The notes under the pieces are model-generated. The model made no database searches. It was not told the origin of the DNA and saw nothing but the letters and a program-made list of their open reading frames with translations. Made by a program: the position numbers and the translations under genes. From a virus, in IMG/VR virus record IMGVR_UViG_3300043409_001427, positions 18,104 to 82,103 of that record: a DNA stretch of 64,000 nt, one strand, 5' to 3'. Of the stretch, positions 1 through 64,000 are shown piece after piece. How positions within the stretch are numbered: the stretch's first letter is position 1; each line of letters starts with the position of its first letter.

Positions 1-390
1 GACGGTTCAACTATGCTAGGTGTGTTGCATGAAAGAGGAATGTTAAAGAGGGTGCCGACCAACGGTGTCATAATGACTCCTACTCCCCAGGCCGCGGTAC
101 TGTTAAGTGAGCTTAACCAAATCATGGCGGAGCAAAAAGGAATCACCATCGATCAGTTGGCAGTAACCGACGGCGTAAATCCTAATCCAAAAACTAAAAA
201 AACAGCCGAGCCTGGAATCGTTAATAGTGAAACCGAAATTGAAATTGCAGAAGACGAAATGTCTCCAACGCAAATGAGAAGCCGTGCTGACGCATTGTTT
301 AAACAGGCGCAGGCTCTGCGTAAGCAAGCAGATACTATTGATCCTCCTAAAAGCAAAAAGAAAGAAGTAGTCGTTGACGAAGTTGAATGA
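1..390 (+). CDS. Hypothetical phage protein, probably 5'-truncated by the window edge
   Basis: The frame is open from base 1 (gac ggt tca act ATG). Its TGA stop overlaps the DHFR ATG (ATGA). Confidence 0.7.
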   Translation, partial: DGSTMLGVLHERGMLKRVPTNGVIMTPTPQAAVLLSELNQIMAEQKGITIDQLAVTDGVNPNPKTKKTAEPGIVNSETEIEIAEDEMSPTQMRSRADALFKQAQALRKQADTIDPPKSKKKEVVVDEVE

Positions 391-863
391 TCAATTGCCT
401 AGTAGCTATAGATCGTAACCGGGGCATTGGATTTGAAGGTCAGATGCCCTGGCCTCACCTTAAGGGTGATATGAAATGGTTCAAGCAGATGACGACTGGG
501 CAAGTTGTTATCATGGGATCAACTACATACGATAGCATGGGCAAGCCATTACCCAATCGCGTTAATGTGGTAATAAGTAGAAAGCGACTGTTAGGTGATC
601 ACACATTCGATGATTGCGGAAGTGCATTAGACTATTGTGCTGTAGAATATCCCGACAAGGATATTTTTGTTATTGGTGGAAGTGCCATTTACGAGCAATA
701 TTTAGATATCATTGATCGATTTTATGTAACAGAGATCGATGCTACTTACCAATGTGATAAATTTTTTGATTTTAATTATGTTCAAAAATACTTTACAAAG
801 GTTACAGAACATGCTACATTTAACGATCCAATAAAATATACCATAAAAGAATATAACATATGA
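387..863 (+). CDS. frd: Dihydrofolate reductase
   Basis: Motifs GIGxxGxMPW-HLKGDMKWFK, VVIMG, KPLPNRVN, IFVIGG and YQCDKFF; lies next to thymidylate synthase as in T4. Confidence 0.97.
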   Translation: MINCLVAIDRNRGIGFEGQMPWPHLKGDMKWFKQMTTGQVVIMGSTTYDSMGKPLPNRVNVVISRKRLLGDHTFDDCGSALDYCAVEYPDKDIFVIGGSAIYEQYLDIIDRFYVTEIDATYQCDKFFDFNYVQKYFTKVTEHATFNDPIKYTIKEYNI

Positions 864-1744
864 TACATCCAGATACTGTTTACCTCAACGCATTAAAAGA
901 TATTGTAAATCACGGAAATGATCGGCCGGATCGCACAGGTATAGGTACCCGTAGTATATTTGGTCTTCAAATGAGATTTAATCTTAGTGACGGTTTTCCT
1001 GCAATCACTACTAAAAAGTTAGCATGGAAGGCTGTAGTTAGTGAACTCCTTTGGTTTATTGAAGGCAGTGGAGACGAATTTCGTTTGAGAGAAATACTGC
1101 ACGGAGAGCGATATTCAGAAAAAAGAACTATCTGGACCGACAATGCCGAAGCAGACTATTGGGTCAAGCGGCGAAAACAGCGGCATCCGGGAGACCTTGG
1201 GCGTGTATATGGTGTACAATGGCGCAGGTGGCGTAAACCACTTATTCGAATTAACAAAGTTGTTCTACAAAATCACGATCAACTACTTGAATTAATTGAC
1301 AGCATTAAAACTGATCCATACAGCCGTAGACATATCATTACCGCATGGAATCCCGGCGAACTTGATTTAATGGCATTACCACCTTGTCATATGATGGCAC
1401 AATTTTATGTCGAGAACGGTAAACTGAGTTGCCAAATGTATCAGCGTAGTGCAGATATGTTCCTTGGCGTACCATTTAACATCGCGTCATACGCATTGTT
1501 TACTCATATGATTGCACAGGTGTGTAACCTAGGAGTAGGTGACCTAATTATTACAGTTGGGGATGCACACATTTACCAAAATCACTTTGATCAAGTAGCA
1601 GAGCAACTTACTAGAGAGCCGTTGCCGCTAGCAACATTAAAATTAAATCAAGATATTTCTGTTATTACTGAATTTGGCATGGAAGATGTTGAGCTAGAAG
1701 GCTATACTAGCCACGAAGCCATTAAGGCTCCGATGGCTCGTTAA
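860..1744 (+). CDS. thyA: Thymidylate synthase (ThyA type)
   Basis: DRTGIGT, TTKK, ELLWFI, catalytic MALPPCH, YQRSADMFLGVPFNIASY and GDAHIY. The ORF is uninterrupted. Confidence 0.98.
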   Translation: MIHPDTVYLNALKDIVNHGNDRPDRTGIGTRSIFGLQMRFNLSDGFPAITTKKLAWKAVVSELLWFIEGSGDEFRLREILHGERYSEKRTIWTDNAEADYWVKRRKQRHPGDLGRVYGVQWRRWRKPLIRINKVVLQNHDQLLELIDSIKTDPYSRRHIITAWNPGELDLMALPPCHMMAQFYVENGKLSCQMYQRSADMFLGVPFNIASYALFTHMIAQVCNLGVGDLIITVGDAHIYQNHFDQVAEQLTREPLPLATLKLNQDISVITEFGMEDVELEGYTSHEAIKAPMAR

Positions 1745-2940
1745 ACTTTAACTTCAATGATACCTTCGGGCCCTGGGAAATTTTCCAGGGCTTTTCCTAT
1801 TACGGCATCTGAAGAATCATTATCCAATTTGGATGTAGCGTATCCCCTTTTCATCCCACTAGCAACTAGTAGATCGCCCTTTTTAATAGGACCTGTAATC
1901 TTGCAAGGAACTCGACCTTTTAAGGCAATATAGGGGTGAGTTTCGTCGGATCCTGCTTCGGAATTCATCATATACGCCGGGTTTTTAGACACTATACCTG
2001 CGACTGCTGTCGTAGCATGTACCTTAGCAATAGTAACTTCTTTTTCGCCGCCTAGCATTAAAACAGTTCCAGCTTCGTATACTGCATCTGCTTCGTATCT
2101 TTCAGCAATATCTGCATACAAGGCGGCTGACGCAGTAACTTGAAGGATATCTGTTGTAGAATCATAACTTACCGCAGACCTAGTCACTAAATTCTGTGTT
2201 CCAGATACTGAAGTTGAAAATATCAAATAGTGTGTTCCGGTAGTAGTAGATTCTGTAACATCAACCTTTTGTGTTTTTAAAGAATCGGAGGCCGTTCCCC
2301 AAAATAGATAACCTGTGGATGTGCTAGTAGCTGATCGCCCAGTGATTGCATTTGCACCTGTTAAATTAACACCTTTCTTAATAACTGGAAATGCGCTGGT
2401 TAATCCAGTAGTAGAACTTGGTATGTAATTATTATTAGAAATTTCAATTACAGGAGTAGTTAATATTAGACCTCGGATAGCAGGTCGATCAACTTCGGTG
2501 TTATCTGGTATTCTAGAAAAATCCCAAGAACTACTTGCGCCACCGTATGGTTGATTGGAATTCCATGTATTAGTACTTGCGTCATATACTTTTATTTGTT
2601 GATTATAAGAATCCCACCATAAGTCACCTGTGTTTGCACCAGTTGGAGCAGTTACACTATATGGAATATTAGCTAAGTCTCTAAAACTGGTACCATCATA
2701 GGAAACTAATAGTCTACGAGACGACGGAGTGGAGTTAAACCACAACTGTCCTTGTACTGGTTTCTTTGGAGCAGTAGTATTGGCAAAGTTTTCTAACAAC
2801 TTAACTAGGTTTTGTTCTACCGGTTGCCCGTATCCCGAATAATTTCTTCCAACAAATGTTAAACTTGTTGAATTATCGACTGTAGCATCTTGAACTGTTG
2901 CTAAAGTCTCCCCATTTGTTTTCTTTAAAATATATGGCAT
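1741..2940 (-). CDS. Baseplate-attached fibre/spike protein with a C-terminal intramolecular-chaperone (peptidase G2-like) domain
   Basis: N-terminal TSLTFVGRNYSGYG..LLENFA..P..GQLWF and GDLWWD motifs. The C-terminus YADIAERY..GIVS.NPAYMMN..IALKGRVPCKI.G.IKKGDLLV..VIGKALE is typical of fibre chaperone domains. Confidence 0.7.
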   Translation of the reverse strand: MPYILKKTNGETLATVQDATVDNSTSLTFVGRNYSGYGQPVEQNLVKLLENFANTTAPKKPVQGQLWFNSTPSSRRLLVSYDGTSFRDLANIPYSVTAPTGANTGDLWWDSYNQQIKVYDASTNTWNSNQPYGGASSSWDFSRIPDNTEVDRPAIRGLILTTPVIEISNNNYIPSSTTGLTSAFPVIKKGVNLTGANAITGRSATSTSTGYLFWGTASDSLKTQKVDVTESTTTGTHYLIFSTSVSGTQNLVTRSAVSYDSTTDILQVTASAALYADIAERYEADAVYEAGTVLMLGGEKEVTIAKVHATTAVAGIVSKNPAYMMNSEAGSDETHPYIALKGRVPCKITGPIKKGDLLVASGMKRGYATSKLDNDSSDAVIGKALENFPGPEGIIEVKV

Positions 2941-2952
2941 GATCTTTTCTTC

Positions 2953-3741
2953 TTATAAGGCAGCTATAGCGTTTTTAAAATCAGTAAAACTCGTGCAAGT
3001 TGATATAATCGTTTTTAAATTTTCAATACTTATGCTTGCACCTGTTTGAATAGATTCATCTGGAAATGATAAAGAACTGACTGTCACTGTATTAAGTTCA
3101 CTTATTCCAGTTATTCTGATGCCCCCTATTATTGTTAGTCCGTCAACAATCTTAAATTCAGCATCGTTTGCCCTAGAGAAATATGATGTAGCATCTCCGC
3201 CACTAACAATAAATGTAGCAGTAGATATCGCTCCAATTACATCTCCGTGATTCTTTAACAAAGTAACCTGTTGTGTTTCGGCATCCGTAGCATCGTCAAA
3301 CACCGGTACAGGAGGATATGACCAACCACTTATAACATTCCTAGGAAAATGTGTTATGGATTGGTACTGTCCACTTGCATCTAAAAAGTTTAATGTGCTT
3401 CTAAGTGTATCGTACCAAAGTTCGCCTGCAATCTGTCCAGTTGGAGAACTATCTTTAATAATAACCGGATTGACTAATTTAAATCCGGTGTCATGATCAT
3501 AGACTTTTAACTTATTGTAAGTAGTATCATACCATAATTGTCCAGGCAGTGGATGTTCTGGTGGAAGTGCTGATACATTGGCAAAATTTGTCAACATATC
3601 AATTAAATTTTGATTGTAATATTTTCCATAATTAAGCACATCTCTACCGACCAATGTAATGCTGGAGGTAGAAGTGTTAATTTTTCCCGAAGGGACTGTT
3701 GTTAATACTGTTCCGCTAGTGTTATAAATGATATATGACAT
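2953..3741 (-). CDS. Fibre-like structural protein, paralogue of the 1741-2940 N-terminal region
   Basis: Shares M.YI...T.G..L.TV, LVGR..YG..NL..L.NFA, P..GQLWYD and GELWYD with its neighbour. Confidence 0.7.
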   Translation of the reverse strand: MSYIIYNTSGTVLTTVPSGKINTSTSSITLVGRDVLNYGKYYNQNLIDMLTNFANVSALPPEHPLPGQLWYDTTYNKLKVYDHDTGFKLVNPVIIKDSSPTGQIAGELWYDTLRSTLNFLDASGQYQSITHFPRNVISGWSYPPVPVFDDATDAETQQVTLLKNHGDVIGAISTATFIVSGGDATSYFSRANDAEFKIVDGLTIIGGIRITGISELNTVTVSSLSFPDESIQTGASISIENLKTIISTCTSFTDFKNAIAAL

Positions 3742-3753
3742 TTACTATACCCC

Positions 3754-4386
3754 TTAACTCGTTAAACTCTGTATGCGAACAGTGTAGTCTATCTGTATTA
3801 GTCTGTTTAGTGATTTTTGGACGGGATGAAAAATTACATGGGTAAGCAATACTCCCGATCCAGGACCACTTGCACCATATGATCGCAGGCCTAATTCATC
3901 AAACACAAATGTTCCTTCGGAGGTCGTTGCATTGTCAAACGCCTGTTGCCCTTCGGGCTCGCCAAAATCTAACAAACAGCTAACTAGAATATCTGAATAC
4001 GGGGCTCCGGCAACATGTCTTACTTCCATGAAATTGCGCCTAGGATCTAAATCATATGGGCTCGATGCATCAATGTTTTTTATGTAGGTTTGATTATATA
4101 AACTTGATGATGAATCAAGTGTATTTGGGGTCAAATAAGTTATAATTCCAGTATCATCAACTCGGGTACCGCCATTACCAAAACACATTTCTCCGATAAA
4201 TCTTCCTTGATTGCTCATAGCATGAGCCATTGCTATGCTAAAATTCTCATAATGTATAGCATTAGGTTTATCAATTAAAATCTCGTCCGTTAACGGATCA
4301 AATATTTTGATATGCCCCTGTATGCTAAAAGCACCTTGATCTTTATGCTGTGTATTGTCACTTCTGTTCATTTTAATATTTCCCAT
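3754..4386 (-). CDS. Putative baseplate/fibre-attachment structural protein
   Basis: FGNGGT, FDELGL and HVIFHPVQKSLNRLIQIDYTVRI motifs; lies in the baseplate operon; TAAATA sits 5 nt upstream of the ATG. Confidence 0.6.
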   Translation of the reverse strand: MGNIKMNRSDNTQHKDQGAFSIQGHIKIFDPLTDEILIDKPNAIHYENFSIAMAHAMSNQGRFIGEMCFGNGGTRVDDTGIITYLTPNTLDSSSSLYNQTYIKNIDASSPYDLDPRRNFMEVRHVAGAPYSDILVSCLLDFGEPEGQQAFDNATTSEGTFVFDELGLRSYGASGPGSGVLLTHVIFHPVQKSLNRLIQIDYTVRIQSLTS

Positions 4387-4394
4387 ATCGGTAT

Positions 4395-7300
4395 TTATGC
4401 CATCTTAATCGGAGCATTTGGCAACTCGGCTGGTCTTTCTTTTAAGAAAGTTGCTATTGTAGATGTACTATCTAGTAAAGGTACAGTCTCAAACAGAGAA
4501 ATCTTGTCATTCCACTCATCAGTTACAGCAAATTCTTTCTTAATAATGGTCAACTGTACATCGTCTGCAACATTAAGCACCTCATTATTTAACATTATTG
4601 ATTGCCCTGCTACATTGATTGAAAATTCCTCTGGTAAGAATTTTGTTCCAGAATATACCCAGCCCGGAGTTGCACCAGGTTCGGATCTAGTTCCAACAAA
4701 GGTCCAAATTTCATTGTTAGAAGTTAATCTGCAAGAAGCTCCAATACTTACTCCTGTTGGTAATAATGAGGAATTTGTCCTATTTCCTAAAAGATGATTT
4801 ACTGGTACGCTATCATAAGAAACTGCCGGATCATGTAAGTATATCCCGGCTTTTCTTAATAGCCTACCGCCATAATATACATCAACTTGATCTTTTCCAT
4901 TAATATTAGATGTTAGGTGATGCGATTCTAACATAGCTAGTGGATCGGAAGATACCGATAAAGTAATTCCGTCAGATCTAACAAGATCGTCCGTTCCAGG
5001 ATAATATACTAATTCTGTAGATGTACTAATACCATATGTGTATGTTGACGAACTAGTAAATGTATTTTGGATATATGTATTTTCAATTGATTCAATTTCT
5101 TGCCAATGCCCTTGATCAACCACCGAAGTACCGGCAGGATAAAGATTTGCCGGGCCCGTACCCAATGTTCCTCTTCTAAATGCTGTTATTGTAGTGCTGG
5201 TATAATCAGTAAATTCAATACGCTCGCCATTGATGTAAATAATTCCCGGAATATTTTCTTCTTCAATTGGGGGACTTAACACGGATGTGTCTCCAACATA
5301 GATAACATCGTCATCTACTGCCAAATTTCTAGTTAGGTAAGTTGAGTTTTCAGCACTCAACCTAGTAAATGTAATTCCGCCCAACATATCATTAAAGATT
5401 CTATATCCAATTAACTCAGCTGGTACATCTTGACTGATAAAGCTAATAATTTCTACAAAATCACTAGGATCAATCACCCAACTATCACTTATTTCAACAG
5501 TCTTGTTATCTTCTAAGACAGTAAAGTCATAACTATTAATCAACGGATAACTTTGTAATGGTAATCCGTCGCCTAAACTCTTAAACAATGTAACCCAAAC
5601 ATATCTATCATCAATTACCGGACGAGACATTTGGAATCGTCTATTTGGATCGCCATTAAATTTTTCAGTATGCATTAATAGGCCGTCGTGATTAGTATAT
5701 GTAATAACCCGAATGGATGCAGATTCTATCATATCAGAATTTGGAACTTGCGCTCCGGGTGCAATGAACAACTCAGTCCCATCTACTCGATAATCATAAG
5801 CATAATCTGTTAATGTGTTTGCAACTCCAACTACATCCGGTAATAATGTTTCAATAGCAACTGTATCGCCTACATAAGTTGTAGTATTAACTGTTACAAC
5901 ACCTAAAGAATATGCAAATGGTACTATCTCGCCGTTGTTGTAAACAACTATCGTTGTCTCTGATAGATACTCTGTAAATATATTTGTCAACGACACATTA
6001 AATGTAGCACCGGTTGATGTGGTTTCAATCGTATAATAATCAGTTTCTGGTGCTAGCAATCTCCTTGTTCCAATACTATCTGTAATTTCTACAATAGTTT
6101 GAGCAGACTGGGGACCAGATATACCCGGAGGATACATTAAAGTTAATGGATAGTTAGTAGAAGTGCTATCAATTATAAATGTCTGCTCTCTAATTTCGTT
6201 AAAGTAATCATGTGATTCATCAAAGAACCAAGCCTGAACTACATGATTATCACTTACAGGAAGATTATAAAGATTTATTATACACTTTCCAGTTGATGTG
6301 GTTTGAGATAACATGTAACCGTATTCACTAGAAGATACTACCTCTTCAAGATTGATCCCGTTGACTGTAACATACGAATCAACAATCATATTAAAATCAA
6401 CTACAGTCTCAACTATTAAGTTTGTTTCAGTCCCCGCAAAATAAATGTGCTTATCAATTATTCCCCAAGTTTCTGCATCGCCGCTGCCGCCGCCAATTCC
6501 AACAATAGTGTATCCTAGTTCACCTAAAGATGATTGTGCAGGAATTGTTAAAGTAGCAGTATCCCAATCTAAATTATAATAGGGTTCATCATATCCTAAT
6601 TCGTTAGTGGTGTATGCTAATTCAACTCCGTTGCATATAACACTGATTGCGGCAATGGTAGAAGGTAATCGACTTAACACATACGAAGTAGTGTCTACTG
6701 ACACAACTGTATCAAACTTGGCACTATATATTATTGCTGGTCCAGAACTGCCCCTAGTGAAAACATTTATTCCTAAACTATCTACTACTAGTCCGGGAAC
6801 ATTTTCTTCGGGGGCATATCCTGCTTCAGCTGTTAAAAATCCGGATTGGCCGTCAATTATAATATCGTTTGGAGCAACCCCTAGAGCTGAATTAAGAACA
6901 CCGTCTTGCCAATCACCGCCCTGTACAATGGAATCAAGATAGATTCCGCCTCGTGGATCGTAAAATGTTTGTCCGCCAACGACTGTTCCTGGATAATCAA
7001 CTCCGTACATTAGTTGACCCAAATCTAATCCTACCATACCACTAGTTGCAGTATAATAACTTAATAATCGATCAGATGCACTTATCAAATCTGCACTCTT
7101 TTCATATGAAATAGTAATTACAGATCCATTTGCAATTGGTTCTTCATCAAAGAAGACAAGATTAGCATATTTTTTATGATACCCATTATATAAGTCTGTA
7201 AAATATCTTATTGTAAATTCACTAGATAGATATAGTCGCCCATCAACCCTAACAGTGATAGAACTCTTATTAGCATTAGGTACCCAGTTTAATAAAAATT

Positions 7301-10300
7301 CTGTTGCTACGCCATTGGCGATAAACATATCAGAAGTTCCAAATTCTCCGGACTCGCTCATTGAGGTAATTCTATCAAATTTCATAGTTACAGAGGTTGT
7401 TCGATCTTGCTCAACTACTTCAGTGTTACTTTTTTCAGTAACTGAATATTTGTTAGTAAATTCTCGTATCTGCGTATGGTACGGTTTTACTTCGTTAATA
7501 TAGCTTTCATAGAATGCACTATCTTGTAGCTTATAAACCGGAGGTTGTGTAAGGTCTCCAGCAGTATTGATTACACTAATGAACGAAGTTTTGAACGCCC
7601 AGTCTAACATCTTCTGCTCAGTTAATGCATATCTAACAGCGGTAAAGAATAATAAATTCCATTTAGATTTTAATTCATTGATAAAGATATCATTTTTAAG
7701 AGCTGTAAATATGTAACGGATCTCAGTATCGGGAGTTTGATCCCATAAAGTCTCATCATAGGTGTTGAGATAATCCCAACCTAACCCACTATTCTTAACA
7801 TCCCAAATACTACTATTAATTTGTATAGTACCATTTTGTTTAAAAACGATATCATACTCGGGACCATATGTGCCCCTTACACCATTCTCTAATTTGTTAA
7901 GAACAATATAATTTCCGTCGCCACCGTTATTAACTTTAACATACTCGTTAGGTCTCAAACTTATTTCAGAAAGTTCGTACGGGCTTCCGACTACCGCAGA
8001 ATAAATTTGATATGACTTATAATCTGTACTAGTCCAATCGATGTAATCCCAATATAAAGTAGTGTTAAATGATTGTGTATGGGCTCGAACCCATGTTAGT
8101 TCTACATAGTCCCACTCGTATCTTGTCCATTTTCCATTATATGTATCGTCACTTTGTACAAATACAGTATGAGGGCGAGTCTTAAATGTAAAACCTGAGG
8201 CAAAATTCTTACCGCCAGTTATCACAGATGCATGTATGAATTGACCCTGGGCATCAACCATTGTTTGTATTCTTAATCCCGATCCATAAGAATTAATAGT
8301 GCTATCTTTAAAACTTGTTAGTTGGCTATCAAATGTTGTGGATCCGTTATCAAACACGGTGTCGTTTGATATTTCAGTTAAGACCGGACCTTCATACCCG
8401 ATAACAGTCCCGGTAATATCTTTAATTGGATTTTCTGTACCGTAGCCAAAACCAGGTTCTGCAATAGTAACGCTCGCAACAGATCCGTTTTCATCTACTA
8501 TGCAATTTATAGACCCTCGTTCAAACCCTGCTGTAGAAATAATTTCTAATGCACTGTTATCTTCAACTAAATGATCGTACTCATTTAAATGTTTATTTGG
8601 TATTTCTTCTTGAGCATTTAGATTTTTGAAACTATAATTGTTTGTTATTGGTACGGTTAATAGTACATTATTTGAAAATTCAACTAAGTTTCTAAGGGCC
8701 TCCATCCGATCTTTAAATAATGTTTGTTGTGGTCTAACTCCCAATCCATATCGTACACGATCTGATAATTCAGGATTTGGAACTAAGTTGCCCAACTCGT
8801 CGTGCCCTAATAAACTATCTAGTAGTTTCTTTTCAAAGATAGCAGGTGGCATGTCTTCGTCACTATCTTCCTTTAACAATATCCATTGAGTATGTCTTGG
8901 AGTGGTAGTTATTTCTAGATCTTTTGCAATGTTAATACTAATCTTTGAATCAACTGGTACATTACCAAGATTACTTAACATTATTGCATCTTTATCTATT
9001 ATTGAAATAAACCGTAATCCGTATGCGGTTGGGTCAGCAATAGCACTAGCAACTGCATAGGCGCTTATTCGTCGATCTTTTCTATCAGGAACTAATACTT
9101 TATTTTTTACCCAATAATAGTATACATTAGAATAGCTATTTGTTACCGAATCATAAACTTGCTTGACAGAAATTACACTATTATCTGGAAATTTAGGTTG
9201 CCCGCTAATTCCCTGAGAAAGCCCAGAGGAGGTATCTGATTGACTTGCCCATTCGCTAGGCAGCAATGTAGACCTTACCCATTCATAGATATCAATGGTG
9301 GCTCCTGGAAATAGTTTACCCCAATTATTTTTACGGTATTCAAGGTCTCCTTGTTCATACCAAATATACTTGGCGGTGCTTAAATCCCACCATAGCTTTC
9401 CAACATACTCATCGAGCCAATTCTTTTCTGTATCATTGTTAGTTCCTGCAACACCGATACTGTAAATTGCAGGATCACTCACTAGCTTAAACGAAAGTTC
9501 TTGTTCTGCTATCCCAGGAACTTTACCCTTCAGTGGATCATATATGTCAAGATATTCAATGATCTGCTCTTCTTCAGTATTAATTAATGCTATGCGTTTT
9601 AAATAAGTTGTGTCTACAAAATCATCCTGAGTTACAATCTTATCCCAAGGATACTTTTCAGAACTTGTTCTTTCAAATTTTAAGAAACCGCTATCAGCAT
9701 TTGAATTATCTAGCGCAGGAAATCCTACACAGATCATAGTATCGTCGACGGTCAAGCTACTTCCGTAGTTAGTACCCGGAGTTGAATATATGTAAGCGTC
9801 AGATAACTCTTGTCCATACACAAATCTAGAATCACTTCGTTGATAAAGATAAACAGAACCGCTGCCTGTTTCAGTTCCTTTAATTTTAGTAATGCCGCCG
9901 TCAAAAGTCATTAAGCTATTATCAAAAGTAGTTGGCAGGGTATGTTGTATACCAGTAGCAGAAATTGCCAACATATCTGTTGATTCAGTAACATCAATTA
10001 CAATACCAAACTCCATGCCTTCACCGATTACAGGATTTGTGATAGTTTGATCAAGAACAAATGTTCCGTTAGAATTTTTATAAACAAATACCTTGCCCAA
10101 TGAGTAATCGTCGTTAACTTCTGTTGGGGATGAAACAAACAGATACTCCCCCAGCGGACTCATTGATAGTGCGGTTCCAAACTTAGAGTCAGATCCAGTA
10201 AGGGTTAATATTTTTGTTAGAGACTTGTTATAAATCTCAACGGTGCCTGCTAATCCAACAGCAATAAAAGAAGCGTTGTCTGTACCTGCAATAGCGTTAA

Positions 10301-13300
10301 CCGTTTTTTCGGTAATCAGCGGCGTTCCTGAGGATATAGTAATTGTACCTGCATTATCCGATACTGTATACGAATAGACAGCATTTTCTGCACCCACTAA
10401 TACAAGTTTTGTAGTTGCGTTCCTTTCAACAAATATGCTAGAACCAAATTTAGTTACAGAATCTGTATTAGGACTATTAATATACGCAGTAGTTTTTACA
10501 ATTAATGATCTTGAATCTATTGCGTCAATTTGTACAATCCCCTGATTAGAGAATGCAAGTGGTGCTCCGGCAAAGATTGTGCCATAATTGGATCCTGTAA
10601 ATGGAATATCATCATAAACAATAACAGATCCAAACCCAGACGGTTGGTTAAGATAGTCGGCACCAAATCTATATTTTACTAACGGCCCAAAGGTTCCATT
10701 ACTGTCAGTGTCATACACCCAAATATTTCCATATTGAGCTCCTCTATAATTATCAGGAGATCCGACAACGACTATATTACTGCCCTTTCGTTGACTAATT
10801 GCAGAGCCTAGGTGAGGCTCTGCAGGAATACCCAATTCAACATACGATGTAGAAGAATAATTGTTTATTTTTTCATACACTTCCCAAGATCCAGAATTGT
10901 CAATCCAATATTTTGTTCCGGCTGGCAGTCTGTATAACTCTTGGTCAGACGGTAAGTTATCAAAACTAGATAATCTTGCACTGGCAAATACATACAACTG
11001 CCCTGGTGATAGTAACTCAGCATCTCGAATATTTGCTAGTGAACTTGCAACTGTGAAACGATTGGCGGAAGGTATTGCTATTACTGTGTGAATACCATTC
11101 ACTTGTTCGTTAAATTGGCTAACTCCAATAATCTGTCCAACTGATAAGTTGTGAGGATATTGAGAAGTAAATGTTATCGACTTAGCTGGTTCTGCAACAA
11201 ATACACCAATCAGCAATGCAGGGTTATATGTGTACCTAAGTACATCCCAAGATCCATCTTTCTTAAATCCTACCCATACTGTATTACCATCCTTTAATTG
11301 GTTGCTGTTAGCAATGTCCAACAAGCTGTCTTCATTGTACGCAGTCGCAGTAACATCAACTGACCTTACATACCCCGAATGTTGTAACAATAATATATCT
11401 TCAGTTGAAGTGGTATTAAATGTGTTTGCAGGATTGTAATTAGGAGGACTAATCGTTAAATTAGATGATAATGTATAATGAATTAAATCGTTTGCCGAAG
11501 CTGCCGGAACTTCCGAAACAAATTTAATAATTTGTGGATTTTCTAAAAAGGTTCCTTCAATCAACGGAGTTTCTATTTCTTGGTAAGTAGGAAAGGACCC
11601 AAAATTTCCAACTCTAAAGGCCCATTCTTCATTGTAAGAAATGTTACCCCTTAATACAGATGAACTAGCCTTGGCTAATTTAGAAATTGCATTTTGAGTT
11701 CCTTTTTCTCTAATAAACCCTTGATAAAATTTGTACTGAGATATAGTGTTAGGAAAAATATTATTTAGATAAACTCGAGGTGTATAGCCAGTAAGGTGTT
11801 GGCTCAGCCGTTGTTGCCCTTCATCAAAGTTATCAGAATCTAAACTGTAGAAATCTTCAAACTGGCTTATCTTATAATCAAAGTTTGGCAACAGAGCAGG
11901 CTCTGGTTTCTTATCTAGTACGGCCCATTGATTAAAATCAAAAGAAGATCGTCGTTCAATGTTTCTTATAGCAGAATAATATTTTCCATTAAATCGAACC
12001 GTCGTTCCGGCAGTGTAGGGTGTGTTAGGAACCCAATCAACTATTTCGGCGGTATCGTAAACAAATCCGGGACTAAAATAATCCCCGTTCCAATTTGCGG
12101 TTCTAAAGCCCACAAGTTTAATACGGCGTTGACGGCTTCCGGTTTCTAATTTATAAATTACATCATTAAAAATAGTGTTATTATCAAAAATAATTACATG
12201 TTCTTTCTGGACTAAATTTAATTGAATAAAATATATGCCGTCTGAATTAGGAGCGGTAGCGATTGTACAGGTCCCGTCATCTCTTGAAATATTTAAATCA
12301 GTTTTTAGAAATACAGACTTGTCTGCTCGTAACACTTCATAAGACTGAAACAAATTGTCAACAACTGCATTTGAACTCTTATAAACTACTTTATCAGAAA
12401 ATGGACTTAATGTAATAATACTCCCAGTGGCCCATGGTTGTGTAGACCAAAATAGGAACTCTTTGGCACTAAGATTCCAATCTAGAACTGAATCAAGATC
12501 TATATTATACTCAGAAAAAACAAATCCCCTGCTTTCAAGCCATCGACCATACCCAATAATAACATCGTAGATTTCCTGGATGCTAGAAAATGTGGTTCCG
12601 TACTCAATAGGAGTTACTGTAGATTCAAATGCCACTGCAACTTGCACAGAGGCGCCACCCTCAGTGGGCAGTCTTGGTACCTTTTGAAAATACTCAACAT
12701 TAAACACATTGCCTGCTCGGTGTCCAACTTTGGTTACATAAAAATCACTACCGTATTGTACATACTGACCTGTTTTATAAAAGTTGCCAACCGGAGCAGA
12801 CGATGCTGAAGTTGTATCGACAGAATTTAATCCGGTAGCACTAGCTGTTCTCGACGGCGCCCATACTACATAAGACACTGTCTCGCCGCCTACTGTGATA
12901 AATGTAGTTCCAAGATTTCTTATAGGTTTAAATATATTAAAATACCCCGATCTATCATATCCGGAAATATTATAACCACTCCGCGTTCTCTCAATGATCA
13001 TCCCGGAAGCAGTAACTGATAATATAGGATTTCCTACATTTAATCGCAATTTATAATTTTGAGACGGTAATATAGAACCAGGAGAAGTACTTGTTGGTGC
13101 GTAGGCATCAACAATTATTTGCAATGTATCTTTATCAGCAAACCCATTTAACTTGTAAATTAAATTATAACTTGCATAAGTTAGATCTTGCCTTAAATTT
13201 TTAATATAATCTTTATCTTCTTGCATTCCTATTTCAGAAAGGAATACACTATACCCGCTAGTCTGAGTTTTATTTTCGTTGTGAATAAACATCTCTGCTA

Positions 13301-16300
13301 ACTGTGGGAACTTCTTGTTAGAAGTATGGATCCACTGATTTGCTGAATTTTTCTTAATCCTACTGGTATCATACATTAATGCGGCATACCTTGCAGGCTT
13401 AGTTAATGCCATTGCTTTTTGCATGGTAAATGGAAAATAACTACTACGATGCCATGCTACTTTTACAGGACTACGCTCATCAATCTGCCAATCAAGTTGC
13501 TTGCTTTCATCTGTCATTCCAGTAATCAACGCTTCGGGACTCAGTAAATTGCCACTACTATCTACAGGAATGATGTTATTAAAACCATTAGAACGAACGA
13601 ACAACGGATTTACAACACCGTTAACTCGACCATGTTGAATATCGGACCACATTACTAGATTACCACCAGTGTACGGAGCAGGTCCGTATAGGTCCTCCCA
13701 CCAATTTGGTTTTTCCGATAGTCCCAACATTTCCCAAGGACATGTATGAGGACGCTCGGTATCATATAGTTTGTCTAGTATACCCCTCCAACTTCCATTA
13801 AAGGTTATTCCAGTTGATATATTTCTAGTGTTATAAAAATTCCAAGTTTTTGAATTATTAGGATCAAATGTAGTATTTGGAATTGGTTTTAATCCAAACT
13901 TTGCTGTCCAAGTTGAAAAATCACGAGAGGTAATAGTGTTAAAATAATTGCCGCCATACCCGTCCGGCATACTTCTCCATGGGCGTTGTCTAATTGAGTC
14001 AATAGCTAAGATATCATCTCTATACTCAACCTTGATATTATTATAAATCCTTTTTTCTAATTCAAGTATAATCGCATCCCTATAGTCTTCGTAGGCTATT
14101 ATGATACTACCATCATGTCCTTGGATCACCGTTTGGGGAGTTGCATATACATCGTCAACAAAGATGTCAGGTTTGAATTTAGAATATAACCCTAATTTAG
14201 TAGGAGTAGGTGGTATGTAGCAACCTTCGGTATCTTTGTATTCATTTATAACTAGCTCATCGCCGACTTCTAACGGTACTAATATTTCTACACTGTCAAT
14301 AGTACTATCAAATAGGTAATCAGTGCCGTGAAGTAATTGTTCGCCGTCTAAATAAACATAGATAGCCTTTAACGAAAGGTTAGTTAAATTAAAACTATCA
14401 GTTGACAATGGATAAATTGTGTTATTTGAATTTGTTACTATCCAAGTTTTAGAATGTTCCGGGGTTCCGTAACCTGCCATATCTGTTAGATAGTAAGGAT
14501 CCTGACTAGATTTATACTGATTTAACTCAGTTAAAATTTGATCTACGGCGGCGCTTGCAGATAACTGATCGCTAACTTGTAGCATCTTGTTTAAAAATGC
14601 TAGTTTAAAATTATTATAATTTTCAGCAGACTTGTCTATCGCATTAATCAGATCAGTTTCTCTACCTCCCAAAAACATCTGTGCAAACGATAACGGATTT
14701 GAACTTGAAATTAGTTTAGTTCCAAGGTTAGAAAAATCTTCACGATCTCTTAAATTTCCATCATAGTCCTCTATTCGATTAGTCATCGATAGCACATGTT
14801 CAGTTAATTCACTAATCGTAAATTTTTCTACAATGCCATTTAATGGATTATTTGTTAACCCAAGAGGTTCTTCATAATAACTTGTGATGCCTGTAGCAGT
14901 TGACGCCAATACCGGTATTTCATATACTGATGTTTCTACCCAAGAATTCTTAAGTTGATTGTCAATCTTAATAAATCCAATATTTGAATTGATATTATAA
15001 CTAGGAACACCGATTTGACTAAGGACAATTGTTTCAATAGCTAGGTTGTTATCAAATAATATACTGCCAATTGCATTTAAATTCTTATACGCAATAGGAA
15101 ATCCTAGATAGGGATCATCGTTACCGGTACCCGCAGTGTAACTAAAAATTTTGTTACCACTAAAGTTACTTAGATAATAATTTTTATCTGAATAACTGTT
15201 TCCGTTTTCGTCAAACAGATCAAATAATGGAGATTGATTAAGTGTATCTCTTTGCTGAGAACTGACCCAGATCGTTCCATCAAACCGCCAATCAGTGCTA
15301 TTATTTTCATCCCCTAATAAAATAGTAACTGTAGCATCGGTTAGAGGATCATAATCATAAGCAGGTTGTAAGGTTAAAGTTCTAACCCCTTGAATAAAAA
15401 CAAAGTGAATCTCAAATATCTTTCCTTTCACATTGGGGTCGTCAATGGCATTAAAAATAACTCGATGTCCCTCTTCTAACTCAATTCCATCAACATAGGT
15501 TGCCATAGTAGTACCGGCAATTGTATCAAATGGATCCGTCGTGCTAGTGTCAAGAAGATCAACTGGATCAATACCAACTGTTCCAAAATTAAACAATTTA
15601 ATATTAGGCTTAAATTCAATAATAGGGCGTTGGGCTCTATTCTGAGAAAAGTCTGGTTCTACTCCGTTAACTAATGCGCTTGTCCGTATTACATCCTTAT
15701 GAACCCATCGGTTGTATCGACTCCACGGATTAAGGTCGGTGCTGGCTCGATTAATTGTTACATATTCTGCATACAGTATTGGTAATTCTCTATCATTATC
15801 AAATGGTAGAGTATCAAATCCGTAAGAATCAAATCCGTCCGGATAAGAACTCATAAATTTTTCGGAAACTAATAACCGATCTAACGGAATTAATTTAATA
15901 CTGGTTCCAACACCTTCTACGAAAAAGGCCCGATTATGGTATGTGTCATTAACTTCTTGACCTAAAAATTCTAACATCATACCATTTGACAGATTAATTA
16001 AAGTGCTAGTTCCCGTAGTTGTTAACACTTCTACCGATGCATTAACTTGTCCTTCAATTTCTGTTTCAACATCTAAGTATTCGGTTGTTACAGATAACAC
16101 TTCAGGACCTTGAGGCATCCAATAGTAATTTTGATAGTTAACTAATTTGTCCCAATCAATATGCGGAGTATATGAATAGGCCTCTGTTCTAAATAGATAA
16201 TCTAAATTATCAATATTTGCACCCTTAGATTTTAGTGCATTTAAAAGGTCATCATATCCTTGTACAGTTTTTATATTTTCTAAATTATCATATATAATAA

Positions 16301-16517
16301 ATGCAGGAGATAATTGATAAGGGTTACTATTAGAAATATAAATATCGGCTGTTGAATTATATGTAGGGGTTAGTGTTGAACCTACATATCCATCTAATCT
16401 TTCTAGTTGGGGTTTTTGTATAAGTTGGTCAAGGGTACTTGTTAAGAATTTTTTATTTCTTTCAGTTTTTAAAAATTCAGGTAATAGACTAACTGCGCTA
16501 ATTTTTTTATCTGCCAT
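4395..16517 (-). CDS. Giant (4040 aa) baseplate wedge-like protein (gp7-like position)
   Basis: Follows the gp6-like gene. It has an N-terminal LLPEFLK..KFL..LDQL, a wedge-type FIREKGTQNAISKL motif and FG-GAP-like repeats at ~9700-10815. Confidence 0.7.
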   Translation of the reverse strand: MADKKISAVSLLPEFLKTERNKKFLTSTLDQLIQKPQLERLDGYVGSTLTPTYNSTADIYISNSNPYQLSPAFIIYDNLENIKTVQGYDDLLNALKSKGANIDNLDYLFRTEAYSYTPHIDWDKLVNYQNYYWMPQGPEVLSVTTEYLDVETEIEGQVNASVEVLTTTGTSTLINLSNGMMLEFLGQEVNDTYHNRAFFVEGVGTSIKLIPLDRLLVSEKFMSSYPDGFDSYGFDTLPFDNDRELPILYAEYVTINRASTDLNPWSRYNRWVHKDVIRTSALVNGVEPDFSQNRAQRPIIEFKPNIKLFNFGTVGIDPVDLLDTSTTDPFDTIAGTTMATYVDGIELEEGHRVIFNAIDDPNVKGKIFEIHFVFIQGVRTLTLQPAYDYDPLTDATVTILLGDENNSTDWRFDGTIWVSSQQRDTLNQSPLFDLFDENGNSYSDKNYYLSNFSGNKIFSYTAGTGNDDPYLGFPIAYKNLNAIGSILFDNNLAIETIVLSQIGVPSYNINSNIGFIKIDNQLKNSWVETSVYEIPVLASTATGITSYYEEPLGLTNNPLNGIVEKFTISELTEHVLSMTNRIEDYDGNLRDREDFSNLGTKLISSSNPLSFAQMFLGGRETDLINAIDKSAENYNNFKLAFLNKMLQVSDQLSASAAVDQILTELNQYKSSQDPYYLTDMAGYGTPEHSKTWIVTNSNNTIYPLSTDSFNLTNLSLKAIYVYLDGEQLLHGTDYLFDSTIDSVEILVPLEVGDELVINEYKDTEGCYIPPTPTKLGLYSKFKPDIFVDDVYATPQTVIQGHDGSIIIAYEDYRDAIILELEKRIYNNIKVEYRDDILAIDSIRQRPWRSMPDGYGGNYFNTITSRDFSTWTAKFGLKPIPNTTFDPNNSKTWNFYNTRNISTGITFNGSWRGILDKLYDTERPHTCPWEMLGLSEKPNWWEDLYGPAPYTGGNLVMWSDIQHGRVNGVVNPLFVRSNGFNNIIPVDSSGNLLSPEALITGMTDESKQLDWQIDERSPVKVAWHRSSYFPFTMQKAMALTKPARYAALMYDTSRIKKNSANQWIHTSNKKFPQLAEMFIHNENKTQTSGYSVFLSEIGMQEDKDYIKNLRQDLTYASYNLIYKLNGFADKDTLQIIVDAYAPTSTSPGSILPSQNYKLRLNVGNPILSVTASGMIIERTRSGYNISGYDRSGYFNIFKPIRNLGTTFITVGGETVSYVVWAPSRTASATGLNSVDTTSASSAPVGNFYKTGQYVQYGSDFYVTKVGHRAGNVFNVEYFQKVPRLPTEGGASVQVAVAFESTVTPIEYGTTFSSIQEIYDVIIGYGRWLESRGFVFSEYNIDLDSVLDWNLSAKEFLFWSTQPWATGSIITLSPFSDKVVYKSSNAVVDNLFQSYEVLRADKSVFLKTDLNISRDDGTCTIATAPNSDGIYFIQLNLVQKEHVIIFDNNTIFNDVIYKLETGSRQRRIKLVGFRTANWNGDYFSPGFVYDTAEIVDWVPNTPYTAGTTVRFNGKYYSAIRNIERRSSFDFNQWAVLDKKPEPALLPNFDYKISQFEDFYSLDSDNFDEGQQRLSQHLTGYTPRVYLNNIFPNTISQYKFYQGFIREKGTQNAISKLAKASSSVLRGNISYNEEWAFRVGNFGSFPTYQEIETPLIEGTFLENPQIIKFVSEVPAASANDLIHYTLSSNLTISPPNYNPANTFNTTSTEDILLLQHSGYVRSVDVTATAYNEDSLLDIANSNQLKDGNTVWVGFKKDGSWDVLRYTYNPALLIGVFVAEPAKSITFTSQYPHNLSVGQIIGVSQFNEQVNGIHTVIAIPSANRFTVASSLANIRDAELLSPGQLYVFASARLSSFDNLPSDQELYRLPAGTKYWIDNSGSWEVYEKINNYSSTSYVELGIPAEPHLGSAISQRKGSNIVVVGSPDNYRGAQYGNIWVYDTDSNGTFGPLVKYRFGADYLNQPSGFGSVIVYDDIPFTGSNYGTIFAGAPLAFSNQGIVQIDAIDSRSLIVKTTAYINSPNTDSVTKFGSSIFVERNATTKLVLVGAENAVYSYTVSDNAGTITISSGTPLITEKTVNAIAGTDNASFIAVGLAGTVEIYNKSLTKILTLTGSDSKFGTALSMSPLGEYLFVSSPTEVNDDYSLGKVFVYKNSNGTFVLDQTITNPVIGEGMEFGIVIDVTESTDMLAISATGIQHTLPTTFDNSLMTFDGGITKIKGTETGSGSVYLYQRSDSRFVYGQELSDAYIYSTPGTNYGSSLTVDDTMICVGFPALDNSNADSGFLKFERTSSEKYPWDKIVTQDDFVDTTYLKRIALINTEEEQIIEYLDIYDPLKGKVPGIAEQELSFKLVSDPAIYSIGVAGTNNDTEKNWLDEYVGKLWWDLSTAKYIWYEQGDLEYRKNNWGKLFPGATIDIYEWVRSTLLPSEWASQSDTSSGLSQGISGQPKFPDNSVISVKQVYDSVTNSYSNVYYYWVKNKVLVPDRKDRRISAYAVASAIADPTAYGLRFISIIDKDAIMLSNLGNVPVDSKISINIAKDLEITTTPRHTQWILLKEDSDEDMPPAIFEKKLLDSLLGHDELGNLVPNPELSDRVRYGLGVRPQQTLFKDRMEALRNLVEFSNNVLLTVPITNNYSFKNLNAQEEIPNKHLNEYDHLVEDNSALEIISTAGFERGSINCIVDENGSVASVTIAEPGFGYGTENPIKDITGTVIGYEGPVLTEISNDTVFDNGSTTFDSQLTSFKDSTINSYGSGLRIQTMVDAQGQFIHASVITGGKNFASGFTFKTRPHTVFVQSDDTYNGKWTRYEWDYVELTWVRAHTQSFNTTLYWDYIDWTSTDYKSYQIYSAVVGSPYELSEISLRPNEYVKVNNGGDGNYIVLNKLENGVRGTYGPEYDIVFKQNGTIQINSSIWDVKNSGLGWDYLNTYDETLWDQTPDTEIRYIFTALKNDIFINELKSKWNLLFFTAVRYALTEQKMLDWAFKTSFISVINTAGDLTQPPVYKLQDSAFYESYINEVKPYHTQIREFTNKYSVTEKSNTEVVEQDRTTSVTMKFDRITSMSESGEFGTSDMFIANGVATEFLLNWVPNANKSSITVRVDGRLYLSSEFTIRYFTDLYNGYHKKYANLVFFDEEPIANGSVITISYEKSADLISASDRLLSYYTATSGMVGLDLGQLMYGVDYPGTVVGGQTFYDPRGGIYLDSIVQGGDWQDGVLNSALGVAPNDIIIDGQSGFLTAEAGYAPEENVPGLVVDSLGINVFTRGSSGPAIIYSAKFDTVVSVDTTSYVLSRLPSTIAAISVICNGVELAYTTNELGYDEPYYNLDWDTATLTIPAQSSLGELGYTIVGIGGGSGDAETWGIIDKHIYFAGTETNLIVETVVDFNMIVDSYVTVNGINLEEVVSSSEYGYMLSQTTSTGKCIINLYNLPVSDNHVVQAWFFDESHDYFNEIREQTFIIDSTSTNYPLTLMYPPGISGPQSAQTIVEITDSIGTRRLLAPETDYYTIETTSTGATFNVSLTNIFTEYLSETTIVVYNNGEIVPFAYSLGVVTVNTTTYVGDTVAIETLLPDVVGVANTLTDYAYDYRVDGTELFIAPGAQVPNSDMIESASIRVITYTNHDGLLMHTEKFNGDPNRRFQMSRPVIDDRYVWVTLFKSLGDGLPLQSYPLINSYDFTVLEDNKTVEISDSWVIDPSDFVEIISFISQDVPAELIGYRIFNDMLGGITFTRLSAENSTYLTRNLAVDDDVIYVGDTSVLSPPIEEENIPGIIYINGERIEFTDYTSTTITAFRRGTLGTGPANLYPAGTSVVDQGHWQEIESIENTYIQNTFTSSSTYTYGISTSTELVYYPGTDDLVRSDGITLSVSSDPLAMLESHHLTSNINGKDQVDVYYGGRLLRKAGIYLHDPAVSYDSVPVNHLLGNRTNSSLLPTGVSIGASCRLTSNNEIWTFVGTRSEPGATPGWVYSGTKFLPEEFSINVAGQSIMLNNEVLNVADDVQLTIIKKEFAVTDEWNDKISLFETVPLLDSTSTIATFLKERPAELPNAPIKMA

Positions 16518-16522
16518 GATCC

Positions 16523-19500
16523 TTATCCAACATTAATAAGTGTTGTATTCAATTGTTGTGCTGTGATTGCATCAATCACTGCGATATCCGATGCTCTAGC
16601 ACCGCTAATAAAAATTTCATTACTTTGACATGCTACTTCATATAGGCTACCAAAGTTATTAGCGGTGGGTACTATCACAAAGTTAGTTACATCAGGAGTT
16701 AATAAATTCATTATGTAAGTTGACAATTCACTAAAGTAAAAACTTTGGCCAAAGTCCCATTTTTCTAAAGTAAAGAAGTCATTAATTCCGGCAAGTATCT
16801 TAGAAATAATTTCGTTATTACTTAGAGTACTTGCTGAATTTTTAACTACTTTAAACCTTGCTTGTAAATTCGTAGGAGCAGATGTTCCAAATAATACTTT
16901 ATACTTAACCGGTTGATAAATTATTTCATCGCTAATAGATTTAATTGGTTCTAAATCTCTTGAATAATTATTTTCTAGAGATTGGCTTGATGGAGACATT
17001 GGTTCAGAACCATTCCCAGTTAATAACCAGTTTCTAAAACTTTGATCATACTCAAAGGTTAACATATAAACATCAATTAAATTGCTCTTACTAGGATCAA
17101 TCCTGTATTCTTCACCGCTGTTATGTTGGTAATGAAAGCTCAATTCTTCACGCCCCTGATAAGCAAAGTAGGAAGGAGCCAATACAAATTCATTAAACTC
17201 ATCCACGGTCTTTACAGTATTACTATCTATAAAATAATATAAGAATTCGGCATCCGGGCTTCCACTATAGTAGGTGTTGGCAGCATTTTCTGTTTCAAAG
17301 ACCAAATAATCATTAGAGCTAACAGGAGAAGCACCCATTCCGTCAGTAGTGAATTTAAATAGGGTATAACCGTCTGCGGTTCCGTTGGTATAATTACCAA
17401 CGATAATGTCAAATATATCAGGATCAATTATCTGCCCAATTGTTCCACTATCTTGATGGTTATAAAAACTTACTTCAACTCTAGACGGATCAACATATCC
17501 ATCAAGTTCAATTATAGGGCCATCTATTTGCCATACACAATCTTTTCCAATTGGGGAGGTAGACCCAGTAATGGTATTAATTCCTAATACATTAATTTTA
17601 TCTCGTATAACCGTATTATTTGTAAAATCAAAATTTACATCATTTTTATCTACATAGAAACCGGTCTGGTTTACACTCTGGAACATATATCGGGCCTGCC
17701 TATACAATACCTTATACTCAAATCCTTGCCAAGTAAATGCGACCATCCAACTTGAGTCTTTATTAGTGTTTGAAATGTCGCCTTCATTATCAAAGCTAAA
17801 TTTTTCAACTAAATTTAAATTAGTATCTTCAATGATTTTCCAAGAACGAGTAGTACTGTCAAATCTAATTCCAAAATTGCGCTGTGTTAAGCATAAGTTA
17901 ACGATATTATTTTCAAATGCGTACGACAGTGTTTTAATAAACGCAGGAATAATCTCAATTGGTATAGCACCCTGTCCGGGACGATTTCCTAGTATAATTG
18001 GGCCAGTACCGTCACTTAAATTTCCAGTACCTACATTAGATCCATCGCCGACGACTTGTATTACAGTACTCCATACATGATCAGAAGTCTTGCTTGATGG
18101 TGCTGGAACAATTTTACCATTAGGTAGAAAATACTGAGGATCTCCACTTAGTGTATTAGGTGCTAAAAATTTAATCATTGCGCCCGGTGTTATATATTTT
18201 AAAGAATTAGAAACATAAGAACCAACTGACTGCGGTTCATTAATGGCTAGTGAATTATTCTTAGAATAAAAATATCCGCGACCTTGGCCGGCAACGACAT
18301 TAGAAGAATTCCATTGATAATTTATATTTTCTAAATTTGAATTTAATATTACAGGTTTCCCAGATCTATATTTGTCATGATAATAAGTTAGTAAAGAATT
18401 ATTTGAAAAAATAGGTTCTAGTTGTTTTTTGATTACTGAAAAAATATCATTTTTAGAATAATAAGAAAAACTAAAATTATTTTCAGTAAGTTCTTTAAAA
18501 ATAATACCATCAGTTCCAAAGATATTAGTAGAACTGTACTTTCCACTAACATCACTTAATTCAAAATATTTACTAACTCCGCTACTTTCCCTATTAATAC
18601 TCTTAACTTTTAATATGTTAGAAGTTAATGTTAATGGAGCGATATTATAGTCTTCACCGGTAACCATCCTGTTTTGTAGATAGTATGTTTGCGGGGCATT
18701 TCTCTGTATACTAGCATTAGATTCAGTACCTGAACTATTACTAACGGTATCCTGCAGAGCAAGTGTGACTGTTAATATGTGACTCTGCCCGCTTTTATTA
18801 GAATACGGAATATCAAGAGACACTCCAGCCAATTGCTCAGATTTAATTGAATAAGACAATCCGTTGCTTTGTCGATAAAACAATACGAAGTTTCCTTTGG
18901 GTAAATCTCCAAAATTACCATCCGAAAAGTTTAAATCAACTTGGTCGCCGTCTCTATTTGTGATACTATATGTTTTTCTAATACTACTATTCAAACTATT
19001 GAATATGATATTATTTCCTACTAATGCCGGTATTTTAGTCCAAGTGTCTGATGGATACGAACCGTCAGTATCCAACTGCCATAACCAAACATCGGTGTCG
19101 TTAATATTAGAAACATTGATTCCAATAATTTCATTTGGTACAGGATTAGTAACCGAAAATGTGTTTACTCCTATCGAGCCTTGCTTAAACATCGCAAAGA
19201 ATCCCGTATTTGAACTGCCGGTGCCTTGATTATCATTTTGATAAACAATACTAAACATACCGTTAGGCTTGGGTGGAGATTCATATAGATAAGACTTTCC
19301 ACTAAATGTAGCTGGAACAATTTCAAAATTCATTGAAGTTCCGTTAATATTTTTTAAGAAGCTATAAACAGACACATCCTCGTTAGTTGTATCGAGTTGA
19401 TATTGCTCGGTTAATATTCCACTAATTACATTTCGGTCGTTAGGTCTTCCAAACACAGTTTCACCTACCATTGAAGAATTTAAAATACTAGTAAATTGAT

Positions 19501-19960
19501 CATACCAATTAGGATTTGATGTGTCATTCCATGCAATCGTTGTATTCGCTAAATTAATTCCCGAGCTGTCAATTACATTGTCAGTTGTACTAATTGCGGT
19601 CATTTTAAGAAGGCCAGTTGCGGCCCTATTTCTTTTTGGAACATAGCTTACTAACTGTGCGAGGCGCAAAATACTGTCTCGGCGTTTTGCTGTTTCAAGA
19701 AAATTCTCACGAGCATTTAGGTCAATACGGAAACTTAGATTTTGTCCTAGGTAAGCAATCACATCAACAAGTGCAATAAACTCACTACTGTCTATATAAT
19801 CATTAAAATCTTCGGGGTAGTTTTCCTGCAGATAAGAAATTAAAATCCTTCGAATGGTCTCAAAGTCGTAACTTTGGAAGTCGGCATTTCGAAAAGACTG
19901 ATAGATTTTAGTCCAATCTTCAGTAACTAGTAGTTTTGTATTTGTTGAAGGAATAGTCAT
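16523..19960 (-). CDS. gp6: Baseplate wedge subunit, T4 gp6-like
   Basis: DFETIR..L..YL, F.DY..SS....L.D..AY, ENFLETA.RR.SI..LA..V.Y.P, FSDG.FG.LP, QNRMVTGEDY and DFGQSFY.SEL. Confidence 0.9.
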   Translation of the reverse strand: MTIPSTNTKLLVTEDWTKIYQSFRNADFQSYDFETIRRILISYLQENYPEDFNDYIDSSEFIALVDVIAYLGQNLSFRIDLNARENFLETAKRRDSILRLAQLVSYVPKRNRAATGLLKMTAISTTDNVIDSSGINLANTTIAWNDTSNPNWYDQFTSILNSSMVGETVFGRPNDRNVISGILTEQYQLDTTNEDVSVYSFLKNINGTSMNFEIVPATFSGKSYLYESPPKPNGMFSIVYQNDNQGTGSSNTGFFAMFKQGSIGVNTFSVTNPVPNEIIGINVSNINDTDVWLWQLDTDGSYPSDTWTKIPALVGNNIIFNSLNSSIRKTYSITNRDGDQVDLNFSDGNFGDLPKGNFVLFYRQSNGLSYSIKSEQLAGVSLDIPYSNKSGQSHILTVTLALQDTVSNSSGTESNASIQRNAPQTYYLQNRMVTGEDYNIAPLTLTSNILKVKSINRESSGVSKYFELSDVSGKYSSTNIFGTDGIIFKELTENNFSFSYYSKNDIFSVIKKQLEPIFSNNSLLTYYHDKYRSGKPVILNSNLENINYQWNSSNVVAGQGRGYFYSKNNSLAINEPQSVGSYVSNSLKYITPGAMIKFLAPNTLSGDPQYFLPNGKIVPAPSSKTSDHVWSTVIQVVGDGSNVGTGNLSDGTGPIILGNRPGQGAIPIEIIPAFIKTLSYAFENNIVNLCLTQRNFGIRFDSTTRSWKIIEDTNLNLVEKFSFDNEGDISNTNKDSSWMVAFTWQGFEYKVLYRQARYMFQSVNQTGFYVDKNDVNFDFTNNTVIRDKINVLGINTITGSTSPIGKDCVWQIDGPIIELDGYVDPSRVEVSFYNHQDSGTIGQIIDPDIFDIIVGNYTNGTADGYTLFKFTTDGMGASPVSSNDYLVFETENAANTYYSGSPDAEFLYYFIDSNTVKTVDEFNEFVLAPSYFAYQGREELSFHYQHNSGEEYRIDPSKSNLIDVYMLTFEYDQSFRNWLLTGNGSEPMSPSSQSLENNYSRDLEPIKSISDEIIYQPVKYKVLFGTSAPTNLQARFKVVKNSASTLSNNEIISKILAGINDFFTLEKWDFGQSFYFSELSTYIMNLLTPDVTNFVIVPTANNFGSLYEVACQSNEIFISGARASDIAVIDAITAQQLNTTLINVG

Positions 19961-20005
19961 AATTTTATTTTATACCTTATTTATTTTATTCATTAACTGA
20001 GCATA

Positions 20006-20443
20006 TTATTGTACGCTAAGTCCAATATGTTGATCAAAGGATAATCTTAAAACACTTGACTGGTCTGTTCCATTTAGGAGAAGCGCAACTTCGATAATAT
20101 ATCCTGTTGGGTATTCTGTTAAATTTATTTGTGTAGGTGTAACCCGGGGGTCACTGTTACAAATTGCTGTTATATCATCATTAAGAGCATGGCGAACCTC
20201 GGGTGTCATTGGTTCCATTAGCACATCCCAAACAATACTACCAAAGTTTGGATTCATAACACGCTCGCCCTTTCTTGTATTAAACTGATTAATAATGTCT
20301 TGTTTTATTAGTTCTAAGTCAAATAGCTTGGCGGTAGTATTGCTAGGATTAACACTACTAAACCCTTTATAGAAATGACTAACTTGTTGAACCTGTTCAA
20401 CAATAGCATTGGCATTATTAATTTCAATTGATTTGTATGGCAT
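20006..20443 (-). CDS. gp25: Baseplate wedge subunit, gp25-like (GPW/gp25)
   Basis: LIKQDIIN.F.TRKGERVMNPNFGS..WD.L.EP and DPRV. Confidence 0.92.
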   Translation of the reverse strand: MPYKSIEINNANAIVEQVQQVSHFYKGFSSVNPSNTTAKLFDLELIKQDIINQFNTRKGERVMNPNFGSIVWDVLMEPMTPEVRHALNDDITAICNSDPRVTPTQINLTEYPTGYIIEVALLLNGTDQSSVLRLSFDQHIGLSVQ

Positions 20444-20461
20444 GATTGTATTTATTTGTCC

Positions 20462-22705
20462 TTAAGACCCGGACCTTATAGGGTTCCCGTTGCTGTCTGT
20501 CACAATTCCTCCAGACCCTGTTCCCACAATACCCGACGGTTTAACTCCATCTTTTTCAAATTTAGCCTTGTACTCTGCATAATATTGCTTTCGTTTTTCA
20601 AAGCCGTTGCGACCGCCGTTAACAAGACCAGTCACTGATACTGGATCGTCCCAAAATGCTGTCGTGTCTTGGTACGGTTGAGTCATTGTTTTATTTTTAA
20701 ATCCTTTAGGTTTATAAACATTGAAGAAATATAATACGGATTTACTTGCCCACTCAATGCCTTCTACTAGATCGGGTTGTTGTTCAAAGTCAATTCCTGC
20801 TTTAAAATATCCGGTCATTTTTCTATAAACATCTTTACCTGTAAGTTGTATAAAGCCGCGGCCTTTGTACTTAACACCGTCGCCTGCTGTTCTATTTCCT
20901 AAATCAGTACGACCTTCGTATTCTGCACCACTTGCATATTCTCTCAAGGCCCTAAAGTGATCACTTTCAACTTTACACTGGGACATCCAGGCCGCTAATT
21001 TTATCGGATCTGTTACACCGTTTGCTATTAAAGTAGCCTGTAGGTATTGCTCATTATCTGCCGCTTTTCCTTTTAGGGGGGCAGCAACCGGAGCATCATT
21101 TACTGGCGGCGCGGCACCGGAACCAGCTTCCGGTGCAGGTGCGGTTGGGCTAACACTGCTGTCTCCACCGGGTCGAGGAGTTACAACAACATTGGTACTA
21201 GCTGGGGTAAACTTTTCAGGATTAACATTCTCATGATGCGGCCAAGGTTCGTGAGTAGGAACCCGTTGCATTATAGTAGTGATAGTACCTGTATTATAAA
21301 ATTTGTCAGGCCCCCAACCGTAACTAATTTCTCGATTAGGTAATGCAAAGATATCTAACTTTTCTGGAACTTCGGCAGACTCGGGCTTATTAGGATCTGG
21401 TGCGGCTGGGCCGTTTAAGTGAATCTGTGTGGCTGCGGCGATTATATTGCCGCTTGCACCTAGCGAAAGCGTACCTGATGCTCCGCAGATTAAATTAGCG
21501 GCAGTTCCTATGCTGTATGCACCAGCCGATGCGTGAGAACTGGTTCCGCCTGCTTCAGAATTTATGTTACCGCCCGAAGAAACTCTAAAATTATCACCGG
21601 TTGAGATATTAAGATTATCACCAAATATTATCTTTCCACTAGTATCGCAAATAAGATAAAATCTACTCTTACAATTAACTTCTATTCCATCAAATGCATT
21701 CATGTGTATATTGCGGCCTGCTTCAAAGTTGATATCTCTATCTGCTCTAAAGTTAAAATCTTGTTCCGAATGTATACTGATGCTATCCTGAGCAAAAATA
21801 TCAATCTTTCCGTTGCTGGTTAATTCTATCCACGCACTGCCTTTACTATTACCAATGTAAATTAAATCCTGGCTATTATGCATGAGGATCTGATGTCCAG
21901 TCCTAGTGCGGATTCTCACCAATTCATTCTGTCCGTTAATATCGCCGTCGTCCATTACAAATGTAGTGCCGCCCAGCCTACTTACAGGTGCTTGACGCTT
22001 TTGTTCATAGCCAATCATACCGGTTTTGGCTCCTGCACTGGTGTCTAGTGGGCCCGGGGTGCTAATACCAAATACTGAACTTGGCACCTCTCTTCTTGCA
22101 CCGCTAGAAGTAACTCCTCTAACAGTATCTAACAACAATCCTTGTTCCACTAGTCTATCGGCAAACGGATGAACAGGTTTTTTAATAGTATCAACGTTAG
22201 GAACATTTAAATTCTGTGTACTTTTTAAATACTCAGCAACTGGTAGGTAAGTAGTTCCATACTTTTGTAACTGTTCAGAAGTTACAGCAGAATTTTGACT
22301 TGCGGCAATTCCCGGTACCATATGATTTTGGAATTGATCCGGAACACATCCCATCCAATAACCTTGATTTGGATCTCCGTCAACAAAGATAACCATAACG
22401 ATCGTTCCCACATCGGGAGGAATACACCACATACCATAGCTTTTCTGCACATCGTTAAAATTACTACTGTTATTACCTTCAAACCTAGGACTAGTCACTC
22501 CATAGAACGGACTGAGATACTTAACAACAAAAGTGTTTTCTTGAGAGTCAACGGTATTATGAATTGTCTTAACTAGGGCAACTTCTAATCCTCCCATATA
22601 AGTAGGATCTAGATGACTTGTTACTTCTGCTAAGAATGGGCCAGGTGAGGATAACAAACCACTTCCACCGCCTCTGCGTGTTGACATTCGTGTTTCTGTA
22701 GCCAT
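20462..22705 (-). CDS. gp5: Baseplate hub/central spike, gp5-like, with a C-terminal GH19 lysozyme/chitinase domain
   Basis: OB-fold motifs DPTYMG.L.V and YGMW.IPPDVG..V.V.F..GDPNQGYW.G, then RTRTGHQI and beta-helix repeats. The C-terminus reads AAWMSQCKVES..F..LREY..YEGR.DLGN...GDG.KYKGRGFIQLTG..VNGG.NG..KR. Confidence 0.88.
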   Translation of the reverse strand: MATETRMSTRRGGGSGLLSSPGPFLAEVTSHLDPTYMGGLEVALVKTIHNTVDSQENTFVVKYLSPFYGVTSPRFEGNNSSNFNDVQKSYGMWCIPPDVGTIVMVIFVDGDPNQGYWMGCVPDQFQNHMVPGIAASQNSAVTSEQLQKYGTTYLPVAEYLKSTQNLNVPNVDTIKKPVHPFADRLVEQGLLLDTVRGVTSSGARREVPSSVFGISTPGPLDTSAGAKTGMIGYEQKRQAPVSRLGGTTFVMDDGDINGQNELVRIRTRTGHQILMHNSQDLIYIGNSKGSAWIELTSNGKIDIFAQDSISIHSEQDFNFRADRDINFEAGRNIHMNAFDGIEVNCKSRFYLICDTSGKIIFGDNLNISTGDNFRVSSGGNINSEAGGTSSHASAGAYSIGTAANLICGASGTLSLGASGNIIAAATQIHLNGPAAPDPNKPESAEVPEKLDIFALPNREISYGWGPDKFYNTGTITTIMQRVPTHEPWPHHENVNPEKFTPASTNVVVTPRPGGDSSVSPTAPAPEAGSGAAPPVNDAPVAAPLKGKAADNEQYLQATLIANGVTDPIKLAAWMSQCKVESDHFRALREYASGAEYEGRTDLGNRTAGDGVKYKGRGFIQLTGKDVYRKMTGYFKAGIDFEQQPDLVEGIEWASKSVLYFFNVYKPKGFKNKTMTQPYQDTTAFWDDPVSVTGLVNGGRNGFEKRKQYYAEYKAKFEKDGVKPSGIVGTGSGGIVTDSNGNPIRSGS

Positions 22706-22708
22706 ATA

Positions 22709-25700
22709 TTACCTTATCATTATTTTATCTAACGGACTTGTTCCTGCAGACCTACTACCAAATTTATTAACAACGGAGCTTCCTAGGTCGCCCACGATGT
22801 TAACTGGGCCTAGTTGATTCCTGACTCCGATAAAGTTACCTTCTAGTGACCCCAGAATTCCAGTCGGTCCCATCAATGACTTTCTCTCTGCATATAATTT
22901 AGCACCTAATACGGCTGCATCAGTAAGATTGTTTACCCCCAATCTACTTGCATATTTTTGAACAATTGATGGTGAATTTGACATTGCTTCTTGAGCAGTA
23001 TCACCAGATAATTGTGTTTGAGATATTTCCGAAATGTTGTTTGCTCCATATGACCTAGCCAATGCGGTCGGCCCCCCATACGATACAATACTGTTAAGAG
23101 CACCAATATCCGGCCTTGGTGGTTGGGCAACTGCATACGGAGCACTAGGTGGTAATCTAGAAATGCCTCCGTACGACATTCCGTTAAGATTTATTCCTTG
23201 GGCCGCAGCCGTTGCTAAATTAGTATCAGCAGGAATATTGCTAGCAATTCCTGATAATTGTCCTAACACCTTACTTTCTAGGTTAGGACTTAATCCAGAT
23301 AGTTGACTTTGGTCTACACCAAATAATGGTGCAATAGCATGAGGGTCTGCATTAGACCCCTGAGTTAATGACCTCAATCGAGATGTAACATCTCCAACTA
23401 GGCCGGCGCCGCGGTCTGGCATAGACGATGTGGCTCCAATCATATTAGAATTTAACCCTTGAATGGGACTATTCCCTATTGGTAACGCAGACGGAATAAT
23501 TTGAACATTAGCACCGGCACCAATTCCTGATCCAATGACACCAAGTTGACTAACCTTCCTGGCCTGTATCCCAACAAATTGATCTAACAACTGCCTTGGG
23601 GCGCCGCTAATACCAAAGCTATTGGCCAGTGTGCTAGCTAACTGTTGTACATAGCCGCCAGGGCTATATACTCGATTTTGTAAACCTACTGCCGCCCTAG
23701 CAGGTAATGGCATACCAAAAGCAGGCTGAAATTGTCCACCAGGTATTGATCCTCCGAACCCTTGACCGGCAAGTCTTGCGGCGCCTGCTAGGTTTGGAGT
23801 TGCTCCGCTTACTGCTGAAATACCGGCAGATAACCTTGATGCGCCTGCTAGGTTTAGATTACTACCGGCTACTGCTGAAACAGTTCCCCCAAGTCCACCA
23901 GTAGCCGCAGTAAAATTAGATAGGTATCCTGGTAATCCTGGTGAAGGAAGTCCTCTGTTTATTTGATTCCACAAGTTTAATTCATCTGGTCGTTGTCCGG
24001 GTGCGGATGGTTCTGCTGGCGTTGCGTCTTGAACTACTGTATCTCTTCTGTTAACCGCTTGACTAATCCGAGCCGTTGGATCTGTCGGTTTATTTTTTCC
24101 TTTGTTAGAAACCTCCCCTGCTCTAGATTGTCCCGGTACTCGAACAATCTGTAATGTTTGTTTAAAGGCGCCGCCTTTAAACGCACTCTTGCAGGTAGTA
24201 ACCATATACACACCACTAAACGGAATCTTTTCAGGTTCAAAAAACATTTGGCCGCCTTGTTCGAGCGGCTGAATGTCAATTGGGTTCATAAAATTAATAG
24301 TGATCAACACTTCGCCGTAATTAAAAGACGCCTCGCCATCTTGTGTTTCTCTGGGACTAGCCTTAGAAGGTTTGGGACTGTAATTTCCTATTCCGCCAGT
24401 TACAATATAAAACGGATCTCCGACAATTTCTATTTCGCCGGTAAGCATATTACTAGTAGAATCAACTACTGCCGAGTGCATGGCCTGGGCCATCGCAAAA
24501 TATGCACTTTGCTGAGTTTGACCTCCGGAGTTTTCCATATCGTTCGTTAAGTCAGCCGTAGTTTGAACCGGGTGTCCTGGCAATCCTGTTTCTTGCGACC
24601 TATCTATATCAGACTCACTCGTTGTAATTTTTATATTAGGCTTATCAGTCGGGGCCGCAGAATTTCTCGAAGGTGGTCCGCCAGTATTTCCTAATCTTGC
24701 AGGAACTGCTTCAAAGAACATATTATTAAAATTTAATTTAAAATTAGTTACATCTATATTTTTTCCTGTATAGATATAATTGTATTCTCTCATTGACTGC
24801 TTTGACAATTTTTCCATATCTAGTCTGTTATTTCCATAATTTGGAATACGAGTATATAAAATTTTAAAAGGAGTAACAACAAAAGTATAAATTTGATAAG
24901 GTCGTTTCTTCTCTTTGCTTGTAGACTGTTTGTTTTCTACTTCCATTTTAATTAAGAAATAATCAACCATATTATCTTTTACTACTGTCTGCCATTCAGA
25001 CGGTGACGATAGCTTTTCAAGTATGTCTCTTATATAATGACTATCCTTAATAATTGAAGTTATGCATTCATGTATTTTCTTTCCTTCAGGAAACTGTACT
25101 GCTGATACTCCGGGAGACAATTTAAATACTTCGGGTCGTTTAGCACTCTGTTCAGGTGTGGGATTCTTTTGATCTTTAGGTTGATTTGCTGTTGGTTTTT
25201 GATTTGTTCCGGCATCAGGAAACTTATAAGAGGCGCTGTCTTTTAATAGTTCTGTAACCTGTGCTCCGGCAAGTTTATTCACTATCTTAACACCATCACT
25301 CCATCCGGTTGTATCATTCCATTCAGGAAATCTAATTTTATATTCATCAAAGGAGTCAGCCCCTAAAGGAGTTTTACTAATAGATTGGTCATGCTCCTTT
25401 GCTTGTTTCTCGACCGACTGTACTAAATTTTGTAAGATTGATTGAACAGTTCCCCCAGAAATTTTAACAGGCATTTTAATTTCGGAAGGATTTCCAAATC
25501 CCTTCTGCTCTAATGGGACTGCTGTTACATTATATTTCGTACCTTTCTCGTCTACACTTACTTCTACATTGCTTAATTGTATGGGGAAATATCTAACAGC
25601 ATTTTTTTCGTATATTGGATCTGAAATATCATCACCGTCTGGGTACCCAACAACTTCCATTTTTAATAAAAAAGTAGCATCGTGATACGATGCATATCCT

Positions 25701-26299
25701 GCCGCGATAGAAGCCACATGCATTGATTCGAGAAACCCACTTATACTGTAGGGTTCAATAACTTCAAATATAACCTTTGTAGGTTGTGTTACTCCGCTTT
25801 GACCATCCGAAGACATAACAGTTTCTACCTCAACATTGTCAACAAACATGTCAAAGCGACCCGGACTTTTTTGATTAAACTCACTGATAAGAGCGTTACC
25901 TGAAGAATCTAAATAATCAACCTTAGTAGTTGCTGTTGTCACCGTAGGGACTGTTTTCTTCCACCACAATGAGCCAGTTGTTGCAGTACCGCGCTTTTCT
26001 TCTTTCACTTCCATCGTTCGAGGAACTGGTACTGCTTTTGACGGATCAATTCCTTTGGTACCTTTTCCTGATGATCTTAAAATAACATAGTCTAACGCAC
26101 TATCTCTATAAGTTTCGGGCCTATACGCATCGTCTCTTTTTAATGTAGACAAAGTAAAAAGATATGTATAGGATTTATATTTGTGTAATACATTACTACC
26201 AGTTGACCCTCGAATCGCGCCGTTAGCAGTGTCCAGCCCGATTGGTGCAGGTGTTGCTGACTTTTCTGTTTTCTTTTCAACACTAGTACTATCAGCCAT
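22709..26299 (-). CDS. Baseplate hub/tail protein (gp27-like position) with a long Gly/Ala/Ser-rich C-terminal extension
   Basis: NVLHKYKSYTY.FTL, FE.IEPYS..F, Y.YIYTGKN.DV..F, IEIVGDPFY and FSG.Y.V....S.F.GG.F.Q.L; lies upstream of gp5. Confidence 0.65.
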   Translation of the reverse strand: MADSTSVEKKTEKSATPAPIGLDTANGAIRGSTGSNVLHKYKSYTYLFTLSTLKRDDAYRPETYRDSALDYVILRSSGKGTKGIDPSKAVPVPRTMEVKEEKRGTATTGSLWWKKTVPTVTTATTKVDYLDSSGNALISEFNQKSPGRFDMFVDNVEVETVMSSDGQSGVTQPTKVIFEVIEPYSISGFLESMHVASIAAGYASYHDATFLLKMEVVGYPDGDDISDPIYEKNAVRYFPIQLSNVEVSVDEKGTKYNVTAVPLEQKGFGNPSEIKMPVKISGGTVQSILQNLVQSVEKQAKEHDQSISKTPLGADSFDEYKIRFPEWNDTTGWSDGVKIVNKLAGAQVTELLKDSASYKFPDAGTNQKPTANQPKDQKNPTPEQSAKRPEVFKLSPGVSAVQFPEGKKIHECITSIIKDSHYIRDILEKLSSPSEWQTVVKDNMVDYFLIKMEVENKQSTSKEKKRPYQIYTFVVTPFKILYTRIPNYGNNRLDMEKLSKQSMREYNYIYTGKNIDVTNFKLNFNNMFFEAVPARLGNTGGPPSRNSAAPTDKPNIKITTSESDIDRSQETGLPGHPVQTTADLTNDMENSGGQTQQSAYFAMAQAMHSAVVDSTSNMLTGEIEIVGDPFYIVTGGIGNYSPKPSKASPRETQDGEASFNYGEVLITINFMNPIDIQPLEQGGQMFFEPEKIPFSGVYMVTTCKSAFKGGAFKQTLQIVRVPGQSRAGEVSNKGKNKPTDPTARISQAVNRRDTVVQDATPAEPSAPGQRPDELNLWNQINRGLPSPGLPGYLSNFTAATGGLGGTVSAVAGSNLNLAGASRLSAGISAVSGATPNLAGAARLAGQGFGGSIPGGQFQPAFGMPLPARAAVGLQNRVYSPGGYVQQLASTLANSFGISGAPRQLLDQFVGIQARKVSQLGVIGSGIGAGANVQIIPSALPIGNSPIQGLNSNMIGATSSMPDRGAGLVGDVTSRLRSLTQGSNADPHAIAPLFGVDQSQLSGLSPNLESKVLGQLSGIASNIPADTNLATAAAQGINLNGMSYGGISRLPPSAPYAVAQPPRPDIGALNSIVSYGGPTALARSYGANNISEISQTQLSGDTAQEAMSNSPSIVQKYASRLGVNNLTDAAVLGAKLYAERKSLMGPTGILGSLEGNFIGVRNQLGPVNIVGDLGSSVVNKFGSRSAGTSPLDKIMIR

Positions 26300-26300
26300 T

Positions 26301-26600
26301 TTAAATTCCTAATGAGGCTTTAAGAGAACTTAATTTAGGAACAAATATTTTAATTCCTGCCTGCATGTCAAACACCGGGTCTCTCAATATAGAAGGATTC
26401 CTTGCCGCAAATACCCACCATAGGCTAACATCATTATAAACATCGTGAGCAAGGAGATCGGGCCTAGTTTCGTAGCTTTTAGTTACAGTGAATAATATGT
26501 CATCTGCTTCGACAGGAACCTGTCGCCAGGTCATAACATCTAAATACCCAATAGTTTGCTCAGTATTATAATAAGGACTTGTATTTTTATATTCAGCCAT
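26301..26600 (-). CDS. gp53: Baseplate protein, gp53-like (LysM-like)
   Basis: YETRPDLLAHDVY.D.SLWWVFA.RN...DP.FD...G..I.VP. Confidence 0.8.
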   Translation of the reverse strand: MAEYKNTSPYYNTEQTIGYLDVMTWRQVPVEADDILFTVTKSYETRPDLLAHDVYNDVSLWWVFAARNPSILRDPVFDMQAGIKIFVPKLSSLKASLGI

Positions 26601-27463
26601 TATAGATATCCTTTTCCTTTGTATGTTCCATTAATAAATCCAGTAACACTCGAAGCTTGCATCTCGGCTCGACTGTACATCAGTTTGCAATTAATCGTTA
26701 AAGTGCTTCTTGTTGGAACACTTGCTGCCCCAAATGGTTGACTACTTTCTAACAACGAGTAAAAATCGCAATCGTCAGGAAAGTCGTGTTTAAAACTTGT
26801 GATAACCACTGGAATATTTTTTAAATTATATTCACCGTAAGCATCTAATCTACATACCGGAGGGGGAGACCCGGCAGTTGGATCATTACCAAAACTCATT
26901 TTAGTTAGTGCGGCTAATAATCGCACAGTTGCTAGCCAGATGACCGCATCGACTTCATTCTGCACAGTAAATTTTCCAGTTATTGAAATATCCGAAACAC
27001 TACTGCTCTTATAAAAATTAATAGGAAAGTTTGAGTGAATGGGAGTTAACGATCCATACTCTGCTTTGTGTTCCATTGTAACTTGCGGGGTGTATGGAAA
27101 AATAATTCCACCTAAATAACTTGGACCCAATTCAGCTAGGCTAGTACCTTGCGTAAATGTTGTGAGATAAGTTTTAGGTACACGGATCCGAACTCTAAGA
27201 TCGGTACTTTGAGAAGCGGGTTGAACATTTCCTTCAGAATCCTGTTTTTGCTGAGTTACTTCTTGAGCGGCTGGTGGGGTAGGCGGTGCTGCCCCAGGTG
27301 TTAGGTTCCCCATATCTCTAACCGGGCCTTCTTTTAGAGGTGGAGTCGGAGCTTGTTTGCGGCGCGGGTCTCTAAATATAATGGCGGCTCCACCTTTGGT
27401 GTCGGATCCAATAAAGCCCTTAGCGGCATAATTTTTACTTGCTTCACCTAAAATGTCACTCAT
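26600..27463 (-). CDS. Tail tube initiator/baseplate cap, gp48/gp54-like
   Basis: GIIFPYTP, G.PPPVC.L.AYG.Y...NIPVVI.SF and VPT....I; first gene of the baseplate operon. Confidence 0.65.
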   Translation of the reverse strand: MSDILGEASKNYAAKGFIGSDTKGGAAIIFRDPRRKQAPTPPLKEGPVRDMGNLTPGAAPPTPPAAQEVTQQKQDSEGNVQPASQSTDLRVRIRVPKTYLTTFTQGTSLAELGPSYLGGIIFPYTPQVTMEHKAEYGSLTPIHSNFPINFYKSSSVSDISITGKFTVQNEVDAVIWLATVRLLAALTKMSFGNDPTAGSPPPVCRLDAYGEYNLKNIPVVITSFKHDFPDDCDFYSLLESSQPFGAASVPTRSTLTINCKLMYSRAEMQASSVTGFINGTYKGKGYL

Positions 27464-27483
27464 AGTTTTTTTCCCTTATAGCT

Positions 27484-27500
27484 TATTTAACCAATAAATA
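27484..27500. promoter_or_regulatory. Back-to-back putative late promoters: TAAATA on - at 27484-27489 and on + at 27495-27500
   Basis: Core of the T4 late consensus TATAAATA, located at the strand switch between the baseplate operon and gp55. Confidence 0.6.
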
Positions 27501-27518
27501 AAATGCTAATATTTCTGG

Positions 27519-27546
27519 TTGACACATTGAAAAATCGTGTTATACT
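27519..27546 (+). promoter_or_regulatory. Sigma70-like promoter upstream of gp55
   Basis: TTGACA (27519-24), 16-nt spacer, TATACT (27541-46), then AAGGA and an ATG at 27569. Confidence 0.7.
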
Positions 27547-27568
27547 TGTACAAAGGAACCTACCCACA

Positions 27569-28510
27569 ATGACTATCGGAATAACAACAATAAGAAAAGC
27601 CAAATATTTAAACAATCGAGATTTACTAGCAGAGATACATCGTAGCAAGTGTTCATTTTCTAGCTTTATTACTCCGGAGCACGGCACCTACGACATTATC
27701 CTCCCAAATTTAGATAAAGTAAATCAAAGAACTGTAGCCGAAGCTAAAAGAAATAGGGCTAAACGACTGGGATTACAAGCATTTGCTATAGCAAGAAACT
27801 CGGGCGACAAGAAAACAAAACTTGCAGAAGTAACCCCGGACTATAAAACTGTTACGAAGACCGATGTTGTTATTCGTATAATGACCTTTGATCATATTCC
27901 CCTAGCCCCCGGTCGTAAGAAAACTACCAAAACTACCGCCGATAGCCACGATAAAGTAAACTTCCCCCCATTCCAACATTGGAAGTTTGACGAAACCGAT
28001 CCTGATAAACTTGTCTGTGTTGGCAAAAGCCACTGGAAAGGTCCGCTCGATACTGGACATTTTGGTAAAGACCACGGTCGCATTACAGAAAACTTAGGTA
28101 GAATGTATATTAAACTAAGTGAACGCTATGCTCAGCGATCTAATTGGCGTGGTTATACTTACATTGATGAAATGAAAGGGCAGGCAATTCTACAACTAAG
28201 TCAAATTGGTTTACAATTTGATGAAAGTAAATCGGAAAATCCGTTTGCCTACTATACCGCCGCAGTTACTAATAGTTTTACAAGAATCCTAAACTTAGAA
28301 AAGAAAAGCCAAAATATCCGTGACGACTTGTTAGAGGAAAATGGATTAACCCCAAGTTTAACTCGACAAAACAAACAAGAGTACGCAGAAGAAACAGCAA
28401 GGCAAGCAGAACTATACAAAAATATGCGTCAGCCCAAGAGTGAAGATACTGCATCGGATGAAGACGAGGCAGGTATTGACATTGTTGAAGGAGGAGAAAT
28501 AAAGGCTTGA
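27569..28510 (+). CDS. gp55: Late transcription sigma factor, gp55-like (start revised from 27503 to 27569)
   Basis: YLNNRDLLAEI and NWRGYTY.DEM...A......QFDESKSENPFAYYT....NSF.R.L..EKK; the gp55-gp47-gp46 order matches T4. Confidence 0.88.
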   Translation: MTIGITTIRKAKYLNNRDLLAEIHRSKCSFSSFITPEHGTYDIILPNLDKVNQRTVAEAKRNRAKRLGLQAFAIARNSGDKKTKLAEVTPDYKTVTKTDVVIRIMTFDHIPLAPGRKKTTKTTADSHDKVNFPPFQHWKFDETDPDKLVCVGKSHWKGPLDTGHFGKDHGRITENLGRMYIKLSERYAQRSNWRGYTYIDEMKGQAILQLSQIGLQFDESKSENPFAYYTAAVTNSFTRILNLEKKSQNIRDDLLEENGLTPSLTRQNKQEYAEETARQAELYKNMRQPKSEDTASDEDEAGIDIVEGGEIKA

Positions 28511-28535
28511 CTTTATTCAACATTGTTTGTACACT
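28507..28535 (+). promoter_or_regulatory. Sigma70-like promoter upstream of gp47
   Basis: TTGACT, 17-nt spacer, TACACT, then AAGGGA and the ATG at 28559. Confidence 0.6.
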
Positions 28536-28558
28536 ATTAGTTACAAGGGAACTATAGA

Positions 28559-29572
28559 ATGGCTTTATTCAAAAAAGTAGCGTGTTTTACTGACATACAT
28601 TTTGGACTTAAATCAAATAGCACTACGCATTTAAAAGATTGTGAAGAGTTTGTAGATTGGTTTATTGCAGAAGCTAAGAAAGAGGGTTGCGAAACCGCAA
28701 TCTTTCTTGGCGACTGGTCACACAATCGAAACAGCCTTAACCTATTCACATTAGATTCCAGCTTACGATGCCTTGAAAAACTAGGTGCGGCATTTGATAA
28801 CTTTTATTGGTTCCCTGGCAACCACGATTTGTTCTATAAAGACAGGCGCGACATCCATAGCAGTGCATTTGGGCGGCATGTTCCCGGAGTTACCGTAGTA
28901 GAAGAAATAACTACCATAAACGATGTAACCTTTGTACCTTGGCTAGTTGGAAACGAGTGGAAGTCTATGAAAGACTTAAAAAGCAAGTATGTCTTTGGCC
29001 ACTTTGAATTGCCCAGGTTCTATATGAACGCGATGATACAAATGCCCGACTATGGAGAGCTACGGGCAGAAGACTTTAATGGTCCCGACTACATTTTTAG
29101 TGGTCATTTCCATAGGAGGCAAGAAAATAACAAAGTAATTTACATTGGTAATGCATTTCCCCATAACTATTCCGATGCTTGGGACGACGACCGGGGCATG
29201 ATGGTCATGGAATGGGGCGGTGTTCCCCAATTTATCAACTGGGAAGATTGTCCTAAGTATAGATCTATTAAATTGTCAGACCTTATTGACAAAAAAGATA
29301 CGATTATAAAAAGCAAAATGCACTTCAAGGTTAACTTAGACATTGATATAAGCTATGAAGAAGCAAATTTCATTAAAGAAACTTTTATCAATGATTACGA
29401 TATTAGAGAAATCAGTCTTATTCAAGACAAAACAAACCTTGAAGGATCAATGGACAATAGTCCAGACACGCTATTTGAAAGTGTAGATCAAATTGTTACT
29501 GAACAATTGATTAATATTGACAGCAAAGACTTTGACAAGAATACCTTACTAGAGATTTATAATAACCTATAA
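28559..29572 (+). CDS. gp47: Recombination nuclease subunit (Mre11/SbcD-like)
   Basis: Metallophosphoesterase motifs TDIHFG, FLGDW, GNHD, GHFE and SGHFH. Confidence 0.95.
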   Translation: MALFKKVACFTDIHFGLKSNSTTHLKDCEEFVDWFIAEAKKEGCETAIFLGDWSHNRNSLNLFTLDSSLRCLEKLGAAFDNFYWFPGNHDLFYKDRRDIHSSAFGRHVPGVTVVEEITTINDVTFVPWLVGNEWKSMKDLKSKYVFGHFELPRFYMNAMIQMPDYGELRAEDFNGPDYIFSGHFHRRQENNKVIYIGNAFPHNYSDAWDDDRGMMVMEWGGVPQFINWEDCPKYRSIKLSDLIDKKDTIIKSKMHFKVNLDIDISYEEANFIKETFINDYDIREISLIQDKTNLEGSMDNSPDTLFESVDQIVTEQLINIDSKDFDKNTLLEIYNNL

Positions 29573-31347
29573 TGTTTAAACTGAAAAATTTAACCGTACG
29601 AAACTTTATGAGTATTGGGGCGCAGACCCAAGCTGTTAATTTTGACAAGGAACTATTGACTCTAGTATTAGGATCTAACCTTGATCTAGGGGGCGACGAT
29701 ACTGGTAGTAGGAACGGAACCGGCAAAACTACAATGATTAATGCTCTAAGCTATGCATTATACGGGCAAGCATTAACTAATATCAAGAGAGAGAACTTAA
29801 TCAATAAGACTAACGGTAAAAATATGTTAGTTACGGTTGAATTTGAGAAAAGTGGTAACAAATATCGTATTGAACGCGGTCGTAAGCCCAATGTTTTAAA
29901 ATTGTTTATCAACGATAATCAATTAAAGCTGGCCGAAGAAGAGGATGAGAGCCAAGGTGATAGTAGAGAGACTCAGAAGTCTATCGAAGAGATGTTAGAA
30001 ATGTCACATACTATGTTTAAGCACTTAGTAGCACTAAACACCTACACAGAGCCGTTCTTAAGCATGAAAGCGGCTGATCAACGAGAAGTAATTGAACAAC
30101 TGCTTGGGATAACACTACTAAGTACCAAAGCAGAAGCATTAAAGTTACAAATAAAAGAAACTAAAGATCAAATTCAAGTAGAAGAATTTAAAATTGCAGG
30201 AATTAAGACCGCAAATGAGAATGTACAAAAAAGTATTGATAGTTTACAGCTAAAAAATTCTGCTTGGGATAACAAACAGCAACAAGAGCTAGAAAATCTT
30301 GGTCGTGCAATCGTTAATCTTGAATCAGTAGATATTGAAGCTGAATTATTGGCACACGGATCGTTACAACTGTGGATTGAAACTGACAATAAAATAAGAG
30401 GTCTTACAAAACAAAAGGCTACACTAGATTCGGCTGTAGGACAAGCAGAAAAAAGTCTAGCAAAGTATACAAAAGATTTAGAAAGTCTAGCAAACAAGAC
30501 ATGTCACGCTTGTGAGCAAGAGCTTCATGATCACAAACATGAAGAAATGACTACTACTGCTACTCAGCATTTTAACGAAGCACACGAATACTTTCAAAAG
30601 ATGTGTGCTCAACTTAAACAAGTTACAGAAGAAATAGCAACAATAACACAAACTAAGAAACCTGTTACATTTTATGAAACAGAAGCAGAAGCTCTTGGAC
30701 ATAAAAACAATTTAGATAGTTTAGAAAAGTCTCTTATAGGTAAGGCCGACGAAATTAATCCTTATGCTGAGCAAATTGAAGAATTAACAAAGACTGCTAT
30801 ACAAGAAATTACTTGGGATCAAGTGAACTCTCTTATCCGTTTGCGAGATCATCAAGAATTTTTACACAAGCTATTAACAAATAAAGATAGTTTCATCCGC
30901 AAGAAGATAATTGATCAAAATTTAACTTATCTAAACAAGCGGCTAACTTATTATATCGACAAGTTAGGGCTTCCACATCAGGTAGTATTCCAAAATGACC
31001 TGTCGGTTGAGATTACTCAACTAGGACAAGACTTAGATTTTGATAATTTGTCACGCGGTGAACGCAATCGTTTAATATTGTCCATGAGTTTTGCCTTCCG
31101 TGATGTGTGGGAAGGCCTATATCAAAGTATCAACTTGTTGTTTATTGACGAACTAGTGGATGCAGGCATGGATGCTGCCGGAGTAGAAAGCGCATTGGCG
31201 GTCCTTAAGAAGATGGCAAGAGAAAGAAACAAGAACATTTATCTAATATCACACAAGGATGAACTAGTGGGTCGCGTGAATAGTGTTCTTCGCGTGATCA
31301 AAGAAAACGGATTTACCAGTTACAGTAACGATATTGAATTTGTTTAA
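29572..31347 (+). CDS. gp46: Recombination ATPase subunit (Rad50/SbcC-like)
   Basis: NFMSIG, Walker A GSRNGTGKTT, zinc-hook CHAC, signature LSRGE, Walker B LLFIDE and H-loop ISHK. Confidence 0.96.
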   Translation: MFKLKNLTVRNFMSIGAQTQAVNFDKELLTLVLGSNLDLGGDDTGSRNGTGKTTMINALSYALYGQALTNIKRENLINKTNGKNMLVTVEFEKSGNKYRIERGRKPNVLKLFINDNQLKLAEEEDESQGDSRETQKSIEEMLEMSHTMFKHLVALNTYTEPFLSMKAADQREVIEQLLGITLLSTKAEALKLQIKETKDQIQVEEFKIAGIKTANENVQKSIDSLQLKNSAWDNKQQQELENLGRAIVNLESVDIEAELLAHGSLQLWIETDNKIRGLTKQKATLDSAVGQAEKSLAKYTKDLESLANKTCHACEQELHDHKHEEMTTTATQHFNEAHEYFQKMCAQLKQVTEEIATITQTKKPVTFYETEAEALGHKNNLDSLEKSLIGKADEINPYAEQIEELTKTAIQEITWDQVNSLIRLRDHQEFLHKLLTNKDSFIRKKIIDQNLTYLNKRLTYYIDKLGLPHQVVFQNDLSVEITQLGQDLDFDNLSRGERNRLILSMSFAFRDVWEGLYQSINLLFIDELVDAGMDAAGVESALAVLKKMARERNKNIYLISHKDELVGRVNSVLRVIKENGFTSYSNDIEFV

Positions 31348-31349
31348 CG

Positions 31350-31631
31350 ATGTCAGAAAATAAATTTTTAGATCACTATAAAGAACTTTATTCAAAATAT
31401 GTAGATACCCGAGTAAAGTTGCATAACTACCATGTCGTGTTCGTAGAGAACATCGGCACCGAATCAATGATCGGCGTTCGGAAGATGCTGTCGAGTATGC
31501 CTAGGTTAGAAAGAGAACTTAGATATGCTGCCAGAGATGCATTTAAAGAACAGAAACGGTTAAACAGAGAAGCAAACAAGCTAAGAAAAACTGCCATACG
31601 GCAGAAAAAATTACCAAAATTGGAAACATAA
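31350..31631 (+). CDS. Hypothetical small basic helical protein
   Basis: 93-aa ORF packed tightly between gp46 and the Hc1-like gene; Lys/Arg-rich C-terminus. Confidence 0.65.
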   Translation: MSENKFLDHYKELYSKYVDTRVKLHNYHVVFVENIGTESMIGVRKMLSSMPRLERELRYAARDAFKEQKRLNREANKLRKTAIRQKKLPKLET

Positions 31632-31633
31632 AA

Positions 31634-31831
31634 ATGAATGATACTATTACACAACTACAAACAACTTTTGCAGAATTCCTAGCAGAAGATGCTAAGTTTA
31701 CAGCGGGCAACAGTGCCGCGGGCACACGCTCGCGCAAGGCTCTAGCAGAGTTAAGCAAGTTAGTTAAAGCTCGCCGCAATGAAATTACTGCTGAGAAAAA
31801 TGCTCGCAAGGAAGCCAAGGCAGCAAAATAA
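31634..31831 (+). CDS. Histone H1-like (Hc1 family) small DNA-binding protein
   Basis: GNSAAGTRSRKALAELSKLVKARRNEI matches the Hc1-family GNKAAG.RARK motif; Lys/Ala tail. Confidence 0.75.
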   Translation: MNDTITQLQTTFAEFLAEDAKFTAGNSAAGTRSRKALAELSKLVKARRNEITAEKNARKEAKAAK

Positions 31832-31834
31832 TTA

Positions 31835-32269
31835 ATGACTTGGCACCACAAAGGGTCTATAGTTACAGAACTGCCTGAAGATTGTGTGGGATTTGTTTAT
31901 CTTATCTCATGTAATACCTCCGGCCGGATGTATATTGGCAAAAAATTAGCAAAATTTAGTAAAACGACCTACAAGACTGTAAAGTTAAAGAACGGCACCA
32001 AGAAGAAAAAGAAAATCAGAAGCAAAATAGACAGCGACTGGCAAGAATATTATGGCTCAAATATAGAACTTAACAAAGATGTTGAGTTACATGGCAAAGA
32101 TAATTTCACACGAGAAATATTACATTACTGTAAAAGCAAAGCAGAAACATCGTACATTGAGGCCCGCGAACAATTCGACCGCAAAGTATTAGAATCAAAA
32201 GAATATTATAACGGACAGATCTCAGTCCGTGTACATGGCTCCCACATAATCAACAAAATTGGCTCATAA
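31835..32269 (+). CDS. Stand-alone GIY-YIG (Seg-like) endonuclease
   Basis: GFVYLI.....GRMYIGKK, W..YYGS, F.REIL, E...Q and YYN. At 144 aa it has no obvious C-terminal DNA-binding domain. Confidence 0.8.
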   Translation: MTWHHKGSIVTELPEDCVGFVYLISCNTSGRMYIGKKLAKFSKTTYKTVKLKNGTKKKKKIRSKIDSDWQEYYGSNIELNKDVELHGKDNFTREILHYCKSKAETSYIEAREQFDRKVLESKEYYNGQISVRVHGSHIINKIGS

Positions 32270-32283
32270 GCGGTACTAAGCTC

Positions 32284-32645
32284 GCACTAGCTAATATCTT
32301 GTGCCCGGAAACCTGGATCTCGGATCGCAGGGAGGGAAATCTCTTGCCGCAAAGAGTACTTAATCAGCATCCTTTACAGGACCACGATCGCAAAATGCCT
32401 GCGGTTTGATTATTTGAATAGAGTGAATATAGGCCCAATGAGTGGATAAAACCACAGGTTTATGAATATGTTAGTGTATATTTGTAAGCTGCCGTCGTGT
32501 GTGAAAACACAAATAACTGAGCTCGAGGTACCGGATGACCGCCTCTGTAATGCTTTAACACTAGTGACTGTAAGAACTCAGATAATGTTCTTCTTTTTAT
32601 TTTGCCCGTGCAAACGGGCAATTGTGACTGACGAATCTAGATAAT
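32284..32645 (+). ncRNA. Candidate large structured non-coding RNA (unassigned family)
   Basis: About ten helices found by eye, two GNRA tetraloops, a G-U-rich long stem that pairs best on the + strand and a possible pseudoknot. Largest gene-free gap in the window. Confidence 0.55.
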
Positions 32646-32723
32646 ACTTAAATTACTTCGTAATATATCAATTAAAAAAATGCTTCGAGCGATTAGCGAA
32701 GAAGCAAACGAACGCAGTTCGGT

Positions 32724-32731
32724 TATAAATA
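32724..32731 (+). promoter_or_regulatory. T4-type late promoter TATAAATA
   Basis: Exact T4 late consensus, 29 nt upstream of the ATG at 32761. Confidence 0.7.
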
Positions 32732-32760
32732 GTTCTAATAACTTCTGGAATAATTTACCC

Positions 32761-35097
32761 ATGAGCATCAAACATATTATTGATCGATTAGATGAGATAG
32801 AACAAAATACCCCGACAATTAAGAAATATATTGTTGAGAGTGTATACAATGCTCCGGAAATGACTAAGCATTGGAGGAAACTCGATGAAGGGTTTGCCAA
32901 GGGCTATAGTCGATACTTAAATGAGGTTGCTCTAACTCCTGATCAGATACAAAATATCTTTAAACAGGCAGGTGGTACGGCAGGTGAAGCTCCAAAAGAT
33001 CCGAGCAAGCTAGCAGGGCTTGTTGATAAAATTCTTCCAACAGGCCAAGCAGCCAATTTAGAAAAGACATTACCTGAACCGGATGCAGGTCCTGTCCAAG
33101 GATTTGAACAAAAAGCCGCAGCCGCAGTACAGAACATCCAAGGTGCAGACAGCGCAACTAAGCAAAGTTTGATGCAATGGATCAAACAAGGTGTTGCTAA
33201 ACCAGAATCACAACAACTTATTCTAGCCGCGGTAGGCGCCGGATTAGGTACTATCCTAAGTAAAGTTGGCCCAATTATTAGTATGATACCCGGTGCAGGA
33301 CCATTTGTAGCTGCCATAACTGGTGCTTTAATTGCAGGAGCGATATCAGTTGCTAGTGCTAAACTACAAGGTAAAGACTGGAAAACGGCATTTAAAGGTG
33401 CAATTAAACCAGCATTAATGGGCGGTGCTGCCGCAGTTGTTGGTAATTTAGCGGCTACTGCGATAGGTACAGGTTTAGGTGCAATGACCGGCGGTCAAGA
33501 TCAAGCAGCCGCCCCACTACCTGGCGCAAGTTTAGGTGTTGGAAAAGAACTTCCAGATGGTGAAGTCATTAGTGCATTAGATTCAAGTAATCCAAATTCA
33601 GGAGTCACAATTCAAAGACCAGATGGCTCAACATACACAGTTAGTCGAGACACTGCCCAAGCTATGACGGGTCAAACTGGTATCAGCAATCAGGCAAATA
33701 TGACAGGACCTGTTAGCATGGGCGCCGCAAGTGATCCTCAAGCAGGGGTAAGCGATAGTGGAGGATCTGGTGCAAAAACAAATACTGATAAATCCTTAAT
33801 GAGATTAAAGGGATATGATCCAGATGCTCCTAATGAGGTAAAAGCATGGGACAAGATCACCGCAGGGAATAAAGACTTAAACACAATACCCAATATTGAT
33901 TCCGGTTTTAGTGGGGCGCAAGCAGGCGGACCCAAACCAACTATTGGACAAAACTTTGATCCAGGCTCCGCACCAATTGGCGCAAACGGACAACCAATGC
34001 GCCAAGTGCCTATGGATGCCCCTGCTGTTACACCTAGCACACCTAGTGATGGTTCGTATCAACAAGCCGCACCAATTGGTGCAAACGGACAACCAATGCA
34101 ACAAGTTCCTATGGATGCCCCTCCACCTAAAGGAGCCGGTATGGATCCTGAATATCTAGCGAAGATTGCTAGAGGGGAAGGCGGTCGTGCATTAATAAGT
34201 CAAGATGCCGCCAAAGCTGCCATTGCCTGGCAAGCGCAAAATGGCGGGCAGGTTATACCTCCTCCAGCACCATCAAGTAATGTAACATTACCGGGTGGAC
34301 TTTCTCAATACTATAAAGATAATCCTGGCATTAGAGAAAATGCAATCGATCAACAGGCAACACTTCGTGGTTGGCTTAAAAAAGATCAACAAGGTATTAC
34401 TATAAACTCGGTTCAATTAACACCTATGTTTGTTGAAGGCATTATGGATTTCTTTAAAGGTAAAGGTAAAGAAGCCGCACCTGCTGCCGCAGGTAGTGGA
34501 GTTACTCCTGATGCGTTAAACAAAGCCTGGGCAGACGCAGGCAGTCCAACGGACAGCGATGAAGTTTCTAAAGTATTACAGAGCGCCGGAGTCCCAGCAG
34601 AAACAGTTACAAAGATTTTTACAGATTTAAAAATACCCGCTCCTGGAGCATCTCCGGAAGCACCAAAAGATCCGGCCGCAACACCAACAGCGGCAGACGG
34701 CGAAACTCCCCCAGCACCAGCAGGAGAGAAACCGGCTGATGCTTCAGCCCCAGATGCTACAACACCGCCAGATGAGTTAGCCGATATTAAAAAGAATGCC
34801 GGACTTCCTACAACTCCACCTCCTACAGATGCTACAGCACCTGCTTCGACAACCGGTAGTGTTGATCCGGCAACATCTGCGGCAGTAGAACCTCCTCCGA
34901 CACCACAAGCAGAAAAACAATCTAAGGTAGGAGTTGGTCAAATTAATAAAGTTATTCCAACTTTGAGAGTTAGAGATTTAACCAGTGTTCAAAAGACTGT
35001 TGATAATACACTGGCAAAAAGACAATCGACAAAGCAACCAACAGCAGAAGGTAAATATGTTGGAGTTTACAGCAACTTTTTAGGAAGAGACATATAA
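32761..35097 (+). CDS. Large Ala/Pro/Gly-rich late protein with hydrophobic segments; putative internal head/ejection protein (start revised from 32680)
   Basis: Late promoter upstream, hydrophobic Gly/Ala helices, low-complexity linkers and a C-terminal motif shared with the next ORF. The function is inferred. Confidence 0.6.
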   Translation: MSIKHIIDRLDEIEQNTPTIKKYIVESVYNAPEMTKHWRKLDEGFAKGYSRYLNEVALTPDQIQNIFKQAGGTAGEAPKDPSKLAGLVDKILPTGQAANLEKTLPEPDAGPVQGFEQKAAAAVQNIQGADSATKQSLMQWIKQGVAKPESQQLILAAVGAGLGTILSKVGPIISMIPGAGPFVAAITGALIAGAISVASAKLQGKDWKTAFKGAIKPALMGGAAAVVGNLAATAIGTGLGAMTGGQDQAAAPLPGASLGVGKELPDGEVISALDSSNPNSGVTIQRPDGSTYTVSRDTAQAMTGQTGISNQANMTGPVSMGAASDPQAGVSDSGGSGAKTNTDKSLMRLKGYDPDAPNEVKAWDKITAGNKDLNTIPNIDSGFSGAQAGGPKPTIGQNFDPGSAPIGANGQPMRQVPMDAPAVTPSTPSDGSYQQAAPIGANGQPMQQVPMDAPPPKGAGMDPEYLAKIARGEGGRALISQDAAKAAIAWQAQNGGQVIPPPAPSSNVTLPGGLSQYYKDNPGIRENAIDQQATLRGWLKKDQQGITINSVQLTPMFVEGIMDFFKGKGKEAAPAAAGSGVTPDALNKAWADAGSPTDSDEVSKVLQSAGVPAETVTKIFTDLKIPAPGASPEAPKDPAATPTAADGETPPAPAGEKPADASAPDATTPPDELADIKKNAGLPTTPPPTDATAPASTTGSVDPATSAAVEPPPTPQAEKQSKVGVGQINKVIPTLRVRDLTSVQKTVDNTLAKRQSTKQPTAEGKYVGVYSNFLGRDI
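33970..34122 (+). repeat. Two ~54-bp direct repeats, 99-bp period, encoding APIGANGQPM(R/Q)QVPMDAP
   Basis: Near-identical copies start at 33970 and 34069. Confidence 0.9.
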
Positions 35098-35098
35098 T

Positions 35099-35806
35099 AT
35101 GCGTATCAATGAATTATTAGCAGAACAAGAACAACTAGATGAACTAAGCCTTAAGGGGTTAGGTCAGGGCATAGGCAAAGCAGTAGGTGCAGCCGCTGGG
35201 GGAATAGTTCAAGGCGCAAAAAATGTTTGGTCAGGTGCAAAACAAGGTTACGCCGCAGGGCAGGCAGCATTAGCGCCAGGGGCTGATCCAGCCGCTGATC
35301 CAGCCGCCGCAGGCAGTACTGCACCAGCAACGGGCAGCGGCGGCGCTGTAGCAACACCTCCAGCAGGACAAGCACCGGCAGCAACACCTCCAGCAGGACA
35401 AGCACCGGCAGCAACACCTCCAGCAGGACAAGCACCGGCAGCAACACCTCCAGCAGGACAAGCACCGGCAGCAACACCTCCAGCAGGTGGAGAAGCTCCT
35501 GCAAGTCCAGCAGTAGATCAAGCAAGTAAAGTTGGTGTAGGACAAATTAATAAACTTATTCCAACACTACGAACCCGAGATTTAAACAGCGTAAAGAAAA
35601 CTGTTGACGCTACTCTTGTTAAGAAACAAAAGCAACCGGCAGCACCAGCGGCAGCGCCAGCTAAACCAGGAGCGGTGGCACCAGCGGCGCCAACTCAAGC
35701 AGAGCTTGATGCTGATCGAGAAAGATTAATGGGACCAGATAACGGTGGCGCGAACGAAAGCAAGATCGTTAGATTTGAAAGTCGTTTCTTAGGAATGATG
35801 ATTTAA
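35099..35806 (+). CDS. Ala/Pro-rich late protein, putative internal head protein
   Basis: MRINELLAE..QLDE N-terminus; shares KVGVGQINK.IPTLR.RDL.SV.KTVD.TL with the upstream ORF. Confidence 0.65.
   Translation: MRINELLAEQEQLDELSLKGLGQGIGKAVGAAAGGIVQGAKNVWSGAKQGYAAGQAALAPGADPAADPAAAGSTAPATGSGGAVATPPAGQAPAATPPAGQAPAATPPAGQAPAATPPAGQAPAATPPAGGEAPASPAVDQASKVGVGQINKLIPTLRTRDLNSVKKTVDATLVKKQKQPAAPAAAPAKPGAVAPAAPTQAELDADRERLMGPDNGGANESKIVRFESRFLGMMI
35351..35487 (+). repeat. Perfect 30-bp tandem repeat (4 copies + 17 nt) encoding ATPPAGQAPA
   Basis: GCAACACCTCCAGCAGGACAAGCACCGGCA at 35351, 35381, 35411 and 35441, with a partial copy at 35471. Confidence 0.97.
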
Positions 35807-36027
35807 AAGAAAGGCTGTCCGCTTTCTTTTGTTATCTCTAAATTCTTTTCTACAATCTTACCTATGATAACCCTGTCTTCATAGGAAAGCATATAAGCTT
35901 CTGCAGGACCCATTCCTCGCATATACCAGCATAGTCTAAAAAGTTCTTCTTTTAAGGCTTTTGACTCTCTATCGTAATCATCAACTAGCTGATTAATCCC
36001 ATCGATATCGAGGGCCAAAAGCCTCAT
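35803..36027 (-). CDS. Small baseplate/tail assembly chaperone-like ORF (gp51-like position), possibly a -1 frameshift extension of the gp26-like gene
   Basis: LF.LCWYMRG....EAY.LS.EDR..I; ATGA overlap with the upstream stop; no SD; slippery T TTT TTC immediately upstream. Confidence 0.6.
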   Translation of the reverse strand: MRLLALDIDGINQLVDDYDRESKALKEELFRLCWYMRGMGPAEAYMLSYEDRVIIGKIVEKNLEITKESGQPFF

Positions 36028-36875
36028 ACGAAAAAAGTTGATGGGTCAAAAGTTATAGGAACATCGACAGTATCACCAGTAACACCCTTTGCTCGCATTT
36101 CTTCAGTAACCGCAACCTGCATCGGTTTGATATTGTTTTGTTCTCGAAGTTTAGTTAGATGAGATTCAATTTTAGAATACATGTCCTTGTCAATATTATT
36201 AATAAATTCGTAAATGTGTTCGGGGTCGCTAGTAACACCACCGGGACTTTCTATCCTATCAATACTATTAATAATAGTACTCAATGTAGCATCTGTAAGT
36301 TTTGCAAAACTTTCCTGAAACAATTTAATTTTTTGTTCTTCGGACATTTTTTCATCGTTAACTACATTCATTATTTTTTGTGTTTCAAATGCTTCAATAG
36401 CCGCACGACTGATATGTTTGTAAGTTAGTGGACGAACAAATACAGTTAGTTCGTCATTAATAGGTACTACTGGATCCCAACTGATCCGATTAATTAATCC
36501 GTCCATCACAGTACGCAGATCTAATCGATATTCTAATTCTAATTCATCGTTAAATTTAACTGGAACAGTCATCATTTCACCGTAAGTTGCCAGTCTAATT
36601 GCTATTAATATTAGATCTAAATCCAAATTAGTGCAGTCCCAAGCATTTTTAACATTTGGAACACAGTGTTGTATTACATCTACAATGGCTTGCCCGTTCA
36701 TGAGCGCATCAGGAATTTTTAATGCTAGTTCGTCTTTAGCAGTCATAGAATAAACAGGGAATTCACCATTTTCTGTCATAACCAAACTACCTTCGGGCCA
36801 AAATTGGCCGTTGCTTGGCAACCTAATGTAGATTTTAGGCTGACGCATGTACACTGATAAAGGATTGACGCTCAT
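36024..36875 (-). CDS. gp26: Baseplate hub assembly protein, gp26-like
   Basis: NPL..Y.RQPKIYI.LPS.G, V..MTAKDEL.L..PDAL.NG and D.D.IL.AIR.ATYGE. Confidence 0.75.
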   Translation of the reverse strand: MSVNPLSVYMRQPKIYIRLPSNGQFWPEGSLVMTENGEFPVYSMTAKDELALKIPDALMNGQAIVDVIQHCVPNVKNAWDCTNLDLDLILIAIRLATYGEMMTVPVKFNDELELEYRLDLRTVMDGLINRISWDPVVPINDELTVFVRPLTYKHISRAAIEAFETQKIMNVVNDEKMSEEQKIKLFQESFAKLTDATLSTIINSIDRIESPGGVTSDPEHIYEFINNIDKDMYSKIESHLTKLREQNNIKPMQVAVTEEMRAKGVTGDTVDVPITFDPSTFFV

Positions 36876-36893
36876 ATGGGTATTATCTCCGAA

Positions 36894-36928
36894 TAAATAA
36901 GTTTAAAGAATTATCTTTAAAGTATTTA
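36894..36928. promoter_or_regulatory. Palindromic face-to-face pair of putative late promoters
   Basis: TAAATA-AG-TTTAAAGA-ATTA-TCTTTAAA-G-TATTTA between the divergent gp26-like and tape-measure-like genes. Confidence 0.65.
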
Positions 36929-36955
36929 TGTACGCAGAAAACTCTAGGAAAAACA

Positions 36956-39517
36956 ATGGCAGATGAAGTAATTAGTGGTGGTCAACAGATAGCATCAGAA
37001 GCAACTTTGCAACGGTTATTAGACTCCGTCGCCGGAAGTGGTGATTCGTCTGCCGCTCTCAAAATTAAAGAGTTAGGTGAAAAATCAAAAGTTGCGGGTA
37101 AAGAACTTGAGCAGTTTAAAGATTGGATTGGTAAAACTATAGAAGCATCTTCTGCGTTAACCAAATCTTTTATTTCAGGGACCGCAACAACTAGTCAAAT
37201 GGCAGGTGTGTTAGGAACTTTACCGGGACCAATTGGATTAGTGTTTCAAGGCCTAAGTAAACTAGCAGGTTTCCAAGAACAAGCTATGACACAATATCAG
37301 GTCATGAGCAAAGCTGGTATTAGTTTTGGAGGCAGCTTAACCGAGATGCGTAAGGCCGCCGCCGATACACACATGACATTAGAACAATTTGCTTCTTTTA
37401 TGAAAAACAATGCCGCCGATATGATAAGATTGGGCGGTAGTGCAAATGAAGGAGCAAAGGCATTTAGATTGTTGAGTAATGAATTATTAACTAGCCCAGC
37501 TGGTGCAAATTTACAAGCACTGGGTTATACCACTGAAGAAGTTAATCAAGGTATGATTAACTATATTGCAATGACTGGTGGCAGAACTAAAGAAGAATTA
37601 AAAAACTCTAAAGAAGTTACTGCCGGCGCTCAAAATTATCTAGAACAGATGGATAGACTTGCAGATATAACAGGTAAGACTAGAGATGAACTACAAAAAG
37701 AATTAAAACAAAAACAAGAAGTCGCTGATATAGAATTATATAAAGCATCACTTAGCAAAGAAGATCGAGAAAAGTTCAGCGCAGTTTATAATGATGCACT
37801 AGCAAAATATGGACAAGGTGCTGCCGATAATGTATTGGCACAGGCACAAGGACGAGCAGTGACAACAGAGGCAGGCAAAAAATATGCCGCACTTGCCCCA
37901 CAAGCCGCTAATGCATTAAAAGATCAATACAACATGACGATGCAATATGGTGCAAAAAGCGCCCAGGCTCGTCAAGCAGAAGACAATGCTAGACTATCAA
38001 ATAGAGATGCTTTCCAAAGATTTTCTGGTACGCTAGCATCTTCCACTGACCTATTAAAAGGAAATGAATCAGCCGCAATACGAGCCGCAAAAGATACGGC
38101 GGCAGGCATGACCACTCAGAAAGCACTAACTGATGCAGAAAAATCAAGAGATGCCGCTAAAGCAGAACAAGTAGAAAGCGAAGCTAAGTCAATGGCTATA
38201 GCAAATCAGAATTTAAAAGAGTTTAGTTCTGTAATATTATCATTTATTAGTCCATTCATCAGCGCATTAACTCCGCTTATTTCAGGATTAAGTTATTTGA
38301 CGCCTATTATAGGTACAGTTGCCGCCGTGTTAGTAGCAGTAAAAGTTGCCGGAATGGCAGTTGCGGCTTGGGAATGGCAAAAGCTAGCGGTCGCCAAAGC
38401 AAAAGCTGCGTTTCAAGGCGGCGGCGCTAAAGGAGTTGCCTCAATGCTACTTGGTGCAAAAGGCGGCGCGGCCCCAACAGTTCCAACACCTCCTGCTACT
38501 GGACCACTTGCTGCCGCTAAAGGCGGTGGTGGCGGGTTTATTGACTTTATCAAATCTCTAGGTAGGGGACTTGCAAGTCTAGCACCTATTGCTGTTCCTA
38601 TGTTGATTGGTGCTGCCGCAGTTTCGGGTGTTATTGCATTACTGGGTCTAGGTATTGCAGCCGCAATAGCGTTAATTGGTTTAAGTTTACCTGTGTTTGC
38701 CAAAGGATTAAAAGACATTGCAGAGATTGACGGCATGAACTTATTAAAGGTTGCCGCAGGTATAACAGCACTAGGATTTGCGATGGTTGCGTTTACCGCA
38801 GGCAGTGTTGTTGGGGGACTAGGAGCAATTGGTGCTAAAGTATTAAACTTCTTTTCCGGTGGTGGCCCAATTGGATTAATTAAAGATTCAGTAAATGAAC
38901 TTAGTCCGATATTGCCGCAATTGCTTGCCCTTGGACCAGCATTACAAACATTTTCAACAAGTTTGAATGCAGGGTTTAGCGGTATAGATACTGCTAAGTT
39001 ACAAGAGTTAGCTTCTGGTATTAGTTCACTAGGATCATCTTTAGTTGCATTTTCCGGAGCTACAGTTGCCGCAGGATTGGCGGGAGCAGGATCACAAATT
39101 ATTAGTTTCTTTACTGGTGGTGGACCAATTGCACAGATTAAAACTACAGTTGCCGAACTAAGTCCATTAATACCATCAATGCAGGCATTGGGACCTGCAT
39201 TAAGCAACTACTCGTCTGCAATAGTTAGTTTTGGTAAAGCAGTTAGCGGTGTTGATATTGCCAAAGCAGAAAAATTAAAAGAAGCAATGAAAGGTCCGGG
39301 ACTAGCTGAATCTATCAGTAGTGCCGCTGGCAAAATGGTTTCGGCTACAGCAAACCTAGTATCAGGCCAACAAGGGTCTGGAGAAAAAACTAGTTTGGCC
39401 TTAACTACATTAAATAACACTATAAATGATTTAAAAGTTATCATGAGAGAAGTGGCTGAAAACACTAAGAATAATGTCAATGCTACTAAGAAACTCAATG
39501 GTAATCTATTTGCGTAA
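36956..39517 (+). CDS. Tape-measure-like protein (gp29 analogue)
   Basis: 853 aa, Ala/Gly-rich and helical, with an ASEATL N-terminal motif, hydrophobic segments and an internal 86-aa duplication; adjacent to the gp26-like gene. Confidence 0.7.
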   Translation: MADEVISGGQQIASEATLQRLLDSVAGSGDSSAALKIKELGEKSKVAGKELEQFKDWIGKTIEASSALTKSFISGTATTSQMAGVLGTLPGPIGLVFQGLSKLAGFQEQAMTQYQVMSKAGISFGGSLTEMRKAAADTHMTLEQFASFMKNNAADMIRLGGSANEGAKAFRLLSNELLTSPAGANLQALGYTTEEVNQGMINYIAMTGGRTKEELKNSKEVTAGAQNYLEQMDRLADITGKTRDELQKELKQKQEVADIELYKASLSKEDREKFSAVYNDALAKYGQGAADNVLAQAQGRAVTTEAGKKYAALAPQAANALKDQYNMTMQYGAKSAQARQAEDNARLSNRDAFQRFSGTLASSTDLLKGNESAAIRAAKDTAAGMTTQKALTDAEKSRDAAKAEQVESEAKSMAIANQNLKEFSSVILSFISPFISALTPLISGLSYLTPIIGTVAAVLVAVKVAGMAVAAWEWQKLAVAKAKAAFQGGGAKGVASMLLGAKGGAAPTVPTPPATGPLAAAKGGGGGFIDFIKSLGRGLASLAPIAVPMLIGAAAVSGVIALLGLGIAAAIALIGLSLPVFAKGLKDIAEIDGMNLLKVAAGITALGFAMVAFTAGSVVGGLGAIGAKVLNFFSGGGPIGLIKDSVNELSPILPQLLALGPALQTFSTSLNAGFSGIDTAKLQELASGISSLGSSLVAFSGATVAAGLAGAGSQIISFFTGGGPIAQIKTTVAELSPLIPSMQALGPALSNYSSAIVSFGKAVSGVDIAKAEKLKEAMKGPGLAESISSAAGKMVSATANLVSGQQGSGEKTSLALTTLNNTINDLKVIMREVAENTKNNVNATKKLNGNLFA

Positions 39518-39532
39518 TTAAAGGATACTAAA

Positions 39533-41239
39533 TTGTCTTGGAAAAAATTCTTTACTCCAGTTGATGTAAGTGGAAAACTGGGCCCGATCAGCGGGAACAT
39601 GTCCACCGGCGGCAATATGCCTGGTCGAACAAATTATTCTAGTTATCTGCCTGATATCTATGCTGGACATCCTAATCGTTTAGAACGATATGGTCAGTAC
39701 GATACCATGGACACGGACAGCGAGGTTAATGCCGCATTTGATATTTTGGCTGAGTTTTGTACACAGTCAAATGATGAGAATGGAACACCGTTTCAAATCT
39801 TTTTTAAAGAACAGGCAACACAAACGGAAATTAAAATCATTAAGAAATATCTACAACAGTGGACTAGACTGAATCATTTCCAAATCCGCATGTTTAAGAT
39901 CGTTCGCAATGCATTTAAGTATGGTGACACTTTCTTTGTAAGAGATCCGGAAAATCAATCGTGGATGTATATTGATCCCGCTAAGGTAGATAAAATCATC
40001 GTAAACGAAAGCGATGGTAAGAAACCCGAGCAATATTTTATCCGTGACTTTAACCCTAACTTAGAGACACTGGCAGTGACTGCTATTCAACCCACTAATG
40101 CAAATGGTGGAGGTAGTAGTTATGGTTCAGGAAATACCGGCGCAGGTGGTAGCAGAGGTATGACAGGGTCGGTTCCCCAAGCAACTGGAAGCCGCTTTAC
40201 ACAAAATCAAAATCAATATGCAATAGATGCTCGCCATGTGATTCATATTAGCATGAGCGAAGGATTAGATAACAACTATCCATTTGGAAATAGTCTAATG
40301 GAAGGTATTTTTAAAGTATTCAAACAAAAAGAATTACTTGAAGATAGTATTCTAATCTATCGTATACAGAGAGCGCCTGAGCGCAGAGTATTCTACATTG
40401 ATGTAGGAAATATGCCAAGTCACTTGGCTATGAGCTTTGTTGAGCGTGTTAAAAATGAAGTTAACCAACGCCGCATACCTAGTGTAACTGGCGGGTCACA
40501 AAGCGTTATTGATGCAAGTTACAACCCTTTAAGCATTAACGAAGATTACTTCTTTCCTCAAACAGCAGAAGGTCGAGGAAGTAAAGTTGAAATCCTTCAA
40601 GGCGGTCAAAACTTAGGAGAGATCGATGATCTTAGATATTTTACTAATAAGCTATTTCGTGCTTTACGCATACCTTCAAGTTATCTACCTACCGGGTCTG
40701 ACGACGGAGGATCTAACTTCAATGATGGTCGAGTTGGCACCGCGTACATTCAAGAATTAAGATTTAACAAGTATTGCGAACGACTACAAAGTCTATTAAA
40801 CGGACCGTTTGATAACGAATTTAAATTGTATCTACATACACAAGGTGTAAATGTAGACAGCAATGTATTTGAAATCCAGTTTAATCCTCCGCAAAACTTT
40901 GCCGCTTATCGTCAAGCAGAGATGGATACTGCCCGTGTTAATACATTTAACACTATGATAGCAGTTCCGATGATCAGCAAACGATTTGCAATGAAGCGTT
41001 TCTTAGGTATGACTACAGAAGAAGTTGCAGAGAATGAAAAACTATGGAAAGAAGAAAATGTTGATGAAGATCAATATCTAAGTGCTAGTAGCGAACTAAG
41101 AAGCGCAGGAATTACAGCAAACGGTATGGCCGCAGACTCTTCAGCATTAAGTTCTAGTGCTCTACCCCCAGAAGATCCAGCAGCCGATCCCACTGCCGCC
41201 GCAGAACCCGCCCCAGCAACTCCGCCAGCGGCAGCATAA
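39533..41239 (+). CDS. gp20: Portal vertex protein (TTG start)
   Basis: LLEDS.LIYRIQRAPERRVFYIDVGNMP, EDYFFP..AEGRGS.VE.L.GG.NLGEIDD..YF..KL.RAL.IP.SYL and ELRF.KY..RLQ. SD AAGGA precedes the TTG. Confidence 0.95.
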   Translation: MSWKKFFTPVDVSGKLGPISGNMSTGGNMPGRTNYSSYLPDIYAGHPNRLERYGQYDTMDTDSEVNAAFDILAEFCTQSNDENGTPFQIFFKEQATQTEIKIIKKYLQQWTRLNHFQIRMFKIVRNAFKYGDTFFVRDPENQSWMYIDPAKVDKIIVNESDGKKPEQYFIRDFNPNLETLAVTAIQPTNANGGGSSYGSGNTGAGGSRGMTGSVPQATGSRFTQNQNQYAIDARHVIHISMSEGLDNNYPFGNSLMEGIFKVFKQKELLEDSILIYRIQRAPERRVFYIDVGNMPSHLAMSFVERVKNEVNQRRIPSVTGGSQSVIDASYNPLSINEDYFFPQTAEGRGSKVEILQGGQNLGEIDDLRYFTNKLFRALRIPSSYLPTGSDDGGSNFNDGRVGTAYIQELRFNKYCERLQSLLNGPFDNEFKLYLHTQGVNVDSNVFEIQFNPPQNFAAYRQAEMDTARVNTFNTMIAVPMISKRFAMKRFLGMTTEEVAENEKLWKEENVDEDQYLSASSELRSAGITANGMAADSSALSSSALPPEDPAADPTAAAEPAPATPPAAA

Positions 41240-41247
41240 ATACTAAC

Positions 41248-41493
41248 ATGATACTAAGAGAATTCATTTATTTCGATCGCGATCACAGAGATCCTCAAGA
41301 GGACAATCGGTACAATAGTCAAAATGATACCAGCATTCTTAAGAGTAAAGACCTGCGTAAGACTCGGTTAACACTCCGTATGATCAACGATATTCGTAAA
41401 GCTGCCGAAGCCCACGATAAAGAAAAGCGTGAAGAACTTGGTCTAGTTAGAAAAATGTACGCCGCACCTCCTCCAGAAGCCGCCCCTATATAA
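41248..41493 (+). CDS. Small hypothetical head-module protein
   Basis: 81 aa, RKTRLTL..IN..RK..MY motif; TAAATA sits 5 nt upstream of the ATG. Confidence 0.7.
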   Translation: MILREFIYFDRDHRDPQEDNRYNSQNDTSILKSKDLRKTRLTLRMINDIRKAAEAHDKEKREELGLVRKMYAAPPPEAAPI

Positions 41494-41686
41494 ATATAGT
41501 AAACTACAAACATAAGTTTTGTTATCAAAAACTAAATATTTTTAACAAAACTTGTCAATTCCAGGATCAAATCCTCGGACTTTCTTGCCAGAACGGCTCG
41601 TTTTTGGCCTATTTCGCATACTAAAATTAACTATGCTGTAAATACCATACAGCATTGCCGCTACCATAATAGGAGAATTTATTAAC

Positions 41687-42703
41687 ATGTCTACAAAATT
41701 TGAAGAGTTGCTTGATCTTTTGATTAACGAAGAACACGAAAAAGCCAATGAGCTTTTCCATGAGATCGTTGTTGAAAAGTCTCGCTCAATATACGAAAAC
41801 CTTATCGCCGAAGAAGAGGATGAGGAAGCCGACGAGAGTCAAGAAGATGATGATGAGTCTGTAGAAGAAGCTTCTGAAGAAGAAGACGAATCCGTAGATG
41901 AAAGTGCCGACGAAGAAGCCGACGAAAGTGTAGACCTAGAAGATAGCTACATGATGGACGCTGGAGACGAGCATGACGACGGTCTTGGTGGTGACGCTAC
42001 TGACGACCTAGGTGCAGAAATTGGTGCTACAGATGGCGCTGGTGAAGAAGATCCAGAATCGTCTGAAGAACAAGCAATTTTTGATATCAAGAACGCAATT
42101 GAAGAATTAGAAGCAGCCTTTGCTGACCTAGAAGCATCTCAAGGTGCTGAAGCTGGTACAGACTTCGGTGACGAAGAAGGCGACGATGATTCCGAAATGG
42201 GGTCCGACGATGAAATGATGGGTCAACCAGCATTTGAAGGTCGTAAACTTCGTGAGTACTCAGAAAAAGTTGGAAACGACTGGGAAAAGAACAGCCAAAA
42301 AACTGACGGTGATGAAGCTGGTGCAGGCACCGGTGAAAAGATGAGCCGACCAGTTGCAGGTAAAAGCCCAGTAAGTTCCGGTAAAGGTAAGCCTACAACA
42401 GGTGCTACTGCTAAGAACATTCTAGGCGACCAGAAAGTTGGTCAAGGTAAGAATACCGGCGACCGTCCTGATAGCCTAAACAAAGGTATTGCACAAGTTA
42501 GCGGTGAAAAACTAGCTAATGGCATGCAGAATGTTGATGGTAAGAAGTCAGGTGTTAAGACATTGTCTAAACAAGGTGCTGGATATCCTGGTAATAACAA
42601 GTCCGCTGGCCCAGTAGGTTCCGGAACAGGCGACAAAGCAGGACAAACAAGCGTTGGTAATGTAAAGAGCCCAATCAACGGTGCTCCTAACCGCAACGCC
42701 TAA
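41687..42703 (+). CDS. Acidic prohead core protein (gp67/gp68-like position)
   Basis: KFE.LLD.LINEE.EKA.ELFHEIVVEKSR.IYE followed by Asp/Glu tracts; strong SD AGGAGA; lies between portal and protease. Confidence 0.7.
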   Translation: MSTKFEELLDLLINEEHEKANELFHEIVVEKSRSIYENLIAEEEDEEADESQEDDDESVEEASEEEDESVDESADEEADESVDLEDSYMMDAGDEHDDGLGGDATDDLGAEIGATDGAGEEDPESSEEQAIFDIKNAIEELEAAFADLEASQGAEAGTDFGDEEGDDDSEMGSDDEMMGQPAFEGRKLREYSEKVGNDWEKNSQKTDGDEAGAGTGEKMSRPVAGKSPVSSGKGKPTTGATAKNILGDQKVGQGKNTGDRPDSLNKGIAQVSGEKLANGMQNVDGKKSGVKTLSKQGAGYPGNNKSAGPVGSGTGDKAGQTSVGNVKSPINGAPNRNA

Positions 42704-42716
42704 TTAGAGAAACTGG

Positions 42717-43349
42717 ATGAAAAAAATAGCTTACTTAAGAGAACACCTTAGTTTTGATCAGTCCGGCATCGTAATGGAGTCGGACGATAAAGATGGTAAG
42801 ACTCTTCATTTGAAGGGAATTGCAATTCAAGGTGGAATCCGTAATGCTAATCAAAGAGTTTACCCCGTAGACGAAATTGAAAGAGCCGTTAAATCGCTGA
42901 ATGACCAAATTCAAAATGGTTATTCAGTGTTAGGCGAAGTTGATCATCCAGATGATCTTAAAGTGAATTTAGACCGTGTCAGCCACATGATTACAAATAT
43001 GTGGATGGAAGGTCCAAACGGCTATGGAAAGATGAAAATACTTCCTACGCCGATGGGAAATTTAGTCCGCACCATGCTTGAAAGCGGTGTAAAACTTGGT
43101 GTTAGTTCTCGTGGTAGTGGCAATGTCAACGACATGAACGGCCATGTATCCGATTTTGAGATTATCACTGTGGACATAGTAGCCCAGCCCAGCGCCCCTG
43201 GTGCTTATCCTACCCCCGTGTACGAACATTTAATGAACGCCCGCGGCGGTATGAGAGCATTCAAGGTTGCTACTGAAGTAAAAGAAGATCCCAAGGCCCA
43301 AAAATATCTACAAGAATCGATCTTGCAGATCATCAAAGGTCTAAAATAA
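42717..43349 (+). CDS. gp21: Prohead core protease
   Basis: GI.IQ....N.N.RVYP, LGE.DHP, RVSH.I, TPMG, LGVSSRGSG and D.VA.PSAP.A. Confidence 0.96.
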   Translation: MKKIAYLREHLSFDQSGIVMESDDKDGKTLHLKGIAIQGGIRNANQRVYPVDEIERAVKSLNDQIQNGYSVLGEVDHPDDLKVNLDRVSHMITNMWMEGPNGYGKMKILPTPMGNLVRTMLESGVKLGVSSRGSGNVNDMNGHVSDFEIITVDIVAQPSAPGAYPTPVYEHLMNARGGMRAFKVATEVKEDPKAQKYLQESILQIIKGLK

Positions 43350-43366
43350 TGCCCGAGGAGAAATAT

Positions 43367-44458
43367 ATGTTGGACGCATTCAAACAATTAGTTGAGTCAG
43401 GCGTAATGACAGAAGAGACAACTCAAGTTGTTGAGGCTGCTATTGCCGCTAAAATTCAAGAGAATCGCGACCAAGTAACCGCAGAACTTCGTGAAGAATT
43501 TGCTCAAAAATACAATCAAGACAAGAGCTTGATCGTAGAAGCAGTCGACAAGATGTTAAGCGAACGATTGGCCGTTGAGATGACAGAATTGTATTCTGAC
43601 AAACAAGCCTTAGCCGAAGCAAAACTAGCATATCAAAAAAAGATTGCTGGAGATGCTAAGAAACTAGAAGGATTTGTTATTAAACAATTAGGAAAAGAAT
43701 TGGTCGAGTTCCAAGGAGACCGTAAGAAAGTTTCTGAGAACTTCGCTAAGTTAGAGCAATTTGTAGTTCATGCTCTATCGAAAGAGATCAAAGAATTTGC
43801 CACTGATAAGAAGGATCTAGCTGAAACGAAAGTTAAGTTAGTTCGTGAAGCTAAGAGCAGATTTAACGATATTAAGCATAACTTTATTAAACAAAGTGCT
43901 AAAGTAGTTGAGACAGCAGTAACTAAAAAGTTAACAACTGAAATCAAGCAATTGAAAGAAGATATTGACTCTGCTCGTAACAATGATTTTGGTCGTAAAA
44001 TTTATGAAGCATTTGCACAAGAGTTTGCCGGTTCCTATCTAAACGAGAAATCTGAAACAAGTAAATTGTTAAAGATCATCGAGAAGAAAGAACATGAACT
44101 AGCAGAAGCAAAAACCGCAGTAACTGAAAAGAATTCTCTAGTAGAATCCGCAAACCGCGAAATTCGAATCACAAAAGATTTGATGGAGCGCAAGCAAGTT
44201 ATGGGCGAATTGTTAGCACCGTTAAGTGCTGATAAGCGAGCGTTAATGAAAGAACTTCTTGAGTCGACCTCGACAAAGAAACTTACAGAATCGTTTGACA
44301 AATACCTACCAGCAGTTATGGAAGGCCAGAGGAAAGTAGTTGCTCCACAAAAAGCAATGTTATCTGAAGGTACAGAAGTAACCGGAAATCGTGAAGTTAA
44401 GCCCGAGGTAGGCTTAGATAACATTTTAGACATCCGCAAATTAGCGGGTCTAAAATAA
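43367..44458 (+). CDS. gp22: Prohead scaffolding protein (start likely 43367, after SD GAGGAG)
   Basis: Coiled-coil, Glu/Lys-rich protein between gp21 and gp23; FGRKIYEAF..EF. Confidence 0.85.
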   Translation: MLDAFKQLVESGVMTEETTQVVEAAIAAKIQENRDQVTAELREEFAQKYNQDKSLIVEAVDKMLSERLAVEMTELYSDKQALAEAKLAYQKKIAGDAKKLEGFVIKQLGKELVEFQGDRKKVSENFAKLEQFVVHALSKEIKEFATDKKDLAETKVKLVREAKSRFNDIKHNFIKQSAKVVETAVTKKLTTEIKQLKEDIDSARNNDFGRKIYEAFAQEFAGSYLNEKSETSKLLKIIEKKEHELAEAKTAVTEKNSLVESANREIRITKDLMERKQVMGELLAPLSADKRALMKELLESTSTKKLTESFDKYLPAVMEGQRKVVAPQKAMLSEGTEVTGNREVKPEVGLDNILDIRKLAGLK

Positions 44459-44485
44459 TTTTAATATTCAAGGAGAAGACATAAA

Positions 44486-45673
44486 ATGTCACAACTATTA
44501 AATGAAAGATGGTCAGAGACCAAAGAAGCTCTGCTTGAAGGCCTATCTGGTAACCGTAAAGCATCTATGAGCGTATGCTTAGAGAATACTCGTCGGTACT
44601 TGGGTGAGTCTGCATCAGCAGGTGCAACAAGCGCCGGTAATGTAGCAACACTTAACCGTGTTATTCTACCAGTTATCCGTCGTGTTATGCCAACAGTTAT
44701 TGCCAACGAAATCATCGGCGTTCAGCCAATGACAGGCCCTGTTGGTCAGATCCACACATTGCGTGTTCGTTATGCTGATTCTAGCAACGAAGTTAGCGCA
44801 GGTGAAGAAGCATTGAGCCCATTCAAAATTGCTCAAGCATATTCTGGTAACGACAACAGCACAACCCCTCGTGCTGCTGCCACAAGTACTTTAGAAGGTA
44901 CACCAGGTAAGCGTATGAGCATTCAAATCTTGAAAGCAGCCGTAGAAGCTAAGTCACGCAAGCTATCAGCTCGTTGGACATTCGAGGCAGCACAAGATGC
45001 ACAAGCTCAACAAGGTATCGATATCGAAGCAGAAATCATGGCCGCTTTAGCACAAGAAATTACTGCTGAAATCGACCAAGAGATCCTAGCAAGCCTACGC
45101 GGGTTGGCAAGTGTTGAAGAAACATATGACCAAGCACTAGTGTCTGGTACAGCCACATTCGTTGGTGACGAGCATGCCGCTCTAGCTATTCAGATCAATC
45201 GTGTTGCTAACTTAATTGCTCAGCGTACACGCCGTGGTTCTGCAAACTGGGCTGTTGTTTCTAACCAAGCATTGACAATCCTACAATCTGCTACTACAAG
45301 CGCATTTGCTCGTACAACAGAAGGTACATTTGAAGCTCCTACAAACACTAAGTTTGTTGGTACATTGAATGGTGCAATGCGTATCTATGTAGATGCATAT
45401 CTACCAGATAGCGGTTCACAGGGAATCGAAGACAACCAAGTTCTAGTTGGATACAAAGGTACCAGCGAGGCTGATGCAGCCGCGTTCTATTGCCCATACA
45501 TTCCTCTAATGAGCTCTGGTGTGGTTCTAGATCCAGCAACATTCGAACCAGTAGTTGGCTTCTTAACACGCTACGGCTATGTTGAGTTGACAAACACAGC
45601 GTCTAGCTTAGGCAACGCCGCTGACTACCTAGGCAAAGTGTCTATCAATTCTGATAACACAAGCTTCAAGTAA
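44486..45673 (+). CDS. gp23: Major capsid protein
   Basis: LPVIRRVMP..IA.EI.GVQPMTGP.GQI, V.AKSRKL.ARWT.E.AQD, EI.AEID.EI, TRRG..N, FYCPYIPL and F.TRYG. Confidence 0.98.
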   Translation: MSQLLNERWSETKEALLEGLSGNRKASMSVCLENTRRYLGESASAGATSAGNVATLNRVILPVIRRVMPTVIANEIIGVQPMTGPVGQIHTLRVRYADSSNEVSAGEEALSPFKIAQAYSGNDNSTTPRAAATSTLEGTPGKRMSIQILKAAVEAKSRKLSARWTFEAAQDAQAQQGIDIEAEIMAALAQEITAEIDQEILASLRGLASVEETYDQALVSGTATFVGDEHAALAIQINRVANLIAQRTRRGSANWAVVSNQALTILQSATTSAFARTTEGTFEAPTNTKFVGTLNGAMRIYVDAYLPDSGSQGIEDNQVLVGYKGTSEADAAAFYCPYIPLMSSGVVLDPATFEPVVGFLTRYGYVELTNTASSLGNAADYLGKVSINSDNTSFK

Positions 45674-45704
45674 TCACAAAGAACTGCTTTATAGCAAAAA
45701 CAGG

Positions 45705-45730
45705 AAACCCGCGTTATGCGGGTTTTTTGT
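45705..45730 (+). terminator. Intrinsic terminator after gp23
   Basis: AAACCCGC-GTTAT-GCGGGTTT followed by a T tract. Confidence 0.85.
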
Positions 45731-45754
45731 TGGACCTAATATCTGCAAACTTGC

Positions 45755-45816
45755 TAAATAATCATGTTCACCCCGTAAGGGAGTTTATGCGGTCCCCACC
45801 GCGTAGGCAATAGAAC
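45755..45816 (+). promoter_or_regulatory. Putative late promoter (TAAATA 45755-60) and structured 5' leader (three-way junction)
   Basis: GTTC/GAAC closing stem, CCC-GTAA-GGG hairpin and an 11-bp G-U-containing stem GTTTATGCGGT/ACCGCGTAGGC. Confidence 0.55.
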
Positions 45817-45842
45817 TGTCTAACAATTTAAGGAGAAACAAA

Positions 45843-46748
45843 ATGGGACGCCCTATTAAAAAACAATTTTTTGGAAATTTAAACCTAGGTGCTGCAACAA
45901 CTACTGATGATGGTATCGGTGGTGAAGGAGTCAGTTCAGTAATTACTATTGGAACTGCCGGCACACATTACTCACAAGGCGCAGTTGCAGTTTTCACTGC
46001 ACCGGGCTTGCCAACAGGTGTTACTGCAACAGCCGATCTTACAATCAGCACACCAGGCGGCGCTGTTACAGCTATCGCATTAACTAACAAAGGTTCTGGT
46101 TACACAGGAACAGCAACAATTACAATTACTACTGCTACTGGAGTTGCCTCATCCGCAACATTCAACAGCGGGTTGCTAGGTGCTAATACATTTACAGTTG
46201 CAAGCGTAACTGGTATTGTTGTTGGTATGACTGTTGCCGGTGCCGCAACTGGTTCTTCCGGAAAAGTACAAAGTATTAACTCTGGTCTAAAAAGAATTAC
46301 AACTACTGTAAACAATGCAAATACCTGGACTGACGCCGGTGACTTAACATTTACTGATTTAGGTACTGGTGCCCTGTTTATCACAACATTAACAACTACA
46401 GAGCAAAACGCTCTTAATGTTAGTGCAAAGTTACTTGCAAAAGATGGCGGTACTGCTGTTCTGGCATCTGACATCGTTAAACAAGAAGCAAGTCGTCGTT
46501 ATCTAGTTAAGAACACAGACGGAACAGGTCAGTGTATACTAGTTGCTAGTGATACACCGGCTTTTGGCCAAATGAATATGACAGCAACTGATTCTGGTAG
46601 CAACACCTACTGGGTTACTAAACTAACTGCTCGTCGTTGTACTTTGACCCAACGCACTGGTAGTACACATGAATTTGCCTCAGGCACAACAGCAGGTTGG
46701 AATATTACTGCCGCAGCCACAGGTGTTGTAAAACTCGGTAATGCTTAA
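45843..46748 (+). CDS. Thr/Gly-rich putative virion structural (decoration-like) protein
   Basis: MGRPIKK.FFG start, GSGYT motif and IVKQ..SRRYLV; has its own promoter, strong SD and terminator directly after gp23. Confidence 0.65.
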   Translation: MGRPIKKQFFGNLNLGAATTTDDGIGGEGVSSVITIGTAGTHYSQGAVAVFTAPGLPTGVTATADLTISTPGGAVTAIALTNKGSGYTGTATITITTATGVASSATFNSGLLGANTFTVASVTGIVVGMTVAGAATGSSGKVQSINSGLKRITTTVNNANTWTDAGDLTFTDLGTGALFITTLTTTEQNALNVSAKLLAKDGGTAVLASDIVKQEASRRYLVKNTDGTGQCILVASDTPAFGQMNMTATDSGSNTYWVTKLTARRCTLTQRTGSTHEFASGTTAGWNITAAATGVVKLGNA

Positions 46749-46766
46749 TTAGTTTTAAGCTCACGG

Positions 46767-46792
46767 AAAAGGACTCTACGGAGTCCTTTTTT
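46767..46792 (+). terminator. Intrinsic terminator (possibly bidirectional)
   Basis: AAAA-GGACTC-TACG-GAGTCC-TTTTTT with a cUACGg tetraloop. Confidence 0.9.
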
Positions 46793-46809
46793 ATTCTGGT
46801 AAATACAGG

Positions 46810-47289
46810 ATGACCATTCCATTAACGATAACTCAATGGGCCGAAGATCCTTCTCATATAGGTTGGGAAAACATAGAATTATTACCAAGTTCTACTTCGC
46901 AACCACTATTACATATTGCTAGAGAACCTAAAAACGATATTAAAATGAAAACCCATTTTGTATATGCCACGGGATTCGATTTTAAATATGTTCCTGAAAT
47001 TATTTCCGGAGTACAGTTTACACTGACCGTAGATAGAGGTGGACGCATATATGATGAAACTATACAATTAATGTATAATGGAAAATTAATTGGAGAGAAT
47101 AAAGCATCTCAATTCGTTGATCCAACACAAGTATACGGGGGTATTACAAATACATGGGCAGTACCCAACATCAGTAGGCAACTGGTTCAAGATACATCTT
47201 TTGGGATAGCACTAAGATTTAAAAGTCATCCTGCATGGCCTCATAAAACTACAGCTATTTTAAGGCTACTGGATCTACAGATATACTAA
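46810..47289 (+). CDS. Hypothetical late protein (beta-rich)
   Basis: 159 aa; TAAATA sits 4 nt upstream of the ATG. Confidence 0.65.
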   Translation: MTIPLTITQWAEDPSHIGWENIELLPSSTSQPLLHIAREPKNDIKMKTHFVYATGFDFKYVPEIISGVQFTLTVDRGGRIYDETIQLMYNGKLIGENKASQFVDPTQVYGGITNTWAVPNISRQLVQDTSFGIALRFKSHPAWPHKTTAILRLLDLQIY

Positions 47290-47319
47290 ACGAATAAATA
47301 CCCTAAAGGAAGCAAAATA

Positions 47320-50300
47320 ATGGCTGGAAGCAGAAACTCAGGAACAAGATCAATAGGACCAACAAGTGGAGTTATATCTTCTCCTAAGCCTTCTTCTCAA
47401 ATTGATCAACAGACTAGTAGCACCACTTTAAACTCTATAGTTATTGATGCTGATGGATTTTTAAGATTAGTTGCCGGCTCCTCAATCTACACTGTTATAC
47501 AAAATAATGATTTAAATGTAGGAAACGTTAATAATCCTACAGGCGCCGACTCCATTGCTCCGATTGATCAAACATTATATAGCACAACTGAAGAAAGACA
47601 GTTAGCCAGCGCATATTTTCCCGGCGGCATGGGCATTGAGAAAGACTTAGCAGTTGGCGGATTCATTTATGGTCGTATTGCTCAAGCCAATACTGCCACA
47701 ACTTCTTCAAACATCAGTGTGCTACAAACTAATGCTGACCTTGCGTACTACCCTGTATTCACCACCTCGGAAGGTTTGATTATACAAGGCGCTCAACTAT
47801 ACGGCGACCCTTTTAATCAAGATATTAGTACAGGTGGATTAACTTATAATCCTTTCTATGGAAAACTTTCAATAGAACGGGGAGAAGTCAAATCTGACGA
47901 AGTGTCAACTAGCCCAACAACTGGCGCATTTACAGTAACTGGCGGTGTTGGTATTTTAGGAGATGTGTACATTGGCGGCACTGCAACTGTTGAAGATGCT
48001 ACTAATTCAACCGCAATTGATACAGGCGCATTAGTTGTAACCGGCGGCGTTGGTATTGGAAAAGATCTCAATGTAGGCGGTAACATTTATCCTGCAGAAG
48101 TTAATACTGGAACTATCGGTGCTCAAGATCTTGAATGGGCCGATGCATACTTAAACAAAGTATATACTAAATTTTTAGGAAGTACTGCTAGTAATTTAAC
48201 TATTGCTCCTGGTGGTGGAATGACTGATGTGTTTGGCGACATTAGAGTTCGTGGACAAAATCCAATCGGTACTGCTCCGGTTATTACCAATGTACTATAT
48301 GTTACCATGGATGGTAACGATACCAATGACGGCCGTGCTCAAGATCCTAGCCGTGCTTGTCGAACTATCGGCGGAGCAATCAACAGCCCATACTATCAAC
48401 CAGGAACACAAATCCAAGTTAGCCCTGGCCGATATTTAGAAAACAATCCTCTTGATATGAGCCCCTATACTTCTGTAAGAGGAAGCGATATTCGTACAAC
48501 ATTTATTGAACCAATCAATAAAACACAAGACTTATTCCACATGAATAGTGGATGTTATCTTAACTACATGAATTTCTTAAACGGTCGAAGCGGTCGGTTG
48601 CCCGGGGCATACCAACAGAAATTTAATAGAGGTGCGTATGCTACATCGTTTCCTCCACAAGTGGGCGATAGCAAAATTGATTTATTTCAATCTCCATATG
48701 TTCAAAACTGTACTAATCAAAGCGGTCCGTGGCTGAATGATGGTACAATGTTTGTACCAAATCAAACAGTGCAAGTACCGGCGGCAGTTGGCATGGGTTC
48801 GTGGGAAGCAAACACCACTACCATAACTGTTAGTGTGTCTACAGGAACAATTAGTATTGGACACAGCATCAATGCAGGAAAACAAAATCCCGGATTCTTT
48901 AACGGTCGTACATTGTTGTTAGCCAACAAGCCATTTATACAAAGTCAAACAGTTGCCTGGGTAGATGCAACATTTAATAGCGGATCGTTTACCTACAATC
49001 AATTAAAGTGTTCACGAGATACCGGCCTAGTAGTTAACGCTATTGCCATGGACTTACTACAGGACAGTACCAGTGATAGCCAGTTTGCAGGAATACAATA
49101 TTGGAATCAAGATACCTATACTGGTGAAATTCCTAGCGAAATAACTGCAACAATTGCCGCAATAACATTCTTAAAAAGTATTTCTATTGTTAGTTCTCCA
49201 ACAAATCAATCTACGGTTGATACATTATATGATAAAATTATAGATATACTAAATGTTGGTACGCTAGGTATAACAGATGATTTATCTTATGGCGGATTGC
49301 CATCAACTGATCCGGATGTAATTGCAGACTATCAATATCTACAAGATAACAAAACCACTTTACAAGAAACAGTTATTGATTGGATCACTAGTAACTATCC
49401 ATCATTAGTTTATAGTCAAGAACTTTGTTATAGAGATGTAGGATACATAGTTGACAGTGTCTGCTTTGACTTACTACACGGTGGTAACATACAAAGTATT
49501 AAGAGTGGTGTTTACTATTATAACTACTCTAACACTTCAGCATTAGAAGCAACAAACGAAGTCCCGGCAACTACTGCTGCCTACAATTTTATGAAGAGTA
49601 TTATCTCTAATATCATTGAAGCTAAAGTAATTGCAAATCCGTATCAAGTATCCGTTACTCAGGTAACAGGATTAGATGCAGGCACCGCAAGACAATCTAC
49701 TACTGTTAAAGGATTGATTGATACCATTACAGGAATCATTCGTAACGGTCCAGAATGGGCGGGACCAAAGACACCTATTAACTTAACCACAAACGAAAGT
49801 GTAGGTATAATCAATGCTTACAATCTTTTAATTGCTAATATTCCTTTTATTCAAGCAGAAGTAATTGCGTTTATTGATCAAACAATGAATTCCTTTGAAT
49901 ATAATAGGCAGCTATGCTATAGAGATGCCGGTATCATACTAGAGAATTTAGTATATGATGCTGTGTTTGGTGGTAATGAAAAGAGTGTTGAGAGCGGTAA
50001 AGCATATTACCGTGGAGTAACTAGTGTTATTGCTGGACAAGAAACACAGACGATTGGCGCGATAGATCATATTGTTGACTTATGTGAAAAAATATTAATA
50101 AATGAGGTATGTGATGTTATTTCACCACCCGCAAACATTCCATCAAACAGTCAGGTAATTAATACTAATTTATCTGGCGGCGAAATTATAATTCCAAGTT
50201 TAGAAAAATTAGCCAACATTACAACTAACATTATTCTTAACGGCCCAGACACGGCGCCTGAATTGTATAATGGTCCTGGCCCTGACTCAGCATTCGTAAG

Positions 50301-53300
50301 CGCAGAAATATTGTTACAGGCTAATCGTAAGTTTATTCAAGAAGCTACTATTGATTATATTAATTACAATCTGTGCTTTCCTCCTAAAACATTACCATAT
50401 AATCAAATAAAATGTAAAAGAGATGCAGGTATTATAGTTGACTGTATTGCGGCTGACTTATTATTTCCAACCCCAAGCAACAGTCAAAGTACTTTTGCTG
50501 GAGTACAATATTTTAACCGAACCGGATACACCGGTGCTATTAAAGAACAATTAGGCCCAACTATTGATGCAGTTACATACTTGAGAGACCTAAGTGTTAA
50601 AGTTGTTCAAAATATTACAACTGCAACTGACACTATATTAGGTGTAACTCGTTATACAGATGCTGTGCAAACTACAGCTTCAAATTATGCCACTGCTTCC
50701 GAAGTTGCAACAATCCGTTCAGAATTTGGAATAATACTAACAATATTAAATGGTAGAACCACGGGCTGGTCCGATGAAATTATTCCAAATGGCGGAACAA
50801 TTAGCCCATTCCCTAGTGTGCAGAACACTGTTGACTTATTACAAAATAATATTGATTATCTATCGGAAGAAGTTGTTGCCTATGTTAATGCAACCAATCC
50901 GGGATTCACTTACTCAACAAGTACCTGTGCTAGAGACATTGGATATATTATTGATAGCGTTAGTTTTGATTTGTTGTATAGCGGCAATCGCCAAGCAATA
51001 CAATCTGGTTTAAGTTACTATCAAAGTATTGGTGCAGAAACAGTTATACCCGGCGAAGTACCACAAACCGTAGATGCATTTACATTTATTGGTACACTAA
51101 CATCAATGTTGATCCAAGGCGAAACTTACTATCCTCGACAAACTAAAGTAAAACCTGTACTAGGGTTAGCCCTAGGTGATAGTATTGCTGCCGAGGCAGT
51201 AACTACCATTATTAGCACTATTACAAATATTATTAGCAACGGTCCTACGGTGGCCGCAACATTAGTTCCTATTTCATTAATACAAGATACTTCTACAAGC
51301 ACAGTTAATGCTTATACTATTCTTGTTGCAAACAAAAACTTTATTGCCGCAGAAACAATAAAATATCTAGACGAAACTTACAATGCTGATAGCTTTACCT
51401 ATGATCAAGAATTATGCTATAGAGATACTGGACTGATTATCGATGCAGTAAGCCAAGACATATTATTAGGTGGTAATCAAAAGAGTAGAGAAGCGGGATT
51501 AAGTTACTGGAACCAAGGTTACAACTATGTATCGGGCCAGTTAACTACTACTACTGCGGCAATTAATTATGTTAGAGATTTAGCCCTACAAGTTATTGCC
51601 AACACTACAGTGACAACAGTTACCGGTACTGTAACAACTCAAGTTATTAATCCGTTTTACCAATACGGCGGCGACTATATGCCGCAAGAAGCCGTTATGA
51701 GAAACTTTAATATCATTACTGATATTATCAATAACGGCGCTGAAGCCGCTCCCCCGATTTATGCAGGCGGCGGATTGTTTATCCTGACAGGACTAAATGG
51801 TTCTGCTGTAAAGATCGCACCAACAGTTACTTCTATAACCGAAGTAGATACTAATGTTTACGAAATAGGACTAGACACTTCTACAATTGGCTACGGCGCA
51901 GACGCAACATTATACTTTGGTGATACTGCAATTTTTCCAGCACAATCATCTCAAGTAGAGGACAAGAGTTTAGAATACACAGGTAGCACAAGCACCTGGA
52001 ACGAACGAAAAATTGACTCAATAGGTGCAATTGGCGGCAGTTTAGTTGATGGTGGAGTTATCAGTGACCGAAGCCCAATTCAATCATTTGTTTATGATGC
52101 GTATACTCAATTAAACCAAGGCGGCATTGGTGTTAAAGTTACAAACAACGGATACGCACAGCTAGTTTCTGTGTTTACTATTTTCTGTGATGTTGGTGTT
52201 CTATGTGACAACGGTGGTATTGCTTCTATTACTAACTCCAATTGTAACTTTGGCAATATATCATTGTTGGCAAAGGGGTATGGTGGCCGTAGCTTTAGTG
52301 GTACAGTGGTCAACCCTCCTTACAGATCATATCCATTTAGCCCAGACGGCGAAGGATTACCATATCTTGATCAATTCTATCCAGACGGGTACTGGCCAAA
52401 CCAAGGCGGCCGAGTAGAAATATTTGTACCTGATACTGCCAATAGGCCACACATTGGTCTAGTAATGGAAGTTGAGGCTCCACAGGGACACAAGAACGAA
52501 CAGGGATTTGACGGGTTCTTAAATATCTATCCAAGTACAAGTACCTTGACTACTGGTACAATTACTTTAACCGGAATTAGTACTAATGATGTGTTTATTG
52601 GTAACAATCTTTATATTAGAGATCAATTTGGTCGTCAATTTGACGACAACGGAGTTTGGTATGCAGGAACCGGCACAGTTGTAACTGATGTTGGCTATAA
52701 CAGCATCAGTCTTAATCAAGCGTTAGGCAGCGGCGGCGGTGACCCAACCAATCCAACTTACTTCACATTATATTTCTGTGGAAATAGTTATTATACTGTG
52801 CAGACAAGTGTGGTAGCCAATCAACCATATGCACCAAACAATAATATTTTAAGTGCAAACACTGATCCGTTTTATCAAGGACCTACCGTTAATCAAATTT
52901 CCGCACATATTTCTTCACTGGAGTATTTAAATACTGTCGTAGACAATGTAATTGCTAACCTTACAGTTTCCCCAACCGCGGGAAATACAGCGACACAGGT
53001 CATAAATCAGTCAGTTATCGGTGGCGCAAGTGCTCAAGCATTTATTGATTTAAGATTTGGTTACATAATTGATATTGTAGGTGCAGCCAACATTACTGCG
53101 GCGCAACAGGTAGTTCCACAGAGTCAAATTACAACAGTAGGCACGATTCCTGCAGGTGCAGGTAGCGCAGTTATTTTGATAGTAGAAAATATAGAATTTA
53201 TAGCAGAAGAAATTGCTGCCTATGTTGATGTTAATCTATTAGGTGGAATTGTAAGTTACGATAAATCTAAATGTGTAAGAGATGTAAAACTAATTTTACA

Positions 53301-53739
53301 ACAACTAATTTATGATTTACAAACCGGCGGAAATTATAACAGCGTGTATAGTGGATTAAGTTACTGGTCTCGTACAGGCTCGTATCACATTGTTGAACTA
53401 GGTGAAGCAGTTAACAGACCAGACTTATTTCCAGACGGATCAGTTGTTAATTTCTATCAACGAAGTTACATAAGCGCATCTGGTTACCTATTTGAATATG
53501 TTGGCGCCGGAACAAACTACGGAGCACTTCCTCAACGAGGTGTTGCGGATCCTGTACAGAGCCAAGAAACTGTTCAGCTTAATGCTGGTAAGGTGTTCTT
53601 TACCAGTACAGATCAAAACGGTGACTTCCGTATTGGTCCGGGATTAGTAATAAGTCAAGCTACGGGTGTTCTAAGTGGTAGAACATTTGTCCAATCATTA
53701 TACGCAAATATGACCCCATTCATATTAGCAATTGAATAA
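47320..53739 (+). CDS. 2139-aa putative virion protein: fibre repeats, split pectin-lyase-like beta-helix and seven phycobiliprotein-like CxRD repeats
   Basis: GAL.V.GGVGI repeats, VLYV..DGND.NDG...A..TI..A, SPYVQNCT and DAYTQ.NQGG.G....N.GYAQLVS.FT. CxRD repeats have Cys at residues 564, 703, 866, 1032, 1203, 1366 and 1985. Confidence 0.8.
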   Translation: MAGSRNSGTRSIGPTSGVISSPKPSSQIDQQTSSTTLNSIVIDADGFLRLVAGSSIYTVIQNNDLNVGNVNNPTGADSIAPIDQTLYSTTEERQLASAYFPGGMGIEKDLAVGGFIYGRIAQANTATTSSNISVLQTNADLAYYPVFTTSEGLIIQGAQLYGDPFNQDISTGGLTYNPFYGKLSIERGEVKSDEVSTSPTTGAFTVTGGVGILGDVYIGGTATVEDATNSTAIDTGALVVTGGVGIGKDLNVGGNIYPAEVNTGTIGAQDLEWADAYLNKVYTKFLGSTASNLTIAPGGGMTDVFGDIRVRGQNPIGTAPVITNVLYVTMDGNDTNDGRAQDPSRACRTIGGAINSPYYQPGTQIQVSPGRYLENNPLDMSPYTSVRGSDIRTTFIEPINKTQDLFHMNSGCYLNYMNFLNGRSGRLPGAYQQKFNRGAYATSFPPQVGDSKIDLFQSPYVQNCTNQSGPWLNDGTMFVPNQTVQVPAAVGMGSWEANTTTITVSVSTGTISIGHSINAGKQNPGFFNGRTLLLANKPFIQSQTVAWVDATFNSGSFTYNQLKCSRDTGLVVNAIAMDLLQDSTSDSQFAGIQYWNQDTYTGEIPSEITATIAAITFLKSISIVSSPTNQSTVDTLYDKIIDILNVGTLGITDDLSYGGLPSTDPDVIADYQYLQDNKTTLQETVIDWITSNYPSLVYSQELCYRDVGYIVDSVCFDLLHGGNIQSIKSGVYYYNYSNTSALEATNEVPATTAAYNFMKSIISNIIEAKVIANPYQVSVTQVTGLDAGTARQSTTVKGLIDTITGIIRNGPEWAGPKTPINLTTNESVGIINAYNLLIANIPFIQAEVIAFIDQTMNSFEYNRQLCYRDAGIILENLVYDAVFGGNEKSVESGKAYYRGVTSVIAGQETQTIGAIDHIVDLCEKILINEVCDVISPPANIPSNSQVINTNLSGGEIIIPSLEKLANITTNIILNGPDTAPELYNGPGPDSAFVSAEILLQANRKFIQEATIDYINYNLCFPPKTLPYNQIKCKRDAGIIVDCIAADLLFPTPSNSQSTFAGVQYFNRTGYTGAIKEQLGPTIDAVTYLRDLSVKVVQNITTATDTILGVTRYTDAVQTTASNYATASEVATIRSEFGIILTILNGRTTGWSDEIIPNGGTISPFPSVQNTVDLLQNNIDYLSEEVVAYVNATNPGFTYSTSTCARDIGYIIDSVSFDLLYSGNRQAIQSGLSYYQSIGAETVIPGEVPQTVDAFTFIGTLTSMLIQGETYYPRQTKVKPVLGLALGDSIAAEAVTTIISTITNIISNGPTVAATLVPISLIQDTSTSTVNAYTILVANKNFIAAETIKYLDETYNADSFTYDQELCYRDTGLIIDAVSQDILLGGNQKSREAGLSYWNQGYNYVSGQLTTTTAAINYVRDLALQVIANTTVTTVTGTVTTQVINPFYQYGGDYMPQEAVMRNFNIITDIINNGAEAAPPIYAGGGLFILTGLNGSAVKIAPTVTSITEVDTNVYEIGLDTSTIGYGADATLYFGDTAIFPAQSSQVEDKSLEYTGSTSTWNERKIDSIGAIGGSLVDGGVISDRSPIQSFVYDAYTQLNQGGIGVKVTNNGYAQLVSVFTIFCDVGVLCDNGGIASITNSNCNFGNISLLAKGYGGRSFSGTVVNPPYRSYPFSPDGEGLPYLDQFYPDGYWPNQGGRVEIFVPDTANRPHIGLVMEVEAPQGHKNEQGFDGFLNIYPSTSTLTTGTITLTGISTNDVFIGNNLYIRDQFGRQFDDNGVWYAGTGTVVTDVGYNSISLNQALGSGGGDPTNPTYFTLYFCGNSYYTVQTSVVANQPYAPNNNILSANTDPFYQGPTVNQISAHISSLEYLNTVVDNVIANLTVSPTAGNTATQVINQSVIGGASAQAFIDLRFGYIIDIVGAANITAAQQVVPQSQITTVGTIPAGAGSAVILIVENIEFIAEEIAAYVDVNLLGGIVSYDKSKCVRDVKLILQQLIYDLQTGGNYNSVYSGLSYWSRTGSYHIVELGEAVNRPDLFPDGSVVNFYQRSYISASGYLFEYVGAGTNYGALPQRGVADPVQSQETVQLNAGKVFFTSTDQNGDFRIGPGLVISQATGVLSGRTFVQSLYANMTPFILAIE

Positions 53740-53750
53740 CAGGAAAGAAT

Positions 53751-54134
53751 ATGGCACAGTTACCATTAAACAAGTTTTTAACTAAGACAGCAGTGTTGAG
53801 TACCAGCACTACTACCAATGTCTACACAAGTCCAATTGGAATAACTTCAATTGTATTGATGTCGCAGGTAGCAAACCTTACAACCGAAACACAATATGTA
53901 AGTTTTCAACATTTTAGATATAAGACAGTATTGCCCGACGCCCAGGGATTTGGCGGACAAACAGGAAATACTCCAAGTACCTTAGTTAAAGAATACGCAA
54001 TTCCTGCAAATGATGCCGGAACCCCACTAACCGGAAAATTAATTATTGAAGAATTAGATGGTGTCCGTGCGTATGCGACGAATTCAGGAACAATGCAGTT
54101 AATACTGAGTATTCTACAAACAGCTAATTCATAA
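53751..54134 (+). CDS. Small putative virion structural protein
   Basis: LPLNKF.T, YT.P.G..SIVL..QVAN and IP.ND.....GKL..E..D; a beta-sandwich-type partner that follows the large structural gene. Confidence 0.65.
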   Translation: MAQLPLNKFLTKTAVLSTSTTTNVYTSPIGITSIVLMSQVANLTTETQYVSFQHFRYKTVLPDAQGFGGQTGNTPSTLVKEYAIPANDAGTPLTGKLIIEELDGVRAYATNSGTMQLILSILQTANS

Positions 54135-54155
54135 ACACAAACAGGATAATATATA

Positions 54156-55178
54156 ATGCCAGGATTATTAAGCGGATCAATGTTAAGGACAGGTGGCAGC
54201 GGGCAGTTTATTAAACTGCAAGATGCTATGCCACAGCTACCTGCAAGCCCTAGCACCAGCACAGGTTATTCTATCATCACTAGCGACAAGTTAGTAACTA
54301 CCTATGCCAGTAGTTTAGGAAACATTGAGTTTAGTTCTGCTACTGTTTACAGCAACAACGGGCAAAACATACAGATAATTGCAACCGGTACGACAACCTC
54401 AATTGTTGTACGAGGCAGTGTAGCCGCAATAAGCACCAACACAGGAGCGTTAGTTGTTCAGGGCGGGGTTGGCATGAGCGGAGACCTTTATGTTGGGGGC
54501 ACTTTCACTGCAACAACTTCTTCTGTAGTAACTTTGAATGTTGCTAATACCGCAACCGTTTATGGTGATTTGTTCGTTGAAGGTAGATTTACTGCTTCAA
54601 CTTCTACAATACTAACTTTAAAAGTTATAGGAACCGAAACTTCTATCTCAACAAATACCGGCGCCCTGCAAGTCGTTGGAGGGGTGGGCATTGCTAAAAA
54701 TTTATTCGTTGAAAGTACAGCTACATTTAATACCGATGCCCTTGTTAATAACAATTTAACCGTTAAGGAAAATTTTACCGTTGACGGAAATGGTAATGTT
54801 TATCTAGTACCGGATGCGGCAGATGTAGTACTTCAACCTACACTAGGTGGAAAGGTAACTATTTGGCCGTCTGCTACTGGTAACATAGATAATATGGTTA
54901 TTGGCGACAATGATGCAAGAGACGGATATTTTGATACCCTCTATGCAGAGAACCTAACAGTTACAAATACCGCATGGGTAGGTGGTAGTGTTTACAGTCA
55001 AGAAGGCATTCTTGCTGAAGATAACTTATTATACACACCTCGATCAACATTATCAATCGGCTCACCGCCCGCTGATCCAAGATTAGGAGATTTTTGGATA
55101 GATCCTGGCCAAGGCGCAACCTTTCAATATATATTAGATGATGTAAATAAGGTATGGATACAATTTACAGGACTATAA
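54156..55178 (+). CDS. Fibre-like structural protein
   Basis: Two STNTGAL.V.GGVG...L.V repeats; C-terminal PP..P..GDFWID...WIQ. Confidence 0.7.
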   Translation: MPGLLSGSMLRTGGSGQFIKLQDAMPQLPASPSTSTGYSIITSDKLVTTYASSLGNIEFSSATVYSNNGQNIQIIATGTTTSIVVRGSVAAISTNTGALVVQGGVGMSGDLYVGGTFTATTSSVVTLNVANTATVYGDLFVEGRFTASTSTILTLKVIGTETSISTNTGALQVVGGVGIAKNLFVESTATFNTDALVNNNLTVKENFTVDGNGNVYLVPDAADVVLQPTLGGKVTIWPSATGNIDNMVIGDNDARDGYFDTLYAENLTVTNTAWVGGSVYSQEGILAEDNLLYTPRSTLSIGSPPADPRLGDFWIDPGQGATFQYILDDVNKVWIQFTGL

Positions 55179-55187
55179 GAGTATAAT

Positions 55188-56381
55188 ATGGCTTCAATTT
55201 TTCCAACATACACCACCGGTACTAACACAGGAACCAATTATACCATAGGTACCACAACATACCAGTGGACTGGATATGCTTGGATTAAGGTTTCGGAAAC
55301 AGCGCAACTAGAAACTCTCACATTAAAGAATTTAACAGCTACAAATACCATAGTAGTAACATCAACTACTAATGCAATTTCCACGGTAACTGGTGCTTTT
55401 CAAGTAGCAGGGGGAGCTGGCATTGGGCGAGATTTGTGGATAGGTGGTAAGGTTGTTATTGCTAACACATCAACAATAGACAACGCAGACATAGTTACTA
55501 CTGCTACCCTTGCCCAATATATACTCCCGTCAATTTTTGTTGCCGGCACCGGCACAACGATCACTACTTCTACTGCCAACTACCGAGAAACGATAACAAT
55601 CTGGAGCACTAGTACATTACAGACCGTAACAGATAGCGGAAATTCAACCACTAATCAACTACTATTTTTAAACGCCACTAGTGCAACCAACACAGTTTCT
55701 GGAGCATTGATTGTTACTGGAGGTGTTGCAATAGGTGGCGATCTTTATTTAGGTGGTACAATTTATAGTGCAGGTGTACCGGTAATTACCACTACCACAA
55801 TTGTGGATTATTTTGCAGCCGGAGACGATATACAGATCATATCAACAGCATCGTTTACCGGACAAGTGTTGCTGATCACTAATACTAGTACTTTACAAAC
55901 TGTAACAACTCGCGGCTCTACAACTACCAATGCCGTACACTTTACAAACACCACAGAATCTACATCAAGTAGCACAGGAGCGGTGATAATCGGCGGTGGA
56001 TTGGGCGTGGCTAAACGAATTAATTCTGAAAGCCTGCAAATTGCAGACACCGTGATGGATTCTGGACTAATTTTGGTAAATACGACAGCAACCTATGTAG
56101 TAGATTATTACCCTATTGGGCAGTATAGATCGGCAAAATATCTAATACAGATAGAAGATGGGAGTGGGATTTCGGCCAATTTTGAAACTATTGAGATTTT
56201 ATTATTAGTAGATAACGCACAAACGGTATACGCAACAGAATACGCTGTTCTTTCGTCCAATGGAGAATTGGGAGAATTTGCGGCAGATGTACAAGGAGAT
56301 GATGTGGTTAGACTTTATTTTACACCTTTCCAGGCGTCAAGTAAAATCTTAAAAATCTTCAGAACAGGAATGGTAGCATAA
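55188..56381 (+). CDS. Fibre-like structural protein
   Basis: N-terminal YQWTG.AW, GA..V.GG.GI repeats, TLQTVT..G..TTN repeats and a C-terminal YRSAKYLIQI domain. Confidence 0.72.
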   Translation: MASIFPTYTTGTNTGTNYTIGTTTYQWTGYAWIKVSETAQLETLTLKNLTATNTIVVTSTTNAISTVTGAFQVAGGAGIGRDLWIGGKVVIANTSTIDNADIVTTATLAQYILPSIFVAGTGTTITTSTANYRETITIWSTSTLQTVTDSGNSTTNQLLFLNATSATNTVSGALIVTGGVAIGGDLYLGGTIYSAGVPVITTTTIVDYFAAGDDIQIISTASFTGQVLLITNTSTLQTVTTRGSTTTNAVHFTNTTESTSSSTGAVIIGGGLGVAKRINSESLQIADTVMDSGLILVNTTATYVVDYYPIGQYRSAKYLIQIEDGSGISANFETIEILLLVDNAQTVYATEYAVLSSNGELGEFAADVQGDDVVRLYFTPFQASSKILKIFRTGMVA

Positions 56382-56400
56382 CAAAGGACATTACACTAAA

Positions 56401-59400
56401 ATGGCACTAACATCGATCACTAAAGACTTCGTAGTCAGATCCGGTCTTACTTCCGAGGGAACTAATTGGGTAACCTCAAGCACAGGCATGACAGCCACCC
56501 TACAAGTTAACGGTGGCGCTGCGATTGCAAAGAATTTGGTTGTTGGAACAACAGCAACTATTTGGGGCCCGGCAACCCTACAAAATAATTTAACCGTCAA
56601 TGGTTCAACTGTTTTAGGAAATCTAACAGCAACGTTAACTACAGTTACTTCATTACAAGTAACTGGTCCAAGTTTATTCCAAGGACAAACACTATTTACA
56701 GGCGCTGTAAACACATTTAGTGGTTCACTATTTGTTACAGGCACAAACATTTTCACAGTTGGTACAGGAACATCTAACTTTGGCGGTACTGTTGGTATTG
56801 CTGGTGTAACAAGTATCACAAATAACACAACCGCAAACAGCGGCGGCGCAACAGGCGCATTAGTTGTTACCGGTGGTACCTATATTGGTGATAACCTAAT
56901 TGTTAAGAGTACAGCGTGGAACACCGCAACAAATACAGATAACGCAATTTATACTACTGGTGGTATCTACGCAGACAAAGGATTAACAGTTAACGGGACA
57001 ACCTTGTTCAAGGATACTGTTACTTTTGCGGGTACTGCAACTTATGTATATTCTACCAATACAGTTTATACAGATAATATTCTTGAACTACACACGCCAC
57101 CGACAGGAGTTGACACTCCGTGGTTTATAGATGATGGAAAAGACATTGGTCTTCGATTCCACTATTATACAAATTCAACTGATACAAATGCGGCCCTAGT
57201 ACTTGCAAATGATACTAAGGTACTCGAATGGTATAGTGCTGGTGCTGAATCAAATACAGGAACATTCCATAACGCAACTTACGGCACATTCAAAACTGGT
57301 TCTATTTTATTAGATAATTCAACCGGAGCAAACTCAACAACTACCGGAGCTCTACAGGTAAAAGGCGGCGCTGGGGTAGGCGGCAGTATGTATGTTGGTG
57401 GAGTTGTAACTGCTACTACATTTTACGGTGCATTAACTGGTATTGCGACTACAGCAACTAACCTAGCAGGCGGTGCAAGCGGCAGTCTTCCATATCAAAC
57501 GGGTGTTGGTGCAACCGCAATGCTATCGATTGGCGCCAACGGCCAAGTCCTTATGATCACTGGCGGAAATCCGTCATGGACAAATATTTCAGGATTAACC
57601 GCAGGATTCGCAACTACAGCAACTAACATTCTCGGCGGATTAAAAGATCAAGTTCCATACCAAACTGCTCCTGGACAAACGGCATTTAATGTAGGCATGA
57701 CCTTTAATGGTACTATTTTTACCGCTACAAACATCACGGTTAGTGGAACAAGTAATAGTACAGGATACAATAATAATACTGGTGCGTTAATTGTAAGGGG
57801 CGGAGCCGCAATTAACAACGACCTATGGGTAGGCGGAGACATTAACCTACAAGGTAGTTTATATTTAAAAGGTGTTGGCCTTGATGAAATTACAGGTAGC
57901 ACAGGTACATTTGACTTCTTGATTGTTGAAGGAACAGGTACAAGTCTAATAGTTACCGATGGTTCTACGTTTGCTGGTATTACTACAGTTACAAACGCAA
58001 CTCCTTCATTGGGAGCAGGTGGGGCAGGTGCATTCCAAGTTAAGGGCGGCGTGGGTGTTACTAAAGATATCTATGTAGGTACGACTGCTACCGTTGCTGG
58101 TATATTAAATGCAACTAACACAACTCCGTCATTAGGTGTTGCTGCCGCAGGCGCAATACAAGTAAGTGGTGGCGTTGGAATTGCTAAAGATTTATATGTA
58201 GCCACTACTTCTACTTTAGCCGGTTCATTGAGTGTAGGTACTTCATTAACTGTTGCCGGTTACACAAGTTTAACTGGCGGTGCAACAATAAGCGCCGCTA
58301 CAGTTACTAACACATTACTAGTAAATGACATAACACCTTCGTTAGGTTTGGCAACTGCCGGTTCGATACAAACTGCTGGCGGTGTTGGCATTGCTAAAGA
58401 CATCTATGTTGGTACTACTGCCACAATTATTGGTTCGGCAAGCGTTGGCGACGCATTTACTGTTACTGGATTTACTTCATTAAACGGTGGCGCACTTGCC
58501 ACAGCAATGACTATAACAAATAGTACTTCAGTTAGCTCAACAGGAACCGGTGCTTTAATTGTTCCACTAGGTGGAGTCGGAATTGGCGGCGGCCTAGTAG
58601 TTGGCGGTGTAACAAGTTCAACAAACATGACTCCTTCGTTGGGAGTCGCTGGCGCAGGATCAATACAAACTGCTGGCGGTGTTGGAATTGCCAAAGACAT
58701 TTATGTTGGTACAACTGCCACAGTAGCCGGTGTGCTATACGAAACAAACGCAACCCCTGCGTTAGGTGTTGCTGCCGCAGGCGCAATACAAGTAAGTGGT
58801 GGCGTTGGAATTGCCAAAGATATCTATATTGGTTCAACTGCTACAATTGCCGGCATAACATATCACAACAATACAACTCCGACACTAGGCTCTGCATCAC
58901 AGGGTGCAGTACAAACAACTGGCGGTGTAGGTATTGCTAAAGATTTATATGTAGGTACAACTGCTACCGTTGTTGGTATACTTACTGTAAACAACAATAC
59001 TTCAGTTAGCTCAACTACAACCGGTGCATTAATTTTATCGGGTCCAACTTCTGGATTAGCTGTAGGGGGTGGCGGGTTCTTTGGCGGCACGGTAACTGCT
59101 ACTAACCTTGTTATTAGTGGAACAGCAACATTACCAACTAATGTTATTTTAAGTAACTTAACAGTAACAAACCTAACAGTTACTAGCACAACCCCAACAC
59201 TTGGATCTCCGTCCTTTGGCGCAATAGTTGTATCAGGTGGTGTTGGAATTGCCAAAGACATCTATGTTGGTACCACTGCTACATTTAATAGTACAATTGC
59301 TGTAACGGGCATTGCAAGTTTTAATAATGTCACAGACAGTAACGCTACAAATAACGGAAGTGTTATTTTAGCAGGCGGCGTTGGAATTGCTAAAAATCTA

Positions 59401-59793
59401 GTTGTTGGCTCAGCAGTCACTATTGGTAGCGTAACTACGCAAACCGTAGTTACAGCAGTTTACAGTAACAACTTTTTAGATGCTAGCTATACCAGCGGTT
59501 ATATATCTTCCCCGACAGAAATAACTTTAGATACTTACAGTTCAACTACTTATAGAACTGCAAAATATCTAATACAGATCGTAGATGCCGCGCTGGTGCA
59601 TGTTGAAGAAATTATGCTATTCCACGATAGTACTAATGTTTACATGACAGAATACGGTGTAATGTCTAACACTGGAGAATTGGGAGATTTTGACGCAACA
59701 CTTGCGGCCAATACAATCACTCTTAAATTTACTCCAAATTACACTCCTACTTCGATGACAGTTAAAGTGGTTAGAACAACAATAACTCTGTAA
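56401..59793 (+). CDS. Long fibre protein with many GA.QV.GGVGIAKD.YVG repeats
   Basis: More than ten GGVGI-type repeats; the C-terminal YRTAKYLIQI..TEYG....GELG.F.A domain is shared with the upstream ORF. Confidence 0.8.
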   Translation: MALTSITKDFVVRSGLTSEGTNWVTSSTGMTATLQVNGGAAIAKNLVVGTTATIWGPATLQNNLTVNGSTVLGNLTATLTTVTSLQVTGPSLFQGQTLFTGAVNTFSGSLFVTGTNIFTVGTGTSNFGGTVGIAGVTSITNNTTANSGGATGALVVTGGTYIGDNLIVKSTAWNTATNTDNAIYTTGGIYADKGLTVNGTTLFKDTVTFAGTATYVYSTNTVYTDNILELHTPPTGVDTPWFIDDGKDIGLRFHYYTNSTDTNAALVLANDTKVLEWYSAGAESNTGTFHNATYGTFKTGSILLDNSTGANSTTTGALQVKGGAGVGGSMYVGGVVTATTFYGALTGIATTATNLAGGASGSLPYQTGVGATAMLSIGANGQVLMITGGNPSWTNISGLTAGFATTATNILGGLKDQVPYQTAPGQTAFNVGMTFNGTIFTATNITVSGTSNSTGYNNNTGALIVRGGAAINNDLWVGGDINLQGSLYLKGVGLDEITGSTGTFDFLIVEGTGTSLIVTDGSTFAGITTVTNATPSLGAGGAGAFQVKGGVGVTKDIYVGTTATVAGILNATNTTPSLGVAAAGAIQVSGGVGIAKDLYVATTSTLAGSLSVGTSLTVAGYTSLTGGATISAATVTNTLLVNDITPSLGLATAGSIQTAGGVGIAKDIYVGTTATIIGSASVGDAFTVTGFTSLNGGALATAMTITNSTSVSSTGTGALIVPLGGVGIGGGLVVGGVTSSTNMTPSLGVAGAGSIQTAGGVGIAKDIYVGTTATVAGVLYETNATPALGVAAAGAIQVSGGVGIAKDIYIGSTATIAGITYHNNTTPTLGSASQGAVQTTGGVGIAKDLYVGTTATVVGILTVNNNTSVSSTTTGALILSGPTSGLAVGGGGFFGGTVTATNLVISGTATLPTNVILSNLTVTNLTVTSTTPTLGSPSFGAIVVSGGVGIAKDIYVGTTATFNSTIAVTGIASFNNVTDSNATNNGSVILAGGVGIAKNLVVGSAVTIGSVTTQTVVTAVYSNNFLDASYTSGYISSPTEITLDTYSSTTYRTAKYLIQIVDAALVHVEEIMLFHDSTNVYMTEYGVMSNTGELGDFDATLAANTITLKFTPNYTPTSMTVKVVRTTITL

Positions 59794-59811
59794 TCGCAGT
59801 CATCCAAAAAT

Positions 59812-59842
59812 AACAGGATCTTCGGATCCTGTTGCCTTTTTT
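59812..59842 (+). terminator. Intrinsic terminator
   Basis: AACAGGATC-TTCG-GATCCTGTT (cUUCGg loop) followed by GCCTTTTTT. Confidence 0.8.
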
Positions 59843-59915
59843 CCCAAAAGTATTTTATTAGATAAATAAATCTGAAACCAGCCAATTGGTGGAATAAGGG
59901 AAACTAAAAGGCATT

Positions 59916-60302
59916 ATGTCATATTATACCGATTTTAAGGTAAAGAATGGCCTTGTGGTCAATACCACAGCTACTTTTTTATCAACGATAACCTCAACAT
60001 CAACAACCACGGGTGCAGTACAGATCTCCGGCGGCGTAGGCATTGCTAAAGATGCCTGGGTTGGCGGCGCCATCAATATTGCCAGCACAACCAGTGCTAC
60101 AAATACCGTATCTGGTGCATTACAAGTAGTAGGTGGTGTTGGTATTCAAGGTGACTTGTATGCCCGCAATATCTACATGAACGGAGTCCTAGTTGGCACA
60201 GGTGGCGGCGGTGATGGTAGTTTTCCATATATTGATTTGGGCTATGTCTACGATACCGGCCTAAATGTTGCAGCGACAGTTGATGCAGGCACATTACCTT
60301 AA
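59916..60302 (+). CDS. Short fibre-like protein
   Basis: DFKVKNGL N-terminus (cf. DFVVRSGL in 56401) and two GGVGI repeats; TAAATA at 59863. Confidence 0.7.
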   Translation: MSYYTDFKVKNGLVVNTTATFLSTITSTSTTTGAVQISGGVGIAKDAWVGGAINIASTTSATNTVSGALQVVGGVGIQGDLYARNIYMNGVLVGTGGGGDGSFPYIDLGYVYDTGLNVAATVDAGTLP

Positions 60303-60322
60303 TAGAAAGAGAGAATAAAAAT

Positions 60323-63300
60323 ATGTCAGTTCAGTTTCAGTTTAGGAGAGGGAACACTACTCAAAACAACAGTTTTACTGGTGCAATAGCAGAGATATCT
60401 ATTGACACTAGTACTAACACAATTAGGGTACATGATGCTATAACAGCGGGCGGCACAAAAATTATGCCAACGCTAAGTTTAACTAATACTCAACGGCTTG
60501 CATTTACTCCGCAAGCTGGACAACTTATCTTTGTAACTAACTATGTTAGTGAAGGAGTAAGCCCAACTTGGATGGGAGACGGTAGTAGCATAGGAGGTAT
60601 AATTGCCGCTGGAAGTGTCGTTGCATCTGCATCAACTGCTACAAATTTAACAGGTGGCACTAACGGTCAAATACCTTTTCAGACTGAACCCGGCGTAACA
60701 AGTTTCTTTGGTCCGGGATCTGCGGGTACTGTCTTAGTAAGTTACGGCTCATCAGCCTCACCTGTGTTTCAAAATACATTAACATTGGCAGGAACAACTT
60801 TGGCCTCTAGTACTACTACCGGCGCATTGGTTGTTGGCGGCGGAGTGGGCGTTGGCGGTAATTTATATGTAGGCGGCGAAATTGTTGCGAACAAGTTAAC
60901 TATTCAATTAACAACAGTTACCACTACATTAGTACAAACAGATGACATAATTCAAACCTTAAATGTTACACAATCAAGTTCAACTACCACCGGCGCCCTA
61001 CAAGTTGCAGGCGGTGCCGGAATTGGTCTAGATATTACTGTTGGGGGAAGTATCAGAGTAGCCAGTGTTATTACAGCAACAACATTTATCGGCAACCTAA
61101 CAGGTAATGTTACAGGTAATGGAACAGGCAACTTACATTACCAAAGCGCAAACAATACAACAAGTTTCTTAAGTACTGGTACAACTGGCCAAATACTAGT
61201 TGCCGCAGGTGGATCCCCAGTATGGACAACAACATCTAGCATTCAAGTAGGATATGCCGCAAATATTTTAGGTCTTGGCACAGGCGGCATCTTATATGAA
61301 AGTGCAAATAACACTACAAGTATTTTAAGTACTGCCACAACTGGCAATTTCCTACAAGCAAACTACAACGGTGCTCCTACTTGGACAACAACTGCCAGTA
61401 TGTATGTTGCTCGTGCGGTCATGGCTGATATTTCAGCAGGTGGCGCAAATACTGCAACTAATATCTATGGTGGTGATTCATGGCAAATTCCATATCAGTC
61501 AGCACCAAGTACGACATTATTTGCCAACTCGGGTACAACTGGTCAGTTTTGGCAAGCGGCAACCAATGGAGCTCCTACTTGGACAACGACTGCGAGCATC
61601 TATGTTAACAGTGCGGTAAGTGCTGAAAAATTATATGCAGGAACTGCTGGACAAATTGTTTATCAATCAGCACCTAGTACAACATCATTTGTCAGTACAG
61701 CAACTACTGGTAACTTCTTACAAGCAAACTATGTAGGTGCTCCTACCTGGACCACAACTGCCAGTATGTATGTCAACGATGCAGTTAAATCAACTAACCT
61801 ACGAGCAGGTACTGCCGGTCAACTACATTATCAATCAGCTGTAGATACAAGTGGATTTATTTCAACTGCTACTACAGGTAACTTCTTACAGGCAAACTAT
61901 GTAGGTGCTCCTACATGGACAACAACTGCCAGTATCTATGTCAATAGCTCAGTAGCTTCTGAAAAATTATATGCAGGTACTGCTGGACAAATTGTTTATC
62001 AATCAGCGGTAAGTACCACTGCGTTTATAAGTACTGCTACAACTGGCAATTTCTTACAAGCAAATTATGTAGGTGCTCCTACATGGACAACAACTGCAAA
62101 TATCTATGTGGCCAATGCGGCTATCGCAACCAATGTTCGTGCAGGTACTGCTGGACAAATTGTTTATCAATCAGCTGTAGATACAAGTGGATTTATTTCA
62201 ACTGCGACTACCGGTAACTTCTTACAAGCTAACTTTGTAGGTGCTCCTACATGGACAACAACTGCCAGTATGTATGTTGCTCGCGCCGTCGTTGCTGATA
62301 CCGCAAGTGGTGGATCTGCTCAAGTTAATACTGTGGCGCAGACAAACGGTGCAAGTTACTATCCAACATTTGTTGATAGTAATAATGCTAGTGCGGCAGC
62401 AGAAAGTGTTTACACTACAAGTAGTTTTAGTATTAATCCGGCTACTGGTAACATTTCAGTTGCGGGAACAGCGGGGTCAAACAACGCCACTTCTGGTGCT
62501 TTACAAATAGTTGGAGGAGTCGGAGTAGGCGGAAGTATGTATGTTGGTGGTGTTGTGACAGCAACTACATTCTTTGGTAACTTAACCGGGACAGCAACTG
62601 GAGCAAACACCGCTACAAACTTATTTGGTGGTAATGCATGGCAAATTCCATACCAATCAGCACCAAGTACGACATTATTTGCTAACTCGGGTACAACTGG
62701 CCAGTTCTGGCAGGCAGCAACTAATGGAGCTCCTACTTGGACTTCAACAAGTAGCATCTATGTTAACAGTGCGGTAAGTGCTGAAAAATTATATGCAGGA
62801 ACTGCTGGACAAATTGTTTATCAATCAGCCGCAAGTACCACTGCGTTCTTAGGTACAGCAACTACTGGTAACTTCTTACAAGCCAATTATGTAGGTGCTC
62901 CTACTTGGACAACCACTGCAAATATCTATGTGGCTGACTCTGTTATTGCAACCAATGTTCGTGCAGGTACTGCTGGACAAATTGTTTATCAATCAGCCGC
63001 AAGTACCACTGCGTTCTTAGGTACAGCAACTACTGGTAATTTCTTACAGGCAAACTATGTAGGTGCTCCTACTTGGACCACAACTGCCAGTATGTATGTT
63101 AACCGAGCTGTCGTTGCTGATAGTGCAAGTGGTGGTGCAAACACCGCTACAAACTTATCAGGTGGTAATGCATGGCAAATTCCATATCAGTCAGCGCCAA
63201 GTACGACATTATTTGCCAGCTCGGGTACAACTGGCCAGTTCTGGCAAGCAACAACCAATGGAGCACCTGCGTGGACAACCACAGCTAACATTTATGTGGC

Positions 63301-64000
63301 CAATGCGGCTATCGCAACCAATGTTCGTGCAGGAACTGCTGGACAAATTGTTTATCAATCAGCTGTAGATACAAGTGGCTTTGTTGGCCCAGGTACAGCA
63401 GGACAACTTTTAGTAAGTGCTGGCGCAAGTGCTCCTGTGTATACAAACACAGCAAGTATATATGTTGCTAACGCTGTTACAGCCAATAACCTAGCCGCTG
63501 GCACCACAGGACAAATTCCTTATCAAACAGCGGCTGGCGCAACCAGTTTCTTTGGGGCAGGTACATTTGGTCAATTCTTAATGAGTACAGGTGCCAATGC
63601 GCCGGTATACCAAAGTACGCTAACACAGGCCGACGGCAACATTATTATTACCAGCAATACTGCGGCCACTTCAACAATCACAGGTGCGCTACAAGTTGTC
63701 AATGGCGGTGTTGGTATTGGCGGTAACTTATATGTTGGTGGTGAGATTGTTGCACAGAAATTAACAATCCAATTAACAACGGTTACAACTACACAAGTTA
63801 CAACTGATGACATTATCAGTACATACAATTATACAAATGCCACATCAACTACTACAGGTGCATTACAGGTAGCAGGCGGTGCAGGTATTGGTAGAGATTT
63901 ATGGGTTGGTGGTAACATAACTGTTCTAGGAACGATCAATGCTAGCGTTACTGGTGTAAGTACAACGGCCACAAACATCGCTAACGGAACTGCTGGACAA
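60323..64000 (+). CDS. Long repeat fibre with an Mtd_N-like (major tropism determinant N-terminal) domain; 3'-truncated, at least 1226 aa, absent from the ORF track
   Basis: The ATG at 60323 gives MSVQFQFRRGNTTQNNSFTGAIAEISIDTSTNTIRVHD..TAGG. All repeat units checked and the final codons (GTAGQ) are in this frame. Confidence 0.88.
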   Translation, partial: MSVQFQFRRGNTTQNNSFTGAIAEISIDTSTNTIRVHDAITAGGTKIMPTLSLTNTQRLAFTPQAGQLIFVTNYVSEGVSPTWMGDGSSIGGIIAAGSVVASASTATNLTGGTNGQIPFQTEPGVTSFFGPGSAGTVLVSYGSSASPVFQNTLTLAGTTLASSTTTGALVVGGGVGVGGNLYVGGEIVANKLTIQLTTVTTTLVQTDDIIQTLNVTQSSSTTTGALQVAGGAGIGLDITVGGSIRVASVITATTFIGNLTGNVTGNGTGNLHYQSANNTTSFLSTGTTGQILVAAGGSPVWTTTSSIQVGYAANILGLGTGGILYESANNTTSILSTATTGNFLQANYNGAPTWTTTASMYVARAVMADISAGGANTATNIYGGDSWQIPYQSAPSTTLFANSGTTGQFWQAATNGAPTWTTTASIYVNSAVSAEKLYAGTAGQIVYQSAPSTTSFVSTATTGNFLQANYVGAPTWTTTASMYVNDAVKSTNLRAGTAGQLHYQSAVDTSGFISTATTGNFLQANYVGAPTWTTTASIYVNSSVASEKLYAGTAGQIVYQSAVSTTAFISTATTGNFLQANYVGAPTWTTTANIYVANAAIATNVRAGTAGQIVYQSAVDTSGFISTATTGNFLQANFVGAPTWTTTASMYVARAVVADTASGGSAQVNTVAQTNGASYYPTFVDSNNASAAAESVYTTSSFSINPATGNISVAGTAGSNNATSGALQIVGGVGVGGSMYVGGVVTATTFFGNLTGTATGANTATNLFGGNAWQIPYQSAPSTTLFANSGTTGQFWQAATNGAPTWTSTSSIYVNSAVSAEKLYAGTAGQIVYQSAASTTAFLGTATTGNFLQANYVGAPTWTTTANIYVADSVIATNVRAGTAGQIVYQSAASTTAFLGTATTGNFLQANYVGAPTWTTTASMYVNRAVVADSASGGANTATNLSGGNAWQIPYQSAPSTTLFASSGTTGQFWQATTNGAPAWTTTANIYVANAAIATNVRAGTAGQIVYQSAVDTSGFVGPGTAGQLLVSAGASAPVYTNTASIYVANAVTANNLAAGTTGQIPYQTAAGATSFFGAGTFGQFLMSTGANAPVYQSTLTQADGNIIITSNTAATSTITGALQVVNGGVGIGGNLYVGGEIVAQKLTIQLTTVTTTQVTTDDIISTYNYTNATSTTTGALQVAGGAGIGRDLWVGGNITVLGTINASVTGVSTTATNIANGTAGQ
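61370..63280 (+). repeat. Array of 168/198-bp coding repeats (GAPTWT units)
   Basis: GAP(T/A)W codons start at 61370, 61568, 61736, 61904, 62072, 62240, 62726, 62894, 63062 and 63260. Confidence 0.92.

What the first reader, a model, noticed from the sequence alone, without database searches (positions are those of the whole stretch)
32270..32645. Candidate large structured ncRNA immediately downstream of a minimal GIY-YIG nuclease
Seen, hairpins: GCAC/GTGC (32284-304); CCTGGATC-TCG-GATCGCAGG (32312-31); CTCTT/AAGAG (32341-56); GTGG/CCAC (32442-55); TGTGT-GAAA-ACACA (32498-511); TTGCCCGT-GCAA-ACGGGCAA (32602-21). Seen, larger elements: a junction closed by TAATCA/TGATTA (32361-412) containing two hairpins; a ~15-bp stem with four G-U pairs (32455-91); CTGAG/CTCAG (32517-81) enclosing GAGGT/GCCTC. 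The loop TAGTGT (32472-77) is complementary to ACACTA (32558-63), a possible pseudoknot. G-U pairs and GNRA loops argue for RNA-level structure on the + strand. No terminator separates this region from the nuclease gene, which lacks the DNA-binding tail of typical Seg/I-TevI homing enzymes. Inference: this may be a nuclease-associated RNA (an RNP analogous in layout to HEARO/omega RNAs), a ribozyme, or an R-loop/primer RNA for a replication origin.
Basis: partly seen in the sequence, partly recalled or inferred. Interest (0 to 1): 0.8.

Follow-up and report, generated by a model that had tools for sequence, protein, structure and literature searches.

The report
Polynucleobacter-1 RNA, three times larger
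This stretch is a copy of a catalogued RNA of unknown function (Rfam Polynucleobacter-1) that is really about 460 bases long with four pseudoknots, occurs in freshwater giant phages and in mobile islands of their likely hosts, and sits next to the nuclease gene probably through gene order, not partnership.

Summary
Window 32279-32415 (+) is a full-length match to Rfam RF01718, Polynucleobacter-1 RNA (102 bits; cut-off 37).

The conserved, covarying structure is much larger than the 141-nt model. It runs from the GIY-YIG stop codon (32267-69) to about 32728.

The GIY-YIG gene abuts the RNA in 106. Eight have another ORF in between, and two have a PDDEXK nuclease instead.

GIY homologues in cyanophage P-SSM2 and phage Melnitz have no such RNA. 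Bacterial copies lack the nuclease. They occur in about 10% of sampled Polynucleobacter and Limnohabitans species. They pair divergently with a DUF6641 gene, often near a 188-aa tyrosine recombinase.

So the nuclease link is best read as synteny. The RNA looks autonomous.

One feature stays unexplained. Two elements about 59 nt apart share a 7-9 nt core, at least 18 different variants across loci; in phage copies the two cores match each other, in bacterial copies usually.

Function is unknown. My best guess is a trans-acting structured RNA.

The parts
31835..32269 (+). Upstream gene: 144-aa protein made of a GIY-YIG domain only. It is a homologue of cyanophage P-SSM2 PSSM2_218.
   Evidence: Pfam PF19835 SegE_GIY-YIG, 110.5 bits, residues 3-129. 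39% identity to PSSM2_218, E = 4e-14.
32270..32728 (+). The whole conserved structured RNA, about 460 nt: the extended Polynucleobacter-1 RNA.
   Evidence: Conservation profile over 89 unique homologues. Covariation over 76 pairs.
32279..32415 (+). 5' domain, which is the Rfam RF01718 model (P1, P2, P3, and the P4 junction with P5 and P6).
   Evidence: cmscan 102.1 bits against a gathering score of 37, model positions 1-141, E = 9e-23.
32270..32273 (+). PK1, 5' strand (GCGG). It starts one base after the stop codon and pairs with the P3 loop CCGC at 32347-32350.
   Evidence: Pair types AU/GC/GU/UA at 32270-32350 and GC/AU/CG at 32272-32348; MIp 0.80 and 0.76.
32279..32292 (+). PK2: 32279-81 pairs with the P1 loop at 32290-92.
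   Evidence: GC/AU/GU and GC/AU pair types.
32456..32490 (+). P8, a long hairpin. Its loop (32472-77) forms PK3.
   Evidence: All 10 stem pairs show compensatory changes.
32558..32563 (+). PK3, 3' strand (ACACTA).
   Evidence: 6 of 6 pairs covary; 97.5% of cells paired.
32491..32497 (+). Nearly invariant GCCGTYG. Positions 32494-97 pair with the loop at 32536-39 (PK4).
   Evidence: 32496-32537 forms a standard pair in 99% of sequences (MIp 0.75) and 32497-32536 in 97% (MIp 0.62).
32519..32555 (+). P9a (32519-22/32552-55) enclosing P9b (32526-29/32541-44) and the nearly invariant GGTACCG..ACCGCC.
32564..32587 (+). Unit 1: GTGAC-N-CTC-AGATAAT-G.
   Evidence: Its variable core matches that of unit 2 in 98-99% of 89 phage sequences, across more than 10 variants. 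Bacterial copies keep the rule in most loci; a few differ at one edge position.
32602..32621 (+). P12, a GC-rich hairpin between the two units.
   Evidence: A hairpin of at least 4 bp in 67/67 sequences, 54 stem-loop variants.
32624..32647 (+). Unit 2: GTGAC-N-TCT-AGATAAT-A.
32498..32511 (+). Lineage-specific inserted GAAA hairpin; not part of the conserved core.
   Evidence: Its inner stem columns are filled in only 2-4 of 68 aligned sequences; by eye the window and L084.
32682..32724 (+). 3' hairpins: P14 (stem with a conserved GA/GAA internal loop) and P15 (the terminal 8-bp hairpin).
   Evidence: All pairs covary.
32724..32731 (+). TATAAATA directly after P15. By my recollection this is the T4-type late promoter consensus.
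   Evidence: An exact copy lies at this place in 26/102 loci and in 0/117 upstream windows; background is 0.039 per kb.
32760..35097 (+). Downstream gene. Its real start is probably the ATG at 32760, not 32680.
   Evidence: By eye in the alignment, many homologous loci carry stop codons in the 32680-32759 equivalent; that stretch also holds covarying hairpins P14 and P15. Homologues start MxIxx[IL][IL] at the place equivalent to 32760.

Best explanation
The region encodes a phage copy of the Polynucleobacter-1 RNA (Rfam RF01718).

Shown:
- The RNA is about 460 nt, three times the Rfam model.
- It folds on the + strand into a 5' domain (P1-P6, PK1, PK2) and a previously unmodelled 3' domain (P7-P15, PK3, PK4).
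- Many junction nucleotides are invariant.
- In the window it starts one base after the stop codon of the upstream gene. In other loci the upstream ORF's stop lies within a few to a few tens of nt of PK1.
- It ends in a hairpin that is often followed by a TATAAATA (late-promoter-like) sequence.

Inferred:
- In the phage it is made as the 3' terminal part of the SbcD-SbcC-...-nuclease transcript, which I assume from T4 to be an early or middle operon.
- It acts as an autonomous, trans-acting structured RNA, either an RNP scaffold or an RNA-only machine. It is neither a partner of the GIY-YIG nuclease nor a regulator of the downstream gene.
- Its two copies of a variable 7-9 nt core (32580-86 and 32639-45), which are identical within each phage RNA and within most bacterial copies, are the specificity elements. 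They most likely base-pair with one external nucleic acid sequence present twice.
- The phage probably shares or exchanges this RNA with mobile islands of its Burkholderiales hosts. There the RNA is a stand-alone gene paired with a DUF6641 protein.
For: - Rfam match of 102 bits over the full model.
- Conservation to about 32728.
- Covariation: 92.4% of cells paired against 33-42% for slid partners; 60 of 76 pairs with double changes; 0/500 shuffles reach the observed values.
- PK4 and further pairs found by mutual information.
- Near-invariant G-U pairs fix the strand.
- Downstream context varies. About half the loci have a gene starting MKIxE[LI][IL]xE. The others show no long co-oriented ORF for several hundred nt or more, and the loci I read there carry a convergent gene.
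- TATAAATA lies after the RNA in 26/102 loci and never just upstream.
- The RNA occurs without the GIY gene in about 26 bacterial contigs. It is found in 8/71 Polynucleobacter and 5/61 Limnohabitans species genomes.
- In those bacteria a divergent DUF6641 gene lies 200-280 nt upstream in 23 of the 26 contigs and about 580 nt upstream in a 24th. A 188-aa tyrosine recombinase lies downstream in at least 8.
- Neither protein is found in five phage records, one of them a 345-kb genome rated 99% complete.
- The two unit cores are identical within each phage RNA across more than 10 phage variants. About 8 bacterial variants also match between the units, apart from one edge position in a few loci.
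- No complementary partner lies in cis.
- Four lake metatranscriptome assemblies hold the region together with its flanks.
Against: - No transcript ends, strand or abundance could be measured. The RNA-library data are contigs and may include DNA.
- GIY-RNA adjacency (106/120) is tighter than SbcC-GIY spacing, which ranges from 463 to 5048 nt.
- Where GIY is missing, another small nuclease (PDDEXK_15) takes its place in two loci. Some functional tie to a nuclease is therefore not excluded.
- No target for the twin elements was found.
- No promoter or terminator has been demonstrated.
Confidence: 0.6

Rival explanations
1. Nuclease-associated RNA. The RNA forms an RNP with the small nuclease encoded just upstream (GIY-YIG, or PDDEXK in some phages) and supplies the target recognition that the domain-only enzyme lacks. 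The twin 7-9 nt cores would act as guides.
For: - The GIY gene abuts the RNA in 106/120 loci, while its distance to SbcC varies ten-fold.
- In L058 and L101 a PDDEXK_15 nuclease occupies the same slot, and no GIY is found in the 81-kb record.
- The protein has no DNA-binding tail.
- Bacterial copies often sit near another DNA enzyme that lacks its DNA-binding domains, a 188-aa tyrosine recombinase.
- The twin cores are variable and guide-like.
Against: - The same protein family in P-SSM2 (PSSM2_218, which overlaps the next gene) and in Melnitz (148-nt gap) has no RF01718 match anywhere in the genome. tblastn finds hits in 670 phage records, 655 of them covering at least 80% of the query.
- Eight loci have unrelated ORFs of 151-334 aa between GIY and the RNA.
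- About 26 bacterial copies have no GIY, SbcC or SbcD within the held flanks.
- No complementary target was found in the loci.
Confidence: 0.12
2. Cis-acting element. It would be either a riboswitch-like leader of the downstream gene (the 2010 paper scored the motif 'cis-regulatory: likely') or a 3' UTR that stabilises or terminates the upstream operon mRNA.
For: - Weinberg 2010 table: cis-regulatory 'y', riboswitch '?'.
- In the window the RNA begins one base after the upstream stop codon; in other loci the stop lies close to PK1. It ends in a hairpin followed by U/A-rich sequence.
- About half of the loci have a co-oriented gene 10-60 nt after it.
Against: - The downstream gene is not conserved. 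In roughly half of the loci no long co-oriented ORF follows closely, and the loci I read there carry a convergent gene.
- A TATAAATA late-promoter-like sequence lies between the RNA and the downstream gene in 26 loci.
- Bacterial copies are stand-alone genes in a divergent intergenic region.
- 460 nt with four pseudoknots is far more than a stabiliser or terminator needs.
Confidence: 0.13
3. Molecular mimic. The phage carries a protein-less copy of an RNA that belongs to a host mobile island (DUF6641 + RNA +/- a small tyrosine recombinase). It uses the copy as a decoy to block or hijack that island's machinery during infection.
For: - The bacterial module DUF6641-RNA(-recombinase) is sporadic, present in about 10% of species and sometimes in two copies. 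That is typical of accessory or mobile DNA.
- Phages carry the RNA but neither protein.
- By eye, one phage subgroup (L009, L015, L052, L058, L083) has an RNA that resembles the bacterial type.
Against: - Nothing shows that the bacterial island is a defence system or a satellite.
- DUF6641 has no fold or sequence relative of known function and no literature.
- The direction of transfer is unknown.
- The twin cores differ between phage and bacterial copies.
Confidence: 0.1
4. A new self-processing ribozyme, or an RNA primer or R-loop for a replication origin.
For: - Invariant nucleotides are dense in the junctions, and the fold is pseudoknotted.
- Its position in a DNA-metabolism gene block would suit an origin.
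Against: - No match to any ribozyme family in Rfam at E <= 10.
- The hammerhead-like GAGC..GCGAA stretch at 32687-32700 lies inside a covarying helix (P14), so it cannot be a hammerhead core.
- Origins do not need 15 covarying RNA helices.
- Bacterial chromosomal copies argue against a phage origin function.
Confidence: 0.05

Closest known systems
Polynucleobacter-1 RNA motif (Rfam RF01718; Weinberg et al. 2010, PMC2864571)
   Same: - Full-length match of 102 bits, with the same P1-P6 helices.
- The same freshwater habitat.
- The same upstream gene family (GOS11034 / PSSM2_218, which is the GIY-YIG mini-protein).
   Different: - The published model is 141 nt and is typed as an sRNA, with cis-regulation thought likely.
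- Here the conserved structure is about 460 nt with four pseudoknots and twin variable cores.
- It is found in phage contigs, whereas the 2010 paper found none in purified phages.
- In bacteria it is paired with DUF6641.
Large bacterial and phage ncRNAs of unknown or recently found function (GOLLD, ROOL, HEARO/omega RNA, OLE, raiA). This comparison is from my own knowledge.
   Same: - Several hundred nucleotides long, with many covarying helices and pseudoknots.
- Carried by phages and mobile elements.
- Function not obvious from the neighbouring genes.
   Different: - No sequence or structure match to any of them.
- It is not next to tRNAs.
- It is not next to IscB or TnpB.
IS110 bridge RNA and IscB/TnpB omega RNA (programmable RNAs of DNA enzymes). 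This comparison is from my own knowledge.
   Same: - A structured RNA encoded beside small DNA-acting enzymes.
- Short variable segments set in a conserved scaffold.
- The two variable segments share the same core.
   Different: - No target complementary to the cores was found.
- The partner enzymes differ between contexts (GIY-YIG, PDDEXK, tyrosine recombinase) or are absent.
- The link is not obligatory.
Phage-borne RNA mimics, such as pseudo-ToxI and RNA anti-CRISPRs. This comparison is from my own knowledge.
   Same: The phage carries the RNA part of a host-element module without that module's proteins.
   Different: - This RNA is not a tandem repeat array.
- No toxin or CRISPR partner is present.
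- No defence role of the host island has been shown.

Membership tests
Rfam RF01718 Polynucleobacter-1 RNA | Covariance-model score above the curated gathering score, over the whole model. | tested here: met
   102.1 bits against 37, model positions 1-141, window 32279-32415 on the + strand.
Rfam RF01718 Polynucleobacter-1 RNA | The model's helices are kept through compensatory changes. | tested here: met
   P1, P3, P4 and P6 covary in 68 homologues.
Rfam RF01718 Polynucleobacter-1 RNA | Lies downstream of a GOS11034 / PSSM2_218-like gene, in a freshwater source (2010 supplement). | tested here: met
   - The upstream ORF matches PSSM2_218 at E = 4e-14.
- The runs that hold the region are lake and freshwater metagenomes.
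HEARO / omega RNA (IscB, TnpB guide RNAs) | A match to the RNA family and adjacency to an IscB or TnpB gene. | tested here: not met
   - No Rfam match other than RF01718 at E <= 10.
- The neighbouring gene is a 144-aa GIY-YIG domain.
HEARO / omega RNA (IscB, TnpB guide RNAs) | An obligatory link between the RNA and its effector protein. | tested here: not met
   - GIY homologues occur without the RNA.
- The RNA occurs without GIY.
Group I intron with a GIY-YIG homing endonuclease | An intron core recognisable by the covariance model, interrupting a host gene. | tested here: not met
   - No Intron_gpI match.
- The flanking ORFs are separate, complete genes.
Riboswitch or cis-regulatory leader | A conserved downstream gene in the same transcription unit. 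| tested here: not met
   - The downstream gene varies between loci; in the loci I read without a close co-oriented ORF it is convergent.
- A TATAAATA late-promoter-like sequence lies after the RNA.
Hammerhead ribozyme | A CUGANGA ... GAAA core left unpaired between three stems. | tested here: not met
   - The look-alike stretch at 32682-32705 forms a covarying helix, P14.
- No Rfam match.
Type III toxin-antitoxin RNA | Tandem, near-identical repeats next to an endoribonuclease toxin gene. | tested here: not met
   - Only about 24 nt of each ~59-nt period are alike.
- No such toxin is among the neighbours.
T4-type R-loop replication origin | A transcript that stays hybridised at a DNA-unwinding element and primes replication. 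| not testable with these tools
   Indirect argument only: chromosomal copies in bacteria and 15 covarying RNA helices speak against it.

The most novel reading that the evidence does not exclude
The extended Polynucleobacter-1 RNA is a programmable RNA. Its two identical, fast-evolving 7-9 nt cores sit in conserved GTGAC...CTC/TCT frames about 59 nt apart. They would pair with the same short sequence in two DNA (or RNA) partners. In this way they would direct DNA enzymes that lack DNA-binding domains of their own: a 188-aa catalytic-domain-only tyrosine recombinase with DUF6641 in bacterial islands, and GIY-YIG or PDDEXK mini-nucleases in phages. That would be a bridge-RNA-like system for enzyme classes not known to be RNA-guided.
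Probability: 0.07. Interest if true: 0.95.

Novelty: new member of a known kind. Interest (0 to 1): 0.5.

Why it matters
**What is settled.** The finding is a member of a family catalogued in 2010.

**What is new.**
- The family has been under-described. Its real unit is a roughly 460-nt RNA with four pseudoknots, comparable in complexity to the large orphan RNAs GOLLD, ROOL and HEARO.
- It is carried by a whole clade of freshwater jumbo T4-like phages.
- It is also carried by accessory islands of Polynucleobacter and Limnohabitans, where it is paired with an uncharacterised protein family, DUF6641.
- The twin cores stay identical within each phage RNA (and within most bacterial copies) while changing between RNAs. 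This is a rare kind of constraint and points to base-pairing with an outside partner.

**What follows.** These results give concrete handles for testing what this orphan RNA does:
- a full-length construct;
- the two cores to mutate in concert;
- DUF6641 and the 188-aa recombinase as candidate partners.

They also correct the Rfam model boundaries and the false start of the downstream ORF.

Tried and rejected
1. **Thermodynamic test.** The + strand MFE is no better than shuffles (z = -0.54), while the - strand gives z = -2.9. Rejected as uninformative for a pseudoknotted RNA.
2. **RNAalifold on the MAFFT alignment.** It found only part of the structure and proposed a 5'-end/32622-24 pairing without double changes. 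Replaced by PK1, which covaries.
Not supported.
4. **Partner for the twin cores.**
   - G-U-tolerant and exact complements were sought within -700..+1200 nt, across whole loci and in the 64-kb window.
   - The only recurrent site is 32409-15. It is nearly invariant U-rich sequence and does not co-vary.
   - Hits at +550..+590 in one subclade lie in a convergent coding gene.
   - The single window hit at 21052 is in ordinary coding sequence.
   - Hits in L151 lie in an IS transposase gene.
5. **A third copy of the core in the P10 loop.** It does not co-vary.
6. **Hammerhead reading of 32687-32700.** Rejected, because the stretch lies in a covarying helix.
7. **Phage database.** blastn with the region gave no match.
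8. **tRNA or tmRNA nearby.** None found.
9. **DUF6641.**
   - PDB sequence search: nothing below E = 0.36.
   - AlphaFold model with pLDDT 86; Foldseek against PDB gave nothing below E = 0.18.
   - No papers.
10. **Metatranscriptome contigs.** Depth over 32170-32550 is about 1.5-3x that of the flanks in four runs. These are contigs summed over strains and may include DNA, so they are no evidence of a discrete transcript. Parts of the stretch without cover in two runs prove nothing.
11. **Full-length covariance model.** Not attempted: the build tool takes at most 400 alignment columns and refuses slow calibrations, and this alignment has 826 columns.
Full report
**Identity.** A scan of the whole window against Rfam gives a full-length match to RF01718, Polynucleobacter-1 RNA, at 32279-32415 on the + strand. 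The score is 102.1 bits against a gathering score of 37, over model positions 1-141. No other family matches the 31800-32800 stretch at E <= 10 beyond chance-level rows.

The window belongs to an 82-kb IMG/VR virus record that CheckV rates 23% complete, which implies a genome of roughly 350 kb. The family was described by Weinberg et al. 2010 (PMC2864571). Their table scores it as a likely RNA, likely cis-regulatory, with riboswitch status '?', from Burkholderiales and fresh water or estuary samples.

Their supplement adds three points:
- The 3' half is not always detected.
- Most copies lie downstream of genes of family GOS11034, possibly homologous to PSSM2_218 of cyanophage P-SSM2.
- No copy was seen in a purified phage.

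I found no later paper on the motif in the library.

**Check of the observation.** Of these, 68 sequences less than 80% identical to each other were aligned as A1.

I wrote a structure by hand with 76 pairs in 18 helices and counted it on A1:

| Measure | Observed | Partners slid by 1-3 columns |
|---|---|---|
| Cells forming a standard pair | 92.4% | 33-42% |
| Pairs with changes on both sides | 60 | 31-36 |
| Covariation score | 0.434 | 0.06-0.11 |

None of 500 shuffles reached any observed measure.

All six pairs covary, for example TAGCGT/ACGCTA, CAGCAT/ATGCTG and CTCTAAT/ATTAGAG. Hairpins P7 and P12 sit in length-variable stretches that MAFFT misaligns. Folding each sequence locally shows a hairpin in 59/68 and 67/67, with dozens of compensatory variants.

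- **CTGAG/CTCAG (32517-81).** It pairs in 15/67 and 37/67 sequences at two positions and never covaries. The real helix there is 32519-22/32552-55.
- **TGTGT-GAAA-ACACA (32498-511).** It lies on an insertion whose inner stem columns are filled in only 2-4 of the 68 sequences; by eye these are the window and L084.

The single-sequence energy test would have rejected the finding: + strand z = -0.54, - strand z = -2.9. It is uninformative here. Near-invariant G-U pairs fix the + strand: 32386-32406 is G-U in 61 sequences and 32529-32541 is U-G in 67.

**True extent and architecture.** Conservation begins at the GIY-YIG stop codon (TAA, 32267-69) and continues to about 32728.

New elements, all in window coordinates:
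- **PK1:** 32270-73 GCGG pairs with the P3 loop CCGC at 32347-50.
- **PK2:** 32279-81 pairs with the P1 loop at 32290-92.
- **PK4:** 32494-97 pairs with 32536-39, found by mutual information.
- **Single added pairs:** 32339-32357 and 32367-32383.
- **A UUCG-type hairpin (32653-64),** present in a subset of sequences.
- **P14 (32682-86/32701-05).** It has a conserved GA/GAA internal loop around a 2-bp stem. It superficially resembles a hammerhead core, but it lies in a covarying helix.
- **P15 (32706-13/32717-24),** the terminal hairpin.

By eye in the alignment, many homologous loci carry stop codons in the stretch equivalent to 32680-32759, and that stretch holds covarying helices. The 805-aa ORF called from 32680 therefore probably starts at the ATG at 32760. 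Homologues begin MxIxx[IL][IL] at the equivalent place.

**The twin cores.** Two units share a frame:
- GTGAC-N-CTC-AGATAAT-G (32564-87)
- GTGAC-N-TCT-AGATAAT-A (32624-47)

Three variable positions are the same in both units in 98-99% of 89 phage sequences: 32580/32639, 32584/32643 and 32586/32645. Their mutual information ranks among the top ten column pairs. More than ten variants occur, including AGATAAT, GGATGAA, GCATAAT, AGATGAG, GAATGAT and AGTCAAG.

Most bacterial copies keep the rule with other cores, such as AGCGAAAG, ATCGAAAG, ATCAAAAG and ATCGAAAT, at a spacing of 58-63 nt. A few bacterial copies differ at one edge position of the core.

I found no complementary partner in cis or in the fetched flanks, and no enrichment in the window. 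I cannot explain this identity constraint. The simplest reading is that both cores pair with the same external sequence.

**Link to the nuclease.** The upstream ORF (31835-32269) is 144 aa and matches only the SegE_GIY-YIG domain. It is homologous to PSSM2_218 (39% identity, E = 4e-14). The gene link the 2010 authors noted is therefore this one.

Among the 120 viral loci:

| Situation | Loci |
|---|---|
| GIY homologue ends just before the RNA | 106 |
| Unrelated ORF (151-334 aa, no Pfam family above its cut-off) lies between | 8 |
| No GIY; a 172-aa PDDEXK_15 nuclease in its place (L058, L101; PF24608, 97-99 bits) | 2 |
| Upstream flank too short to judge | 4 |

No GIY is found in the 81-kb record that holds L058. 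The distance from SbcC to GIY varies from 463 to 5048 nt, so GIY and the RNA travel together more tightly than GIY and SbcC.

Against a functional partnership:
- tblastn finds hits in 670 phage records, 655 of them covering at least 80% of the query.
- PSSM2_218 overlaps the next gene.
- The closest cultured homologue, phage Melnitz at 57% identity, is followed by only 148 nt.
- Neither P-SSM2 nor Melnitz has an RF01718 match anywhere, even at E <= 1.

**Downstream context.** In about half of the loci, a gene starting M[KR][IVL]x[ED][IL][IL]xE follows within 10-60 nt. From memory, this N-terminus resembles the T4 capsid-targeting sequence of internal proteins; I did not test that.

An exact TATAAATA sits right after P15 in 26 of 102 loci, and 24 of those are followed by an ORF. 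It occurs in none of 117 upstream windows, against a background of 0.039 per kb. From memory, TATAAATA is the T4 late promoter consensus.

In the other half of the loci no long co-oriented ORF follows for several hundred nt or more, and the loci I read there carry a convergent gene. The RNA is thus not a leader of a conserved downstream gene. It more likely closes the upstream SbcD-SbcC-...-nuclease unit.

**Bacterial copies.** The same pattern hit 52 places in GTDB species genomes. A profile HMM of A1 confirmed 26 as homologues. Several cover the whole RNA (HMM positions about 30-445), and they come mostly from freshwater Burkholderiales: Polynucleobacter, Limnohabitans and Comamonadaceae. 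Three tested genomes score 86-95 bits with the Rfam model.

The RNA is sporadic. It is found in 8 of 71 Polynucleobacter and 5 of 61 Limnohabitans species genomes, sometimes twice. No GIY, SbcC or SbcD homologue lies in these loci.

Instead, the bacterial context is:
- A DUF6641 gene (PF20346, about 145 aa) lies divergently upstream in 24 of the 26 loci, at 200-280 nt in 23 of them and about 580 nt in L173.
- A 188-aa protein consisting of the tyrosine recombinase catalytic domain alone (PF00589) lies co-oriented downstream. It starts 0.83-1.46 kb after the RNA start, in at least 8 of these loci and in both wider Polynucleobacter regions I fetched (L179, L180).

Neither protein occurs in the 120 phage loci, nor in five long phage records, one of them 345 kb and rated 99% complete. 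DUF6641 folds confidently (pLDDT 86) but has no sequence or fold relative of known function.

**Expression.** Four lake metatranscriptome assemblies contain the region together with both flanks. The unitig covering 32170-32550 has about 1.5-3 times the depth of its neighbours in all four. These are contigs, summed over strains, and DNA carry-over is possible. This shows only that the sequence is present in RNA libraries, not that a discrete transcript exists.

**Interpretation.** The RNA is the constant element across two unrelated contexts, and its protein neighbours change. The most economical reading is therefore an autonomous, trans-acting structured RNA carried by mobile DNA (phages and islands). 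The nuclease adjacency in the phage clade is then inherited gene order.

- the tight adjacency;
- the PDDEXK replacement;
- the recurring neighbourhood of DNA enzymes that lack DNA-binding domains.

The twin variable cores make a guide-like role conceivable, but it is unproven. A cis-regulatory role, a decoy role against a host island, and a ribozyme or origin role are ranked in the rival list.

**Earlier notes of this scan.**
- The idea that the P3 loop GCCGCAAA is a PolB-binding site (e1-6065932) is contradicted, because that loop forms the covarying PK1.
- The 'origin-like mini-hairpins' at 32642-32723 (e1-6065933) are P13-P15 of the same RNA.
- The bipartite repeat note (e1-6065939) agrees with my twin units.
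- The three-way junction at 45761-45816 (e1-6065942) is Rfam freshwater-2.

**Verdict.** What is new is its true size and fold, its phage and island distribution, the DUF6641 pairing and the twin-core constraint.

Noticed in passing
window 45768-45845 (+): Full-length match to Rfam RF02980, freshwater-2 RNA (61.5 bits; cut-off 49.9). This is a second catalogued orphan RNA motif in the same phage.
   Followed up: no
window 32680-35097 and 35099-35806: The 805-aa ORF probably starts at the ATG at 32760, because 32680-32728 is part of the RNA. It and the next ORF (235 aa) share a C-terminal motif (KVGVGQINK.IPTLR.RDL..V.KTVD) and are low-complexity A/G/P-rich proteins. Homologues in other loci start MKIxE[LI][IL]xE, which from memory resembles a T4 capsid-targeting sequence.
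   Followed up: partly
window 31634-31831 (+): A 65-aa ORF matches Pfam PF07432, the histone H1-like protein Hc1 (51 bits). It lies between SbcC and the GIY-YIG gene and is conserved in a subset of the related phage loci.
   Followed up: no
L058:1669-2184:- and L101:13758-14273:-: In two related phage contigs, a 172-aa PDDEXK_15 nuclease (PF24608) sits directly before the RNA in the slot that GIY-YIG fills elsewhere.
   Followed up: partly
L179 (Polynucleobacter chromosome region) 9138-11826; also L180, L131, L173, L177: Bacterial module: a divergent DUF6641 gene, then the RNA, then a variable ORF, then a 188-aa tyrosine recombinase with the catalytic domain only. It is present in about 10% of sampled Polynucleobacter and Limnohabitans species, sometimes in two copies.
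   Followed up: partly
L109:11185-11657 (alignment A1 columns 286-500): One phage contig has a natural deletion of about 130 nt. It removes GCCGTYG, P9-P10, the PK3 3' strand, unit 1 and P12, but keeps unit 2 and the 3' hairpins.
   Followed up: no
L035:5690-6487:- and L107:10743-11585:+: The ORFs inserted between GIY-YIG and the RNA in these loci begin with a GCS[YF]TAG motif. From memory this is reminiscent of SGNH/GDSL hydrolases. Pfam gave no significant match.
   Followed up: no

Follow-up and report, generated by a model that had tools for sequence, protein, structure and literature searches.

Phycobiliprotein-like globin domains in tandem within a putative fibre-type virion protein of an uncultured jumbo phage, a possible bilin carrier

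Introduction

Two settings are known for globins of the phycobiliprotein type: the antenna, of which they are subunits, and, since 2023, a group of single-domain bacterial proteins, the BBAGs. The BBAGs are phycobiliprotein paralogues found outside the antenna context (Rockwell, Martin and Lagarias 2023, PMC10151467). They are cytoplasmic, lie beside an FDBR gene, and occur in genomes that encode a haem oxygenase and an FDBR of the PcyA/PcyX branch. The bilin site is the CXRD motif, and BBAG-1 and BBAG-3, both of which have this motif, need no lyase to attach bilins (PMC10151467).

Bilin genes are also found in phages (HemO/Ho1, PcyX, PebS, PcyA and CpeT). The role of phage cpeT, which occupies a known variable hot spot near gp5, has been called 'unresolved' (PMC3037559), and the purpose of bilin genes in phages of non-phototrophs 'still enigmatic' (PMC11480375).

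Here, we describe a gene in a 64,000-nucleotide stretch of viral DNA (the window; positions 18,104 to 82,103 of the 82-kb IMG/VR record IMGVR_UViG_3300043409_001427) whose 2139-aa product contains a tandem array of phycobiliprotein-like repeats. Our literature search found no paper describing such arrays in phage structural proteins.

A giant ORF in the late structural block

The 2139-aa ORF (Table 1) starts 1.6 kb downstream of the major capsid gene, within the late structural block, where its neighbours are portal, protease, scaffold-like and capsid genes together with other giant ORFs, the capsid and giant structural genes all lying on the same strand. PHROG tail fiber, short tail fiber and virion structural families match it with E-values from 1e-79 to 1e-15. 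The ORF thus combines the family similarity and the structural-block position of a fibre-type virion protein, and a late protein of this kind is the best explanation of its product. PHROG 5342, 29288 and 529 find their best stretches at aa 1544-1660, in a beta-rich middle region that AF2 models poorly (mostly pLDDT <50), while PHROG 17885, 3442 and 9851 match the C-terminal end via their own C-termini, and this end has many invariant columns across 20 orthologues. For the N-terminal region, a Pfam scan returned zero matches, and the nearest language-model clusters, taken as a lead only, are viral DUF1565 (beta-helix) proteins (score 0.93). In BFVD, the relatives by structure are cyanophage proteins with tail, tail fibre or structural annotations, and the whole array gene is covered by contigs from lake metatranscriptome libraries, which speaks for its expression.

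The major capsid protein is 70% identical to those of the best isolated jumbo phages and 79-89% identical to those of uncultured jumbo records with PcyX and arrays. The source is best explained as a jumbo myovirus from freshwater, uncultured and with a genome size of ~350 kb.

Table 1. Features of the array gene and its surroundings, in window coordinates.
Feature	Coordinates	Strand	Cys codon	Evidence
Major capsid protein gene (placement context)	44486..45673	+		PHROG 138
Giant structural (tail-fibre-type) protein, 2139 aa	47320..53739	+		ORF list, translation, PHROG matches, gene position
N-terminal region, aa 1-514, possible beta-helix start	47320..48861	+		Language-model clusters, lead only
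Phycobiliprotein-like repeat 1, shortened	48862..49287	+	49009	Profile matches
Repeat 2	49288..49776	+	49426	Profile E 4e-58
Repeat 3	49774..50271	+	49915	Profile E 5e-52
Repeat 4	50275..50781	+	50413	Profile E 5e-48
Repeat 5	50785..51270	+	50926	Profile E 7e-55
Repeat 6, passes PF00502, modelled copy	51268..51762	+	51415	Pfam, AF2
Beta-rich middle region, between repeats 6 and 7	51766..52884	+		Tail-fibre PHROG matches
Half repeat, C-terminal helices only, profile positions 89-161	52885..53106	+		Profile E 2e-8
Repeat 7	53125..53568	+	53272	Profile E 1.5e-31
Conserved C-terminal tail-fibre-type end, aa 2040-2139	53437..53736	+		PHROG 17885, 3442, 9851

Seven C-x-R-D repeats related to phycobiliproteins

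The C-x-R-D motif occurs exactly seven times in the protein, at residues 564, 703, 866, 1032, 1203, 1366 and 1985, against a chance expectation of 0.027 from the protein's own composition. The original prediction had named seven repeats at these Cys codons, the first six spaced 139, 163, 166, 171 and 163 aa apart, and had quoted three of them as example strings; codons, spacings and strings are all found in the translation. The repeats align over ~165 aa at 24-39% identity, with invariant N, Y, C, R, D, D, G and Y, and a profile search of the whole 82-kb record places them in this ORF only. In the AF2 models, repeat 7 is helical with pLDDT 83-95.

A half repeat upstream of repeat 7, absent from the list in the original prediction, is also helical and confidently modelled by AF2.

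Sequence profiles and the predicted fold both show the repeats to be homologues of phycobiliproteins. Repeat 6 scores 28.7 bits against PF00502 (gathering cut-off 22.2), the other six falling below the cut-off when run singly, and PF00502 is precomputed in more than half of the giant homologues among the matches listed. When a profile of 132 repeats was compared with the PDB, phycobiliproteins made up 47 of 50 matches (best E 1.9e-4), the alignment running from helix B through Cys84 to Gly104. The motif, present in all seven repeats, aligns onto Cys84 of phycocyanin alpha, at the homologous position of helix E, and the phycocyanin-alpha motif cited in the original prediction agrees with the PDB alignments. 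The AF2 model of repeat 6 (pLDDT 89.1, pTM 0.86) has phycoerythrin and phycocyanin as its best Foldseek matches (TM 0.6-0.68), and VIA-align superposes it on phycobiliprotein beta chains with Z 16.3 and rmsd 2.6 A over 141 of 166 residues, the best 50 PDB entries all being phycobiliproteins. Both the proposed relationship to phycobiliproteins and the globin fold, as opposed to a generic helical bundle, are borne out by these comparisons. Globin-coupled sensors appear further down the fold-match lists.

Conservation and spread of the domain

The invariance of Cys, Arg and Asp, first noted among the seven copies, extends to the homologues: of 1563 copies of the repeat from 121 giant proteins, 98% retain the Cys, which in phycobiliproteins attaches the bilin, and 99% and 100% retain the Arg and the Asp, which hold it there; a second Asp and a Tyr are also present in 100%. 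Each protein holds 7 to 24 copies. A search for the domain among short proteins gave only 11 matches, mostly fragments on contigs <1.4 kb, and no convincing stand-alone form.

The same domains occur in the T4-like cyanophages, a separate lineage with a capsid identity to this phage of <60%, where all 16 repeats checked keep Cys and Asp, even in one cyanophage subtype whose repeats have Asp in place of Arg (C-x-D-D). The giant fibre and baseplate proteins of these phages (such as P-HM1 gp7 and S-PM2 YP_195253) share with ours the repeat family and the tail-fibre PHROGs; they differ in carrier architecture and in the C-x-D-D form of part of their repeats. Carriers include the gp7 baseplate wedge in P-HM1, a 'short tail fiber' in S-PM2 and proteins of 6000-7300 aa in Syn9-like phages, and the arrays lie in gp7 between gp6 and gp8 and adjoin gp12 and tail-collar genes.

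Comparison with antenna subunits and BBAGs

With phycobiliproteins (CpcA/B, CpeA/B and ApcA/B; PF00502), the phage domains share a length of ~165 aa, a globin-type fold, the Cys-x-Arg-Asp motif and sequence similarity from helix B past Cys84, at an identity of only 10-18%. Antenna subunits are free proteins of 160-185 aa, whereas the phage domains, being fused head-to-tail in proteins of 2000-7000 aa, are not free subunits, and they show no hint of alpha-beta pairing, discs or rods. The jumbo clade records contain no photosynthesis genes.

The likeness to BBAGs is judged from the published description. Both are phycobiliprotein paralogues outside the antenna context, and both, the phage domains in the near-complete jumbo genomes, are accompanied by haem oxygenase and FDBR genes. 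BBAG-1 and BBAG-3 share the CXRD motif, and their lyase-free attachment is what the jumbo-phage domains would need. The difference lies in setting: BBAGs are single cytoplasmic domains encoded beside the FDBR, whereas the phage domains form virion-type arrays that, in jumbo genomes, are encoded far from the haem oxygenase–FDBR cassette.

Bilin genes in array-bearing phages

The search for bilin genes proposed in the original prediction had a divided outcome. Haem oxygenase, FDBR and lyase genes were not found in the 82-kb record, whose completeness is only 23%; each of the three relatives with a completeness of at least 92% (G001, G049 and G055) has a haem oxygenase and an FDBR, adjacent or nearby, together with arrays. 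The FDBR of G001, the only one typed among the three, is PcyX (PDB 5owg, E 5e-68). Four further large records, chosen solely for PcyX, all have arrays, and G001 likewise. No CpeT- or CpeS-type lyase was found in the jumbo clade, so bilin attachment there would have to be autocatalytic.

Among cyanophages, one lineage (L042 and relatives) has a cpeT-pebS-cpeT cassette directly upstream of the gene for a 4053-aa array protein, and S-PM2, S-CAM3 and Syn1 have cpeT just upstream of their array genes. Set beside the BBAG linkage, arrays and bilin genes thus have a genome but no cluster in common in the three near-complete clade members, and they cluster, as pebS and cpeT, in that one cyanophage lineage. 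In a set of 16 cyanophages, cpeT and an array are both present in 13 and both missing in three, a co-occurrence that is not independent evidence since one change on the portal tree suffices to produce it.

Phage bilin genes, which encode enzymes, thus occur in the same lineages as the arrays and sometimes in the same cluster. Bilin synthesis and arrays are nevertheless not coupled everywhere: Pelagibacter phage Mosig has a haem oxygenase and PcyX without an array, and no array was found in P-SSM2 or S-SSM7, both listed with PebS and Ho1 (PMC3037559, Table 3).

Do the domains carry bilin?

We infer that each domain carries a covalently bound bilin. Taken as a whole, a fibre-type virion protein with phycobiliprotein-homologous, bilin-bearing domains is our best explanation of the locus, and we give it an even chance. 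Homology, fold and the near-invariant Cys, Arg and Asp lend partial support to the bilin-globin interpretation of the original prediction; its term 'polyprotein' is to be dropped, there being no sign of cleavage in domains fused inside a fibre-type protein. Given bilin synthesis in nearly complete relatives, the virus particle may carry pigment; we know of no report of coloured cyanophage preparations.

In the model that we envision, six and a half globin domains stand in tandem in mid-protein and one more near the C-terminal fibre end. Late in infection of the host by a member of the jumbo clade, phage haem oxygenase and a PcyX-type reductase would make bilin from host haem. Either the domain would then join the bilin to its Cys unaided, as BBAG globins do, or a lyase would, the candidate in T4-like cyanophages being the orphan lyase homologue CpeT. 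The fibre would thereby gain a pigmented rod segment. Our preferred guess for its role is light sensing that affects adsorption; the pigment might instead stabilise the fold or quench light or oxidative damage.

The foremost alternative, possible in our view but doubtful, is a pigment-free structural module: an ancient captured globin of the phycobiliprotein or BBAG type would act as a helical 'bead' that lengthens fibre and baseplate proteins, with Cys, Arg, both Asp and Tyr kept, as a buried polar network, for folding or domain-to-domain packing and not for a ligand. The domain does occur almost only inside giant multi-domain structural proteins, and its variable copy number and its varied carriers in P-HM1, S-PM2 and Syn9-like phages are typical of shuffled modules; the exchange of Arg for Asp in one cyanophage subtype and the bilin-making phages without arrays point the same way. 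For a spacer, however, it would be unusual to keep a lone Cys and the exact bilin-contact Arg and Asp near-invariant over >1500 copies whose identity is otherwise 20-40%. To our knowledge, phycobiliprotein-related globins that do not use this site, such as BBAG-2, lack the motif, which also speaks against a pigment-free role. So do the bilin synthesis genes in all three near-complete clade genomes, which otherwise have no explained purpose (PMC11480375).

We consider it quite improbable that the conserved site binds something other than bilin (another tetrapyrrole, a metal or a host surface molecule) and that the array is an adhesin or sensor for that ligand. Globin folds take varied cofactors, as the low-ranking globin-coupled sensors recall, and the invariant extra Asp and Tyr lie in the same helix region and outside the classical motif; fibre proteins, moreover, often have binding domains, and relatives of this one are labelled ChiC_BD, LamG or Con A-like. 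Yet the best sequence and fold matches are phycobiliproteins and not haem globins, there is no invariant His for haem, and the residues conserved match the bilin-site triad exactly. The usual view of phage bilin genes is that they act on host metabolism (PMC11480375, PMC3037559), but a role of the protein outside the particle, as a bilin sink or antenna-protein mimic in the infected cell, is very hard to credit for 2139 aa with beta-rich fibre segments, tail-fibre PHROG matches that include the conserved C-terminus, and a gene among same-strand capsid and giant structural genes, with cyanophage counterparts in gp7 between gp6 and gp8 and beside gp12 and tail-collar genes.

A possible virus-borne photoreceptor

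Should the domains carry bilin, as we prefer, the arrays might also serve as a virus-borne photoreceptor, in which bilin-loaded globins of the fibre or baseplate make adsorption light-dependent; we put this forward as speculation and think it unlikely. Adsorption needs light in S-PM2, P-HM1 and P-HM2 and proceeds in the dark in P-SSM2 and P-SSP7 (PMC6628666). Arrays are present in the former three and in neither of the latter two, and in this very small sample the published phenotypes fit array presence. If true, a photoreceptor would explain why adsorption depends on light in S-PM2 and P-HM1/P-HM2, why there is an orphan CpeT, and why phages whose hosts are non-photosynthetic, the jumbo clade included, have the 'enigmatic' HemO-PcyX cassettes.

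Concluding remarks

The comparison carries the following implications for phage biology:

(i) Phycobiliprotein-type globins also take the form of tandem arrays inside viral structural proteins.

(ii) The array domains lend themselves to simple testing, since the cultured phages S-PM2, P-HM2 and Syn9 carry the same domains.

(iii) Arrays without pigment would still be of interest, as a light-harvesting or bilin-globin fold that was captured and amplified into a building block of the virion.

(iv) If the arrays bind bilin, they would offer a testable target for HemO/PcyX in phages of non-phototrophs (PMC11480375) and for the lone cpeT of cyanophages (PMC3037559) and, in part, for PebS and PcyA.

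Genomic setting of the repeats

The window spans late and structural genes of a phage whose core is of the T4 type. Giant ORFs, 1130 to 4040 aa long, surround the genes for the sigma factor, nuclease, portal, protease, and capsid protein listed in the table. The record that contains it is 82,103 bp long and 23% complete as estimated by CheckV, which implies a genome of ~350 kb. In the protein that carries the repeats (the array protein), C-x-R-D occurs seven times against 0.027 occurrences expected by chance from the protein's composition, with codons and spacings exactly as the original prediction had them (Cys codons at 49009, 49426, 49915, 50413, 50926, 51415, and 53272; the first six spaced by 139, 163, 166, 171, and 163 aa). 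The seven copies, which are 24-39% identical, can be aligned across ~165 aa; invariant among them are an Asn, a Tyr, the Cys, Arg, and Asp, a second Asp, a Gly, and another Tyr. A six-frame profile scan of the whole 82,103-bp record confined the repeats to this ORF. Family matches are nearly nil in the giant ORFs of 4040, 1145, 1196, and 1130 aa, and the profile scan found no phycobiliprotein-like repeat in them. Mtd_N, the Major tropism determinant N-terminal domain matched by the ORF at the window end, is familiar from Bordetella phage BPP-1, where it is part of the protein targeted by a diversity-generating retroelement.

Features of the window (positions in nt)
Feature	Position	Strand	Remark
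Array ORF	47320..53739	+	2139 aa
Repeat 6	51268..51762	+
Half repeat	52885-53106		immediately before repeat 7; from the profile scan of the record
Giant ORF	4395-16517	-	4040 aa; weak CBM_5_12 match
Giant ORF	16523-19960	-	1145 aa
Giant ORF	22709-26299	-	1196 aa
Giant ORF	56401-59793	+	1130 aa
ORF open at window end	60323-64000	+	>1226 aa; N-terminal Mtd_N, 28.1 bits against a cut-off of 26.3
Late sigma factor
gp46/47-like nuclease
Portal
Prohead protease
Major capsid protein

Relationship of the repeats to phycobiliproteins

Residues 1329-1431 of the array protein score 28.7 bits for Pfam PF00502 (Phycobilisome protein), a family whose curated cut-off is 22.2; none of the other six repeats, each tested alone, reaches this family. 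Among all PDB sequences, those ranked first by a profile built from the seven repeats are phycocyanin alpha chains, which align on Cys84 with marginal E-values. A profile of 132 non-redundant repeats (the seven of the window and 125 from 53 IMG/VR loci) returned phycobiliproteins as 47 of 50 PDB hits (best E 1.9e-4), in alignments that start at helix B and reach Gly104, or about residue 160 in the case of beta chains. The loci were located with a two-repeat protein query, the seven-repeat alignment being too diverged for this purpose.

Repeat 6, modelled by AlphaFold2 from the 132-repeat alignment (pLDDT 89.1, pTM 0.86), finds phycoerythrin and phycocyanin chains as its top Foldseek matches (TM 0.60-0.68 over ~150-165 alignment columns). 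In VIA-align, all 50 best entries are phycobiliproteins, with a Z-score of 16.3 and an rmsd of 2.6 A over 141 of 166 residues; this Z-score exceeds the level at which VIA-align cautions about generic helical folds. The identity of the phage domain to antenna proteins is 10-18%. The relationship to phycobiliproteins originally proposed from the C-x-R-D motif and the repeat length thus finds agreement among PF00502, both PDB profile searches, and the fold matches, and on these sequence and model comparisons the phage domain truly belongs to the superfamily of bilin-binding globins.

Conservation of the putative bilin site

Homologues were collected in a search with two repeats. At least 953 giant proteins match, and more than half of the giant proteins among the matches listed carry a precomputed PF00502 hit. 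We compared 121 proteins, the query included, of 2139 to 3735 aa with 7-24 CxRD motifs each. Among their 1563 full repeat copies, the Cys is kept in 98%, the Arg in 99%, and the Asp in 100%; the Asp at +11 residues and the Tyr at +27 residues are likewise present in 100%. The remainder of the domain diverges to 20-40% identity while these residues stay almost unchanged. Both the homology to phycobiliproteins and the conservation of the site are established. In T4-like cyanophages, Cys and Asp occur in all 16 repeats inspected, and C-x-D-D replaces C-x-R-D in six of them. This variant forms a second repeat subtype in the array proteins of S-PM2 (NC_006820) and of an IMG/VR cyanomyovirus locus (L042), with Arg changed to Asp and the Cys and second Asp retained.

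CXRD is the bilin site of phycobiliproteins: its Cys is bound covalently to the chromophore, to which the Arg and Asp form hydrogen bonds (Rockwell et al., PMC10151467). BBAG-1 and BBAG-3, bilin biosynthesis-associated globins with CXRD, attach bilin independently of a lyase, whereas BBAG-2, which has no CXRD, behaves differently (PMC10151467). Bilin binding by the phage domains is a reasonable reading, to which we give even or slightly better than even chances.

A fibre-type carrier protein

PHROG families of tail fiber, short tail fiber, and virion structural proteins match the array protein with E-values of 1e-79 to 1e-15 and share its C-terminal end (aa 2040-2139). Its gene comes after that of the capsid protein, and both are on the + strand. 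Structural relatives in BFVD (TM 0.75-0.87) are protein chunks from uncultured Caudovirales and from cyanophages, the latter labelled tail protein, tail fiber-like, or structural protein. The array gene has no megablast match among 50,697 phage records; a tblastn search of the same number of deposited phage genomes with two repeats found 48 records, all of them cyanophages except one unannotated 'Marine virus'. In P-HM1 the repeats lie in gp7, flanked by gp6 and gp8, and in S-PM2 they lie in a 3779-aa 'short tail fiber' adjoining gp12 and a tail-collar gene. Essentially no stand-alone forms of the domain were found. Similarity and context together support a fibre-type virion role for the array protein well. 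An AlphaFold2 model of its C-terminal 657 aa (pLDDT 53) is confident only in a helical part and a short beta part, and for the N-terminal part a language model gives only a lead, to DUF1565.

The S-PM2 RefSeq entry carries 16 tRNA features within the 'short tail fiber' CDS (NC_006820, 165928-177267), which itself has a tRNA-style locus tag; the tRNA features look like a coordinate or annotation error. Our search of the literature on PF00502 and phages, on phycobiliprotein-like and globin-like proteins of cyanophages, and on PcyX found no publication that describes domains of this kind in structural proteins of phages.

Possible bilin supply in the jumbo-phage clade

The original prediction proposed a search for bilin genes in the rest of the genome. 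The window's own record has no bilin reductase (FDBR), haem oxygenase, CpeT, CpeS, psbA, or pmoC gene, an absence that carries no weight because the record is only 23% complete; the pmoC control gave no signal in any genome, which makes that search uninformative. Relatives were selected in three ways. Selection by repeats gave the sole complete record (G001, 364 kb), in which genes for haem oxygenase and an FDBR are adjacent; the latter is PcyX (PDB 5owg, E 5e-68), close relatives of which occur on 376 viral contigs. Selection by PcyX gave arrays in all four other large contigs tested (115-356 kb), in two to three giant ORFs each. Selection by capsid only gave a 328-kb record (G055; 92% complete, capsid 87% identical), in which the genes for haem oxygenase and FDBR lie at 163.5 kb and 164.1 kb, respectively. 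Its 19 repeats are in a 3849-aa ORF that follows the capsid gene at a distance of a few kb, an arrangement that the window shares. Haem oxygenase plus FDBR and arrays are thus both present in three of three clade genomes that are at least 92% complete. The recovered part of a further relative (G060; 196,581 bp, 55% complete, capsid 80% identical) has no array, FDBR, or haem oxygenase, and this phage could be a natural 'neither' case.

In the region 5489-13420 of G001, the haem oxygenase-PcyX pair lies between Hsp70/Hsp20/ClpS genes and CsgF/CsgG-SH3 genes for a curli-type secretion channel. CsgG and CsgF are unusual in a phage, and their genes may point to a Gram-negative host. The purpose of HemO plus PcyX or PcyA in phages of non-phototrophs has been called 'still enigmatic' (PMC11480375, section 14), and that source brings in BBAG-type globins for the host alone, as no more than a possibility.

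Habitat and RNA data

Isolated jumbo phages, such as Sinorhizobium Phosso, Vibrio 2.275.O, GAP32, CBB, and PA5oct-like phages, have capsid proteins that share at most 70% identity with that of the window; for uncultured IMG/VR jumbo records the figure is 79-89%. No psbA was found in the clade. Near-identical copies of the array gene occur in ~19 studies, chiefly of lakes and other fresh water, and in six lake metatranscriptome runs. Contigs of three RNA libraries cover the whole gene, which is compatible with transcription or with DNA carry-over.

Over 44400-56400 of the window, contigs of three lake RNA libraries end near gene borders, with depths of ~2800-12000 on the capsid gene, 76-340 on the next ORF, and 4-42 on the giant gene. 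A DNA run gives a single contig of 12.7 kb with an even depth of 31.6. This pattern suggests that the late transcription is real and that the capsid gene is expressed very strongly, but contig depths are unfit to rank genes. A contig joint that omits 48715-52153 was dismissed as an assembly artefact, one side being just 28 letters and the length not a multiple of three.

Cyanophages, counter-examples, and a possible role in light

In the L042 lineage, one strand carries in order the gp5 hub, a cyanophage OMP-like gene, a CpeT-like gene, PebS, a second CpeT-like gene, a 4053-aa array protein, and a tail-collar gene. S-PM2, S-CAM3, and Syn1 have cpeT ahead of the array gene, at a distance of 0.5-1.5 kb. 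Of the 16 cyanophages in Sullivan et al. 2010, 13 have arrays and the identical 13 have cpeT, both being absent from P-SSM2, S-SM2, and S-SSM7 (PMC3037559 Table 3, to which our own search added the Syn1 cpeT). Syn1 is entered there as lacking cpeT; its genome (NC_015288) has a clear CpeT gene at 19950-20462 (119.6 bits), just upstream of a 4026-aa array protein. In a portal tree, the three negative phages can fall on one side of a single branch, so that a single gain or loss can explain the pattern, which we do not count as statistical support; the place of cpeT near gp5 is, moreover, a known hot spot of variation (PMC3037559). The co-occurrence is suggestive only.

The idea that PcyX and haem oxygenase are always accompanied by arrays is ruled out by Pelagibacter phage Mosig, which has haem oxygenase and a PcyX-like FDBR, yet no array by either profile. 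PebS and Ho1 are listed for P-SSM2 and S-SSM7 (PMC3037559, Table 3), and our search found no arrays in either. These three phages imply at least one other use of phage bilin synthesis.

Without light, P-HM1 and P-HM2 fail to adsorb, whereas P-SSM2 and P-SSP7 still do so (Liu et al., PMC6628666); S-PM2 likewise needs light for adsorption. P-HM1, P-HM2, and S-PM2 have arrays, and P-SSM2 and P-SSP7 have none. The phages are few and related, which makes the match an anecdote, and a light-sensing role of the arrays is speculative and, in our estimate, rather improbable. The match between arrays and light-dependent adsorption nevertheless opens the way to a sharp experiment.
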